Of a stretch of DNA of 32,000 nucleotides, positions 1 through 32,000 are shown in pieces. The notes beneath the pieces were generated by a model. The model ran no database searches and was not told the DNA's origin. It saw only the letters and a program-made list of their open reading frames with translations. The stretch comes from Candidatus Nanopusillus sp. Its GTDB lineage: Archaea > Nanobdellota > Nanobdellia > Nanobdellales > Nanobdellaceae. The stretch covers positions 4,293-36,292 of the forward strand of contig JBMSAQ010000026.1 in NCBI GenBank assembly GCA_049414405.1, written 5' to 3'. The translations under genes and the position numbers were made by a program. Positions within the stretch are counted from its first letter, which is position 1, and every line of letters starts with the position of its first letter.

Positions 1-460
1 TTTCAAAATAAGATTGAAGTTCAGAACCTCTAAATTCTCTTATAATTTCTTTATCATCATATTTTTTATTAAAATCTCCAAAATTTGGTTTTAATAAACC
101 CGCTATTATATTTATTGCTGTACTCTTTCCCATTCCATTTCTTCCAATTATTCCAACAACTTTTCCTTCCTTAATTATTGGTAATCTATACAATCTAAAT
201 GTGTTTGGACCATATTGAAATACTGGTCTCTCATCCGGCTCTTTTGTCAAATTTATAATTATTATTGCATTAAATGGGCATCTCTTTACACATATGCCAC
301 ATCCGATACACAAAGATTCATCAATAGATGGTTTTTTATCTTGTAAAATATTAAATATTTTTAAATTGTTTTTTTGAACTGGACATACTTTCATACATAT
401 ATAATCACATTTTTCAGGAGCCTTACATCTATCTCTATCAATTACTGCAATTCTTTTCAT
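1..460 (-). CDS. abce1: ABCE1 / RNase L inhibitor-type ATPase (Rli1), N-terminal part; gene runs off the window at position 1
   Basis: Reverse translation from the ATG at 458-460 reads MKRIAVIDRDRCKAPEKCDYICMKVCPVQKNN...SLCIGCGICVKRCPFNAIIIINL (two ferredoxin-type 4Fe-4S Cys clusters), then Walker A GIIGRNGMGKSTAINIIAG. Absent from the ORF track because it is truncated by the window edge. Its ATG overlaps the upstream TGA (ATGA). Confidence 0.9.
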   Translation of the reverse strand, partial: MKRIAVIDRDRCKAPEKCDYICMKVCPVQKNNLKIFNILQDKKPSIDESLCIGCGICVKRCPFNAIIIINLTKEPDERPVFQYGPNTFRLYRLPIIKEGKVVGIIGRNGMGKSTAINIIAGLLKPNFGDFNKKYDDKEIIREFRGSELQSYFE

Positions 461-2259
461 ACTAATTTAAATTCTATTTTACTTTTATTATTTATAGCTT
501 CCAATATTTCCTGGCCTATTTCAGAATTTAGGTCTAAAACAATTTTTCCTTTTTTATTTATCTTAAATTTTCCAATTAATTTTCCATTTATATATAATTC
601 TACCTCTCTTTTCCTAAATAAATTATTAAACATTATTGTAAGATAATCTTTTGATATTTCATAATCAAAATTTATAATTTCATTTAATTTTTCGACATTT
701 TTTGTTTCAATTCTCAGATTATACTTATCCTTTATACCCATTAAATATCTTTTTTCATTTCTAATAAACCTCTTTTTAAGCTCTTTTGGAATATAAAATG
801 TTATTCCATCATCTAAAACTTCTGCATAAACATTATTATATTTTCTTCCGTATTCTATATTTAACAAATCTTCTAAGAACCTTTGAATTCCGGATTTTTG
901 TCTATATTTTTTAATTGGAACAACCATTATCTCTTCTCCAAAGGTATATATTTCATACTCTAAATCATTTGTTATGAAATCTCTTACTTCAACAACCGGT
1001 CTTGCAAGATCTTCTTCTTTTAAACCATGTGGAATTTTAACAATTAAATTTAAATAGTATACCTTTTCTATCTGTCCTTTATCTATATATATTATTGTAT
1101 CAATTATTTGTGGGATCAAACCAAGTTCTGTCCTAGATAATAGTCTATGAACAATGTCTATTGGTCTTTCGGCATGTGCAACACCAACCATTCCAATTCC
1201 TGCCAGTCTTAAATCTATATATAATTTAAAGTCTCTGGTATCTCTCATTTCATCGAATATTACATAATCTGGCCTTGATAATAATAATATATCATGTATT
1301 TCTTCATCTGTAGAATAATTTTTTGAGTATTGAACAATATCTGTGGATAATATTAAATCTCTTGGAGATTCTATTGTTTTAACAATCTTCTTCATACTTA
1401 AGTAATATTCTGCAAGAGCTTGAGCAAATGTTGTTTTTCCAGAACCTGGTTTTCCAACAATTATAATTCCTTCCGATTTCTCTTTTAATCTTTCAACTAT
1501 TTTTTCATTCAAATTGTAATCTTCTATTCTTAATATTTTTGAAGGCTTAACAATTGTTATTTCATATGCATCTGATAGTGGTGGTTTTACAATTACAATT
1601 CTAAAAATTCCTAATTGAATAATCAAACTATTCTTTTTTTCTTGTTCTATGAACGAATCTCTTCTATTTCTAGTAATATATATTATCTTATCGATTAAAT
1701 CTTCTATATCTTTATTTCCATATGTTTTATCTATCTCTTCCAAATACCACTCGCCAGGTTTTCCTCTTTTTCTTTTTACTTTTGTATTTTCGATAATATG
1801 AACAGATATTGTATCATTGGTAAATAAATCTAAAAAGGGTGGGTTCTCTATTGAAAGACCTTCTTTTTCAATAAATAAACAATCAACATTATATACTTTG
1901 GCAGTTTCATATAATACCCTATCGGATGTCAATAATGTAGATTTTGTTTCTCTCGCAATTTTAATAATTAAATAATCTATATATCCATGTTTAGCCAATC
2001 TTATTTGTTCTAATGTTGGTTTTTCTCCCAATATTGTTACCTTATAATTATATTTTTCAGATAATTCTCTAATTTTTTGCAGTTCTTTCAGACCAATCAA
2101 TCCCTTTTCAAGACCTTTATTTGCCTGAGCTTGTAATTCATCAATTACAGGTGTGGGTATTATTACTTCATTAAATAAAATACTACTATTTAATAACGAT
2201 CTTGAAATATATTCGTCAATTACTACAGACGTATCTAATGTTATTTTATCTAATTTCAT
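457..2259 (-). CDS. PIN-domain / PilT-like P-loop ATPase with C-terminal KH-like region (archaeal COG1855 family)
   Basis: N-terminal PIN-like ITLDTSVVIDEY, Walker A GKPGSGKTTFAQALAE, Walker B-like YVIFDEMRD. Size and architecture fit the conserved archaeal PilT-family ATPase. The ORF track starts at a TTG (2262); the first ATG is at 2259. Confidence 0.8.
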   Translation of the reverse strand: MKLDKITLDTSVVIDEYISRSLLNSSILFNEVIIPTPVIDELQAQANKGLEKGLIGLKELQKIRELSEKYNYKVTILGEKPTLEQIRLAKHGYIDYLIIKIARETKSTLLTSDRVLYETAKVYNVDCLFIEKEGLSIENPPFLDLFTNDTISVHIIENTKVKRKRGKPGEWYLEEIDKTYGNKDIEDLIDKIIYITRNRRDSFIEQEKKNSLIIQLGIFRIVIVKPPLSDAYEITIVKPSKILRIEDYNLNEKIVERLKEKSEGIIIVGKPGSGKTTFAQALAEYYLSMKKIVKTIESPRDLILSTDIVQYSKNYSTDEEIHDILLLSRPDYVIFDEMRDTRDFKLYIDLRLAGIGMVGVAHAERPIDIVHRLLSRTELGLIPQIIDTIIYIDKGQIEKVYYLNLIVKIPHGLKEEDLARPVVEVRDFITNDLEYEIYTFGEEIMVVPIKKYRQKSGIQRFLEDLLNIEYGRKYNNVYAEVLDDGITFYIPKELKKRFIRNEKRYLMGIKDKYNLRIETKNVEKLNEIINFDYEISKDYLTIMFNNLFRKREVELYINGKLIGKFKINKKGKIVLDLNSEIGQEILEAINNKSKIEFKLV

Positions 2260-2527
2260 CAATTATTTTATTATATTCTTTATCAAAACCATTTAACCTA
2301 TCTAAAGCCCTCTTTATTGCATCTATTAATATTTCTCTTGGTTTTCTTTTTCCATTGGTTCTTATATATAAGTAAATATCTTTTATTAGAGGATGATTTT
2401 CTTTCCATGCGGCAATTATTACATCTGGATCTTTATCCAATTCTTCTTTTAATAACATAGACATAGTTGCTTTATCATTTTCAAATATTATTTCCATTTC
2501 TGTTTCACTTTCCTTATTTACTTTCAT
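2246..2527 (-). CDS. rpoL: DNA-directed RNA polymerase subunit L (Rpo11)
   Basis: 93 aa. MEIIFEND...LLKEELDKDPDVIIAAWKENHPLIKDIYLYIRTNGKRKPREILIDAIKRALDRL follows the Rpo11/RpoL pattern (HPL..., I.T.G..P.E.L..A). Internal Met-11 (2497) could be the true start. Overlaps the downstream gene by 14 nt. Confidence 0.65.
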   Translation of the reverse strand: MKVNKESETEMEIIFENDKATMSMLLKEELDKDPDVIIAAWKENHPLIKDIYLYIRTNGKRKPREILIDAIKRALDRLNGFDKEYNKIIDEIR

Positions 2528-2550
2528 TCCTATTATATTATATAAATATT

Positions 2551-4203
2551 TTATATAACTTTATCTCTTATCTTTTTTATCTCAAAATTAAATAAATTAA
2601 TACTCAAAACCCCTCCATTTTTTATATTTCTCAAAAATAAAATACCTGGTTCTGGTTTATGACCCAATTCTTTCTGATATGGGGTTATATCCTGGAAGGT
2701 GGATGAATTAATTAAATCTATCCCTCTATATTCGCTATAAGATGCTCTATGTATATGGCCGGTATGAAACAAATCTGGTACAATCTCTATTACAGATGGG
2801 TCGTCATTTATATATGGAACGTACGGATTTGATCCATGAGATGGAAATATTAACCTAAACATTAACATAAATTTCATTAATTCTCCGGGATTTTCATATC
2901 CCCCTCTCTCTCTTAAAAAAGAAATGTTTGATACTAACCAATCTAAAACGTATCCATGGTATAATAACCCAATAATCGAATTATGTATTTTTACATATGA
3001 TGGATTTGACAAATAATGTATATTTTTCATTGAATAGGATTCTCTTAATAAAGATCTTGGCAATTCTGGTTGTGGTTCTGCCAATCTTGGTATGTCGTGA
3101 TTTCCTGGTATAATAATTGTCTTTATACTTTCCGGTATTTTTAATATATAATCTTCAAAACTTTTATATTGGTCCTCATATGTTTTTAATACCAATTCTT
3201 CTTTTTGATCTGGATAAACACCAACCCCATCCACAACATCACCAACAATTATTACATAACCTATTTTTCTAGTAATTTCATTTATTTTTTCATTTTCTGT
3301 TTTTCCATTTACAAATTGTAAAAATCTATCAAATAAATTGTAAAATGTATGTTTATTTCCTATTTGCCAATCACCAGTAAATAGTATATATACATCATCT
3401 TCCCCAAATGTTTTTGATTTTTTTATTGGTACATTTGGTAATATCACATTATTTACAAAAAACATGTTGTTTTTATATATACCAACTAAACCAATAACAG
3501 AATCTGACGGTATATCTTTGACTATTTTAAAATCTATGTTTTCGTTATCTTTGCTTATAAAAGCTTTTATAATATTGTTTTCATCTTCTATAACAAGAAT
3601 TATTCCTTTTTCGGTTATTTTCTTATCATAAACCAATCCTGCAATTGCAACTTCTTTGTTTTCTGGTATTTTATTTAACGGATATAGTTCTCTCATTTCT
3701 GAATGATCTCTTAGTATTTTTTTTATCTTATTTAATCTTTGCTTATAATATGATATCCAGGATATAATGTCTGGTTTATTTTTTTGTATTTCAAATTTCT
3801 TTAGAATATTTATTTCTTTTGCTTCTTTCATTTCCTTTACAGATAGTTCTATTTCTTCTCCAACGTGTTTCTTTGTACTTTCTATAAGAATTACATTAGT
3901 ACTTTCTTTTTCTATATTTTGTTTATTTTCATTTATATTAAAAAAATCTTTTATATTTATAATGTTTCGTTTTTTATTGATGTTCTTTTCACTTTTTTCA
4001 ATGTTTTTATTATCATTACTAACATTTTTTTCAAGTATTTTATTAATAAAATCTTCATCTATCTTATTTACATTGTTTTTTACTGCTTCTTTAAATATAA
4101 TGTCTAAATATTCATCTTTTAAATTGTTTAAAAGATCATATGCTCTTTTTTCAATAAATATATTATTTTCCCATAGCAGTTTTATTAGATCTTCTTTATT
4201 CAT
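2551..4203 (-). CDS. polB: DNA polymerase II (PolD) small subunit DP1
   Basis: Metallophosphoesterase motifs GDWQIGNKH, GDVVDGVGVYPDQ, PGNHD and GHIH in the C-terminal half, preceded by a Lys/Asn-rich linker. ATGA overlap with the upstream Orc1/Cdc6 gene. The Pyrococcus-type cdc6-polD arrangement is established knowledge. Confidence 0.85.
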   Translation of the reverse strand: MNKEDLIKLLWENNIFIEKRAYDLLNNLKDEYLDIIFKEAVKNNVNKIDEDFINKILEKNVSNDNKNIEKSEKNINKKRNIINIKDFFNINENKQNIEKESTNVILIESTKKHVGEEIELSVKEMKEAKEINILKKFEIQKNKPDIISWISYYKQRLNKIKKILRDHSEMRELYPLNKIPENKEVAIAGLVYDKKITEKGIILVIEDENNIIKAFISKDNENIDFKIVKDIPSDSVIGLVGIYKNNMFFVNNVILPNVPIKKSKTFGEDDVYILFTGDWQIGNKHTFYNLFDRFLQFVNGKTENEKINEITRKIGYVIIVGDVVDGVGVYPDQKEELVLKTYEDQYKSFEDYILKIPESIKTIIIPGNHDIPRLAEPQPELPRSLLRESYSMKNIHYLSNPSYVKIHNSIIGLLYHGYVLDWLVSNISFLRERGGYENPGELMKFMLMFRLIFPSHGSNPYVPYINDDPSVIEIVPDLFHTGHIHRASYSEYRGIDLINSSTFQDITPYQKELGHKPEPGILFLRNIKNGGVLSINLFNFEIKKIRDKVI

Positions 4204-5432
4204 ATATCTTTTTTTATTTTTTCATATATTTTTTTAAGATTATCAACATCTGATATAATCTTTAAAACCTTGTTTACTCCGTTTTTTCCATTAGATATTA
4301 TTTTTGATTCTATTAATTCTCCAAATATACTTTCTATTTTCTTTAGATTTTTATATACTGCTGTTTTATCTAAAACAGATATTCCAAAACTATTAGATAA
4401 ATTTACGTATTCTTCGTATAAATTGTTAAATGTTACAAAATCTTCTTTTTTTATTTGTTCTTTTATTAAGGCTAGTAAAATTATTTTTTGTGTTTTGTTT
4501 AAAGTGTTTACTATAGACTCTAATATATTTAAATCAACACTTGAAAAAGCTTCATTTATGTCGTCTTTATCTATTTTTTCCTTGTTTTTATTATATGAAA
4601 TAATTGCTGATAATCTTAGCACATTTATTGCAATTCTTGCGTCTCCAAAAAATTCTTTAGAAACCTTTGCAGAAATATAATTTATATCTTCCTCTGATAT
4701 TGAACCTGGTTTTAGAGCTTTTATAGCTCTGTCTTTTAGAATTTCTCTCAATTCATAATAATTGTATGGAAGAAATTTTACTTGAATTATCGATGAAAAT
4801 GACGATTTTATTCTTTGATCCAATTGAGATATAAAAGATGGGGAATTTGAAATGAGTATTATCCTTATTCTACTTAAAAAGTTTATATCGTAATTTCTTA
4901 ATAGCAAATACAATATTTCTGTATTTTCCAACTTTCTAAATATACTATCTACTTCATCTAATATTATTATTAGCTTATAATCATTATTGATTATAAATTT
5001 ATATATATTTTCATATATATCATTCTTTCTAACTCCGCTTTTTATATTTGTATTTGTTAGTTCTTCATATATTTTTTTAAATATATAATAATCTACTTCG
5101 TCCGACAGTATTTGTTTGCAATTTATATATGCAACTCTTACTTTTAGCTTATTTTTTGCCGAATAAAATGATATACCTTTGCTTAAATACCTTGCCATTA
5201 AAGTTTTCCCAGTACCGGTAGTTCCGTATAAAAATAAGTTACTTCCTGTATTTCTATTTAAAAACAAGTTTATGTTTGATAATATGATTTCTTTTTCTTT
5301 ATCTCTAAATTTGATTTCGTATGGAATGAAATCTTCTTCAAAATATCTTCCATCTACAATAAGGCTTTTATTTTTATTTGATATTTTTTCAAAATCTGAT
5401 AAAAAATAGTCTATTATAGAATTTGTCATCAT
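4200..5432 (-). CDS. cdc6: Orc1/Cdc6 replication initiator (AAA+)
   Basis: Walker A LYGTTGTGKTLMA, Walker B IIILDEVDS, sensor region and a C-terminal winged-helix-like tail; 410 aa, typical size. Confidence 0.9.
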   Translation of the reverse strand: MMTNSIIDYFLSDFEKISNKNKSLIVDGRYFEEDFIPYEIKFRDKEKEIILSNINLFLNRNTGSNLFLYGTTGTGKTLMARYLSKGISFYSAKNKLKVRVAYINCKQILSDEVDYYIFKKIYEELTNTNIKSGVRKNDIYENIYKFIINNDYKLIIILDEVDSIFRKLENTEILYLLLRNYDINFLSRIRIILISNSPSFISQLDQRIKSSFSSIIQVKFLPYNYYELREILKDRAIKALKPGSISEEDINYISAKVSKEFFGDARIAINVLRLSAIISYNKNKEKIDKDDINEAFSSVDLNILESIVNTLNKTQKIILLALIKEQIKKEDFVTFNNLYEEYVNLSNSFGISVLDKTAVYKNLKKIESIFGELIESKIISNGKNGVNKVLKIISDVDNLKKIYEKIKKDI

Positions 5433-5761
5433 AATATTTTATATTATAAAAAATTTTATAAAATGTCTTTGCATTCACTTTAAAAAAATAGAAATAAACC
5501 TTCTTATTCCTTAAAATAATAAATTTTTTGTGATTTTAAAAAATTTGCCCTAAAATTTTTTCCATAGATAGTTTTTCCCTCTAAAGATATCTATAATTTT
5601 TCTGTTTAAAAATGTTGTTTATCAAAAAAATTTATAAACAATATTTATAAAATTTTTGATACACATACATCAAAATGTAAGCTAATTATATTATATTTGC
5701 CAGATTTTTATATACTACTAACTAGTAGTTAATTATTTTATTGGTATCTTCTTAAAAATAA
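5433..5761. other. Candidate replication origin region (also holds the cdc6 promoter)
   Basis: Longest non-coding gap in the window (329 bp; most others are under 150 bp), directly upstream of orc1/cdc6. Three copies of the palindromic octamer TTTATAAA (5455, 5631, 5644) and an inverted repeat ACTACTA-ac-TAGTAGT (5714-5729). No canonical ORB consensus recognised. Confidence 0.3.
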
Positions 5762-6775
5762 TTATAACATATTTTGAAGACGGTGTTCTCTATAATCTTT
5801 TAAAATTTTCTTTAATCTTTCTCCATCAACGTTTTTTTCTAATACGTTAGACTTTTCCTCATAAAATTTTTCAACAATAACAAAATTTTTTAATTCCTTG
5901 AATCTATCTACAACATAAAATCTTGGAAAAACACTTTTAACTTCTACAAGATTCTCTTTTTTTACAAAAAATTTCACATCATTTCCTTTATAATACGAGA
6001 TGTATTCTTCTTTAAATTCATCTATAAATATTTTATTATAATAAAGTTTATTCAAATATAAAAAAGAAATTTTTGGTATAACATTATCATTAATTTTTAA
6101 TCTTTCTATTAAAATCTTGGATAAAGTATTATAGTCGCTTAATAGATCGATATATTTTTTATTTAATTCTTCTAATGTTTTTTCCTTTTCTTCTTGATAT
6201 TTCTTATTCTTTATGATAATTTTTATTATTTCAATGTCTTTTTTATCTATAAATCTTTTTCTTCTTTTATTATGTTTTTTTGTTTCTTTTTCTTTTTCTT
6301 TTAAATTATTTTTTGCAGACACAACCTCTACTTTTCTATTTTTTAGTATATATCTTAATATTTTAACATATTCTTCTTGGCTTTTAGAAAATCTTTTAGC
6401 CTTTTCAAATATTTCTTTTAATTTTTTTAATGCTTCAATTGCCGATATATAAGCATCAAATTCATGACTATTTTCAAATATATTCTTTAAATTTTCGTTT
6501 TTATAATATTTATTTTTTATTTCTAAACCAATATCTTCCTTAGGCTTATATACACCAATATTTAGTTTTGATGCTATATCTAAAATTGTCTTAGGTATGT
6601 CTTTTTTATCTGTAGCAATGAGTACAACATATTTTAAATTGCTTATATACCTAATTATGTCTTCATTTTGTATATTCTTTCCGCTTATTTTATCAATTAT
6701 ATTTCCATTATCGTCTATAACAACTAACCCTAGATTTGTACCCGGATCTATCCCAACAATTAATGATTTTAGCAT
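5762..6775 (-). CDS. DUF460 / COG2433-like protein (RNase H-fold, YqgF/RuvC-like N-domain plus coiled coil)
   Basis: N-terminus IVGIDPGTNLGLVVIDDNGNII...VVLIATDKKDIPKTILDIASKLNIGVYKPKEDIGLEIK resembles the archaeal DUF460 family as I remember it. The middle is a Lys/Glu-rich predicted coiled coil. Confidence 0.55.
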   Translation of the reverse strand: MLKSLIVGIDPGTNLGLVVIDDNGNIIDKISGKNIQNEDIIRYISNLKYVVLIATDKKDIPKTILDIASKLNIGVYKPKEDIGLEIKNKYYKNENLKNIFENSHEFDAYISAIEALKKLKEIFEKAKRFSKSQEEYVKILRYILKNRKVEVVSAKNNLKEKEKETKKHNKRRKRFIDKKDIEIIKIIIKNKKYQEEKEKTLEELNKKYIDLLSDYNTLSKILIERLKINDNVIPKISFLYLNKLYYNKIFIDEFKEEYISYYKGNDVKFFVKKENLVEVKSVFPRFYVVDRFKELKNFVIVEKFYEEKSNVLEKNVDGERLKKILKDYREHRLQNML

Positions 6776-6848
6776 TATTATATTTATTTTATTCTTCTCC
6801 TTAAAAGTCTATATCTTTTTTTAAATCTTACTAATATATTATAAATAA

Positions 6849-7211
6849 ATGCCGAATGATTGGTCATATTTAGTAGAATTGCAAAAGAATAAACCAGGTA
6901 CTTTGGCAAAGATATTAAAACATAATGCACCAAAATACATAAAGGAAGAAGTAAGAAGATTAATTAAAGAAGGTAAAATTAAGAATATACAAGAATTAAT
7001 ACAAAAGGCAGTAAATGAAAAAAAGAGTTTAATAAAAGTATTAGAAGAATATGGAATAGAAAATAAGGAAAGAAGGTTTGGAAAGGGGGGTATAAGATGT
7101 ATAATATGTAAATCTCATGATAGGGTTATTAGAAGATATAAAATAAAGATATGTGGAAGATGTTTTAGAGAAATGGCAAAAGAACTAGGATTTAAAGTTT
7201 TTGGAGAATAA
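6849..7211 (+). CDS. rps14: Ribosomal protein uS14 (zinc-ribbon type) with an ~65-aa N-terminal extension
   Basis: C-terminal RRFGKGGIRCIICKSHDRVIRRYKIKICGRCFREMAKELGFKVFGE is the uS14 CxxC...CxxC module. Its stop overlaps the uS8 ATG (TAATG). There is no in-frame ATG/GTG/TTG near the point where a normal ~55-aa uS14 would begin. Confidence 0.8.
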   Translation: MPNDWSYLVELQKNKPGTLAKILKHNAPKYIKEEVRRLIKEGKIKNIQELIQKAVNEKKSLIKVLEEYGIENKERRFGKGGIRCIICKSHDRVIRRYKIKICGRCFREMAKELGFKVFGE

Positions 7212-7585
7212 TGGTAGATATAATTAATGATTTTTTAGCCCATGCCACAAATTGTATAAATATTGGAAGAAGAAATGTGGAATTTAATTATTATAATAAA
7301 CTATTATTAAATATTTTAGAAAAGTTAAAAGAACATAAATATGTTGAAGAATATAAAACAGAAGGAAAGAAAATAATTGTTAGATTTTCAGAATATTTCA
7401 ATTTTGGAAAAGCGATACATCCAAAATACCCCATATCATATAAAGAATTAGAAAAGTATGAAAAAAGATATTTGCCAGCAAGCAGTTTTGGAATATTATT
7501 GATATCTACTAATAGAGGCGTTAAAACAAATGAAGAATGTAAAAAAGAAAAAATAGGTGGTGTTTTAGTTGCAGTTGTCTATTAA
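7211..7585 (+). CDS. rps8: Ribosomal protein uS8
   Basis: 124 aa. N-terminal DFLAHATNCINIGRRNVEF and C-terminal [39 protein letters not shown] match the uS8 signature. Confidence 0.9.
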   Translation: MVDIINDFLAHATNCINIGRRNVEFNYYNKLLLNILEKLKEHKYVEEYKTEGKKIIVRFSEYFNFGKAIHPKYPISYKELEKYEKRYLPASSFGILLISTNRGVKTNEECKKEKIGGVLVAVVY

Positions 7586-7833
7586 AGTTTTCTTAAATAC
7601 TCTTCTAATTTATCTCTTAATTCTTTATTATTTATTATAGATTCTATTTCGGATAATTTTCCTTCTATAGATAATAATTTTCTATATAATATACCCAATG
7701 CAATCCATATCTGTACTTTTGAAGGATTATCAGAATTTTCATATACATCCCTATATTTTTTTGTTTCTTCTATTAATGATTTTATAAAGTCTCTAAATAC
7801 AAGATCTACGCTATCTTTCCAATCAGAGACCAT
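7582..7833 (-). CDS. Hypothetical small helical protein (83 aa), co-oriented with and overlapping the end of uL18
   Basis: Clean ATG ORF with an 11-nt overlap with the uL18 stop region. Lys/Glu-rich non-low-complexity sequence. No family recognised. Confidence 0.4.
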
Positions 7834-8419
7834 ATTCTTTTAATATTTTGTCTTTTACTTCTTCAAAATGTTCTACTATTTTTTCAGGTTCTAATCCAAC
7901 TTTTAAATATCTTGAAAATTGTTTTTTATAATTTTCAGGATCTTTTTCTTTTAGCATTAATGCATAATTTTTTATATGTTCACCTCTTATTCTATCTTCA
8001 GAAGGTAGAATTTCTTCACTGTGTGGTATTTCTAATCCAGCGTCAATAGCACCTTTTAGTGCTGCATATAGCGAATTTCCCTTTGTAGAATGAAATCTTC
8101 CAATGTCTACTATTGCTTCTTTAATCCCTCTTTTCTTTGCTTCTAAACCCGCTAATAAACCAATTAGATATGCTGTTGGTAAATTTCCTCTATGACCTTT
8201 CCATCCATATTTTTTTTCTAATACTTTTGAATGTATTGTGAATAATGTTTTATCTCCGTTTTCATTATATAATATTATTTGTGCTGATATATTATTTAAA
8301 AATCTTCTAACGACAAATCTTGGTTTTTTTGATTTTAATAACTTTAATCTCTTTCTGTAATCTGTAATATTCTTCCTTCTTCTTCTAAATTTTACTACAT
8401 AAGTAGGACCTGTAGCCAT
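7823..8419 (-). CDS. rpl18: Ribosomal protein uL18 (L5e/L18p)
   Basis: [39 protein letters not shown]...[21 protein letters not shown]...[20 protein letters not shown] is the typical archaeal uL18. Confidence 0.9.
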
Positions 8420-8492
8420 TAAAGATATTTTTATAAGTAATTTTTTAAATTTAATTTAGTTAAATTTTAAATTAGTTTATATTCGAAATAGA

Positions 8493-10012
8493 TTACAATA
8501 TTAAAAATAATTCTTTTGGTACGTATAATATATTATCTCTAAATTCTAATTCATAATCTCCGATAACAATTCCATAATTTGATTTATACCTTTTCATACT
8601 ACTTTTTACTTGTTTTTCACCTTTTTGACTTTTTCCAAATTTAACTTCTACAGGTATTATTTTATTATTGTTAGTCTTTATTAAAAAATCTGCACCATTT
8701 TTATTAGGATCGTAAAAAACCTTTATATTTAACATACTATGAGTTATTTGTATTTTATATAATGTTGAAGCTATATATTCTTCAAATAATAACCCAATAT
8801 CTTCACTTTCCTTAAAAGTTCCTAAATCATCTTTTATCATAAATCTTATTGTTGGAGTTATAAAGCAATATTTTCTTTGTTTTCTGCTTATTTTTTCTTC
8901 TCTTCCTAACGGTTTAATAGAAAAAATTAAAGAAGACATTTCTAAATATCTTAAAATATTCTGTACAGAATCTTTATTTATATTTAAACCTTTTGAAATA
9001 TTTTCAATGCTTGTTTTTTCTGCTCCTGCCAAATAATTTATAATTTTTATAGTATCTTCTATACTAGAAGATTTGATGTTCCCGATCTTAGGGATATCTA
9101 AATAAGAGATTTTTTCGATTGTTTCTAGTAGTAATTGTTCAGAATCTTTTTTATATAATGCTGTAAAAGGAAAACCCCTAAATTTTAGGAAATCTTCAAT
9201 TTCAAATGAATATAATTTTATTTTTTTATAGAGTTTTGAGATTTCAATATTATTAAAAAATTCTTTAGGAAATTCAGGAATAAATGTATCGTTATTTAAT
9301 AATTTTAGTATTTTCTTTTTAAGTATTGCGGTTTTATGATATTCATCCGACTTTTTTAATATTTTCAAATATTCAATAAAGCTTAAAGGAAATAAATATT
9401 CTTTTTTAGCCCTTCTTGCCAAATCTGCACCAGTTTCTTTTTTTAATTCTAATGCGGAGGAACCCGTGGCAATTATAAATATATTTGGATATTCATCATA
9501 AATAATTTTTAATGTTAAAGCCCAATTTGGATTATGGTTTACCTCATCTAATAATAAAAATACGGATTTTTTAGAGGTTGCTAAATCTTCAGATAAAATC
9601 TTAGATTCATAGACTTCTATACAAGACATTAAATCAGAATTGAGACTTTTTAATTTGTCTATAGATATAAACAGTATTCTTTCTCTAAATATATTCTTTT
9701 TTTGAATTAAATACAAATATATTTGATATAATAACGTCGTCTTACATGTTCCTCTTAATCCCGGTATGATAATTAATCTATTAATTTTTTCTTTTTTTCA
9801 AGAAAATTATCTATGTGGTTTTTTATTCTAGAAAAAATATGTCTTGTTGGAAGAGGTTTATCATTAGGGTCTGTGGTATACTTTAAAGCCAACTTTTCTG
9901 TATACAGTATTCTTTTTTTTAGGTAGGTTTTTAGTATATCAATATCTATGATATTGTAATAACATTTAATATTATAAATATTGTTATGTGTCATAATAAT
10001 CGGTATTAACAC
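8493..10012 (-). pseudogene. COG1373-type AAA+ ATPase (DUF4143 family), split by a 1-nt frameshift in an A7-G-A6 tract
   Basis: ORF 9773..10012 ends ...RHIFSRIKNHIDNFLEKKKKLID*. In the next frame the sequence continues KKEKINRLIIIPGLRGTCKTTLLYQIY and runs straight into the 407-aa ORF (8493..9716, which has only a TTG start). The P-loop therefore lies between the two tracked ORFs. The Walker A reads GLRGTCKT (Cys where the invariant Gly of GK[ST] should be). Confidence 0.6.
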
Positions 10013-10154
10013 GCCAATAACAACATACCGGTGTTTAGTATTTACATATATTGTTTTTTCATAGCTGTTGGTATATTAATATTATATTTGTATCCTAAAA
10101 ATCAAGATGAAAGTATAAATTATTATTGTACTAAATTTTGAGATAAAGAGAAAA

Positions 10155-12719
10155 TTATACTATCTTATTTAGTTCTTTTAAACTTCTTTTATCCAAATCT
10201 TTTAATATTATCTGATACAAATTATCATTTTCATCAACAAACAAAATTTTATCATCAAAATTAAATATGTTTTTTGGAGAAATTACCTTTATTTCTAATT
10301 CTTTATTATTTATAAAACTATTTAAAGTTATTGTTTCCCCTTCAACTTCTATTTTCTTTATTTTCTCTATTTTATATATTATAGAATTATATCTAATTGC
10401 ATTTTCTAGTATTTTCCTTGAATTTTCATCTAAAATTGTATAATCTTCTAATAAAAATATTTCATTGAAATTATCATTATAAAATCCTATAAATTTTGGA
10501 TTTGATATTGGAAATAACAATTTAGGCATGATATTTTCATATTTTTTACCGTTATATATAATATTTACTCTACTAGGTCTATCAGTTGATTCTATTTTCA
10601 TATTTTTATCCTTTATTATATTTAAATTAAATATTTGGGGTTTTTCATTAACTTTTTCAATTCTTTCTATATTTTCTATTTGATTCTTAAACAATTCATA
10701 GAATTTTCCCTTTTTCTTAATTAATTCGTTAGGTTTTCCCTCTTCTACAATTCTTCCATCTTCTATAACAATAACCCTATCCATATTTAATATTTCCGAC
10801 AAATTATGCGAAATATATATTAAAGTTTTATCCTTTGAAATATTTAATATAGAAGAAAAAATTTGTTCTCTACTTTTTGAATCAATATTCGATGTTAATT
10901 CATCAAATATAAATATATCGGAATTTCTTATTATATTTCTTGCAATTGCTATTTTTTGTCTTTGTCCTCCAGATAATTTTGTTCCTTCTTCTCCTGCCAG
11001 AGTATCATATGCAAATGGTAATTTAATTATATCATCATGTATATTTACGATCTTACATACTTTAATTATTTCTATCTCATTTATGTTTTGATTTCCATAA
11101 GATATATTATATTTAATAGTATTATCAAAGATTTCTGGATTTTGAGATAAATAAGAAATTTTTTCTCTAAGATATTTTAAATCTATATCTTTTATATTTG
11201 TATTTCCAATTAATATTTCTCCATCGGTTACATCATAAAATCTTAATAATAATTTCGTAATTGTCGTTTTTCCTGCACCATTTTTTCCAACGATAGCAAC
11301 TTTTTCTTTTGGTTTTATTGTAAAAGAAATATTTTTTAATATAGGAAAACCCGGTTCATATCCAAATGTAACATTAACAAATTTTATTTCATCAATAATA
11401 TTGGGTTTTAAAGCGTTTTCTTTATTTAATATTTTTGGTTTATCTTCTAATAATTCTAATATTCTTTCAGCGGAAATTAGAACGTTTGGTATATCTCTAA
11501 AAAACCTTTCGTATGTGATAAGTGGACCATAGATATTCGATGTATAAGTTATAAAAGCAATTAATGTACCCAACATAATCAAATCATTAATTACAAAGAT
11601 TCCACCCATGTACCACAAAAATACAGTAGTCAATTCTAATATAAGAAATGAAAAATCACCTCTCATTGTAATAAGTTTTCCCACTTTAATATCTATTAAA
11701 TACCAAGAGTTTATTATGTTTTTTGTTTTTTCATATTCTTCCTTTTCTTTTGAGAACAGTTTGATACTGTAAAAATTCCTTAGAATATTATTTACTTGAG
11801 TTTCAACATCTACAGACTTTATTCTGGCTTTTTTACTGGCTATTCTAATTTTTCTTTCATAAATTATAAAAATTGTAAAAATAACTGCTGTTGTAATTAT
11901 TACAGGTATTGCTAAAAAAGGCAATAGAAAGAAAAGTATAATAAGACTTCCAATAAGTAATAAAGTATCCATAATTACAATGGGCAATTTTAAAATAAGA
12001 CTATTTATCTCTTCTATATCAGATTGATATCTAACAATTAATCTAGAAGGAGAATATTTTTCTACAAAGGAAACATCGTTAAAAATTATGTGTCCTAATA
12101 ATAGCTCTCTTATTTCTTTTGTAATTTTTGTTTGTATAATATTTGATAAAAAATTTCCTATCAAATATAAAAGCCTATAAGCAACGAATGATATTAACAT
12201 TAAGAAAATTATTGTGATAAATATGTCTAGTGATGGCGTTTCTGATATAAGAACTTTATTTATTAGTAGAGCCGTTAAATAAGGAGGAACCAGGTTTATT
12301 ATAGTACCCACAATAAAGATAATAGTAATTAAAGCAAGTTCTTTCCTATATTTTTTAATAATTTGTATTAAAAACCCACATATTTCTTTCTTTGATCTTT
12401 TCTTTTCTTCTTCCTTTTCAATTATTTCTGTTTTTACTTTTAAATTAAATTCATCTACAATTTTTTGTATGTTATCTGCCTTTTTCTTTGTAAAATATGC
12501 AACCTCAAAAACATTTTTATCTTTATCTATTGCAATTAATTTACATATACTTATTCCATATTCTATATCTAACTTTTCTACATTATCAATTTCTAATATT
12601 TTATTATTATTATTATCATATACAGAAATTTTATCATCTAAAATTTCAATAGTTTCTTCAGTAAAATTGAGATTTCTATCAAGATTGGTTTTAAATATCG
12701 CTTTAAAATGATAAGTCAT
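10155..12719 (-). CDS. ABC exporter, fused permease-ATPase (type I exporter fold) with extra N-terminal (~110 aa) and C-terminal (~170 aa) domains
   Basis: Multiple hydrophobic helices in the TM region before the NBD. NBD motifs: Walker A VGKNGAGKTT, signature LSGGQRQ, Walker B IFIFDE, H-loop ISHN. The extensions lie outside the canonical TMD-NBD core. Confidence 0.85.
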   Translation of the reverse strand: MTYHFKAIFKTNLDRNLNFTEETIEILDDKISVYDNNNNKILEIDNVEKLDIEYGISICKLIAIDKDKNVFEVAYFTKKKADNIQKIVDEFNLKVKTEIIEKEEEKKRSKKEICGFLIQIIKKYRKELALITIIFIVGTIINLVPPYLTALLINKVLISETPSLDIFITIIFLMLISFVAYRLLYLIGNFLSNIIQTKITKEIRELLLGHIIFNDVSFVEKYSPSRLIVRYQSDIEEINSLILKLPIVIMDTLLLIGSLIILFFLLPFLAIPVIITTAVIFTIFIIYERKIRIASKKARIKSVDVETQVNNILRNFYSIKLFSKEKEEYEKTKNIINSWYLIDIKVGKLITMRGDFSFLILELTTVFLWYMGGIFVINDLIMLGTLIAFITYTSNIYGPLITYERFFRDIPNVLISAERILELLEDKPKILNKENALKPNIIDEIKFVNVTFGYEPGFPILKNISFTIKPKEKVAIVGKNGAGKTTITKLLLRFYDVTDGEILIGNTNIKDIDLKYLREKISYLSQNPEIFDNTIKYNISYGNQNINEIEIIKVCKIVNIHDDIIKLPFAYDTLAGEEGTKLSGGQRQKIAIARNIIRNSDIFIFDELTSNIDSKSREQIFSSILNISKDKTLIYISHNLSEILNMDRVIVIEDGRIVEEGKPNELIKKKGKFYELFKNQIENIERIEKVNEKPQIFNLNIIKDKNMKIESTDRPSRVNIIYNGKKYENIMPKLLFPISNPKFIGFYNDNFNEIFLLEDYTILDENSRKILENAIRYNSIIYKIEKIKKIEVEGETITLNSFINNKELEIKVISPKNIFNFDDKILFVDENDNLYQIILKDLDKRSLKELNKIV

Positions 12720-12815
12720 AAAATATAAAAACCTTAAATGAGTTAAAAATTTTATCGTTATATATTATAAAACTTTATAGATAAATTTGTATAGATAAAA
12801 GTATATTTATAATTT

Positions 12816-13055
12816 ATGCCTAAAGGACGGAAAATGGTTTCAATACAAGTAAGAGAGGAAGAATATAAAAAAGCAAAATAACCAGGTATTAATATTTCTG
12901 AAGTATTAAAGAAAGCACTAAGAGAAGAAATTAAAAGAAAAGAAGAAGAAAAAAGATTGGAGACAATAAAAAGGTTAGGAGAGTTATTAGAAAAATCAAG
13001 TATAACTCCAGAAGAAAATATAAAGATAATAAGAGAAATTAGAGAAGAAAATTAA
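12816..13055 (+). pseudogene. vapB: RHH/VapB-like antitoxin gene interrupted by an in-frame TAA at codon 22
   Basis: ATG 12816: MPKGRKMVSIQVREEEYKKAK-TAA(12879-12881)-PGINISEVLKKALREEIKRKEEEKRLETIKRLGELLEKSSITPEENIKIIREIREEN, stop 13053-13055, 1 nt before the ATG of the PIN gene. This is the beta-strand plus helix layout of ribbon-helix-helix antitoxins. Confidence 0.55.
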
Positions 13056-13056
13056 A

Positions 13057-13456
13057 ATGAAATATACAATCAATACTTCTGCTTTAATAGATGTTGTGTT
13101 GAAGTTCTATAAAGAAAACCCAAATTTTATAAACGGGTTAATTGAAGAGAGTATCTTTCCAGATTTAATATTTTATGAAATTGGAAGCTATTTAAGAAAG
13201 TATAAAGAAATAAAGAAAGTTTCTAATAATGAAATAAAAGAAATAACGGAATTATTTAATTATATAATCGGAAAAGCCAAAATAGAGGGCAAGATTAAAT
13301 TATGAAATTCTAGATTTATTAACAAAAGAAAATTTATCATACTATGATGCAGTATATTTATATTTAGCTAAGAAATATAATTTAATTTTAATTAGTGATG
13401 GTAAAGGTTTAATTGAAAAAGGTGCTGTAAGTTCTGATAATTTATTAAAAAATTAA
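13057..13456 (+). pseudogene. vapC: PIN-domain VapC-like toxin gene with a frameshift and an active-site substitution
   Basis: Frame 1 (13057..13305) begins MKYTINTSALIDVV (Asn where the first catalytic Asp of LDTSALI normally sits). The PIN C-terminus ...RLNYEILDLLTKENLSYYDAVYLYLAKKYNLILISDGKGLIEKG... continues in the +1 frame to the stop at 13454-13456. Total length is 400 nt, not a multiple of 3. Confidence 0.6.
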
Positions 13457-13551
13457 AAATTTTGTTTATCTGAAATACTAGAAGAGTTGTTTCTGATTTT
13501 TAAAATTCTTTTATAGTGTTTTAGTAATCAGACATGGAATTATCCTCTACC

Positions 13552-14328
13552 CTAAAAAAATTCATATAAGAAACGATAATACAAAAGAGCTCTACTAACA
13601 TAAATGTCTTTATTTGGATCTGTGTCTATTCCTATGCGGTTATTGATAATTCCTGCTTCATTCTTAATAATATAATAATTCATGTTCCCGCTTGGACGTA
13701 TTATTGATTTTTTCCCCTTAACGTTGTTTAGCTTATAAAGTAAATAACCCACTATGTGTGGGGGTATAGATTTATGAATGAAAATTCTTATGTGGGTACG
13801 ATCTGGATAGAATTCCATATAATATTGTATTGAGGGGTTATTAGTTCCGTTATAATAAGATATAGGCAAGCCTCTAGCTCCAACGTTTCCTATTGGCTTT
13901 TTTAATATATCAATCAAAGTTTCTTTTCGTTTTTCCGGATTTCCGGCTACATCGAATGCAATTTCTATATAATAATTGCTATTTGGATTTACTACATTAT
14001 TATGTTTTGGTAAAGAATTAAAGAACTCTTTTCTTATTTTTTCTATTTTATCATCAAGATCTTCTAACATGTTAAAATACTGAGATACAATATGTAAATT
14101 TACAGAAAATCCTCTAAAACGTGCAAATCGGTCAATAGAATTTAGTACCTTATCAATATTGTTCTTATTGATAGTACTAAAGTAAGGTTCTATTTTTTCT
14201 TTATTATGCTTTATATATTCTGCTATCTGTAATTTTTCATCATCTGAAAGATTCCATCTATTACTTATTGGTTTATAATAAGGATTAATATGCTTCTTAA
14301 ATTCGGCCTTTATTTTATTTAGTACCAT
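13552..14328 (-). CDS. Hypothetical protein (258 aa), no family recognised
   Basis: Long ATG ORF with non-repetitive, mixed-composition sequence (e.g. RFARFRGFSVNLHIV, GARGLPISYYNGTNNPSIQYYMEFYPDRTHIRIFIHKSIPPH). Confidence 0.5.
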   Translation of the reverse strand: MVLNKIKAEFKKHINPYYKPISNRWNLSDDEKLQIAEYIKHNKEKIEPYFSTINKNNIDKVLNSIDRFARFRGFSVNLHIVSQYFNMLEDLDDKIEKIRKEFFNSLPKHNNVVNPNSNYYIEIAFDVAGNPEKRKETLIDILKKPIGNVGARGLPISYYNGTNNPSIQYYMEFYPDRTHIRIFIHKSIPPHIVGYLLYKLNNVKGKKSIIRPSGNMNYYIIKNEAGIINNRIGIDTDPNKDIYVSRALLYYRFLYEFF

Positions 14329-14465
14329 ATAATAATAATAGTAATAATAATATTTATAAACATTATTTCTTTAAAATTCTAGTTTGTCTCCGAGTAGTTA
14401 CTTATATGAATGCAAACCACCAGGTTTTATTAAAAATATTGAAAAAATGTAGTTTAAACAAAATC

Positions 14466-14549
14466 CGCCGCGGGTGGGATTTGAACCCACGCCCCCTTTC
14501 GGGGATATGGTCTCCAGCCATACCCCTTGGTCCGCTCGGGCACCGCGGC
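14466..14549 (-). tRNA. tRNA-Ser (GGA), class II with long variable arm
   Basis: Manual cloverleaf, 84 nt: GCCGCGG-UG-CCC-GAGCGGACCAA-GGG-G-UAUGG-CUGGAGA-CCAUA-UCCCCGAAAGGGGGC-GUGGG-UUCAAAU-CCCAC-CCGCGGC-G. No intron, no encoded CCA. Confidence 0.9.
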
Positions 14550-14554
14550 ATAAA

Positions 14555-14613
14555 TGTCCCCCGCCCATCGCTACCAATATTCATCTTTTCATATTGGTTC
14601 GTCTAAGCGGGGA
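14555..14613 (-). ncRNA. Candidate single-hairpin H/ACA guide sRNA, 5 nt upstream of tRNA-Ser
   Basis: Minus-strand RNA: UCCCCGC / UUAGACGAA / CCAAUAU / GAAAAGAUGA / AUAUUGG / UAGCGAUGG / GCGGGGG / ACA. That is a 7-bp lower stem (6 WC plus a U-G that exists only on this strand), a 9+9-nt internal pocket, a 7-bp upper stem, a 10-nt loop bracketed by GA...GA (K-loop-like), and ACA directly 3' of the stem. It is the only GC-rich non-tRNA island in non-coding DNA. Confidence 0.4.
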
Positions 14614-14649
14614 TACATATTTAATATAATTTAATACAAAAATATTTTT

Positions 14650-15582
14650 ATGTTAACAAGAAATCTATTGGAAAAGATAAATCAAAAGATAAATCAAATA
14701 AAAAGAGGTGAAGAAAATTATGAGGAAGAAAAAATTAATATTGAAAAGTTAGATTTAGATAATTTTGAAGTAAAAGAAAAGAAAAAATATGGATTTATAG
14801 ATTCTTCTCATGTAAATGGGATTGTTGGACCTTATAGTTATATATATTCTAGAGCAGTAATTGTTTCTGATGACATATATGAAATTATAGATGATATAGA
14901 ATTTTTTGAAACATCTTTTATAAGATCAATGAATAATGAAAATTTTGATATTCAAGACATTTCAGAATTATTATCGAAAAATTTAGAATATAAGTTGGCG
15001 AGAAAATATTCTGATAGGTATATATTTATAGATGGATCAATAATATCGGATTCTATATTATATTCAAAATTTTTTGATAATTTTTATGATGAGAATATTG
15101 AAAATAGGAGAAAAGAATTCTTAGAGAATTTCGAATATTTAATGAATGATGGAAATCTATCGGCAGTCGCAAAAAGAATATTAAATTTGGATATAATAAA
15201 AACTGGCAGATCGGATTTATTAACATTGATGAAAGTTTTTCCATCAGAAATATTTTATACAAATATTAAGGAAAAACAATTAAAAGAATTTTTAGGTTTT
15301 AAAATTCCAAACTGTTCATTTTGTAATAAAAAAATATATATGATATATTTCAGGGCTAGATATAATGATCATATATATAGATTGGAAGGAATGGAGAAAA
15401 TTGGAAAAGAAAAGTTCAAAGAAATAATAAAAGAAGTTGTTTATGATCAAAAATCTTATCCTAAATGGTTAAAGTTAGCTCACAACTTATGTAAAATAAC
15501 AAATAAGGAAAAATTAAGATTAGAAAGTTATATTAAGAAAAATTTGGGATTTGAAAAAACTATTGGTTGGGAAACTCATTAG
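14650..15582 (+). CDS. nurA: NurA-family nuclease
   Basis: Three blocks typical of NurA as I recall it from Sulfolobus: KYGFIDSSHV...YIYSRAVIV, DRYIFIDGSIISD, and C-terminal SYPKWLKLAHNLCKI (YP..L..AH). 310 aa. Confidence 0.6.
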   Translation: MLTRNLLEKINQKINQIKRGEENYEEEKINIEKLDLDNFEVKEKKKYGFIDSSHVNGIVGPYSYIYSRAVIVSDDIYEIIDDIEFFETSFIRSMNNENFDIQDISELLSKNLEYKLARKYSDRYIFIDGSIISDSILYSKFFDNFYDENIENRRKEFLENFEYLMNDGNLSAVAKRILNLDIIKTGRSDLLTLMKVFPSEIFYTNIKEKQLKEFLGFKIPNCSFCNKKIYMIYFRARYNDHIYRLEGMEKIGKEKFKEIIKEVVYDQKSYPKWLKLAHNLCKITNKEKLRLESYIKKNLGFEKTIGWETH

Positions 15583-15655
15583 GGTCCGGGGCGGGATTTG
15601 AACCCGCGATCTTCGGGTCCACAGCCCGACGCCTTACCACTAGGCTACCCGGACC
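15583..15655 (-). tRNA. tRNA-His (GUG) with genome-encoded G-1
   Basis: Manual cloverleaf, 73 nt: G(-1)-GUCCGGG-UA-GCCU-AGUGGUA-AGGC-G-UCGGG-CUGUGGA-CCCGA-AGAUC-GCGGG-UUCAAAU-CCCGC-CCCGGAC-C. The 3' end abuts the NurA stop codon. Confidence 0.9.
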
Positions 15656-15684
15656 ATAAAAAGTATTATAAAATTCATATTTTT

Positions 15685-16851
15685 TTAACCAATATAAATT
15701 AAAGGCATTACACCATTTGGAGGATATGCTCTAGCTACTACCCATTGTACATATTGAAGTGATGTATAGCCACTGGTTCCTGCACTTATTTGTAATGTAC
15801 CATATTGGAAAGGATTATAGTTTAAATTATAATATGTATAATTTCCATAATTTGGATTATATGATAAATGATACATGTTTAATAAAGTTAGTGGAACCCA
15901 TACTTGATTAGAATTATAAATATAGTATCCTGCTTGTGCATATGTCAAATTAACTATTAAATATGAATAAATAGTTCCTGCATTTGGTGGGAAATATGTA
16001 TAATTCAAATATTGATAAGTTACTGCGGATTTTAACATTGTTGCTCTGCTTAGGGGTGGATAAGTACCGCCCCAATACTGAAATTGTACATATGTAGATA
16101 AATTAGATGTTGTTGTAGCACCACCACATGTAGTATAACTTCCTCCTGTTATATTTGTCCCACCGCAGCCACTAGAAACTATGGGAGATGCAATACCACC
16201 AGCAAAAAATTGTTGATTTGTATTTCCAAATAATGCTATTACATTTGCATCTGCACTAAGTGTATGATACCACACTTCCTCAACAATTAAAGGTATTAAA
16301 GGAATATTCCAATTGTTTGGGGGTAAAATATAAGTACCCTGATAATAATTATTTGTCATTTGAATACCATTTGGAGTTGCTGTAGGGGAAAATGATCCAT
16401 AAAAAATATATCCGATCCATCCATCCATTGTATTATTAAAATATCCATATACTATAAATACATATTTTCCATTATCATATTGTCTAGAAGGATCTACATT
16501 TGGAGAAACACCTACATATGGATAATATTGTTGATAATAATTTGAAGAACTATTTCCTATATACATGTATATAGTTACATTACTATTTGCAGGAATACCA
16601 CTATCTAATTTTACCCACCAAATTTTACAATATATACTTCCATTTATTAATTGACCTAAATACCATGAATATATATCTGGAGTACTATTACAGGTTGTAG
16701 TAAAATATACATTAGATCCATTACTATTAATTAAATTAAATAAAGTTACATTGTTTACATAAGCAAAATGGGGACCTATATTTATACTTCCATTACATAT
16801 TGCTATTTGTTGTTGGAATGGTGCAGGTGTTGGGATATTTTGAGTATTGTA
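15685..16851. repeat. Dispersed direct repeat, copy A (partner 27240..28346)
   Basis: By-eye alignment of 16561-16820 against 28056-28315 gives 20 mismatches in 260 nt. Collinear similarity runs from the stop codon to the YNTQNIP junction. Confidence 0.85.
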
Positions 16852-17382
16852 TAATATTAAAGTTAAATAAGATGGTTGGCAGATAAAGGTACTTGAAGTA
16901 GAATCTGATATATTAAAGACAATTGGTGGTTGAAAATAGTTAATTAAAGGATTTGAAATATATTCTATATTAAATGATCCAATTATATTATTAGCTATCC
17001 CAACTTCTAATTTATAATTTCCATTTTGATTTGGAGGGGTTTGGGATAAATTTGCAACAACAATTAATAGACCATTATCATATGGATTTACAATCGATCC
17101 ATTCGAATTATAAGGATAAACTTTTACTAATCTGCCATTTAGAATTGCAAATACTTGAGAATAATTAACAGGTTCTGAAGGTTTTACATATGCATATAAA
17201 GTATCATTTGCTATAAAGTAATCAAGTAATTGGAAATTTAACTTTATAGATTTTGAAATTTCCTGCCCAGTTGGATTTATTATATTTAAATTGGGAGAAA
17301 TTATATTATATATTGTTATAGTAACAAAAGCGCCAATCACTAATAATAGTAATGCTGTAACTATCTCAGATTGTAATCTCAT
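15685..17382 (-). CDS. Large surface (glyco)protein, paralog A: ArlF/G-like N-terminal helix plus beta region fused to a ~390-aa Tyr/Trp/Asn-rich domain
   Basis: N-terminus MRLQSEIVTALLLLVIGAFVTITIY. About 18 N-x-S/T sequons by hand count. From residue 178 (YNTQNIPTPAPFQQQIAICNG...) to the C-terminus it is homologous to 27240..28631. Third gene of a tightly packed operon. Confidence 0.7.
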   Translation of the reverse strand: MRLQSEIVTALLLLVIGAFVTITIYNIISPNLNIINPTGQEISKSIKLNFQLLDYFIANDTLYAYVKPSEPVNYSQVFAILNGRLVKVYPYNSNGSIVNPYDNGLLIVVANLSQTPPNQNGNYKLEVGIANNIIGSFNIEYISNPLINYFQPPIVFNISDSTSSTFICQPSYLTLILYNTQNIPTPAPFQQQIAICNGSINIGPHFAYVNNVTLFNLINSNGSNVYFTTTCNSTPDIYSWYLGQLINGSIYCKIWWVKLDSGIPANSNVTIYMYIGNSSSNYYQQYYPYVGVSPNVDPSRQYDNGKYVFIVYGYFNNTMDGWIGYIFYGSFSPTATPNGIQMTNNYYQGTYILPPNNWNIPLIPLIVEEVWYHTLSADANVIALFGNTNQQFFAGGIASPIVSSGCGGTNITGGSYTTCGGATTTSNLSTYVQFQYWGGTYPPLSRATMLKSAVTYQYLNYTYFPPNAGTIYSYLIVNLTYAQAGYYIYNSNQVWVPLTLLNMYHLSYNPNYGNYTYYNLNYNPFQYGTLQISAGTSGYTSLQYVQWVVARAYPPNGVMPLIYIG

Positions 17383-17392
17383 ATTATATTAA

Positions 17393-17839
17393 TTAACTAG
17401 CATATATTAAAGTTTGAAACTTAACCCCATAACAAGATACCAGTATTATATAATTCCATGAATTGTTTACTAAATAACTATTATTAAAATATATTGTTGC
17501 ATTTTCACCTGGTAAAAATAGATTTGATGGATACAAATAATTTATAGAATAATTAAAAGGGGAAAAATAACCATTAACATATAATTGAAAACATGACAGA
17601 TCTAATGCTTTATTTCCGTTATTATAAATAATTAAATATGGATTTGAATAGTTTGTTTGATTATTTAAAAATTTTATATTTTCTCCGACAATATTTCTTA
17701 TTTGGTTAGCTACTGAATTTGCAGTATAATAAAAATTCCTATAATAATTATCTAAAATTAAATATAAAACAATTGCAGAAATAATAAAAATGACAAATCC
17801 AACGATTGCTCCAACAATTGATCCTAAATTGGATTTCAT
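17393..17839 (-). CDS. ArlF/ArlG (FlaF/FlaG)-like membrane-anchored protein
   Basis: MKSNLGSIVGAIVGFVIFIISAIVLYLIL helix, then a beta-rich region with YLIIYNNGNKALDLSCFQLYVNGYF (the N.G...l....l.v.G pattern of FlaF/FlaG). The first ATG (17839) forms an ATGA overlap with the upstream stop. The ORF track extends to a GTG at 17851. Confidence 0.55.
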   Translation of the reverse strand: MKSNLGSIVGAIVGFVIFIISAIVLYLILDNYYRNFYYTANSVANQIRNIVGENIKFLNNQTNYSNPYLIIYNNGNKALDLSCFQLYVNGYFSPFNYSINYLYPSNLFLPGENATIYFNNSYLVNNSWNYIILVSCYGVKFQTLIYAS

Positions 17840-18315
17840 ACTACTGTACACGTACTCGCGGTTCTATTAACATATATCAAATTCTGTGTATATGCTCCAG
17901 TAGATGCCACAATCTTTACTTGATAAAAGTTTGTTGTTACAGAAATATTTGTAACAATTACAATTGTGTCATAAGGCCCCCAAGCCGGAGTGCCAGTATA
18001 ACTGTTTGCAATATAAATTCTTGTATTATTTATTAATACCCCATTAATAAACAATAATGTTAAATTTTGATTTAATACTATATTCCCTCTATTTGTTACA
18101 TAGAAATATAATAAATTTGTTGTATTGTTATATGCACAAGAATCTAATGTAATGTAAGTATTTAATTGATTTTGTAATGATTGGGAGTTTGCAATTGCAG
18201 CATTACTTATTTCATTTAAACTATTATATGCAGTAGAAATAAATATATAAGCAGCAATGCCAGCAACTATAAATAATATGATTTCTACAAGAATTGTTCC
18301 AAATTGGTTTTTCAT
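17836..18315 (-). CDS. ArlF/ArlG (FlaF/FlaG)-like membrane-anchored protein
   Basis: MKNQFGTILVEIILFIVAGIAAYIFISTAY (pilin/archaellin-like N-terminus, Glu five residues after the Gly), then LLYFYVTNRGNIVLNQNLTLLFINGVLINNT. 159 aa, the size of FlaF/FlaG. Several N-x-S/T sequons. Confidence 0.55.
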   Translation of the reverse strand: MKNQFGTILVEIILFIVAGIAAYIFISTAYNSLNEISNAAIANSQSLQNQLNTYITLDSCAYNNTTNLLYFYVTNRGNIVLNQNLTLLFINGVLINNTRIYIANSYTGTPAWGPYDTIVIVTNISVTTNFYQVKIVASTGAYTQNLIYVNRTASTCTVV

Positions 18316-18346
18316 TAAAAATTATGATCTATTAAAAAATATAAAT

Positions 18347-19162
18347 CTATTCTACTAATTCGTATCCGTCAATACCTCTTTCATTTATAATTTTTTTCCA
18401 TTCTAACATTCTTTCTTGTCTTTTTACCTCAAGTTCACAAACTTTGTCTATTATTTTTAAATTCTGTATACCCTTTATTTCAACTTTTTCTCCCCCTTCT
18501 ATTGATATATTTACATCCTGTCTAATAGTTCCCAACCCTCTTTTTACCTTTCCGGTTAATCTTAATATTAATCCAATATATTCAGCAACTTCCTTTACCT
18601 CTTTCGGATCTTTTAAATCAGGACCCGTAGATATTTCTATTAATGGTATTCCCAATCTATCCAATCTATAAATTATATAATCTTCTCCTTCTTCAATTTT
18701 CCTTGCAGCATCTTCTTCAATACACATTGTTGCAATGCTTATCTTTTTATCTTTATATTTTAATTCCCCATTTAATGACAATAGCAATGTTCTTTGAAAA
18801 CCAGATGTATTTGACCCATCTATAACAATTTTTCTCATAACTTGTAGAACTCTTGGGATATACATATTAAAAAAAGTCGAAATTAATATGCCAAATTTTA
18901 ATGTTTCAATATTTATTAAATGTGGTGGTTCTTCATCCAGTTCAACTAAACAAGAACAATCTTTAGAATACTCATAGATATATTTTTTATCTTTTAAAGT
19001 TTCGTATTCTGCTGCAATATCTTTTTTTCCAATTTCGCTCAATGTTGCTCTTAATTTTCTTTTAATTCTATAATCATGTTTATCACTTAAATTTGTAGGA
19101 CAATTACAAAATAGCTTTTCTTTTGTATCAATTTGTTGATGGATCTCCAATCCAGCAATCAT
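18347..19162 (-). CDS. gatE: Glu-tRNA(Gln) amidotransferase subunit E (GatE), N-terminal ~270 residues only (split gene or remnant)
   Basis: MIAGLEIHQQIDTKEKLFCNCPT..., GFQRTLLLSLNG, GTIRQDVNISIEGGEKVEIKGIQNLKIIDKVCELEVKRQ are the GatE/GatB cradle-domain blocks. Full-length GatE is about 600+ aa. The next gene starts 31 nt downstream, leaving no room for the rest. Confidence 0.75.
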   Translation of the reverse strand: MIAGLEIHQQIDTKEKLFCNCPTNLSDKHDYRIKRKLRATLSEIGKKDIAAEYETLKDKKYIYEYSKDCSCLVELDEEPPHLINIETLKFGILISTFFNMYIPRVLQVMRKIVIDGSNTSGFQRTLLLSLNGELKYKDKKISIATMCIEEDAARKIEEGEDYIIYRLDRLGIPLIEISTGPDLKDPKEVKEVAEYIGLILRLTGKVKRGLGTIRQDVNISIEGGEKVEIKGIQNLKIIDKVCELEVKRQERMLEWKKIINERGIDGYELVE

Positions 19163-19213
19163 GACAATAAAAATATTAAAAAAATTAATAAATCATAATT
19201 TCAAAATAAAATT

Positions 19214-20080
19214 ATGCAATTTATGAGAGCAAAGGGGTTCTATTCATTTGATTCTTCAGATTTACTTTCTCAAATCGAACAATACTTCATGGATAAAAGA
19301 TATGGGCTTGGGTATATCCCGAAAAATATAAAAAAGGAAAAAGACATAATTTCTGGAATTGTTCCACACACAAGTTATGAATATCTTTTGCCAGTTTCTG
19401 TAAAATTATATAAAGAATTATACGAAAATTTTGATTTTGACACAATAATAATTGTTGGTCCAAACCATTATAATATTGGTCAGAAGATAAATTTAATAAT
19501 TGACGATTGGTATACACCGTTTGGTGTAATTAGAATAGATGTGGAATTTGCTAGAAAAATATTAAACAATTATGATGCATATGAAAACCCCATGTTATCT
19601 AGATATGAATATTCGATTGAAATACAACTACCCATACTTAGGTATTTATTTAAAGATAAAGTAAAGATTGTTCCAATAATTGTAAAAGATGTGGAATTAT
19701 ACATGATAAAAGATTTTGTTAAATTATTAAAGGAACTATCGAAAGAATTAAATAGAAGAATAGTATTAATATCTACTGGTAATTTATATCACCATGGAGA
19801 ATTTTATGGAAATATCATATATAAAGAAAATATATCTGAAAATGTAAAAAAGGAATCTGAAAAAATCATAGAATATATATTAAATTTAGATTCTGAAAGA
19901 TTATATAAATTGGAAATGGATAGTAAAATATTTTGTGGAAAATATCCTTTTTTATTTTTTATAGAATATACAAAATTGTATAAGGGAAAAATAGAATTAA
20001 TAAATCATATTTTATCTTCTGAAATAAATAAAGATGAAAAGAATATAGTTAGTTATGCATCTCTATTATCTTATAAATAG
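19214..20080 (+). CDS. MEMO1-family protein (AmmeMemoRadiSam system protein B, COG1355)
   Basis: MRAKGFYSFD..., GIVPHTSYEY, IIIVGPNH, W.TPFG, EYSIEIQLPIL, IVPIIV follow the MEMO family order. His-to-Tyr change in the usual EHS.E block. Confidence 0.7.
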   Translation: MQFMRAKGFYSFDSSDLLSQIEQYFMDKRYGLGYIPKNIKKEKDIISGIVPHTSYEYLLPVSVKLYKELYENFDFDTIIIVGPNHYNIGQKINLIIDDWYTPFGVIRIDVEFARKILNNYDAYENPMLSRYEYSIEIQLPILRYLFKDKVKIVPIIVKDVELYMIKDFVKLLKELSKELNRRIVLISTGNLYHHGEFYGNIIYKENISENVKKESEKIIEYILNLDSERLYKLEMDSKIFCGKYPFLFFIEYTKLYKGKIELINHILSSEINKDEKNIVSYASLLSYK

Positions 20081-20099
20081 TTAAAGAAATAGTAATATT

Positions 20100-20537
20100 A
20101 TGAATGACTTTGATGACATATATAAAGAAATTAGGAGAGAATTTGCTAGACAGATGAAACTATGGAAAAAAATAATCAATAGAATAAATAAAAAATTCAG
20201 ATTTGATTTTGAATACGAAGAACCAACAGTAGATTTAGTAGATAAAGGTGATAAATATTTAATAGAAATCGATCTACCAGGGGTCGATAAAAAAGATATA
20301 AACATTACTTTAGTAGACCATCATCTAAGGATCGTAGCATTAAGAAAGATTGAAAAAGAAGAAAGAGGTGAGAATTATATAGTATCAGAAAGAACCTTTT
20401 CAGGATATAAAAGAATAATTCCATTACCAGAAGATGCTGATGAAAATTCTATAAAGGCAAAATATGAAAACGGGGTATTAAGGATTGAAATAAGAAAAAA
20501 GCCAGGCTATGAAGGAAAGAAAATCGATTTAGAATAA
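20100..20537 (+). CDS. hsp20: Small heat shock protein, Hsp20/alpha-crystallin family
   Basis: VDLVDKGDKYLIEIDLPGVDKKDINITL...RTFSGYKRIIPLPEDADENSIKAKYENGVLRIEIRKK. Confidence 0.9.
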   Translation: MNDFDDIYKEIRREFARQMKLWKKIINRINKKFRFDFEYEEPTVDLVDKGDKYLIEIDLPGVDKKDINITLVDHHLRIVALRKIEKEERGENYIVSERTFSGYKRIIPLPEDADENSIKAKYENGVLRIEIRKKPGYEGKKIDLE

Positions 20538-20566
20538 TTTTTTAATTTTTTATAAAATAAATTTTT

Positions 20567-21520
20567 ATGAAATATAGATTTGTGGAAGAATTATTATTAT
20601 CCGCATTTAAAAGGGCAAAGAATAGTGGTAATAAATTTTATGATTTAAAGGAAAGAAATGTTGTAAAATTACAAACGATATACCAATACATAGATGATAA
20701 ATTAGAAAAAATATATAATGATATAATTTTACCAGAAAATAAATTCTACAAGGAATTATATAGTCTATTATTCGCAGATATAAATATAAAGAAATTAAAA
20801 GAAAGGATAAAATATATAAGAAAAATAATAAAACAGGTTTATTTAAAGTATAAAAACAATATAAAGTTAACAAAGGATAAAAAAATAATAGAAAAATATA
20901 GAAGAGAATTTTATGGGAGGATATCTAGTATATTAAGAAGAAATTGGATTATATTTAAATATTATAATATTTATCTAAATAGAAGAAGAAAAATACCAAA
21001 TATTAAAAATTTACCCACAGTTATTATTTCTGGCTTACCCAATGTTGGAAAAAGCACATTATTAAAAAATTTAACTGGATCAAATGTTAAGATTGAACCA
21101 TATCCGTTTACAACAAAAGATTTGATGATAGGATATATTAGAACACCATATTTTGATATACAGGTAGTTGATACTCCAGGAATTTTAGATAGACCTATAG
21201 AGGAAATGAATGAAATTGAAAAAAAATCCATATTAGCACTAAATTATCTCGCGAAACTAATTATATATGTTCTTGATTTAACCGAAACTTGCGGATATAG
21301 TATTGAAGAGCAAAAAAATTTATTAAATATGATAAAAAAGATTTTTGATAAAGAAATAATATTGTATTTCTCAAAAAAAGATTTGTTTACTGAAAGAGAA
21401 GAGAGAATTTTTAATGAATTTATCAAGAATTATAATGATATGATTATTTTTTATGATTATGATAAACTAAAAGAATTTTTAATATCTTATATAAAAAATA
21501 AAAAAGAATGGTATATATAA
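20567..21520 (+). CDS. Nog1-like GTP-binding protein (COG1084)
   Basis: G1 SGLPNVGKSTLL, G2 YPFTTKD, G3 VVDTPGILDRP, G4-like SKKD, preceded by a ~150-aa helical NOG1-type N-domain. Confidence 0.8.
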   Translation: MKYRFVEELLLSAFKRAKNSGNKFYDLKERNVVKLQTIYQYIDDKLEKIYNDIILPENKFYKELYSLLFADINIKKLKERIKYIRKIIKQVYLKYKNNIKLTKDKKIIEKYRREFYGRISSILRRNWIIFKYYNIYLNRRRKIPNIKNLPTVIISGLPNVGKSTLLKNLTGSNVKIEPYPFTTKDLMIGYIRTPYFDIQVVDTPGILDRPIEEMNEIEKKSILALNYLAKLIIYVLDLTETCGYSIEEQKNLLNMIKKIFDKEIILYFSKKDLFTEREERIFNEFIKNYNDMIIFYDYDKLKEFLISYIKNKKEWYI

Positions 21521-22152
21521 ATATATTTATGAAGTTAATAGTATCATCTGATATACATAATGATTTCGAAATGATATATAAAATAATAGAATTATATAAA
21601 AAAGAAAAACCAGATTATGTAGTAATTTTAGGTGATATAGCAGAATTGGGAGAAATAGAAAGAGGACTAATAAAAAAATTAACAGAACATATGGATCCAA
21701 ACAAAATTTTGATAATACCCGGAAATCATGAAACGCCGGAAGATATAAAATTATTAGAAAAAATATACAAAATAAGAAACTTAGATAAAAATTATATAAT
21801 AAAGGATAATTTTGTATTGGTTGGATTCGGAGGCGCAGATTTATTATTGAATGTAATTGATGAAAAAGAATTTGAAAGTTTCTTAAATGAATTGAAGAAA
21901 AAATTTAACAACAAATATATTGTTTTATTAACACATATTCCACCAAGAAATTCTATGTCATCCCTAAATATTTCTGGTAGTTATGTATTGAGAAAGTTTA
22001 TTGAAAATAATGATAGAATTATTTTAAATATACACGGACATATACATGAAGCTGGAGGTTTAGAGGATATAATAAATAAAGCAAAGGTTTTGAATGTTGC
22101 TAAAGAGGTAAAATTGGTTGAAATATATGATAAGAAAGCAAAAATAAAGTAA
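21508..22152 (+). CDS. Calcineurin-like metallophosphoesterase
   Basis: Motifs SSDIHND, ILGDIAE, PGNHE, LTHIPP, HGHIHE. The second ATG at 21529 (MKLIVSSDIH) avoids the 13-nt overlap with the upstream gene and may be the real start. Confidence 0.8.
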   Translation: MVYINIFMKLIVSSDIHNDFEMIYKIIELYKKEKPDYVVILGDIAELGEIERGLIKKLTEHMDPNKILIIPGNHETPEDIKLLEKIYKIRNLDKNYIIKDNFVLVGFGGADLLLNVIDEKEFESFLNELKKKFNNKYIVLLTHIPPRNSMSSLNISGSYVLRKFIENNDRIILNIHGHIHEAGGLEDIINKAKVLNVAKEVKLVEIYDKKAKIK

Positions 22153-22314
22153 AAACAAAGAATCAATTAGTAAGAAGAGAAAATTAAAAGAAAAGGCATT
22201 AGATTAAATATTTATAAAAAATGTTTGTTGATTATCAAAGAAATAAATATTTATAATTGTATTTTAACATCATAGACAAAGAATTTTTTTAAAAATTTTG
22301 TATAAGAAATTCAA

Positions 22315-25300
22315 ATGAGTGATGAGAGATTTATAAAAGAGGTTTTTCGTGGAAAAAAGGAAGAAGAAATTGTTTTAGGACAAAAAAATCATAAAATAAA
22401 AAAAGTTATTAAAAGAGACGGAAGAATTGTGGACTTTGACCCTGAAAGAATAAAATATGCTATAGAAAGAGCAATGAAAGCTGTTGGTGCTTATGATAAA
22501 GAAAAATTAGAAAAAATTGTTGATTATATAATAAAAGTATTAGAGGAAAAATATGATGATATAAAATATCCAACTGTTGAAGAAATTCAAGATATTGTCG
22601 AATTATCTTTATTAAAATTTGATTTATATGATGTTGCCAAAGCATATATTTCCTATAGAAAAGAAAAGGAAAAAATAAGGGAAGAAAAGAAGAATTTACT
22701 GGGAAAATTCTATGAAGAAGAAGTTGCAAAAAGATTTTCTGTTAATTCAATTAGATTAATGGTAAATAGATATTTATTAAGGAATGAGAATAAAGAATTA
22801 ATAGAGGGTCCAAAACAAATGTTTGAAAGAGTTGCTGCATTAATCATAATACCAGATTTATTATATGATGAAAGAATATATGATAAGGAAGGAAAGCAAA
22901 GAATACATCCAAAGGAAGAATTTGACTTCGTAAAAAATGAAAATAAATATGGATTACCAATAAAAGATCCTAAATTTAAATGGAATAGATACCATTTAGA
23001 AAGAATGAAATATTTGTATGATTATTTAAATGAAAGAGGTCATATGAAAGTTTCATGGTCAGAATTTATAAAAATGTTAGAAAATGGAGAATTTGACAAA
23101 TATTACGAAAATTTCTACCAATATTATGATTTAATGGCAAGTAAAAGATTTATGCCAAATTCTCCAACATTATTTAACGCGGGTGCTGTCTTAGGACAGT
23201 TATCTGCATGTTTTGTATTGGATATTGATGACGATATGGAATCAATAATGAAATCTGCAACAGAAGCAGCTTTAATATTTAAATCAGGGGGCGGAATTGG
23301 AATAAATTATTCAAAATTAAGACCCGAGGGCGATGTTGTTGCATCTACTGGTGGTATTGCTTCAGGTCCAGTTTCATTTATGAAAATCATAGACACAATT
23401 ACAGATGTGGTAAAACAAGGGGGAAAGAGAAGGGGAGCAAACATGGGTATTTTAGAATCCTGGCATCCGGAAATATTTAAATTTATTCATTTAAAGGAAA
23501 AAGAAGGTGTATTAGAAAACTTTAATATATCTATAATGTTTGAGCCAACATTTTGGGAATATTTTGAAAATAAAAAAGAATATCCTTTAATTAATCCAAG
23601 ATTATTAAGGAGATATAATTTACCTTTTCCAGGAGATCCAAATTTTGATATAAATAAAGTACCAAAGGAAGCAATTGTTGGATATGTAAATCCTGAAAGA
23701 ATACTACAAGAAGCATCATATGTTGCATGGGAAAAAGGAGATCCCGGATGCTTGTTTATGGATAATATAAATAGAAGAAATGTTCAATATAAATATAGAG
23801 GACCAATTAGAGCTACTAATCCATGTGTAACTGGAGATACTAGAATTTTAACTCCGTATGGTCTTTTGAGGGCCGAAACCCTACTTTATTTAAACAATGA
23901 AAATGGTAGCGATATCAACAATATAGAGCTTTTAGTAGATGGAGAAGGTGAAATTTTGTATACAACAGTTCATGGAAAAACATTGAGTGTAAGTTCTCCA
24001 ATATTGGTTGATGCAAAAGTTTGGAAAGTTGGATTTAAACCAACCGTTAAATTAATTTTAGAAAATGGAATGGAGATTGAAGTAACTGAAGATCATAAAA
24101 TACTCACAAAAGATGGCTGGATAGAAGCAAAATATGCTGAAGGAAAGGAAGTAAAGATAGCAAGAATTGATATTGATAAGTTAGAAAACTATGGATTAAA
24201 AGAAATTGATGGAATAAAATTAGATAGAGAATTGGGATTTTTATTAGGATGGTTGGTTGGAGACGGATATGTTGGGGAAAAAGTGTTCTTCTATTTTAAT
24301 ACTAAAACTGAAAAAGAAGTTTCCGAATATGTAAAAAAATTGCTTGAAAAGAAATTTGGAGTAAATGTTAGTAGGTTCGAAAGAAATAATGAGATATGGA
24401 TTTATGTTGGTAAGAAGGAAGTTGTTGAAATTTTCAAAAAACTAATGAGAAGGAAAACAAGCTTGCCAGAAATTGTTTTCCTAGCAAATTCGGAATTTGT
24501 TAAAGGATTTTTGAGTGGGTTGTTTTCAGCGGACGGATATTTCGATAAAGACAGAGCAATAAGATTAATATCATCTAATAAAGATTTGTTGAAGGAAACC
24601 CAACTTTTACTAACTTTATTCGGTATATTTTCAAAGATTTATGAGAGACCATATAAGAGAAAGTTTGAGTATATTACTGTAAATGGTGAAAGAAAAGAAT
24701 ATGAAACTAGAGGTTATTTTGAGCTTATAATCAAAAACTATAGTAGGAAAATTTTTGAAGAAAAGATAAAATTGATAGATTATAAAAACAAAAAGCTTCC
24801 GGATGGACTAAAGAAAACTAAAATAGATGATAATTATGTTAAAATTTTAAGAGTAGAATATGTTGGTGAAAAATTGGTTTATGATTTTAGTGTTCCGGGA
24901 TTTAATAGATATATTTCTAACGGAATAATAAGTCACAATTGTGGAGAACAACCTTTATATCCTTATGAATCTTGTAATTTGGGATCAATTAATCTATATG
25001 CTTTGGTTGAATTTAAAGATGGAAAGGTTGAATTTAATTGGAATAAATATATTGAAACAATAAAATGGGCTTATAAATTTTTAGATAATGTAATAGATGT
25101 AAATAAATATCCAATAAAGGAAATTGAAGAAGCTTCGAAAGCAGTAAGAAGAATTGGACTTGGATTTATGGGATTGGCGGATATGTTATATGCATTGGGA
25201 ATTCCATATACATCTGAAGAAGGATATAAATTACTAATGAAAATAACAGAATATTTAACATATTATTCAATGTTAGAATCTGTTGAAAGGGCAAAAACAA

Positions 25301-26217
25301 GGGGTAAATTCGATAAATATGATCAAACAACATATAAAGATGGTAAATTACCTGTAGAAGGATATTATCATAGAGAGTTATGGACATTAGATTGGGAATA
25401 TTTGAAAGAACAAATAATGAAATATGGAATAAGAAATATTGAAGTTACTTCAATTGCCCCTACAGGTTCTATATCAATGTTAGCGGATACATCTTCAGGT
25501 ATTGAACCACAATATTCTTTAGTATATGAAAAAAGAGTAACTGCTGGTATATATTTTTATGTAGATCCAGAATTAGAAAGGCAATTGAGAGAAAGAGGAC
25601 TATATAATAATGATATATTAAAGAAAATATCTGATAATGGTGGAAGTTTATTGGGAATAAAAGAGATCCCAGATGATTTGAAAGCAATATTCTTAACAGC
25701 ATTAGATATGCCATGGTGGGATCATATAAGAGCACAGGCAGTTGCTCAAATATGGATAACTACATCAATATCAAAGACAATAAATATGCCAAATTGGGTT
25801 CAGCCAGATGACGTATATTATTCATACTTATTAGCATATAAGATGGGATGTAAAGGAATTACAATATATAGAGATGGATCAAAATCTGTACAAGTATATG
25901 TAGCTCCTGCTGAAGCAAGTAAGGCAAGATTTGCAGATTACTTTAGACTAATTAGAGAAGGAAAAATAAATAATAAAACAGTTGAAATATTAAAACAATA
26001 TGGAATAAAGTTACCAAACTGGTATTATGAATTAAATAACAACGTTGAGATACCAAAAGTAAAATTGAATGTAAACATTAATAATACATTAAGGGTTGAA
26101 GAAAATGGAAATAATAAAATTGAGAAATGTCCTGTATGTGGATCTATGAGGTTAAAACATCAAGCAGGTTGTATTACATGTATAGATTGTGGATGGTCGG
26201 AATGTATAATTGCTTAA
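22315..26217 (+). CDS. nrdJ: Ribonucleotide reductase, class II (B12-dependent) type, with N-terminal ATP-cone, one intein and a C-terminal Cys4 zinc ribbon
   Basis: ATP-cone [35 protein letters not shown]. Active-site TNP-[intein][19 protein letters not shown]. [23 protein letters not shown]-terminal CPVCGS...CITCIDCG. The class II call rests on the archaeal-type layout and Zn-ribbon tail (inference). Confidence 0.9.
23824..24939 (+). mobile_element. Intein (372 aa) with LAGLIDADG homing-endonuclease domain, inserted in the RNR active-site NPCGE motif
   Basis: Starts with Cys ([13 protein letters not shown], block A). Block [14 protein letters not shown]. Two LAGLIDADG motifs, [14 protein letters not shown] and [12 protein letters not shown]. 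Blocks [12 protein letters not shown]...NGIISHN, followed by the +1 Cys (CGEQ). In frame: 1116 nt. Confidence 0.9.
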
Positions 26218-26243
26218 TTTTTTATATTTAGTTTAAATAAGAA

Positions 26244-26315
26244 TGGACCCGCCGGGATTTGAACCCGGGATCTCCGGCTTGCAAGGCCGGCATCCTACGA
26301 CTAGACTACGGGCCC
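26244..26315 (-). tRNA. tRNA-Ala (UGC)
   Basis: Manual cloverleaf, 72 nt: GGGCCCG-UA-GUCU-AGUCGUA-GGAU-G-CCGGC-CUUGCAA-GCCGG-AGAUC-CCGGG-UUCAAAU-CCCGG-CGGGUCC-A. The G3:U70 identity pair is present. Confidence 0.9.
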
Positions 26316-26502
26316 GATTATTAAATCTCTTAATATTTATACATATAAATTTGTTTTTGGATATATAATAGACATTTTCTATATAGTGAAATAAAAATCA
26401 ACTATAATTGATTTTTATGATATTCTAATAAATAAAAATGGCAATATTATAATTAAAGAATACATAAATAACATGAATTATAATCTATATATAAAAATTT
26501 TA

Positions 26503-27096
26503 CTATTTATTTAACTTATTTTCCTTTAATTTATTTAAAAATTCTGCAAATTTTTTAGCAGATTCTCCCAATAATCCTTCTTCATTATTTATTATTTCTA
26601 CTATTGTACCATGTTCAAACATAAATATTGTAGTGAAGTATATTGTTAAATTTTGTTGAATTTCAATTCTTTTTAAATTTTCTATATCTCTTCCTCTTAT
26701 TTGTATATCTCTTAATCTTCTAACAAAAATTTTATCAGGATCTGATATCATTACGATAATTCCATCCGGTCTTAAAATTTCTGAATATTCTCTTAACATA
26801 CCCGGAATATATCCTTCATATGATTCTATTACTAAATGAGTATCTAATATTATGTCATTTTCTTTTTCCATTTCTTTTATTCTTTTAATAGCTTCTCTTT
26901 GTAGTTCTTTTTGTTGTTCAAAAGTTAATTTCTTCCTTATTTCATCTCTATTATTTATATTATATTTTTCTTTTGCCAATTCAAACATAATATCTCCTGT
27001 ATTTACAACTTTAAATTCATATTTTAAGTATTTTTTAGCTTCATTAATCACCGAAGTTTTTCCAACACCAGGTACCCCAACAACTAATATTATCAT
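26503..27096 (-). CDS. adkA: Adenylate kinase, archaeal type
   Basis: MIILVVGVPGVGKTSV P-loop, ~195-aa length and overall pattern (VNTGDIMFE...RDEIRKL...LDTHLVIE...GYIPG) of archaeal AdkA. Confidence 0.85.
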   Translation of the reverse strand: MIILVVGVPGVGKTSVINEAKKYLKYEFKVVNTGDIMFELAKEKYNINNRDEIRKKLTFEQQKELQREAIKRIKEMEKENDIILDTHLVIESYEGYIPGMLREYSEILRPDGIIVMISDPDKIFVRRLRDIQIRGRDIENLKRIEIQQNLTIYFTTIFMFEHGTIVEIINNEEGLLGESAKKFAEFLNKLKENKLNK

Positions 27097-27239
27097 AAAC
27101 TAAATAACTATAAAGAAAAAATAAAAATTTTTGTTATAAAAAATATATTGGCTGCTAAAAATATTTAGAACAGTCTATTAAAGAATTATTTAATACTCAT
27201 AGATTGTTTTTATCCTTTTATTTGATAATGTTAAAAAAT

Positions 27240-28346
27240 CTAATCAATGTAAATTGAAGGCATTGCACCATTTGGAGGATATGCCCTAGCAATTACCCAT
27301 TGTACGTATTGATATGAATAAGCACCACTAGTTCCAGCACTTATTTGTAATGTACCATATTGGAATGGATTATAATTTAAATCAGACCATACATATCCAT
27401 CCCAATTTATCTTATATGTATTTAATAATGTTAAAGGTATCCATGCATAACCATAATAACTATATATATAATATCCTGCTTCTGCATATGTTGAATTAAC
27501 TATTAAATATGAATAAACAGTTCTTCCATATGGTGAGAAATACACATAATATAAATATTGGTTAGTTACTGCAGATTTTAACATAGCCGCTTTACTATCG
27601 GGTGGATCAGATCCATAATAATACTCAAATTGCACAAATGTAGATAAATTGGGTGCGGGTGTAGCACCACCATAAGTAGATCCAATCGTACCAGCTAAAA
27701 GTTGCTGGCTCATATTTCCAAACAATGCTATTACATTTGCATCCGCGCCCTTAGTATGATACCAAGCTTCTTCAACAATTAAAGGTATTAAAGGTATATT
27801 CCAATTATTTGGAGGTAAAATATATCTACCTTGATAAGTTTGATCGGCTAACATTTCAATACCATACGGAGTTGCTGTAGGAGACCCTAATCCCGCATAA
27901 ACATATCCAGTCCATCCATCAAATGTATTGTTAAAATATCCATATGCTATGAATACATATTTTCCATTATCATATTGTCTAGATGGAAATACATTTGGAG
28001 AAGCACCAACATATGGATAATATTGTTGATAAAAATTTGAAGAATTATCCCCTATATACATGTATATAGTTACATTACTATTTGCAGGAATACCATTATC
28101 TAATTTTATCCACCAAATCTTACAATATGTACTTCTATTTACTAATTGACCTAAATACCATGAATATATGTCTGGAGTACTATTACAGGTTGTAGTAAAA
28201 TATACATTAGACCCATTTCTATTAATTAAATTAAATAATGTTGGATTATTTACATAAGCAAAATTAGGACCAATATTTATTGTTCCGTTACATATTGCTA
28301 TTTGTTGTTGGAATGGGGATGGTGCAGGAATATTTTGGGTATTATA
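27240..28346. repeat. Dispersed direct repeat, copy B (partner 15685..16851)
   Basis: Same as copy A. Same orientation, about 11.5 kb apart. About 60 nt shorter, mainly because copy A carries a Gly/Thr/Cys-rich insertion. Confidence 0.85.
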
Positions 28347-28631
28347 TATTGTAATTGGAATATATTGATTATATCCTATATTAATATAACTGGAATAATT
28401 GGAATAATTATTTAAATAATTGTTAGAAGTATTTTGATAATTATTAGCACTTGTAGTATTAGAACTTATAATAGTATGTGTTGTAAGATTTTGATAGTTA
28501 TTAGAACTGGTAATATTTGTTGAACTGTTTGTTAAATTTGGCTTATTAAAAAACATATTATATCCAAAATATATACCAACTATTGCAACTATAATTATTA
28601 AAATTATTATTAATAAAGCATTAGATTTCAT
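27240..28631 (-). CDS. Large surface (glyco)protein, paralog B: signal-anchor plus Asn/Ser/Thr/Tyr stalk plus the domain shared with 15685..17382
   Basis: MKSNALLIIILIIIVAIVGIYFGY anchor. Residues ~30-90 are almost only N/S/T/Y/Q. From YNTQNIPAPSPFQQQIAICNG (residue 96) to ...ARAYPPNGAMPSIYID it is collinear with paralog A. About 17 sequons by hand count. Confidence 0.7.
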   Translation of the reverse strand: MKSNALLIIILIIIVAIVGIYFGYNMFFNKPNLTNSSTNITSSNNYQNLTTHTIISSNTTSANNYQNTSNNYLNNYSNYSSYINIGYNQYIPITIYNTQNIPAPSPFQQQIAICNGTINIGPNFAYVNNPTLFNLINRNGSNVYFTTTCNSTPDIYSWYLGQLVNRSTYCKIWWIKLDNGIPANSNVTIYMYIGDNSSNFYQQYYPYVGASPNVFPSRQYDNGKYVFIAYGYFNNTFDGWTGYVYAGLGSPTATPYGIEMLADQTYQGRYILPPNNWNIPLIPLIVEEAWYHTKGADANVIALFGNMSQQLLAGTIGSTYGGATPAPNLSTFVQFEYYYGSDPPDSKAAMLKSAVTNQYLYYVYFSPYGRTVYSYLIVNSTYAEAGYYIYSYYGYAWIPLTLLNTYKINWDGYVWSDLNYNPFQYGTLQISAGTSGAYSYQYVQWVIARAYPPNGAMPSIYID

Positions 28632-28750
28632 ACTTAATATCGACTTTCTAAAAATTTAAAAATATTTTTATATGATGAATAAAACTTTAAAATAAAAATA
28701 ATTAAAGTACTCGTTTTCCAATACTTACAACTACAAAGATATATTTTTAA

Positions 28751-28834
28751 TGCGGCGGAGGGGATTTGAACCCCTGACGGATCTACTCCACTGGGTCTTG
28801 AGCCCAGCCCCTTTGGCCTCTCGGGCACCGCCGC
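28751..28834 (-). tRNA. tRNA-Leu (CAA), class II
   Basis: Manual cloverleaf, 84 nt: GCGGCGG-UG-CCC-GAGAGGCCAAA-GGG-G-CUGGG-CUCAAGA-CCCAG-UGGAGUAGAUCCGUC-AGGGG-UUCAAAU-CCCCU-CCGCCGC-A. Confidence 0.9.
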
Positions 28835-28874
28835 TTAATAATTATATTTTAGAAATTTTAATAATTTAAATAAT

Positions 28875-29819
28875 ATGGATAAAGGGGTATTTATTATATT
28901 AGATGGATTAGGCGATAATTTAATTAAGGAGTTAAGATATAGAACTCCTTTAGAAGATGCTGAAAAACCAAATATTGATAAATTGGTAAGATATTCTGAA
29001 TGTGGATTACTATATACAAAAGAAAGAGGACATGTTCCAAGATGTATTGAATCAAATTTATCTTTATTAGGTTATGATTTTAAATATAATGAAATAATAT
29101 TTAAAGCATTAATATATAAAGAATTGAAAGAAAATCAGTTTTTAATTGAAATAGAATCAAAAGAAGAACCAAAAATAGAAGGAGAACATGATATGATAAA
29201 ACATAAAGATAATGATTATATTTTAATTTTCGATAATTATGATAAAGAAATAATTGAAAAATTAAAGAAATATAAGATAAAAAATAAAACCATATATAAA
29301 GGTTTAAATAAAAAAGATTTATTTGAAAATAAATATAAAGTAAAAGCATTATATTTATCATCAAGTTTTATTCATTTATCCATAGCAAAATATTTGAAAA
29401 TTGATTATGAAAAACCATTGGGAACTACTGGAAAGAGTAATGAAAATTTATTTTCATTTTCAGAATATGCAATAACAAGTAGAAATAAATACGACATAAT
29501 ATTTATTCATATAAGAGCTCCAGATATTTTATCTCACTTAAAAAACCCATTTAGAAAGAAAAAAATAATTGAAGAAATTGATGAATATTTAGTAAAAAGA
29601 ATAAAGGAATATTTTGATGCAATACTAATTACTGGAGATCATTCTACATCATCAATTAAAGGAAGGCATATTTCAGATCCTGTACCGGTTATGATATATT
29701 CAAAATATTCAAGATATGGTTTCGTAAAAAATTTCTCTGAAAGAAAATGTGTAAAAGGAACTTTGGGAATATTAAATTCGAAAGATATTATAAAAATATT
29801 TGTTGATAAATTAAAATGA
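28875..29819 (+). CDS. ApgM-like metalloenzyme (alkaline-phosphatase superfamily; short, divergent cofactor-independent phosphoglycerate mutase homolog)
   Basis: FIILDGLGD, RTPLEDAEKPNIDKL, LSLLGYD, IFIHIRAPDILSH, LITGDHSTS and DPVPVMIYS follow the archaeal ApgM block order. It is only 314 aa, versus roughly 400+ for typical ApgM from memory. Confidence 0.6.
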   Translation: MDKGVFIILDGLGDNLIKELRYRTPLEDAEKPNIDKLVRYSECGLLYTKERGHVPRCIESNLSLLGYDFKYNEIIFKALIYKELKENQFLIEIESKEEPKIEGEHDMIKHKDNDYILIFDNYDKEIIEKLKKYKIKNKTIYKGLNKKDLFENKYKVKALYLSSSFIHLSIAKYLKIDYEKPLGTTGKSNENLFSFSEYAITSRNKYDIIFIHIRAPDILSHLKNPFRKKKIIEEIDEYLVKRIKEYFDAILITGDHSTSSIKGRHISDPVPVMIYSKYSRYGFVKNFSERKCVKGTLGILNSKDIIKIFVDKLK

Positions 29820-30497
29820 TTATTGAACTTGTTTAGCTAACTTTTCTAATAAAGAAGGATCTATTTTTTCTAATTTTTCTGGTTTTATTTCTGATAAGTC
29901 CTTTATTTTTATCCTATCAGGTAATTTATCTGTTGGTTTTAATATCCTAACCTGTACTCCAATCACTCCAGAAGGTAATTTAGCATGTCTTACGCTTTTT
30001 CCAATTATTTTATTTAATTCTCCAGATTTTTTAATATATCCTTTTTGTTCTCTTATTGTAGATGTTCTGTCTCCAATTATTTTTCCAGTAACTCTCACTT
30101 CAATACCTAAAGCGCCGGCTTGCATTACTTGTTCCATTACTCTTTGCATTATTCTTCTTATTGCTCTATTTCCATACCTCTCTATTTGAGATGCAATTAA
30201 ATCTGCAATAATTTCAGAATCTAATAATGGATTTTCTACTCCAACAGCTTCGATGATTAGTTCTTTAACATTTGCAATATTTTCCACAATTTTCTTAATT
30301 TCATCTAAATTTTCGTTTGCCCTTCCCAGAACCAATCTGGGTCTTGCACAGTATATAACAACTTTTGTACCCATTGAAATTTTAAAATATTCGACTCTAC
30401 TAATTAATTTACCTTTAAATCTATTTTTTAAAGTTCTATCTAAAATTGCTTGTATTTTTTGTTCTTTTAAAAGTTCTTCTATATTTTTCGACGCCAT
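29820..30497 (-). CDS. rps3: Ribosomal protein uS3
   Basis: KH-domain N-half (VEYFKISMGTKVVIYCARPRLVLGRANENLDEI) and C-half (QAGALGIEVRVTGKIIGDRTSTIREQKGYI...GVIGVQVRI), typical of uS3. Confidence 0.9.
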   Translation of the reverse strand: MASKNIEELLKEQKIQAILDRTLKNRFKGKLISRVEYFKISMGTKVVIYCARPRLVLGRANENLDEIKKIVENIANVKELIIEAVGVENPLLDSEIIADLIASQIERYGNRAIRRIMQRVMEQVMQAGALGIEVRVTGKIIGDRTSTIREQKGYIKKSGELNKIIGKSVRHAKLPSGVIGVQVRILKPTDKLPDRIKIKDLSEIKPEKLEKIDPSLLEKLAKQVQ

Positions 30498-31054
30498 TCT
30501 TCTAATATTTGTTTAATAATTTGTTTTAAGCTTTTTCTTTTCAACTTCTTAGATGTGTCTAAAGATTCTAAGTGTAATCCATATATCTTAATATGAGATA
30601 CCTTTCTATGAACAACAATTAAAGTTCTCTTTACCCCACCAGGACCTGTTTTTACTTTTACGACTCTTAATCTTCCTGGAAACTTATTTCCTTTAGAAAC
30701 ATTAACAGAAATAATTACAACTTTGTTAGGATCCAATCCCATATTTTTTGCATTGTTTTCTAAAGAATTTAATAATTTGATAAAATATTTTGAGACTTTG
30801 ATTGGATATCTTCCATATGGAACTTTTTCCATCACATTTTTATGGTGTGCTTGTTTTTTGTGGTATTTATAATATGGAACTGCAATTTTCTTTTCAATAA
30901 CCATTTCTAGATACTTTTTTGCATATGGTATTGTTAAATATTTAATAAATCTTCCAACCATTTCTGAATCTTTTCTAGATATCGGCAAATTATTAGATGA
31001 TACAGTAACAATTTTTTTGTTTTCTTTTAATAATGATATAAGTTTTGAATCCAT
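30479..31054 (-). CDS. rpl22: Ribosomal protein uL22 with a basic C-terminal tail
   Basis: LPISRKDSEMVGRFIKYLTIPYAKKYLEMVIEKKIAVPYYKY...GRYPIKVSKYFIKLLNSLENNAKNMGLDPNKVVI matches uL22. The conserved L22-S3 order is retained, with a 19-nt overlap. Confidence 0.85.
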   Translation of the reverse strand: MDSKLISLLKENKKIVTVSSNNLPISRKDSEMVGRFIKYLTIPYAKKYLEMVIEKKIAVPYYKYHKKQAHHKNVMEKVPYGRYPIKVSKYFIKLLNSLENNAKNMGLDPNKVVIISVNVSKGNKFPGRLRVVKVKTGPGGVKRTLIVVHRKVSHIKIYGLHLESLDTSKKLKRKSLKQIIKQILEEWRRKI

Positions 31055-31096
31055 TTACACATCTATATATAAAAATGTTTATAAAATATATAATAT

Positions 31097-31492
31097 ATGC
31101 TAGACAGGTTTTTTGAATTATTCGTAATTGTTTTGGTAATATTTTTTGTTACTTTATTATTGATGGAGAAGGTTTCTTATATTTATAATGTTAATGAAAA
31201 ATATCAAATTATATATAATCAATTTATGCATGGGCGGGTTTTGATTAAAGAAATAACAGAGAAATATACTGATAATATTTGTAATTTAACATCAAAAAAT
31301 TTTGATCCAGATATAATGAATAATTTAGCGAGTTTTCCATATGTAATAATATATAAAGATTTAAGTAATACTAGCCAAGAATATATTTTTAGTAATTATA
31401 ATATAACAGATATGCAAAACAATTATATAGCATTTACCAGGGTTTGTCATTATAATGGCTCATTATTTTTAGTTAGTGTATTAGTTCAATGA
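31097..31492 (+). CDS. Small N-terminally anchored, probably extracellular protein (131 aa)
   Basis: MLDRFFELFVIVLVIFFVTLLLM hydrophobic N-terminus, then an Asn/Tyr-rich region with sequons (NLT, NTS, NIT, NGS). ATGA overlap with the next ORF. Confidence 0.5.
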   Translation: MLDRFFELFVIVLVIFFVTLLLMEKVSYIYNVNEKYQIIYNQFMHGRVLIKEITEKYTDNICNLTSKNFDPDIMNNLASFPYVIIYKDLSNTSQEYIFSNYNITDMQNNYIAFTRVCHYNGSLFLVSVLVQ

Positions 31493-31833
31493 GAACCTTT
31501 AGTATAGCAATATTTATCGAATTGGCAGTTGTAATAATGGTTTTATATTTTATTCTAACTTCGACATATTATAGTAGTTTTTATATTAGAGGATATGACA
31601 AAGAAGATTTGTATGCATCATTGATATCAATAAATTATATGCATCTAAATAATACACAACAATTAAATGATAGTTTATATCAAATTGTTACAAATATTTT
31701 ACCATACTATTATGTTGAAATAAATGGACAAGTAGCATTTAACAATATAGATTTAAATGAAGCTGAACAGGGAATCATAACTTTTTATATTATTAATGGC
31801 TCAATAAATTATGTACATATATATTGGAAATGA
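31489..31833 (+). CDS. Small pilin-like/anchored protein (114 aa)
   Basis: MRTFSIAIFIELAVVIMVLYFIL (short basic N-region, Ser, then a hydrophobic stretch with Glu) resembles a class III signal/anchor. Sequons NNT, NDS, NGS. ATGA overlaps on both sides. Confidence 0.5.
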   Translation: MRTFSIAIFIELAVVIMVLYFILTSTYYSSFYIRGYDKEDLYASLISINYMHLNNTQQLNDSLYQIVTNILPYYYVEINGQVAFNNIDLNEAEQGIITFYIINGSINYVHIYWK

Positions 31834-32000
31834 GATCTCAATTTATTTTATTATATCTAATATTAATATTGTTTATGATATTGTATTTTGTTTCAAATTT
31901 GCAAAATGATTTTTATTATCAACCAAATATTGGTAAATATATTGCACAAGATTTCTATGTCAAATTATTATTGTATCCAAATTATTCTTCTATCATAAAT
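31830..32000 (+). CDS. Small anchored protein, 5' part (runs off the window end)
   Basis: ATG at 31830 overlaps the preceding TGA. MRSQFILLYLILILFMILYFVSNLQNDFYYQPNIGKY... stays open to position 32000. Not in the ORF track because it is truncated. Confidence 0.45.
   Translation, partial: MRSQFILLYLILILFMILYFVSNLQNDFYYQPNIGKYIAQDFYVKLLLYPNYSSIIN

Follow-up and report, generated by a model that had tools for sequence, protein, structure and literature searches.

A candidate H/ACA guide sRNA gene next to tRNA-Ser in Candidatus Nanopusillus, with a predicted target at U2504 of 23S rRNA

A 10-layer 'GA stem' and a distance of 14-15 nt to the ACA box determine productive archaeal H/ACA motifs (Toffano-Nioche et al. 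2015, PMC4652768). The hairpin described here can be compared with the K-loop motifs of Thermococcales and Methanococcales, namely Pf9/Pab160, Pab91 and the third hairpin of HgcG/Pab40 (RF00064), which are alike in the lower stem, the pocket, the 10-layer GA stem, the K-loop GA...GAUGA, an ACA 14-15 nt from the closing pair and (by prediction in Nanopusillus) the guiding of 23S rRNA domain V. There is no sequence homology past the motif (23 versus 77 bits), and the guides and the target differ. The 3' duplex of the Nanopusillus hairpin would contain a mismatch and a bulge, and its predicted target U2504 is no mapped site in P. abyssi.

Within the same phylum, Nanoarchaeum equitans has a 159-nt two-hairpin H/ACA sRNA (Randau 2012, PMC3491384), which was the only H/ACA RNA in the RNA-seq data of that organism (PMC3491384). 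It has its own box A promoter, ACA boxes and L7Ae-binding GA motifs, but these motifs are internal k-turn bulges, whereas the Nanopusillus hairpin carries an apical K-loop. Its two K-turn hairpins have different pockets, and its locus lies between NEQ389 and NEQ392 with no link to a tRNA. We rejected orthology between the two RNAs on the grounds of different pockets, hairpin number and locus.

N. equitans also has tRNA-C/D dicistrons, in which a guide RNA and a tRNA likewise abut without separate signals and are proposed to be separated by a tRNA-processing nuclease. The Nanopusillus unit differs in that its guide RNA is of the H/ACA and not the C/D type and stands on the 5' side of the tRNA, so that RNase P and not RNase Z would separate the two. 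Such an H/ACA-then-tRNA unit would be impossible in N. equitans because this organism has no RNase P. Our literature search returned no report of an H/ACA-tRNA unit of this kind. Pseudouridine 2504 of E. coli, the same nucleotide as predicted here, is made by RluC, a protein-only enzyme rather than an RNA-guided Cbf5 RNP, and the likeness would be functional convergence, not homology.

Fold, conservation and family placement of the hairpin

The window, the whole 32,000-nt stretch of Candidatus Nanopusillus sp. DNA that we analyzed, has a GC content of 25%. Intergenic 40-nt segments with at least 50% GC were confined to the four tRNAs and to one hairpin that prolongs the tRNA-Ser island, and a reading of the window from its sequence alone (the sequence-only reading) was thus right to single out this hairpin as the sole GC-rich island outside protein and tRNA genes. 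GC-rich patches in the ORF 27240-28631 were set aside as coding; they had no Rfam match, and the ORF is a paralogue of 15685-17382. A strict C/D-box pattern had no match in the window. The hairpin occupies 14613-14555 of the minus strand (∼60 nt). From 14618 to 14550, the minus strand reads AUGUA-UCCCCGC-UUAGACGAA-CCAAUAU-GAAAAGAUGA-AUAUUGG-UAGCGAUGG-GCGGGGG-ACA-UUUAU and is followed by G1 of tRNA-Ser(GGA) at 14549, the position given by two tRNA finders. The sequence-only reading had recorded the hairpin, the ACA directly after its lower stem and the 5 nt to G1 exactly as they stand in the letters.

A 65-nt minus-strand RNA folded with -26.7 kcal/mol (z = -6.3), and none of 200 shuffled sequences was as stable; the plus strand gave a weaker fold (-20.6 kcal/mol, z = -4.4). 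When a 161-nt transcript of hairpin and tRNA was folded, the hairpin and the cloverleaf formed two independent modules. The hairpin had been described with a symmetric 9+9 internal loop and a distance of 16 nt to ACA. Its stems and loop were recovered, but not these two measures. The minimum-energy fold contains an additional pair, A14598-U14573, which extends the upper stem to 8 bp and closes it with an A-U pair, and two U.G pairs (14606/14565 and 14605/14566) lengthen the lower stem to 9 bp (6 G-C and 3 U.G pairs), so that the pocket is ∼6+6 and not 9+9. Together with the G.A and A.G sheared pairs, the upper stem comprises 10 stacked layers, and the distance from its closing pair to ACA is 15 nt. 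The features of the locus are listed in Table 1.

Table 1. Coordinates of the hairpin, its flanking elements and the adjoining tRNA gene in the window
Feature	Position	Strand	Basis or remark
Putative TATA/box A of the sRNA, AAAAAUAUUUUU	14638..14649	(-)	∼26 nt upstream of the hairpin base; proposed from position only, in a region that is AT-rich throughout
Lower stem, 5' strand, UCCCCGCUU	14605..14613	(-)	Fold; covariation at alignment columns 11/59 and 14/57
5' guide strand, AGACGA	14599..14604	(-)	Pairs with 23S UCGUCU (E. coli 2506-2511)
Upper ('GA') stem, 5' strand, ACCAAUAU	14591..14598	(-)	Fold; three compensatory A-U to G-C pairs
K-loop, GAAAAGAUGA	14581..14590	(-)	Terminal G.A and A.G sheared pairs, presumed L7Ae site
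Upper stem, 3' strand, AUAUUGGU	14573..14580	(-)	Fold and covariation
3' guide strand, AGCGAU	14567..14572	(-)	CGAU(G) complementary to 23S (C)AUCG at E. coli 2498-2502
Lower stem, 3' strand, GGGCGGGGG	14558..14566	(-)	Fold and covariation
ACA box	14555..14557	(-)	At 15 nt from the pair closing the upper stem
Spacer UUUAU, 5 nt	14550..14554	(-)	Would be tRNA 5' leader and sRNA 3' tail
tRNA-Ser(GGA), without encoded CCA	14466..14549	(-)	ARAGORN and Rfam
T-rich stretch after the tRNA, GAUUUUGUUUAAAC	14452..14465	(-)	Likely terminator of a joint transcript; role proposed from sequence

The neighboring gene (14650-15582, plus strand) encodes a NurA nuclease and is divergent from the hairpin; the putative box A abuts its ATG. 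This NurA is 89-93% identical to the proteins of Candidatus Nanopusillus acidilobi 7A and three Nanopusillus MAGs. We traced NurA relatives down to 47% identity to their contigs and inspected the regions upstream of nurA. The hairpin was present there on the opposite strand in all eight further distinct loci fetched; the loci with a hairpin are L006, YN1 (L007), Nanobdella aerobiophila (L008/L009), a Nanopusillaceae MAG (L010), L011/L012 and L013. The distance between the nurA ATG and the hairpin is 29-48 nt in all lineages, with ∼36 nt of AT-rich sequence in Nanopusillus. A covariance model found exactly one copy per locus (72-95 bits). With this model, neither the window nor 240 kb of related loci yielded a paralogue, and the sole weak extra match (L017 7846-7891) was rejected as a perfect hairpin without a pocket.

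Covariation among orthologous loci, suggested as a check along with the sequence-only reading, was evident in the alignment of 11 sequences. In total, 96.3% of the cells were paired, and five pairs had changed on both sides, a number reached in 1 of 500 shuffles. Control alignments with partners shifted by 1-3 positions were ∼50% paired and had 1-2 two-sided pairs. The lower stem occurs as CCCCGC/GCGGGG, CCCCGU/ACGGGG, CCCCGG/CCGGGG and CCCUGUC/GACAGGG, and the upper stem as CCAAUAU/AUAUUGG, CCGGUGU/ACACCGG and CCAAUG/CAUUGG. From the U.G pairs, which were retained in 10-11 of the 11 sequences, the minus strand can be recognized as the one that folds; this and its better fold agree with the strand specificity proposed before. 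The loop, read earlier as a GA...GA K-loop, has the form GA-N5/6-GA with a variable middle; its GA and AUGA and the ACA are invariant in all 11 sequences.

The fold thus comprises two stems around an internal loop, with a lower stem of 9 bp (7-9 bp being expected of H/ACA RNAs), and is kept in all 11 sequences. The 10 stacked layers with tandem G.A pairs, a predicted L7Ae site, are present in every lineage, layer 8 being U.U or A.A in two of them. The ACA lies 14 nt (L013), 15 nt (the window, YN1, Nanobdella, L010 and L011) or 16 nt (L006) from the closing pair, within the 14-16 nt of H/ACA motifs. Whereas both stems covary, the guide and box elements do not change, except for the 5' guide in L010 and L011. 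Nanopusillus, YN1, L006 and Nanobdella all have AGACGA as the 5' guide, and L013 has GACGA. On the 3' side of the pocket, CGA is invariant.

With its lower stem of 9 bp, pocket of 6+6, 10 layers and 15 nt to ACA, the hairpin belongs in the '10/6/9' class of PMC4652768. At gathering thresholds, Rfam reported tRNAs only. A scan with a permissive E-value aligned the hairpin to the third hairpin of HgcG/Pab40 (RF00064) with 23 bits and E = 1.5e-4, and this alignment takes in the stems, the K-loop GAUGA and the ACA. The hairpin is not a member of RF00064, since the score is below the 77 bits of the gathering threshold and only the third of three hairpins aligns; judged from the alignment, it would work like the third hairpin of HgcG/Pab40 while standing outside that family. 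The published annotation of N. acidilobi includes 46 RNAs, of which 43 are tRNAs and none is listed as a guide RNA, and hence the sRNA appears to be unannotated. The canonical geometry, the covariation of both stems, the invariant K-loop and ACA and the bipartite 23S rRNA site described below all support the earlier H/ACA reading. We regard it as very likely that the hairpin is a genuine H/ACA RNA, and its features are those of what is very probably a canonical, unannotated single-hairpin K-loop guide RNA.

The gene and proteome table of N. acidilobi contains a pseudouridine synthase (arCOG00987) and L7Ae, both detected in the proteome, as well as a Zn-ribbon RNA-binding protein (arCOG00906) adjoining eIF2-alpha; Gar1 was not found by name in this gene table. 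According to the literature, the lineage has a synthase of the Cbf5 type. The window itself contains no gene for Cbf5, Nop10, Gar1 or L7Ae. We take the arCOG00906 Zn-ribbon protein of N. acidilobi to be Nop10.

A candidate target in the peptidyl-transferase centre

A Nanopusillus-specific 16S oligonucleotide has been published by Wurch et al. Using it as a pattern in metagenomes, we obtained contigs (L015 and L022) with complete Nanopusillus 16S and 23S rRNA genes, and every U in both rRNAs was evaluated with an energy-style score. Best in 16S and 23S was a single site in 23S rRNA with a score of -8.8, compared with +0.7 for the runner-up. A score matching it anywhere was reached by 6 of 400 shuffled guide pairs (∼1.5%), a moderate significance and a figure that is optimistic because the pairing model was widened after the site had been seen. 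The site, LSU 2554-2567 in Nanopusillus, reads GCGA-CAUCG-A-U-G-UCGUCU-CUCC and corresponds to E. coli C2498-U2511 by alignment to rrlH. Its central U is U2504 (Nanopusillus U2560) of the peptidyl-transferase centre. Our first scan, in which pairing had to be flush at the top of the pocket, missed U2504 and ranked a weak 6+3 site at 16S 1393 at the top; this site fails when the guide of Nanobdella is used.

Between the 5' guide AGACGA and UCGUCU there is a perfect duplex of 6 Watson-Crick pairs, and the 3' guide CGAUG forms 5 Watson-Crick pairs with CAUCG, leaving U2504 and G2505 unpaired between the two duplexes. The site thus provides bipartite complementarity around an unpaired U-N, interrupted by an A/A mismatch and a single-nucleotide bulge in the guide: A2503 lies opposite the conserved A14572, and G14571 is an extra nucleotide that is presumably bulged. 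The target spacer is therefore 3 nt instead of the canonical 2. Position 14571 is G in Nanopusillus, A in most relatives, U in Nanobdella (where it could pair with A2503) and deleted in L013; being the sole variable nucleotide of the pocket, it fits a base that does not pair. A 3-nt target spacer has been proposed for Pa19-S1017, for which the same authors later favoured a refolded alternative. In published work, the 5' duplex is the discriminating one (about -6 kcal/mol or better) and the 3' duplex can be as short as 1 bp.

The guides of YN1, Nanobdella and L013 also selected the U2504 site as their best. The identical target is present in Nanobdella's own 23S rRNA, which we recovered via a spurious ORF within the rRNA gene in the Logan sample DRR287719, the source also of the hairpin locus L009. 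Guide position A15 pairs with a lineage-specific U2509. This position is G in most of the archaeal sequences returned and in N. equitans, whose 23S rRNA would thus mismatch the Nanopusillus guide. L010 and L011, two distant lineages, have CGAAGA or GGUAGA as 5' guides, neither of which fits UCGUCU; this difference may reflect retargeting, covariation with helix 90 of the rRNA or decay of the guide. The 23S-like fragments L026-L028, with U at 2499, could not be attributed to any of the hairpin lineages. The equivalent of U2504 is not among the mapped pseudouridines of P. abyssi (numbering offset of +92, deduced from the Pab35 targets).

A fully complementary target of the form 9+2+9 had been predicted from the pocket alone. 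Searches with that prediction gave nothing convincing in E. coli rRNA and three matches in the window against 1.2 expected, at most a chance level. The recommended search of the organism's own 16S and 23S rRNAs for a bipartite complement led to the U2504 site, in which two guided segments do flank an unpaired U, but as CAUCG-A-[U G]-UCGUCU with its 3-nt spacer and not as full complementarity. On balance, we consider U2504 to be the probable target of the guide.

Linkage to nurA and tRNA-Ser and alternative readings

The linkage conserved in all lineages is that to nurA and not that to the tRNA, likely because two divergent promoters interlock in the spacer of ∼30-50 nt. tRNA-Ser follows the ACA after 5 nt in Nanopusillus, 4 nt in L006, 3 nt in L010 (tRNA-Ser(GCU)) and 1 nt in YN1. 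No tRNA follows in L011 and L013, in which a T-rich stretch comes directly after the ACA, nor in Nanobdella, in which the ACA is followed by GAAUAUAAACAAUUUCG without a clear T-run. The tRNA-Ser of Nanobdella remains beside the L18 gene ∼4 kb from the hairpin, with an ORF of 1320 codons in between. The head-to-tail arrangement with tRNA-Ser that had been noted in the Nanopusillus sequence is therefore lineage-specific, being present in four lineages, and is no intrinsic trait of the hairpin. Where the two genes abut, the spacers leave no room for a tRNA promoter or an sRNA terminator, which makes a single transcript the economical reading, and the T-run of Nanopusillus comes after the tRNA and not after the ACA. 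RNase P has been reported in Nst1 and in N. acidilobi (POP5 and component 4 in the gene table). We think that an H/ACA-tRNA dicistron cut by RNase P is a reasonably probable arrangement, in which the sRNA 3' end would be made by RNase P.

The position immediately beside tRNA-Ser in Nanopusillus, YN1, L006 and L010 would also suit an element of pre-tRNA-Ser, a mere structured 5' leader or stabilizer, whose likeness to H/ACA RNAs is incidental. This is largely refuted, and very improbable, because the hairpin and its covariation persist in Nanobdella, L011 and L013 without a downstream tRNA; these stand-alone copies mark the hairpin as an independent functional unit and contradict the idea, named along with the sequence-only reading as one that would overturn it, that the hairpin behaves only as a leader. 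The retention of tRNA-Ser next to L18 in Nanobdella, with nurA as the conserved neighbor, points in the same direction. The constant location upstream of the nurA ATG could instead indicate an inverted repeat acting at the DNA level, for instance as an operator where the divergent nurA has its promoter. We see hardly any likelihood in this explanation either: the conserved U.G pairs would turn into A/C mismatches if the other strand were read, the large internal loop, whose two sides differ in sequence, is conserved along with the GA...GA loop and the ACA although none of them is palindromic, and it is the minus strand that folds better. A genuine H/ACA RNA and tRNA-Ser might, however, be adjacent but made separately, with a tRNA promoter inside the hairpin and an sRNA 3' end that arises through termination or through trimming by exonucleases. 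In the related N. equitans, sRNA and tRNA genes as a rule have a box A at -26, from which leaderless tRNAs are made (Randau 2012, PMC3491384), and Nanopusillus has an AAUAUU in the upper stem ∼27-32 nt upstream of the tRNA G1 and a short U3 run past the ACA. Against separate transcripts, the shorter spacers of YN1, L010 and L006 contain no T-run, the upper stem varies by covariation (UCAUUGG in L006) without a conserved TATA, RNase P is reported in the lineage, and a T-rich stretch past the ACA appears where the tRNA is absent, in L011 and L013 though not in Nanobdella. We therefore hold separate synthesis to be unlikely.

A genuine H/ACA-type RNP RNA could also act on a substrate other than U2504, be it another site in a tRNA or other RNA, or it could be an orphan or an rRNA-folding chaperone. 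The mismatch and bulge needed in the 3' duplex at U2504 would be in keeping with this, as would the persistence of the hairpin in L010 and L011 despite their different 5' guides; the tRNAs inspected were only four of those in this genome, and there is the weaker 16S 1393 site. That site is lost with the Nanobdella guide, however, and U2504 is the clear best site for the guides of four independent lineages, with a perfect 6-bp 5' duplex that includes the lineage-specific rRNA base. Another substrate is accordingly an improbable alternative, though a less remote one than a mere tRNA leader or a DNA-level repeat.

Proposed mechanism and implications

Taken as a whole, the observations are best explained by an H/ACA guide sRNA gene that targets U2504 and is transcribed jointly into tRNA-Ser, an explanation that we hold with good confidence. 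The gene would encode a single-hairpin archaeal box H/ACA sRNA of ∼60-65 nt on the minus strand and would be transcribed from its own promoter in the ∼36-nt AT-rich spacer common to the divergent nurA. The RNA is predicted to fold into the 9-bp lower stem, the 6+6 pseudouridylation pocket, the 8-bp upper stem and the GA...GA K-loop. L7Ae would bind the K-loop, and Cbf5-Nop10(-Gar1) the ACA box, the lower stem and the pocket. The pocket would then pair with 23S rRNA on either side of U2504-G2505 (AGACGA with UCGUCU, CGAUG with CAUCG), and Cbf5 would turn U2504 (Nanopusillus U2560) into pseudouridine. In Nanopusillus and some relatives, transcription would continue into the tRNA-Ser 1-5 nt downstream, and a cut by RNase P at the tRNA G1 would serve for the maturation of the tRNA as well as for the formation of the sRNA 3' end, which would consist of ACA plus 1-5 nt.

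A bolder version of this mechanism, which we offer tentatively and think rather doubtful, is that in terrestrial Nanoarchaeota the H/ACA guide is the 5' leader of pre-tRNA-Ser and RNase P the sole maker of its 3' end, so that production of the pseudouridine in the peptidyl-transferase centre (2504) would be coupled to tRNA maturation. Archaeal RNase P itself employs L7Ae, and a much-reduced RNase P might even engage this substrate more readily with L7Ae on the K-loop of the leader.

Nanopusillus is a terrestrial hot-spring nanoarchaeon with a genome of ∼0.6 Mb, among the smallest cultured cellular genomes, to which our analysis adds a conserved, predicted H/ACA gene. Terrestrial Nanoarchaeota would thus appear to retain RNA-guided pseudouridylation. 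The concrete prediction is a pseudouridine at U2504 of the peptidyl-transferase centre, a position modified by a stand-alone enzyme in bacteria. U2504 affects antibiotic sensitivity. It is described as a functionally sensitive nucleotide of the centre. A covariance model seeded with this family can be used to annotate DPANN genomes. The H/ACA-then-tRNA order would be the mirror image of the tRNA-then-C/D order of N. equitans and workable only where RNase P exists, and would therefore be a marker of the divergence in RNA processing between the marine, RNase P-less lineages and the terrestrial ones.

The tRNA-Ser slot and its neighbours

Among the tRNA-Ser genes in the same syntenic slot, those of Nanopusillus, YN1 and L006 (a related locus) carry a GGA anticodon, and those of L010 (a Nanopusillaceae MAG) and Nanobdella carry GCU. 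The difference is confined to the anticodon arm, with the remainder of the gene almost the same, and from the sequences this looks like one tRNA-Ser gene with anticodon remoulding. The interval between the L18 gene and tRNA-Ser is about 6 kb longer in Nanopusillus than in YN1, L006 and L010; the insert encodes an AAA_14/DUF4143 ATPase, an ABC transporter-DUF1854 fusion, and three small or unknown ORFs. Beyond the stop codon of nurA, tRNA-His is only 1 base away, giving a convergent pair without spacer, a layout common to all relatives possessing tRNA-His.

Features of the compared loci
Feature	Location	Strand
tRNA-Ser copies	window 14466-14549; L010 about 8830-8913; L008 (Nanobdella aerobiophila) 2669-2754	
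Insert of about 6 kb	window 8493-14328, compared with L007 (YN1) 9200-9800	
tRNA-His, encoded G-1	window 15582-15654	minus
23S rRNA with U at 2509	L015 (contig with Nanopusillus rRNA genes) 3968-3981 (23S positions 2554-2567); L029 (Nanobdella 23S) around 10270	
Spurious 23S ORFs	L015 3882-4190; 65 database 'proteins' P0020-P0084	
Perfect 12-bp inverted repeat GCCAUGUACAUC...GAUGUACAUGGC, then ACA	L017 (related locus with Nanopusillus 16S) 7846-7891	
Very AT-rich gap, 329 nt, adjoining cdc6/orc1 gene	window 5433-5761	
Two paralogous Asn/Tyr-rich proteins	window 15685-17382 and 27240-28631	minus (both)
Ribonucleotide reductase large subunit, 1300 aa, intein-interrupted	window 22315-26217	plus

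Ribosomal RNA loci

Spurious ORFs called within 23S helped to retrieve rRNA sequences here. Dozens of such ORFs, located in the peptidyl-transferase-centre region of archaeal 23S rRNA genes, are present in public protein collections; these are annotation artefacts. At E. coli position 2509, the 23S of both Nanopusillus and Nanobdella has U (UCGUCU), whereas N. equitans and the usual archaeal 23S have G (UCGGCU). Some metagenomic 23S fragments (L026-L028, unassigned) have U at 2499 as well. About 85 nt upstream of the Nanopusillus 16S rRNA gene, the L017 inverted repeat lacks an internal loop and was therefore rejected as an H/ACA motif; it may act in the processing of pre-rRNA or as a promoter-proximal element.

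Other features of the window

The gap beside cdc6/orc1 is plausibly a replication origin; it contains no clear origin-recognition boxes, and only low-complexity inverted repeats were seen in it. The intein in the ribonucleotide reductase large subunit contains a LAGLIDADG endonuclease. An intein is present in the YN1 protein too, and the Nanobdella and L010 orthologues (914-926 aa) have none. Neither of the Asn/Tyr-rich paralogues matches a Pfam family; each has a transmembrane segment at the N-terminus, and long stretches, such as QQQIAICNG.INIGP.FAYVNN, are identical between the two. Archaellin-like genes adjoin them, and both are probably surface proteins.

Follow-up and report, generated by a model that had tools for sequence, protein, structure and literature searches.

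In a Candidatus Nanopusillus MAG, a close-set group of three minus-strand genes encodes, with an estimated probability of about 0.85, an ArlF, an ArlG and a third protein in which an ArlF/G-like module is joined to a DUF2341-lectin part. Of the essential archaellum components, ArlF and ArlG are understood least, and how the stator is fixed to the very different envelopes of archaea is a standing question on which this trio may bear. The third gene is labelled by NCBI as a hypothetical protein (ACO2ON_03480) and is a previously unremarked relative of arlF and arlG; no discussion of its orthologue MJ1_0774 was found in the Kato preprint or in other literature. The locus lies in a stretch of 32,000 nucleotides, here called the window, and its features are listed below by their positions in it.

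17836..18315, minus strand: gene 1, 159 aa, ArlF-like monotopic membrane protein with an N-terminal hydrophobic helix and a beta-sandwich
17393..17839, minus strand: gene 2, 148 aa, ArlG-like monotopic membrane protein
15685..17382, minus strand: gene 3, 565 aa, ArlF/G-type anchor, DUF2341-like part and L-type-lectin-fold head (predicted)
17836..17839, minus strand: ATGA, start codon of gene 2 over the stop codon of gene 1, the same in relatives
18338..18345, minus strand: TTTATATT, TATA-box-like element read off the sequence
15583..15654, minus strand: tRNA-His, 30 nt 3' of gene 3 and on the same strand

An earlier note on this DNA had described the three genes as packed head to tail, and the ORFs of 159, 148 and 565 aa, the ATGA overlap and the 10-nt gap were all confirmed, as was the presence in the translations of every peptide that it quoted. 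Gene 2 gives 148 aa from its ATG and 152 aa from an alternative GTG start at 17851, and the 10-nt spacing between genes 2 and 3 is TTAATATAAT. The upstream neighbour, previously read as a GatE fragment, is indeed a 271-aa GatB/GatE N-terminal fragment (PF02934). The 31-nt spacer between its stop codon and gene 1, which is also present in N. acidilobi, contains TTTATATT, beginning 30 nt 5' of the gene 1 ATG, and this is a putative promoter element of gene 1. At the other end of the locus, the T-rich spacer between gene 3 and tRNA-His is likely the end of the transcription unit. The operon organisation on which co-transcription had been proposed is strongly conserved across relatives.

Judged by sequence comparison, the trio consists of real genes and not of chance ORFs, because the same genes with the same 4-nt overlap and 10-nt gap occur in at least 12 other genomes and their dN/dS is 0.16-0.46 (0.16-0.22 for gene 1). 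Charged residues (K+R+D+E) make up only 5.5-6.9% of the trio proteins and of a paralogue at 27240-28631, compared with 25-43% in 22 of the 24 other scored window ORFs; the remaining two, small ORFs at 31097-31833, reach 11-16%. Sequons are present at 3.2-4.1 per 100 aa in the trio and the paralogue and at no more than 1.1 in the 22 charged-rich ORFs. Genes 1 and 2 contain six each, and the exact count for gene 3 is 18, in agreement with an earlier hand count, where shuffled versions of the gene 3 protein have 9.7 +/- 2.7. Such low charge and high sequon density fit extracellular proteins of an acidophile. Each of the three proteins has one hydrophobic segment, at residues ~3-31 in a Kyte-Doolittle scan, and a FlaFind-type class III cleavage motif is absent from all of them, which is as expected for ArlF/G. 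Gly6 is invariant in genes 1 and 2, so N-terminal cleavage of both is still conceivable.

Gene 1, with its hydrophobic segment at residues 3-31, passes the Pfam cutoff for PF01917 (39.1 bits, cutoff 29.5). Its best NCBIfam model is ArlF (NF052590, 2e-14), and ArlG (NF052591) is matched at 2.7e-7; both scores are below the 110-bit equivalog cutoffs, gene 1 reaching 53.9 bits. The gene 1 family profile retrieves 137 proteins of ~150 aa, and all 102 aligned members match both the ArlF and the ArlG models. N75 and G77 are the sole invariant columns of the 102-sequence ArlF/G alignment and lie in a conserved N-x-G turn (KNtG), which is NRG in gene 1 and NNGN in gene 2. For gene 2, the only direct NCBIfam match was ArlF (E 0.0057), and comparison by hhalign with the deep ArlF/G profile of 102 proteins gave 97.3% (E 1.9e-11), with a score of 43.5 after removal of the helix against 10.6 +/- 1.8 for shuffles. 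When the AlphaFold model of gene 2 (pLDDT 79) was searched against the PDB with Foldseek, a check that the earlier note had proposed, crystal structures of FlaG and FlaF came out on top: Sulfolobus acidocaldarius FlaG 5tuh_B (E 8.5e-5), the FlaF/FlaG complex 5tug_A and FlaF 4p94 (target TM-score 0.52-0.59, rmsd 3.1-4.0 A). Membership of genes 1 and 2 in the ArlF/ArlG family, as first suspected from their layout, is thus supported by profiles and structure, and JGI annotates their orthologues as FlaF/FlaG family. Gene 2 is called ArlG-like, G rather than F, only from the gene order and the top structural match.

The third protein is built from the following parts.

17293..17376, minus strand: residues 3-30, membrane helix (Kyte-Doolittle), the sole hydrophobic helix, with no class III motif
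16960..17247, minus strand: residues 46-141, beta-sandwich of seven strands and divergent member of the ArlF/G family (model pLDDT ~80; hhalign)
16885..16956, minus strand: residues 143-166, low-confidence linker (pLDDT <50), differing in length and sequence among orthologues
16474..16869, minus strand: residues 172-303, DUF2341-like part (YNTQ..PFQQ..IAICNG ... IWWVKL..IPANSNVTIYMYIGN)
15688..16473, minus strand: residues 304-565, variable jelly-roll head (Foldseek; pLDDT mostly 85-95)

Direct Pfam and NCBIfam searches gave no match for the N-terminal domain of gene 3, and with shallow profiles its similarity to ArlF/G was gone when the helix was removed. Since nanoarchaeal genomes are scrambled and neighbours in them often mean little, gene 3 could on these grounds be an unrelated surface glycoprotein beside arlF-arlG, its N-domain likeness (a helix plus an Ig-like sandwich) being convergent and the adjacency meaningless. 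We consider this very improbable. With the deeper profiles, the full N-domain matched ArlF/G at 95.8% (E 7.7e-9) and the sandwich without the helix at 84% (score 33.5, E 7.9e-6), ~10 sd above 40 shuffles (10.3 +/- 2.3, maximum 16.6), and the fusion of ArlG to DUF2341 described below is recurrent. In the model, the helix (residues 2-28) and the seven strands follow the same layout as in ArlF/G when compared by topology. The earlier claim that gene 3 opens with an ArlF/G-type helix and similar strands is borne out for the helix and the sandwich. The N-x-G motif that had been noticed in genes 1 and 2, invariant in the ArlF/G family, is however missing from gene 3, where KPSEP is found at that point.

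The trio is syntenic in all Nanopusillaceae genomes checked, and gene 3 orthologues of 516-743 aa occupy the same position in all relatives. It is kept despite different flanking genes and ArlF identity down to 34-45%, and this tight adjacency is significant because nanoarchaeal genomes are scrambled. In one sister lineage, a 461-aa protein (P0280) has an ArlG-like domain that shares 37% identity with gene 2 (E 1e-18) and is joined directly to DUF2341 (71 bits); the fusion occurs in at least five independent MAGs of this lineage. No archaellin, ArlH/I/J or prepilin peptidase family was found among the other window ORFs, as the earlier note had stated; arlH, arlI, arlJ and archaellin genes were found neither within the 32-kb window nor in ~4 kb beyond it, and the arl-operon placement beside such genes is not seen at the trio locus. 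The link to the archaellum thus rests on homology and on published relatives. The description of the trio as an orphan module was an artefact of the window, since its syntenic counterparts are the only ArlF/G-like genes in archaellated relatives whose arl genes lie elsewhere. In Nst1, YN1 and Nanobdella, arlB, arlD/E and arlH/I/J are present elsewhere in the scattered genomes; these relatives bear archaella, the archaellum is complete and functional, and Nanobdella is motile (PMC3655853; PMC11420986; Kato 2023 preprint; PMC11104419). Such dispersal of genes is usual in nanoarchaeal genomes, and the true archaellins of Nst1 are proteins of 197 and 283 aa.

In Nanobdella, the arlB genes (MJ1_0449 and MJ1_0453) are far from the trio (MJ1_0772-0774), and MJ1_0772 and MJ1_0773 were read as 'archaellin-like' with the suggestion of additional filaments (Kato 2023 preprint). 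Two types of filament are visible by cryo-ET, as is an attachment organelle. From this it might be argued that the trio forms or anchors a non-archaellum appendage, such as the rough 15-nm second filament of Nanobdella and YN1 or a component of their attachment organelle, in which case the stator function proper would be dispensable or otherwise provided. However, ArlF and ArlG belong to every archaellum system, in single copy (PMC4858521), and for these small genomes no further candidates have been reported. Podar scored flaF and flaG, which may be the trio genes, as present in Nst1, a carrier of the trio, and the archaellum as absent from N. equitans (PMC3655853). Formation of a type IV filament is unlikely without cleavable pilin signals. 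An appendage other than the archaellum is accordingly judged quite improbable.

The C-terminal ~390 aa of gene 3 had been suspected to be DUF2341-like and possibly lectin-like, and both suspicions are supported. Gene 3 itself matches Pfam DUF2341 (PF10102) only weakly (13.8 bits against a cutoff of 23.4, E 0.085, residues 254-280), and 9 of 62 members of the head family match it over the same region at E <=0.01 (best 2e-7); a more distant syntenic orthologue (P0294) reaches 85 bits. Residues ~172-552, which cover the DUF2341-like part and the head, gave 127 Foldseek matches in the PDB at E <=1e-3, and the top 50 were all legume lectins, ERGIC-53 or VIP36 (E 4e-8 to 2.6e-6, target TM-score ~0.55-0.64, ~270 aligned columns). 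The head is predicted by its model to have an L-type-lectin fold.

The same DUF2341-like part and lectin head recur in other proteins of the genome, one of them within the window.

27240..28631, minus strand: paralogue ACO2ON_03535, 463 aa, plain N-terminal membrane helix, Asn/Ser/Thr-rich stalk and the same DUF2341-like and lectin head

This paralogue (6.9% charged residues, 18 sequons) is 70% identical to gene 3 residues 172-564 over 395 aa in BLASTP and 86.5% identical to gene 3 DNA over 661 nt. This MAG contains at least four lectin-head paralogues, and metagenomes of Nanopusillus and Nanobsidianus contain hundreds. Among the 62 head family members, 14 have an archaeal pilin N-terminus (PF07790) and eight match PF01917; gene 3 has no Pilin_N (PF07790) match. 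The ArlF/G-type anchor is kept specifically at the trio locus, because the other members of the family in this genome are mounted on plain or pilin-type anchors. Between relatives with 86-92% ArlF identity, the last ~260 aa of the head share only 23-56%. Gene 3 residues 304-565 share 23-26% with the Nst1 and L013 orthologues, whose genes 1 and 2 share 86-88% with those described here; heads of paralogues within this genome share 65-76%. Both dS and dN are raised in the head, with an overall dN/dS <1. From these comparisons the lectin head is mosaic between close relatives and common to paralogues on pilin-type or plain anchors; such a pattern is more typical of host- or virus-facing proteins than of one with the housekeeping task of anchoring to the S-layer of its own cell.

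Gene 3 may accordingly be regarded primarily as a host-recognition adhesin of a multi-copy, recombining lectin family, carried on an anchor of ArlF/G type and expressed together with arlF and arlG. The lectin would be displayed in a motile, host-seeking stage, atop an S-layer-reaching ArlG stalk or on the archaellum. Besides the number of paralogues, the mosaic heads and the varied anchors, it was reported that nonsynonymous SNP densities in Nanoarchaeota populations are highest in surface proteins (PMC6142677), that MJ1_0179 is a proposed host-recognition factor (Kato 2023 preprint) and that DUF2341 proteins are proposed pilus-tip adhesins (PMC4858521). The candidate host-contact apparatus suggested in the earlier note would be in keeping with the mosaic, paralogue-shared head. 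Yet display needs only a plain anchor, such as that of the 463-aa paralogue, so retention of the ArlF/G module is left unexplained, and so are the lasting adjacency to arlF-arlG over deep divergence and the ArlG fusion in one lineage. Incorporation into a filament would not be expected without a class III signal, and the overall dN/dS of the head is <1. We regard a primary role as host adhesin as unlikely, though well worth bearing in mind.

The preferred reading is an arlF-arlG operon, encoding the periplasmic archaellum 'stator' of a Nanopusillus-type nanoarchaeon from hot springs, together with a third co-transcribed gene for a lectin-headed subunit that would grip the cell's own envelope. 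As a full mechanism it is tentative, and we place it slightly below even odds. Each product would be monotopic, with one uncleaved N-terminal helix and an ArlF/G-family sandwich outside the membrane; in gene 3, a flexible linker would connect the ArlF/G module to the DUF2341-like part and the lectin head. We infer that the three ArlF/G-type modules co-assemble at the base of the archaellum, as FlaG and FlaF of Sulfolobus do, and that the head binds glycans, most simply those of the cell's own heavily glycosylated S-layer. In this way the head would provide, or add to, the S-layer anchoring for which Sulfolobus relies on direct protein contact of FlaF. The conserved lectin-headed third subunit and the ArlG::DUF2341 fusion suggest glycan-mediated anchoring as one solution to the attachment of the stator.

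In Nanobdella aerobiophila, cryo-ET of the archaellum revealed a proximal segment of 76 nm that is 'corrugated', and 'thorns' that occur sporadically on the filament. It is conceivable, if distinctly unlikely, that gene 3 and its pilin-anchored paralogues are the material of these structures, with N-modules inserted in or around the archaellum and interchangeable lectin heads projecting outward. If so, the swimming organelle would double as a host-capture device whose specificity is re-assorted by recombination among paralogues. The trio may in any case form a connection between the swimming organelle and either the cell coat or host recognition, and the recombining lectin-head family may underlie host specificity. 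Nanobdellota are cultivable model ectosymbionts with unexplained archaellum decorations, and the locus provides named candidates: MJ1_0772-0774, YN1_3230/3240 with the adjacent third gene, and Nst1_194.

Among known systems, the closest is ArlF/ArlG of S. acidocaldarius (4P94, 4ZBH, 5TUG, 5TUH, 6PBK). Shared features are proteins of ~150 aa, an uncleaved N-terminal helix, a beta-sandwich and two adjacent genes; gene 1 matches ArlF, ArlG and PF01917, and FlaG and FlaF give the best superpositions for the gene 2 model. Binding to the S-layer is a function of FlaF (PMC4425475) that the lectin head of the trio could supply. Unlike in Sulfolobus, the trio genes stand apart from arlH/I/J/B, identity is only ~20% with scores below the NCBIfam equivalog cutoffs, and a third paralogous module is present, fused to ~390 aa of DUF2341-like and lectin sequence. 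The trio proteins differ from archaellins and archaeal type IV pilins (ArlB) in lacking the class III signal motif. Large DUF2341 proteins encoded at type IV pilus loci of archaea (arCOG03508 etc.) were proposed by Makarova, Koonin and Albers to be PilY1-like tip adhesins (2016, PMC4858521). Like gene 3, they are secreted or anchored, lie beside genes of the type-IV-filament family and have an inferred adhesive role; their partners are pilins, an ATPase or TadC, whereas gene 3 partners stator-type ArlF/G, has an ArlF/G-type anchor and carries a highly divergent DUF2341 part below the Pfam threshold. With the L-type lectins (legume/ERGIC-53/VIP36; ConA-like lectin/glucanase superfamily), residues ~172-552 of gene 3 share a predicted fold alone, at ~12% identity and with an extra DUF2341-like N-terminal elaboration. 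In the same organism family, MJ1_0179 of N. aerobiophila was described as 'lectin-like' and proposed as a host-recognition factor (10.1101/2023.10.27.564410). Like gene 3 it combines a membrane helix at the N-terminus with an Ig-like fold and a ConA-like lectin domain, but it is encoded at another locus, with no reported adjacency to arlF/arlG.

The three-gene module in the window (here the trio, genes 1 to 3) lies among housekeeping genes in DNA of ~25% G+C, and a further gene carries a head of the gene 3 type:
18315-17836 (-): gene 1, 159 aa, ArlF-like
17839-17393 (-): gene 2, 148 aa, ArlG-like
17382-15685 (-): gene 3 (ACO2ON_03480), 565 aa, N-terminal domain of helix and sandwich, then the head (residues ~172-565)
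27240-28631 (-): head paralogue, 463 aa, 70% identity over 395 aa with gene 3, no Pfam match
Housekeeping neighbours in the window: a GatE N-terminal fragment, Memo, HSP20, NOG1, an intein-bearing ribonucleotide reductase, NurA, ribosomal proteins, Cdc6 and four tRNAs

The three ORFs, their ATGA overlap and 10-nt gap, the peptides quoted in the earlier note and its count of 18 sequons in gene 3 were all correct on checking. By exact look-up, the 565-aa protein was found in the Candidatus Nanopusillus sp. MAG and in two hot-spring metagenome contigs. The same trio, with overlap and spacing unchanged, recurs in Nanobdella aerobiophila MJ1 (MJ1_0772, 0773 and 0774), strain YN1 (YN1_3230, YN1_3240 and a 743-aa third gene), Nanobsidianus stetteri Nst1 (third gene Nst1_194) and many Nanopusillus MAGs, and its dN/dS is 0.16-0.46; the ORFs are therefore genuine genes. 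A sigma-70 and terminator scan was uninformative for an archaeon. Charged residues make up 5.5-6.8% of the three proteins, against 25-43% in nearly all other window ORFs, and sequons number 3.2-4.1 per 100 aa against at most 1.1; the exceptions are the paralogue and two small ORFs at the window end. The only hydrophobic segment of each trio product is N-terminal. Taken with the low charge and the many sequons, this points to glycosylated proteins of an acidophile, anchored in the membrane and exposed on the outside. The two small ORFs overlap (31097-31492 and 31489-31833, both +; 131 and 114 aa, 16% and 11% charged, 2.6-3.1 sequons per 100 aa), the first begins with a hydrophobic helix, and their sole Pfam match is a sub-threshold 'ocr'; perhaps they are additional small proteins of a surface or pilin-like type.

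Several neighbours were also compared among relatives. GatE occurs only as a 271-aa N-terminal (GatB_N) ORF at 18347-19162 (-), with its C-terminal half not in the window; because an ORF of 269-271 aa is kept in MJ1, YN1 and Nst1, it resembles a gene whose split has become fixed, rather than a fragment. The ribonucleotide reductase at 22315-26217 (+) has 1300 aa and an intein with a LAGLIDADG endonuclease. Its YN1 counterpart is longer (1649 aa), with LAGLIDADG and intein domains interrupting the RNR-barrel match, that of MJ1 has 914 aa and no intein, and the intein of Nst1 is already on record (Podar et al. 2013, PMC3655853). The AAA_14/DUF4143 ATPase at 8493-9716 (-) is one 407-aa ORF with a TTG start, and in an ENA contig of the same population (L001, 17222-18445) it was called as two genes of 280 and 115 aa.

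Gene 1 exceeds the Pfam threshold for PF01917, and its top NCBIfam model is ArlF (2e-14), with a score below the strict equivalog cutoff. A profile of its family recovered 137 relatives of ~150 aa each from 1.84 billion representative proteins, and each of the 102 aligned relatives matches the ArlF model as well as the ArlG model. Direct model matching of gene 2 gave almost nothing (ArlF, E 0.0057); against a deep ArlF/G profile, hhalign gave 97.3% (E 1.9e-11), and with the membrane helix removed the score was 43.5, compared with 10.6 +/- 1.8 for column shuffles. The best PDB matches of its AlphaFold model (pLDDT 79) in Foldseek were Sulfolobus acidocaldarius FlaG, the FlaF/FlaG complex and FlaF. 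Profiles of the three trio families returned nothing useful from PDB sequences. No FlaFind-type class III cleavage motif was found in the trio proteins by pattern scan, which fits ArlF/G better than archaellins, and an identity as archaellins or pilins was rejected on this ground. Tentatively, gene 1 is F and gene 2 is G, since gene 1 scores higher on ArlF, gene 2 has FlaG as its top structural match, and F before G is the euryarchaeal order. Single-base changes in homopolymer runs (~6230-6300 and ~6580-6600 of the compared locus) shorten gene 1 to 90 aa (Nps_03420) and put gene 2 out of frame in the cultured reference strain Ca. Nanopusillus acidilobi 7A (CP010514); they reflect either errors of sequencing or genuine arlF/arlG decay in a laboratory strain.

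The description of the module as an orphan was not borne out by the literature, in which relatives with the same module have archaellum genes elsewhere in the genome. For Nst1, which carries the trio, a complete set of archaellum genes, flaF and flaG among them, was reported (Podar et al. 2013, PMC3655853), and every archaellated archaeon, Nst1 being one, is listed with single copies of FlaF and FlaG (Makarova et al. 2016, PMC4858521). FlaBDEHIJF was given for YN1 (Johnson et al. 2024, PMC11420986). In MJ1, ArlB (MJ1_0449, MJ1_0453) and ArlHIJ were found, and MJ1_0772 and MJ1_0773 were termed 'archaellin-like', not ArlF/G (Kato et al. 2023 preprint, 10.1101/2023.10.27.564410). Free N. aerobiophila cells are archaellated and swim. 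Because of these reports, the trio is best seen as the arlF-arlG locus of these organisms, which genome scrambling has probably moved away from the remaining arl genes. That it encodes a separate, non-archaellum structure is improbable, a reading less likely than a gene 3 head directed at either the cell's own S-layer or a host. A 601-aa protein at 457-2262 (-), in which a PIN domain is joined to an ATPase region resembling PilT/T2SSE (T2SSE 27.8 bits), is not ArlI; it adjoins an RLI-type ABC protein just beyond the window (L028).

Nanoarchaeal genomes are scrambled (one pilin-type paralogue, for example, stands alone amid housekeeping genes), so that the conserved adjacency of the trio carries weight. 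It is retained in lineages where ArlF identity is only 34-45% and the flanking genes differ. In one such lineage the second gene encodes a 461-aa fusion, which has 37% identity to gene 2 over residues 1-142 (E 1e-18) and DUF2341 at residues 192-256 (71 bits). That the fusion, as found in L027, is an assembly artefact was rejected, since no fewer than five independent MAGs encode this 461-462-aa protein. Such a 'Rosetta-stone' fusion is an argument that the DUF2341/lectin part and the ArlG-type module function together as a single physical unit. That gene 3 lies beside arlF-arlG without functional meaning is thus very improbable, again less likely than the own-S-layer or host-facing reading.

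The model of the gene 3 product (pLDDT 71.5) has five parts, with these features:
residues 2-28: helix
residues 50-140: seven-strand sandwich
residues 143-166: disordered linker
residues 172-552: beta-rich region, the last ~240 residues very confidently predicted

The N-domain has no direct match in Pfam or NCBIfam. An early hhalign link to the ArlF-like family (87%) was mostly an effect of the hydrophobic helix; without the helix, shallow profiles scored 16.0, inside the shuffle range (maximum 17.4). Against the deep ArlF/G profile the helix-free sandwich reached 33.5 (84%, E 7.9e-6; 40 shuffles, 10.3 +/- 2.3, maximum 16.6) and the full N-domain 95.8%, significance being attained only with the deepened profile and two distant gene 3 orthologues in the query. 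Scores against the gene 2 family and against the sandwich of pilin-type paralogues were at background, and the invariant N-x-G turn of the ArlF/G family is lost. Since the helix-free score exceeds every shuffle and the full domain reaches 95.8%, the N-domain is accepted as a divergent ArlF/G-family module. In the metagenome proteins P0276 (727 aa), P0234 (451 aa) and P0160 (468 aa), an N-terminal ArlF/G-type module is likewise followed by large C-terminal regions that are unrelated, or by four tandem ArlF/G sandwiches, so extra domains fused to such anchors are not unique to Nanopusillaceae.

The head model matches legume lectins, ERGIC-53 and VIP36 (Foldseek against PDB, E 4e-8, target TM-score ~0.6). 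As judged by profile matching, its first half is a divergent DUF2341: gene 3 by itself falls below the threshold (E 0.085), the model is matched by 9 of 62 aligned homologues, and a syntenic orthologue of a more distant lineage scores 85 bits. The head family has more than 333 matches, nearly all unnamed metagenome proteins, the named members being from Nanopusillus, Nanobsidianus and Nanopusillaceae, and this MAG has at least four copies. The paralogue at 27240-28631, unmentioned in the earlier note, begins with a plain membrane helix followed by an Asn/Ser/Thr-rich stalk; other members have N-termini of the archaeal pilin type (MKSISPIIA...; PF07790 in 14 of 62, PF01917 in 8 of 62), and some have tandem heads. 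The lectin-headed 'flagellin-like' paralogues were rejected as major archaellins, because the archaellins of Nst1 have 197 and 283 aa.

Gene 3 orthologues share a conserved N-module, and their head is mosaic. The last ~210-260 aa are 23-26% identical to Nst1 and locus L013, compared with 86-88% for ArlF and ArlG, and some lineages have a ~200-aa insertion. Against the closest relative (ArlF 92%), dS and dN of the last head segment are 0.61 and 0.28, as against ~0.2-0.3 and ~0.04-0.08 elsewhere; dN/dS of the head overall is below 1. Such different histories of head segments indicate recombination or cassette exchange. The third gene is in pieces at L022 (2097-3872; 154 + 381 aa, intact with 591 aa in a sister assembly) and at L026 (7960-8841; 91 + 152 aa, intact with 461 aa in a sister assembly), which gene splitting, decay to a pseudogene or faulty assembly could explain. 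A mosaic head common to paralogues would suit a host-facing adhesin, which fits almost as well as binding to the cell's own S-layer; we regard the adhesin as possible, though on balance unlikely.

Genes 1 and 2 are of a kind already known and annotated, their orthologues being labelled 'FlaF/FlaG flagellin family' by JGI, and gene 3 is named 'hypothetical' in databases. The literature searched contained no mention of MJ1_0774, Nst1_194 or equivalents and no description of a conserved arlF-arlG-(ArlF/G-like::DUF2341-lectin) operon or of an ArlG::DUF2341 fusion. Recent cryo-ET of these organisms revealed an attachment organelle and, on the archaellum, decorations as yet unexplained, which heighten the interest of the operon.

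The precedent is Sulfolobus, in which FlaG/FlaF form a periplasmic stator complex and FlaF binds the S-layer (PMC4425475 and PDB entries). Domain identity, topology, tight conserved linkage and fusion are observed here; by analogy with Sulfolobus, the three ArlF/G-type modules would assemble at the archaellum base, and the lectin head would provide a glycan-binding contact, for which the cell's own glycosylated S-layer would be the most economical ligand. To this reading, an archaellum base held to its own S-layer glycans as the Sulfolobus stator is held through FlaF, we tentatively assign a probability of about 0.45.

Follow-up and report, generated by a model that had tools for sequence, protein, structure and literature searches.

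We show here that two dispersed genes of a Nanopusillus chromosome, copies A and B, belong to a lineage-specific multigene family of predicted surface proteins of the Nanopusillaceae. Its members have a common architecture: an N-terminal hydrophobic helix, a variable spacer or module, and a body of ~390 aa consisting of a segment S1 and a half termed S2+S3. The two loci are old. Between strains, the body, above all its lectin-like half, forms an island of divergence between conserved flanks, and the phylogeny of this half is decoupled from the locus, the N module, and S1. Cassette-like recombination within the family is thus supported. As strains swap the domain shared by the two genes by recombination, it is a good candidate for a host-cell recognition molecule. 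We assign a probability of about 65% to the reading that these are surface lectin-like proteins whose cassettes recombine between members and strains and that bind host glycans; copies A and B themselves would then be host adhesins. The family is large and previously unnamed, and the literature searched yielded no earlier description of it in Nanopusillus and none of a legume-lectin domain in archaea.

The analysed window, a stretch of 32 kb, comes from the chromosome of a Nanopusillaceae (Nanoarchaeota) archaeon, and housekeeping genes surround both copies. All features described below lie on its minus strand, with a spacing of 11.5 kb between copies A and B; locus labels were assigned at the population level. 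The repeat shared by the two genes appears as a single same-strand blastn alignment of 15686–16853 with 27241–28348 (E = 0), in which a repeat finder resolves four collinear blocks (15686–16656 vs. 27241–28151, 79–88% identity). It reaches the stop codon in both copies, and blastn detects no similarity in the flanks and 5′ gene halves and no third copy within the 32-kb window. The boundaries reported in the preliminary description, i.e., the stop codon and the N-terminal junction with unrelated flanking DNA, are thereby confirmed; the N-terminal modules are unrelated except for the hydrophobic helix. The same description put identity at ~90% over a repeat of ~1.1 kb. The repeat is real, but the whole-length figure is too high, the values being 78.4% with gaps counted and 82.6% over 372 aligned codons. 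A by-eye count of 20 mismatches (~92%) in 260 nt was close to the computed one, since 16561–16820 and 28056–28315, the best-conserved part of the repeat, differ at 19 positions (92.7% identity). The encoded bodies are 70–75% identical (70% for residues 172–564 of A vs. 90–462 of B, BLASTP E = 0). Saturated synonymous sites, named earlier as evidence against conversion between the copies, are not seen: over the whole repeat dS is 0.40, rising from 0.29 in the first 140 codons to 0.47 in the remaining ones. Counted by the copy A base, mismatches affect 67 A, 36 C, 28 G, and 63 T, with 101 transitions and 93 transversions. A diversity-generating retroelement was considered and rejected, as mismatches occur across all base classes and no reverse transcriptase is encoded among the Pfam-scanned ORFs, including all neighbours.

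The copy A gene (15685..17382; ORF, translation, and AF2 model m73f7f743c500) encodes 565 aa. Its N module (aa 1–171; 16870..17382), delimited by the model, between-strain identity, and dS, is predicted to contain a hydrophobic helix (residues 2–31), a seven-stranded sandwich (50–140), and a low-confidence linker (143–166). Segment S1 follows (aa 172–311; 16450..16869), recognized by DUF2341 matches and A–B divergence; it is the best-conserved repeat part (A–B dS 0.29, dN 0.08), with dS of ~0.20 in its core. The remainder, S2+S3 (aa 312–565 plus the stop codon; 15685..16449), is a predicted L-type-lectin-like jelly roll and the exchangeable cassette, as judged from Foldseek and from dS and dN. 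It combines hypervariable loops with a conserved terminal tail RAYPPNGVMPLIYIG, whose form in the family is W..(A)RAYPPNG(V/I)MPSIYI. The extra Gly/Thr/Cys-rich loop noticed earlier in copy A proved in the A–B alignment to be an 18-codon insertion (aa 401–418, with Cys406; 16129..16182), located in the loop where indels are most frequent among family members, 49–75% of which have a gap there.

Copy A is the last gene of a trio. The first (17836..18315, 159 aa) is FlaF/FlaG (ArlF/ArlG)-like, with matches to Pfam Arch_flagellin (1.2e-9) and, both below the cut-off, to NCBIfam ArlF (2e-14) and ArlG (2.7e-7). The second (17393..17851, 148–152 aa) overlaps it, resembles it (BLASTP 5e-5, hhalign 2.1e-5), matches ArlF weakly (6e-3), and ends 10 nt from copy A. 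This FlaF/G-like pair and copy A are syntenic in at least 12 loci. At the other end, tRNA-His (15582..15654; tRNA prediction) lies 31 nt downstream of copy A, and between-strain identity is back to ~92–93% from the tail codons of copy A through this tRNA into NurA.

The copy B gene (27240..28631; ORF, translation, AF2 model m78a768ad6cb7, Foldseek) encodes 463 aa and consists of an N-terminal helix, an Asn/Ser/Thr-rich linker, and the shared body. In its N module (aa 1–89; 28365..28631), the helix (residues 3–28) is followed by a low-complexity linker (pLDDT <50) with eight sequons, whereas locus B of other strains carries a Pilin_N-type module instead. The body (aa 90–463 plus the stop codon; 27240..28364), mapped by BLASTP, blastn, and codon alignment, comprises S1 at 27945–28364 and the lectin-like part at 27240–27944. 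A tRNA-Leu gene (28751..28834; tRNA prediction) lies 120 nt upstream in a left flank conserved between strains, and the downstream AAA_17 kinase-like gene (26503..27096; Pfam, synteny) is conserved in a further 13 loci, in which it marks locus B.

Neither copy has a Pfam or NCBIfam match above threshold. The best indication in copy A is a DUF2341 (PF10102) match of 13.8 bits at aa 254–280 (E 0.085; gathering cut-off 23.4), and copy B has no Pfam match to DUF2341. Among 60 close homologs, however, five match this domain (best E 2e-7), as do distant full-body homologs at the S1-equivalent position (53.7, 28.4, 25.8, and 23.7 bits), and the Conexivisphaera homolog carries the UniRef name DUF2341. 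Membership thus follows by transitive homology and not from a direct match, which supports S1 as a divergent, sequence-predicted DUF2341 beta-sandwich. For the other half, the AF2 models (pLDDT 72 for copy A and 69 for copy B) both retrieve legume lectins, ERGIC-53, VIP36, and M. jannaschii 7elv by Foldseek, with best E of 5e-8 to 2e-7. These matches have a probability of 1.0, E of 5e-8 to 4e-6, and target TM scores of 0.55–0.66 (best 0.6–0.66); the similarity is moderate, with a query TM score of ~0.3 and an rmsd of 5–6 Å. They support the prediction that S2+S3 is an L-type (legume/ERGIC-53-like) lectin with a concanavalin-A-like fold. Sequence searches against the PDB gave no match with single proteins or with profiles, even at E ≤ 10. 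The earlier proposal of a DUF2341/LamG-like domain is supported in both its parts, the close and distant homologs matching DUF2341 and the two models L-type lectins. Nearly all family members are named "hypothetical protein" in databases and are missed by sequence-profile annotation.

The proposal of a surface protein agrees with sequon density, low charge, and the N-terminal hydrophobic helix. N-x-S/T sequons occur at 3.2–3.9 per 100 aa in the A and B proteins vs. 0.3–1.1 in cytoplasmic neighbours, and charged residues make up 5.5–6.9%. Such a composition is usual for extracellular proteins with heavy N-glycosylation; by this measure, A and B are apparently extracellular and rich in glycosylation sites. 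Links to pilins are found in the family at large: Pilin_N is matched by 7 and Arch_flagellin by 4 of 60 homologs, the N-terminal helix is pilin-like in the Pilin_N-positive members, and the locus-B alleles of other strains have canonical pilin N-termini (M..SISPI(I/V)A). Copies A and B themselves match neither HMM. Their N-termini, MRLQSEIVTALLLL and MKSNALLIIILI, have no G/A at position −1, and the canonical prepilin cleavage motif [KR][GA], as used in FlaFind, is absent from both translations. A long helix with an Ig-like sandwich is modelled in copy A, and in copy B the helix continues into a disordered linker. No pilus ATPase or platform gene adjoins either copy, the neighbours being GatB, NurA, tRNAs, the AAA_17 kinase, and a metalloenzyme; the sole T2SSE-like match in the window, a PIN-ATPase, is 13 kb away. 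In one relative (L094), a T2SSE/T2SSF pair is found ~2 kb from the family gene, which is there part of a pilus locus.

At E ≤ 1e-3, the family comprises 333 proteins; it was found on 223 metagenome stretches and accounts for 658 of the representative sequences clustered at 50% identity. At least eight groups of recurrent downstream flanks were observed, and hence the family gene occupies at least eight loci in the sampled population. Assemblies of metagenomic genomes (MAGs) tend to break at family genes, with six of nine MAG matches at contig ends.

Comparison of close strains reverses the earlier picture of a conserved body. Flanks and N modules are 91–97% identical, while the body, where each locus varies most, drops to 52–83%. 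Thus, at locus B, relative L067 retains 89–98% nucleotide identity in the N module and 93–97% in the flanks but 52–83% in the body. At locus A, the N module shares 93–96% with the relatives L054 and L063 over most of its length (~78% in the last 150 nt) and has a flank-like dS of 0.18–0.26. In S2/S3 of the positional orthologs, dS rises to 0.65–0.70 vs. 0.19–0.29 in the flanks, and dN to 0.22–0.35 vs. 0.02–0.05, so that the synonymous divergence of the lectin half is three times the flank value; dN/dS reaches 0.5 in S2. The return is abrupt, sliding identity at locus A rising from 23–46% to 92% within ~100 nt at the stop codon. Within the body, variation falls in discrete loop blocks separated by invariant strands; the blocks are at aa 322–331, 342–351, 372–381, 392–421, 432–451, 462–471, and 532–541.

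The history of the lectin half is accordingly different from that of its surroundings. Pairwise distances in S1 hardly correlate with those in S2/S3 (r = 0.15), whereas S2 and S3 vary together (r = 0.83). Sequences from the same locus are hardly more alike (mean identity 0.70 for locus A and 0.69 for locus B) than sequences from different loci (0.68), and those of both loci intermix in star-like, long-tipped body trees (neighbour joining on p-distances). In the S2+S3 tree, four locus-A sequences (L054, L063, L078, and L084) form a clade in 200/200 bootstraps, and copy A of the window groups with its flank-nearest relatives L054/L063 in 0/200. A PHI-type test is significant for all sites (p < 0.0005) and for third positions (p = 0.004). 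Saturation adds to the homoplasy, since about half of the site pairs fail the four-gamete test. Whole cassettes are also replaced: an unrelated middle part lies between a retained N module plus S1 and a retained tail in L092, L093 (an N. acidilobi MAG), and Nst1_194, and L060 has both cassette types fused in frame, in tandem. Of the partial body matches (L001, L059, L060, and L083), the reading frame was followed for L060, where the copy belongs to this fused gene. This evidence comes from metagenomic contigs of mixed populations, in which same-locus and inter-locus exchange are not fully separable. The suggestion of cassette-like diversification thus stands in spirit, as the lectin half is exchangeable across strains and loci; the accompanying scheme of a conserved body with swapped N modules does not.

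Several other explanations of these patterns were weighed. If the repeat stemmed from a recent duplication in this genome, with A–B gene conversion keeping the copies alike and the N-terminal modules swapped, the 92.7% central stretch would be accounted for, together with an S1 core dS as low as strain-to-strain divergence. The same reading would suit the lectin half, where A–B protein identity (0.70) exceeds that between A and its positional orthologs L054/L063 (0.62–0.63), the longest concordant A–B run in a GENECONV-style test (p = 0.016 for all sites), and a tract in S1 of copy B that is common to the locus-A genes of L054/L063 (nominal p = 0.0005–0.0036). But no inter-locus tract individually survives Bonferroni correction, the run falls to p = 0.14 at third positions, the maximum chi-square scan of synonymous differences gives no significant result (its value is reached in 209 of 500 permutations), and the a priori synonymous contrast of S1 with S2+S3 gives p = 0.078. 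Specific A-to-B conversion in this genome, as proposed in the preliminary description, is therefore only suggested. Whole-repeat identity of 78–83% is also low for a recent event, and several other family members are as near to A or B as these are to each other. Since synteny places each locus, with its own flanks, in many strains, and a divergent Nanopusillaceae MAG also has locus A, the duplication is old, and we consider a recent one improbable. Still less probable is that old paralogs simply diverged separately under purifying selection on strands and positive selection on loops, the apparent mosaic being saturation or alignment noise. The confinement of variation to loop blocks, the star-like trees, and the very high homoplasy throughout, with elevated dN/dS in S2, are what such a process would leave. 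Positive selection does not, however, explain a tripled dS, and the step in identity at the stop codon, the non-homologous cassette at the same locus, the fused two-cassette gene, the fully bootstrapped discordance with the flanks, the PHI-type signal at third positions, and the uncorrelated S1 and S2/S3 distances all argue against it.

The same family and dynamics might also serve another role, either as archaellum- or pilus-base accessories binding the own S-layer or as virus receptors or decoys, with variability tracking self-glycans or viral pressure. ArlF binds the S-layer in the crenarchaeal archaellum, and the two genes upstream of copy A match ArlF/ArlG and Arch_flagellin in a strictly syntenic trio; the N module of copy A also aligns collinearly, if weakly, with the FlaF/G-like gene upstream of it (hhalign E 1.3e-3, probability 19%). 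In N. acidilobi, archaellum proteins are expressed, and the cells of this archaeon are themselves glycosylated (PMC4935971). Yet the ArlF/G matches attain half the curated cut-off score, no ArlH, ArlI, or ArlJ gene is nearby, and most family members are at unrelated loci with other N modules. Hypervariability between strains is, moreover, more typical of molecules facing another organism, and we regard this role as conceivable but unlikely. Recent acquisition of the body from a crenarchaeal host lineage (Sulfolobales, Desulfurococcales, or Acidilobales) had been raised on the ground that DUF2341/LamG proteins occur in Sulfolobales. Related domains outside this lineage, whose lack had been listed as counter-evidence, do exist as distant homologs in Micrarchaeia, Conexivisphaera, and others, and some of these are from thermoacidophilic archaea, including the Thermoproteota species Conexivisphaera. 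All taxon-named proteins among the 120 best matches are, however, from Nanopusillus, Nanobsidianus, or Nanoarchaeota, with no crenarchaeal name. The nearest named outsiders are spread over four lineages (Micrarchaeia, Conexivisphaera, Nitrososphaerales, and Marsarchaeota; E about 1e-20 to 1e-39; of 20 clusters looked up, five were placed, four of them outsiders and one a Nanopusillus sp.). A foreign composition of the body was rejected, as its GC3 of 0.12–0.14 equals that of the genome and of native genes. Given also the deep diversification of the family within the Nanopusillaceae, a host origin is very improbable. An assembly artefact, in which a chimeric or collapsed metagenomic contig made the second copy, is hardly credible. 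It would fit the frequent assembly breaks, an ENA contig with copy A that stops ~300 nt short of copy B, and the failure to find the exact copy B protein in a contig look-up. However, the copies differ at 17–22% of positions, and their longest identical run is only 45 nt, a length at which an assembler would not be misled; two independent assemblies contain the identical copy A protein, a 36-kb contig carries copy B, which is listed as a cluster of two sequences, and many samples show both loci between these same flanks.

The reading of the family as recombining host adhesins can be put in the following form. Homologous recombination would use the conserved S1 and the conserved tail (or flank) as anchors, and lectin cassettes would thereby move between family members and between strains, their variants being maintained by diversifying selection. 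The proteins may be held at the surface by the helix or displayed on a structure that resembles a type IV pilus or is associated with the archaellum; attachment specificity would then come from their variable loops, which would bind envelope glycans or glycoproteins of the crenarchaeal host. A more far-reaching version, which we advance tentatively and with more doubt than confidence, is that about eight or more dispersed genes, with the DUF2341 segment as a shared anchor upstream and the tail or flank as one downstream, swap cassettes between loci and between strains, including the unrelated type, and that this fixes which crenarchaeal hosts can be attached to. The Acidilobus host stains with the legume lectins ConA and DBA (PMC4935971) and thus displays mannose/glucose and GalNAc glycans, which a lectin-fold adhesin might recognize.

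In Nanoarchaeota, "hypothetical external" proteins carry an excess of non-synonymous SNPs (PMC6142677), and the molecules of host recognition and attachment are an openly stated unknown (PMC4935971). The family described here supplies such polymorphic external proteins with a predicted fold (DUF2341 plus L-type lectin), defined loci, a pattern of diversification, and a putative anchoring mode (a pilin-like helix and FlaF/G-like neighbours). If the more far-reaching version is true, this would be the first described recombination-driven archaeal host-recognition family and the missing attachment determinant of Nanoarchaeota. In practical terms, the family breaks MAG assemblies and escapes profile annotation.

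A close parallel by domain content is with DUF2341 proteins of archaeal type IV pilus loci, known in Methanococci (arCOG03508 and others; PMC4858521; PMC10133366), e.g., in the epd locus of M. maripaludis (PMC4858521; PMC10133366), for which a function as pilus-tip adhesins has been suggested from the analogy with PilY1 (PMC4858521). In nanoarchaea, cognate pilins were not identifiable for Makarova et al. (PMC4858521). Both groups of proteins are extracellular, by prediction in the case of A and B, have a DUF2341 region followed by a jelly-roll domain, and include members with pilin-like N-termini. Unlike the pilus-locus proteins, copies A and B are outside pilus loci, match DUF2341 below the Pfam threshold, are small (463–565 aa), and belong to a multi-locus family with a recombining cassette. 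LamG-like expansions in DPANN archaea offer a second comparison: they are linked to pilus loci in the ARMAN archaeon Mia14 (PMC5498576) and include surface proteins of nanohaloarchaea (PMC7443923). There, too, an obligate episymbiont has many concanavalin-A-like surface proteins, some of them pilus-linked, with a proposed function in host contact, and the nearest named outsiders of our family include "LamG-like jellyroll" proteins of Micrarchaeia. These sequence relatives are distant (E 1e-20 to 1e-39), and neither population-level cassette exchange nor the fixed DUF2341/L-type-lectin/tail architecture was found for DPANN LamG proteins in the portions of those sources considered.

The predicted fold of the S2+S3 half is that of L-type lectins (legume lectins, ERGIC-53/VIP36/Emp46p, and 7elv), from which it differs by several long inserted loops and by an identity of 8–14%, with no detectable sequence similarity. 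In its dynamics, the family can be compared with bacterial adhesins diversified by inter-locus gene conversion, i.e., babA/babB/babC of Helicobacter pylori, mgpB/MgPar of Mycoplasma genitalium, and pilE/pilS of Neisseria. A silent-cassette system of the pilE/pilS type is not supported here: copies A and B each form a full-length ORF that has its own start codon and N-terminal helix, the partial copy whose frame was followed (L060) is part of a fused gene, and no silent promoterless donor cassettes were found. The Nanopusillus family further differs in being archaeal and in that neither switching within a clonal lineage nor a recombination-promoting element (G4 or recombinase site) was seen. 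What it shares with those bacterial families is a small genome, an obligate host, dispersed copies with conserved anchors, a mosaic and, in this case, predicted binding region, and positional orthologs that are no nearer to each other than paralogs.

The window has a GC content of ~25% and encodes archaeal housekeeping proteins (Cdc6, the PolD small subunit, NurA, GatB, ribosomal proteins, and an intein-containing ribonucleotide reductase). The repeat lies in two minus-strand genes, copy A (15685–17382, 565 aa) and copy B (27240–28631, 463 aa), with a common C-terminal body and differing 5′ parts, here termed N modules. A repeat search of the window found four collinear blocks of 79–88% identity between them, and a single blastn alignment (15686–16853 against 27241–28348; E = 0) spans 1177 columns with 8 gap openings; nothing else aligns in the flanks, and a third copy is absent from the window. 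Thus, the repeat in the preliminary description is real, with the boundaries and shared C-terminus claimed for it, as is the extra Gly/Thr/Cys loop of copy A (18 residues, aa 401–418). The by-eye identity of a 260-nt stretch was also accurate (19 mismatches, 92.7%), but this is the best-conserved part, and identity across the entire repeat falls short of the ~90% claimed (78.4% with gaps, 82.6% over 372 aligned codons). Over these codons, amino-acid identity is 75.5%, dS 0.40, and dN 0.15 (dN/dS 0.38); A172–564 and B90–462 are 70% identical at the protein level.

Two of the four tRNA genes of the window, all on the minus strand (tRNA-Ser, 14465–14550; tRNA-His, 15582–15654; tRNA-Ala, 26244–26315; tRNA-Leu, 28751–28834), directly flank the repeat copies, and the short repeats D6 and D7 from the repeat search merely reflect tRNA-to-tRNA similarity. 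A perfect 18-nt palindrome, CTATATACATGTATATAG, is found in both copies (16557–16574 and 28052–28069) within the most conserved stretch of the repeat. Its sequence codes for the conserved DUF2341 motif (T)IYMYIG, and the symmetry is probably a coincidence of coding in such an AT-rich genome. Elsewhere, the class II-type ribonucleotide reductase large subunit (22315–26217, plus strand; 1300 aa) contains an intein at roughly aa 543–875 with a LAGLIDADG homing-endonuclease domain (Intein_splicing and LAGLIDADG_3 matches). An 854-aa ORF (10155–12719, minus strand) is an ABC transporter, with transmembrane and ATPase parts, fused to a DUF1854 domain; the equivalent region of the N. acidilobi MAG (L093, 8865–11425) is called as two genes of 588 and 209 aa.

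A search of 5.8 billion proteins yielded 333 relatives, nearly all of them named "hypothetical protein", and the family has no name. Neither copy matches Pfam or NCBIfam above threshold, and profile-based annotation overlooks the family. Below threshold, copy A matches DUF2341 (13.8 bits); 5 of 60 close homologs match this domain (best E 2e-7), as do distant whole-body homologs at the corresponding position, of which some exceed the gathering score; hence, the assignment is secure by transitivity. AlphaFold models of copies A and B agree (pLDDT 72 and 69). Each starts with an N-terminal helix, followed by a seven-stranded sandwich in copy A and a disordered Asn/Ser/Thr linker in copy B; the body is modeled as a sandwich (A172–275), a low-confidence connector (A282–309), and a large sandwich (A308–553). 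With both models, Foldseek retrieves L-type lectins, namely legume lectins, ERGIC-53, VIP36, Emp46p, and the M. jannaschii legume-lectin domain 7elv (E 5e-8 to 2e-7, target TM scores 0.6–0.66), while PDB sequence searches detected no similarity to PDB chains. We refer to aa 172–311 of copy A as the DUF2341-like segment S1, and to aa 312–565 as the lectin-like half, S2+S3.

Each copy contains 18 N-x-S/T sequons (3.2–3.9 per 100 aa vs. 0.3–1.1 in cytoplasmic neighbors) and 5.5–6.9% charged residues, a composition that fits exposed proteins of a thermoacidophile. At least six architectures exist in the family, including canonical archaeal pilin N-termini (Pilin_N), a 302-aa N module, tandem bodies, and a signal peptide followed by the body and a 370–450-aa tail. 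The C-terminal tail W..(A)RAYPPNG(V/I)MPSIYI(G/S), at 15685–15750 and 27240–27305 (both minus strand), is nearly invariant, persists even where an unrelated cassette replaces the whole lectin cassette, and has low confidence in the AF2 model (residues 553–565); possible roles are an anchor for recombination, a signal for sorting or anchoring, and a strand that binds a partner.

A metagenome scan revealed 223 related stretches, and 80 of them were retrieved. In flank searches, the order GatB, two FlaF/G-like genes, copy A, tRNA-His, NurA (locus A) was recovered in at least 12 loci, among them that of a divergent Nanopusillaceae MAG, and locus B, in which a body gene precedes an AAA_17 kinase gene, in 13 other loci; downstream-flank clustering gives at least eight recurrent locus types. 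Since both loci recur with their own flanks, the recent duplication proposed earlier is not supported. Six of nine MAG matches sit at the end of a contig, and in ENA the contig with copy A breaks off ~300 nt before copy B, which suggests that assemblers break on the family. In one strain, locus A is tandemly duplicated (L021, 4063–6666): both FlaF/G-like genes and a partial A N module precede both FlaF/G-like genes and a complete A gene. On several contigs (L001, L037, L049, and L026 at 431–2791 and 5482–6660), two or three bodies are clustered in a stretch of a few kb, and the 851-aa locus-B protein P0002 of L026 holds two tandem bodies.

The closest locus-A relatives of the window, L054 and L063, share 91–97% nucleotide identity with it in GatB, the FlaF/G-like genes, NurA, and most of the N module. 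Identity drops to 63–74% in the body (~20% in the indel-rich loop) and returns to 93% from the last codons through tRNA-His. In the flanks and N module dS is 0.18–0.29 and dN 0.02–0.05; dS rises to 0.35 in S1 and to 0.65–0.70 in the lectin half (dN 0.22–0.35). A three-fold dS excess in only part of a gene, unexplained by amino-acid selection, argues for sequence at this position that has a separate, older ancestry. The pattern repeats at locus B against L067 (flanks 93–97%, N module 89–98%, body 52–83%), where the N module itself differs among strains (window, Pilin_N, and short types).

Segment histories are likewise decoupled. Among 108 bodies, S1 distances are nearly uncorrelated with those of S2/S3 (r = 0.14–0.15) while S2 and S3 agree (r = 0.83), and N-module class does not predict body similarity. 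Locus-labeled bodies intermix in NJ trees, with mean identities of 0.70 (A–A), 0.69 (B–B), and 0.68 (A–B). In the S2+S3 tree, the locus-A genes of L054, L063, L078, and L084 form a clade in 200/200 bootstraps with window copy A outside; the latter joins L054 and L063 in 0/200, though by flank sequence these two are the closest to the window. Its S2+S3 identity is 0.74 to L015 (locus B) and 0.70 to its own copy B, vs. 0.62–0.63 to L054/L063. With biallelic informative sites, a PHI-type test reaches significance (p < 0.0005 for all sites, 0.004 for third positions). In S1, window copy B clusters with the locus-A genes of the window, L054, and L063 (bootstrap 92–118/200) and is concordant with L054 over a long tract (p = 0.0005 for all sites, 0.0025–0.0036 for third positions in two permutation runs), but no tract survives correction for 325 pairs. 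The gene conversion previously proposed between copies A and B is nominal in the run test on all sites (p = 0.016) but not on third positions (p = 0.14), and the maximum chi-square scan is not significant; from these sequences, A-to-B conversion within the window genome is suggestive only.

The proposed cassette-like diversification is supported by these decoupled histories and by replacement and fusion at locus A. A second cassette class there (P0032 in L092, P0068 in L093, and Nst1_194) retains the N module, S1, and the tail W..RAYPPNG(I/V)MP.IYI around a shorter sequence without detectable similarity to the lectin half. Against L092, the window is 91–97% identical up to the N module and 81–92% in S1, falls to chance level (23–46%) from ~16480 to 15750, and recovers to 92% at the tail and tRNA-His. 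In L060 (465–2582), the locus-A gene, followed by tRNA-His and NurA as in the window, lacks the first stop codon and encodes in one frame the lectin body, a second S1, the alternative short cassette, and the tail. Such a fusion could plausibly be a step on the way from one cassette to the other through unequal recombination between repeated S1 or tail sequences.

Other sources of the repeat and its variation fare less well. An assembly artifact is unlikely: the longest stretch of identity between A and B measures 45 nt, two assemblies contain the same copy A sequence, and each locus is found repeatedly. Mutagenesis by a diversity-generating retroelement is rejected given the absence of adenine bias and of a reverse transcriptase among the ORFs scanned. 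Recent foreign origin, including the crenarchaeal source suggested earlier, is rejected on the basis of a GC3 of 0.12–0.14, like that of native genes, and of the taxonomy: among the best 120 of the 333 relatives, all taxon-named ones are Nanopusillus, Nanobsidianus, or "Nanoarchaeota/Nanopusillaceae", and the nearest named outsiders (Micrarchaeia, Conexivisphaera, Nitrososphaerales, Marsarchaeota) match at E 1e-20 to 1e-39.

With respect to function, the main rival is an accessory of the archaellum or pilus base that binds the cell's own S-layer, as suggested by the neighbors of copy A. The latter comes last in a compact group of three genes, whose first two members match Arch_flagellin and, below cut-off, ArlF/ArlG, and are only weakly similar to the N module of copy A (hhalign E 1.3e-3). 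The sole secretion-ATPase-like gene of the window, 13 kb from copy A, encodes a 601-aa protein (457–2262, minus strand) with an N-terminal PIN domain and a PilT/T2SSE-like ATPase, and is unlike a pilus assembly ATPase. The sole direct link observed between the family and a pilus assembly module is in L094 (2455–5602), where a T2SSF/T2SSE (TadC/ATPase) pair and two small ORFs lie ~2 kb from P0076, a family member with a signal peptide, the body, and a 450-aa tail.

Taken as a whole, the data are best explained by a recombining family of surface proteins, putatively lectin-type adhesins, a reading to which we assign a probability of about 0.65. Lectin cassettes would move among loci and strains by homologous recombination that uses conserved S1 and the tail or flank as anchors, and diversifying selection would act on the exchanged cassettes. 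Judging from fold and context, the proteins may be anchored or filament-borne adhesins that read the host envelope. Such a role is consistent with the staining of the Acidilobus host by the legume lectins ConA and DBA and of N. acidilobi by WGA (PMC4935971), the excess of non-synonymous SNPs in nanoarchaeotal "hypothetical external" proteins (PMC6142677), the proposal that DUF2341 proteins are archaeal pilus-tip adhesins (PMC4858521), and the expanded LamG-like proteins, with links to pilus loci, of other DPANN archaea (PMC5498576). That the loci together form an archaeal adhesin-variation system setting host range is a more tentative idea, which we consider less likely than not.

No earlier description of the family was found in the literature searched. 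Its kind is already known: the family belongs with the DUF2341/LamG-type surface proteins of episymbiotic archaea, and it resembles the paralogous adhesin families of host-restricted bacteria that are reshaped by recombination.
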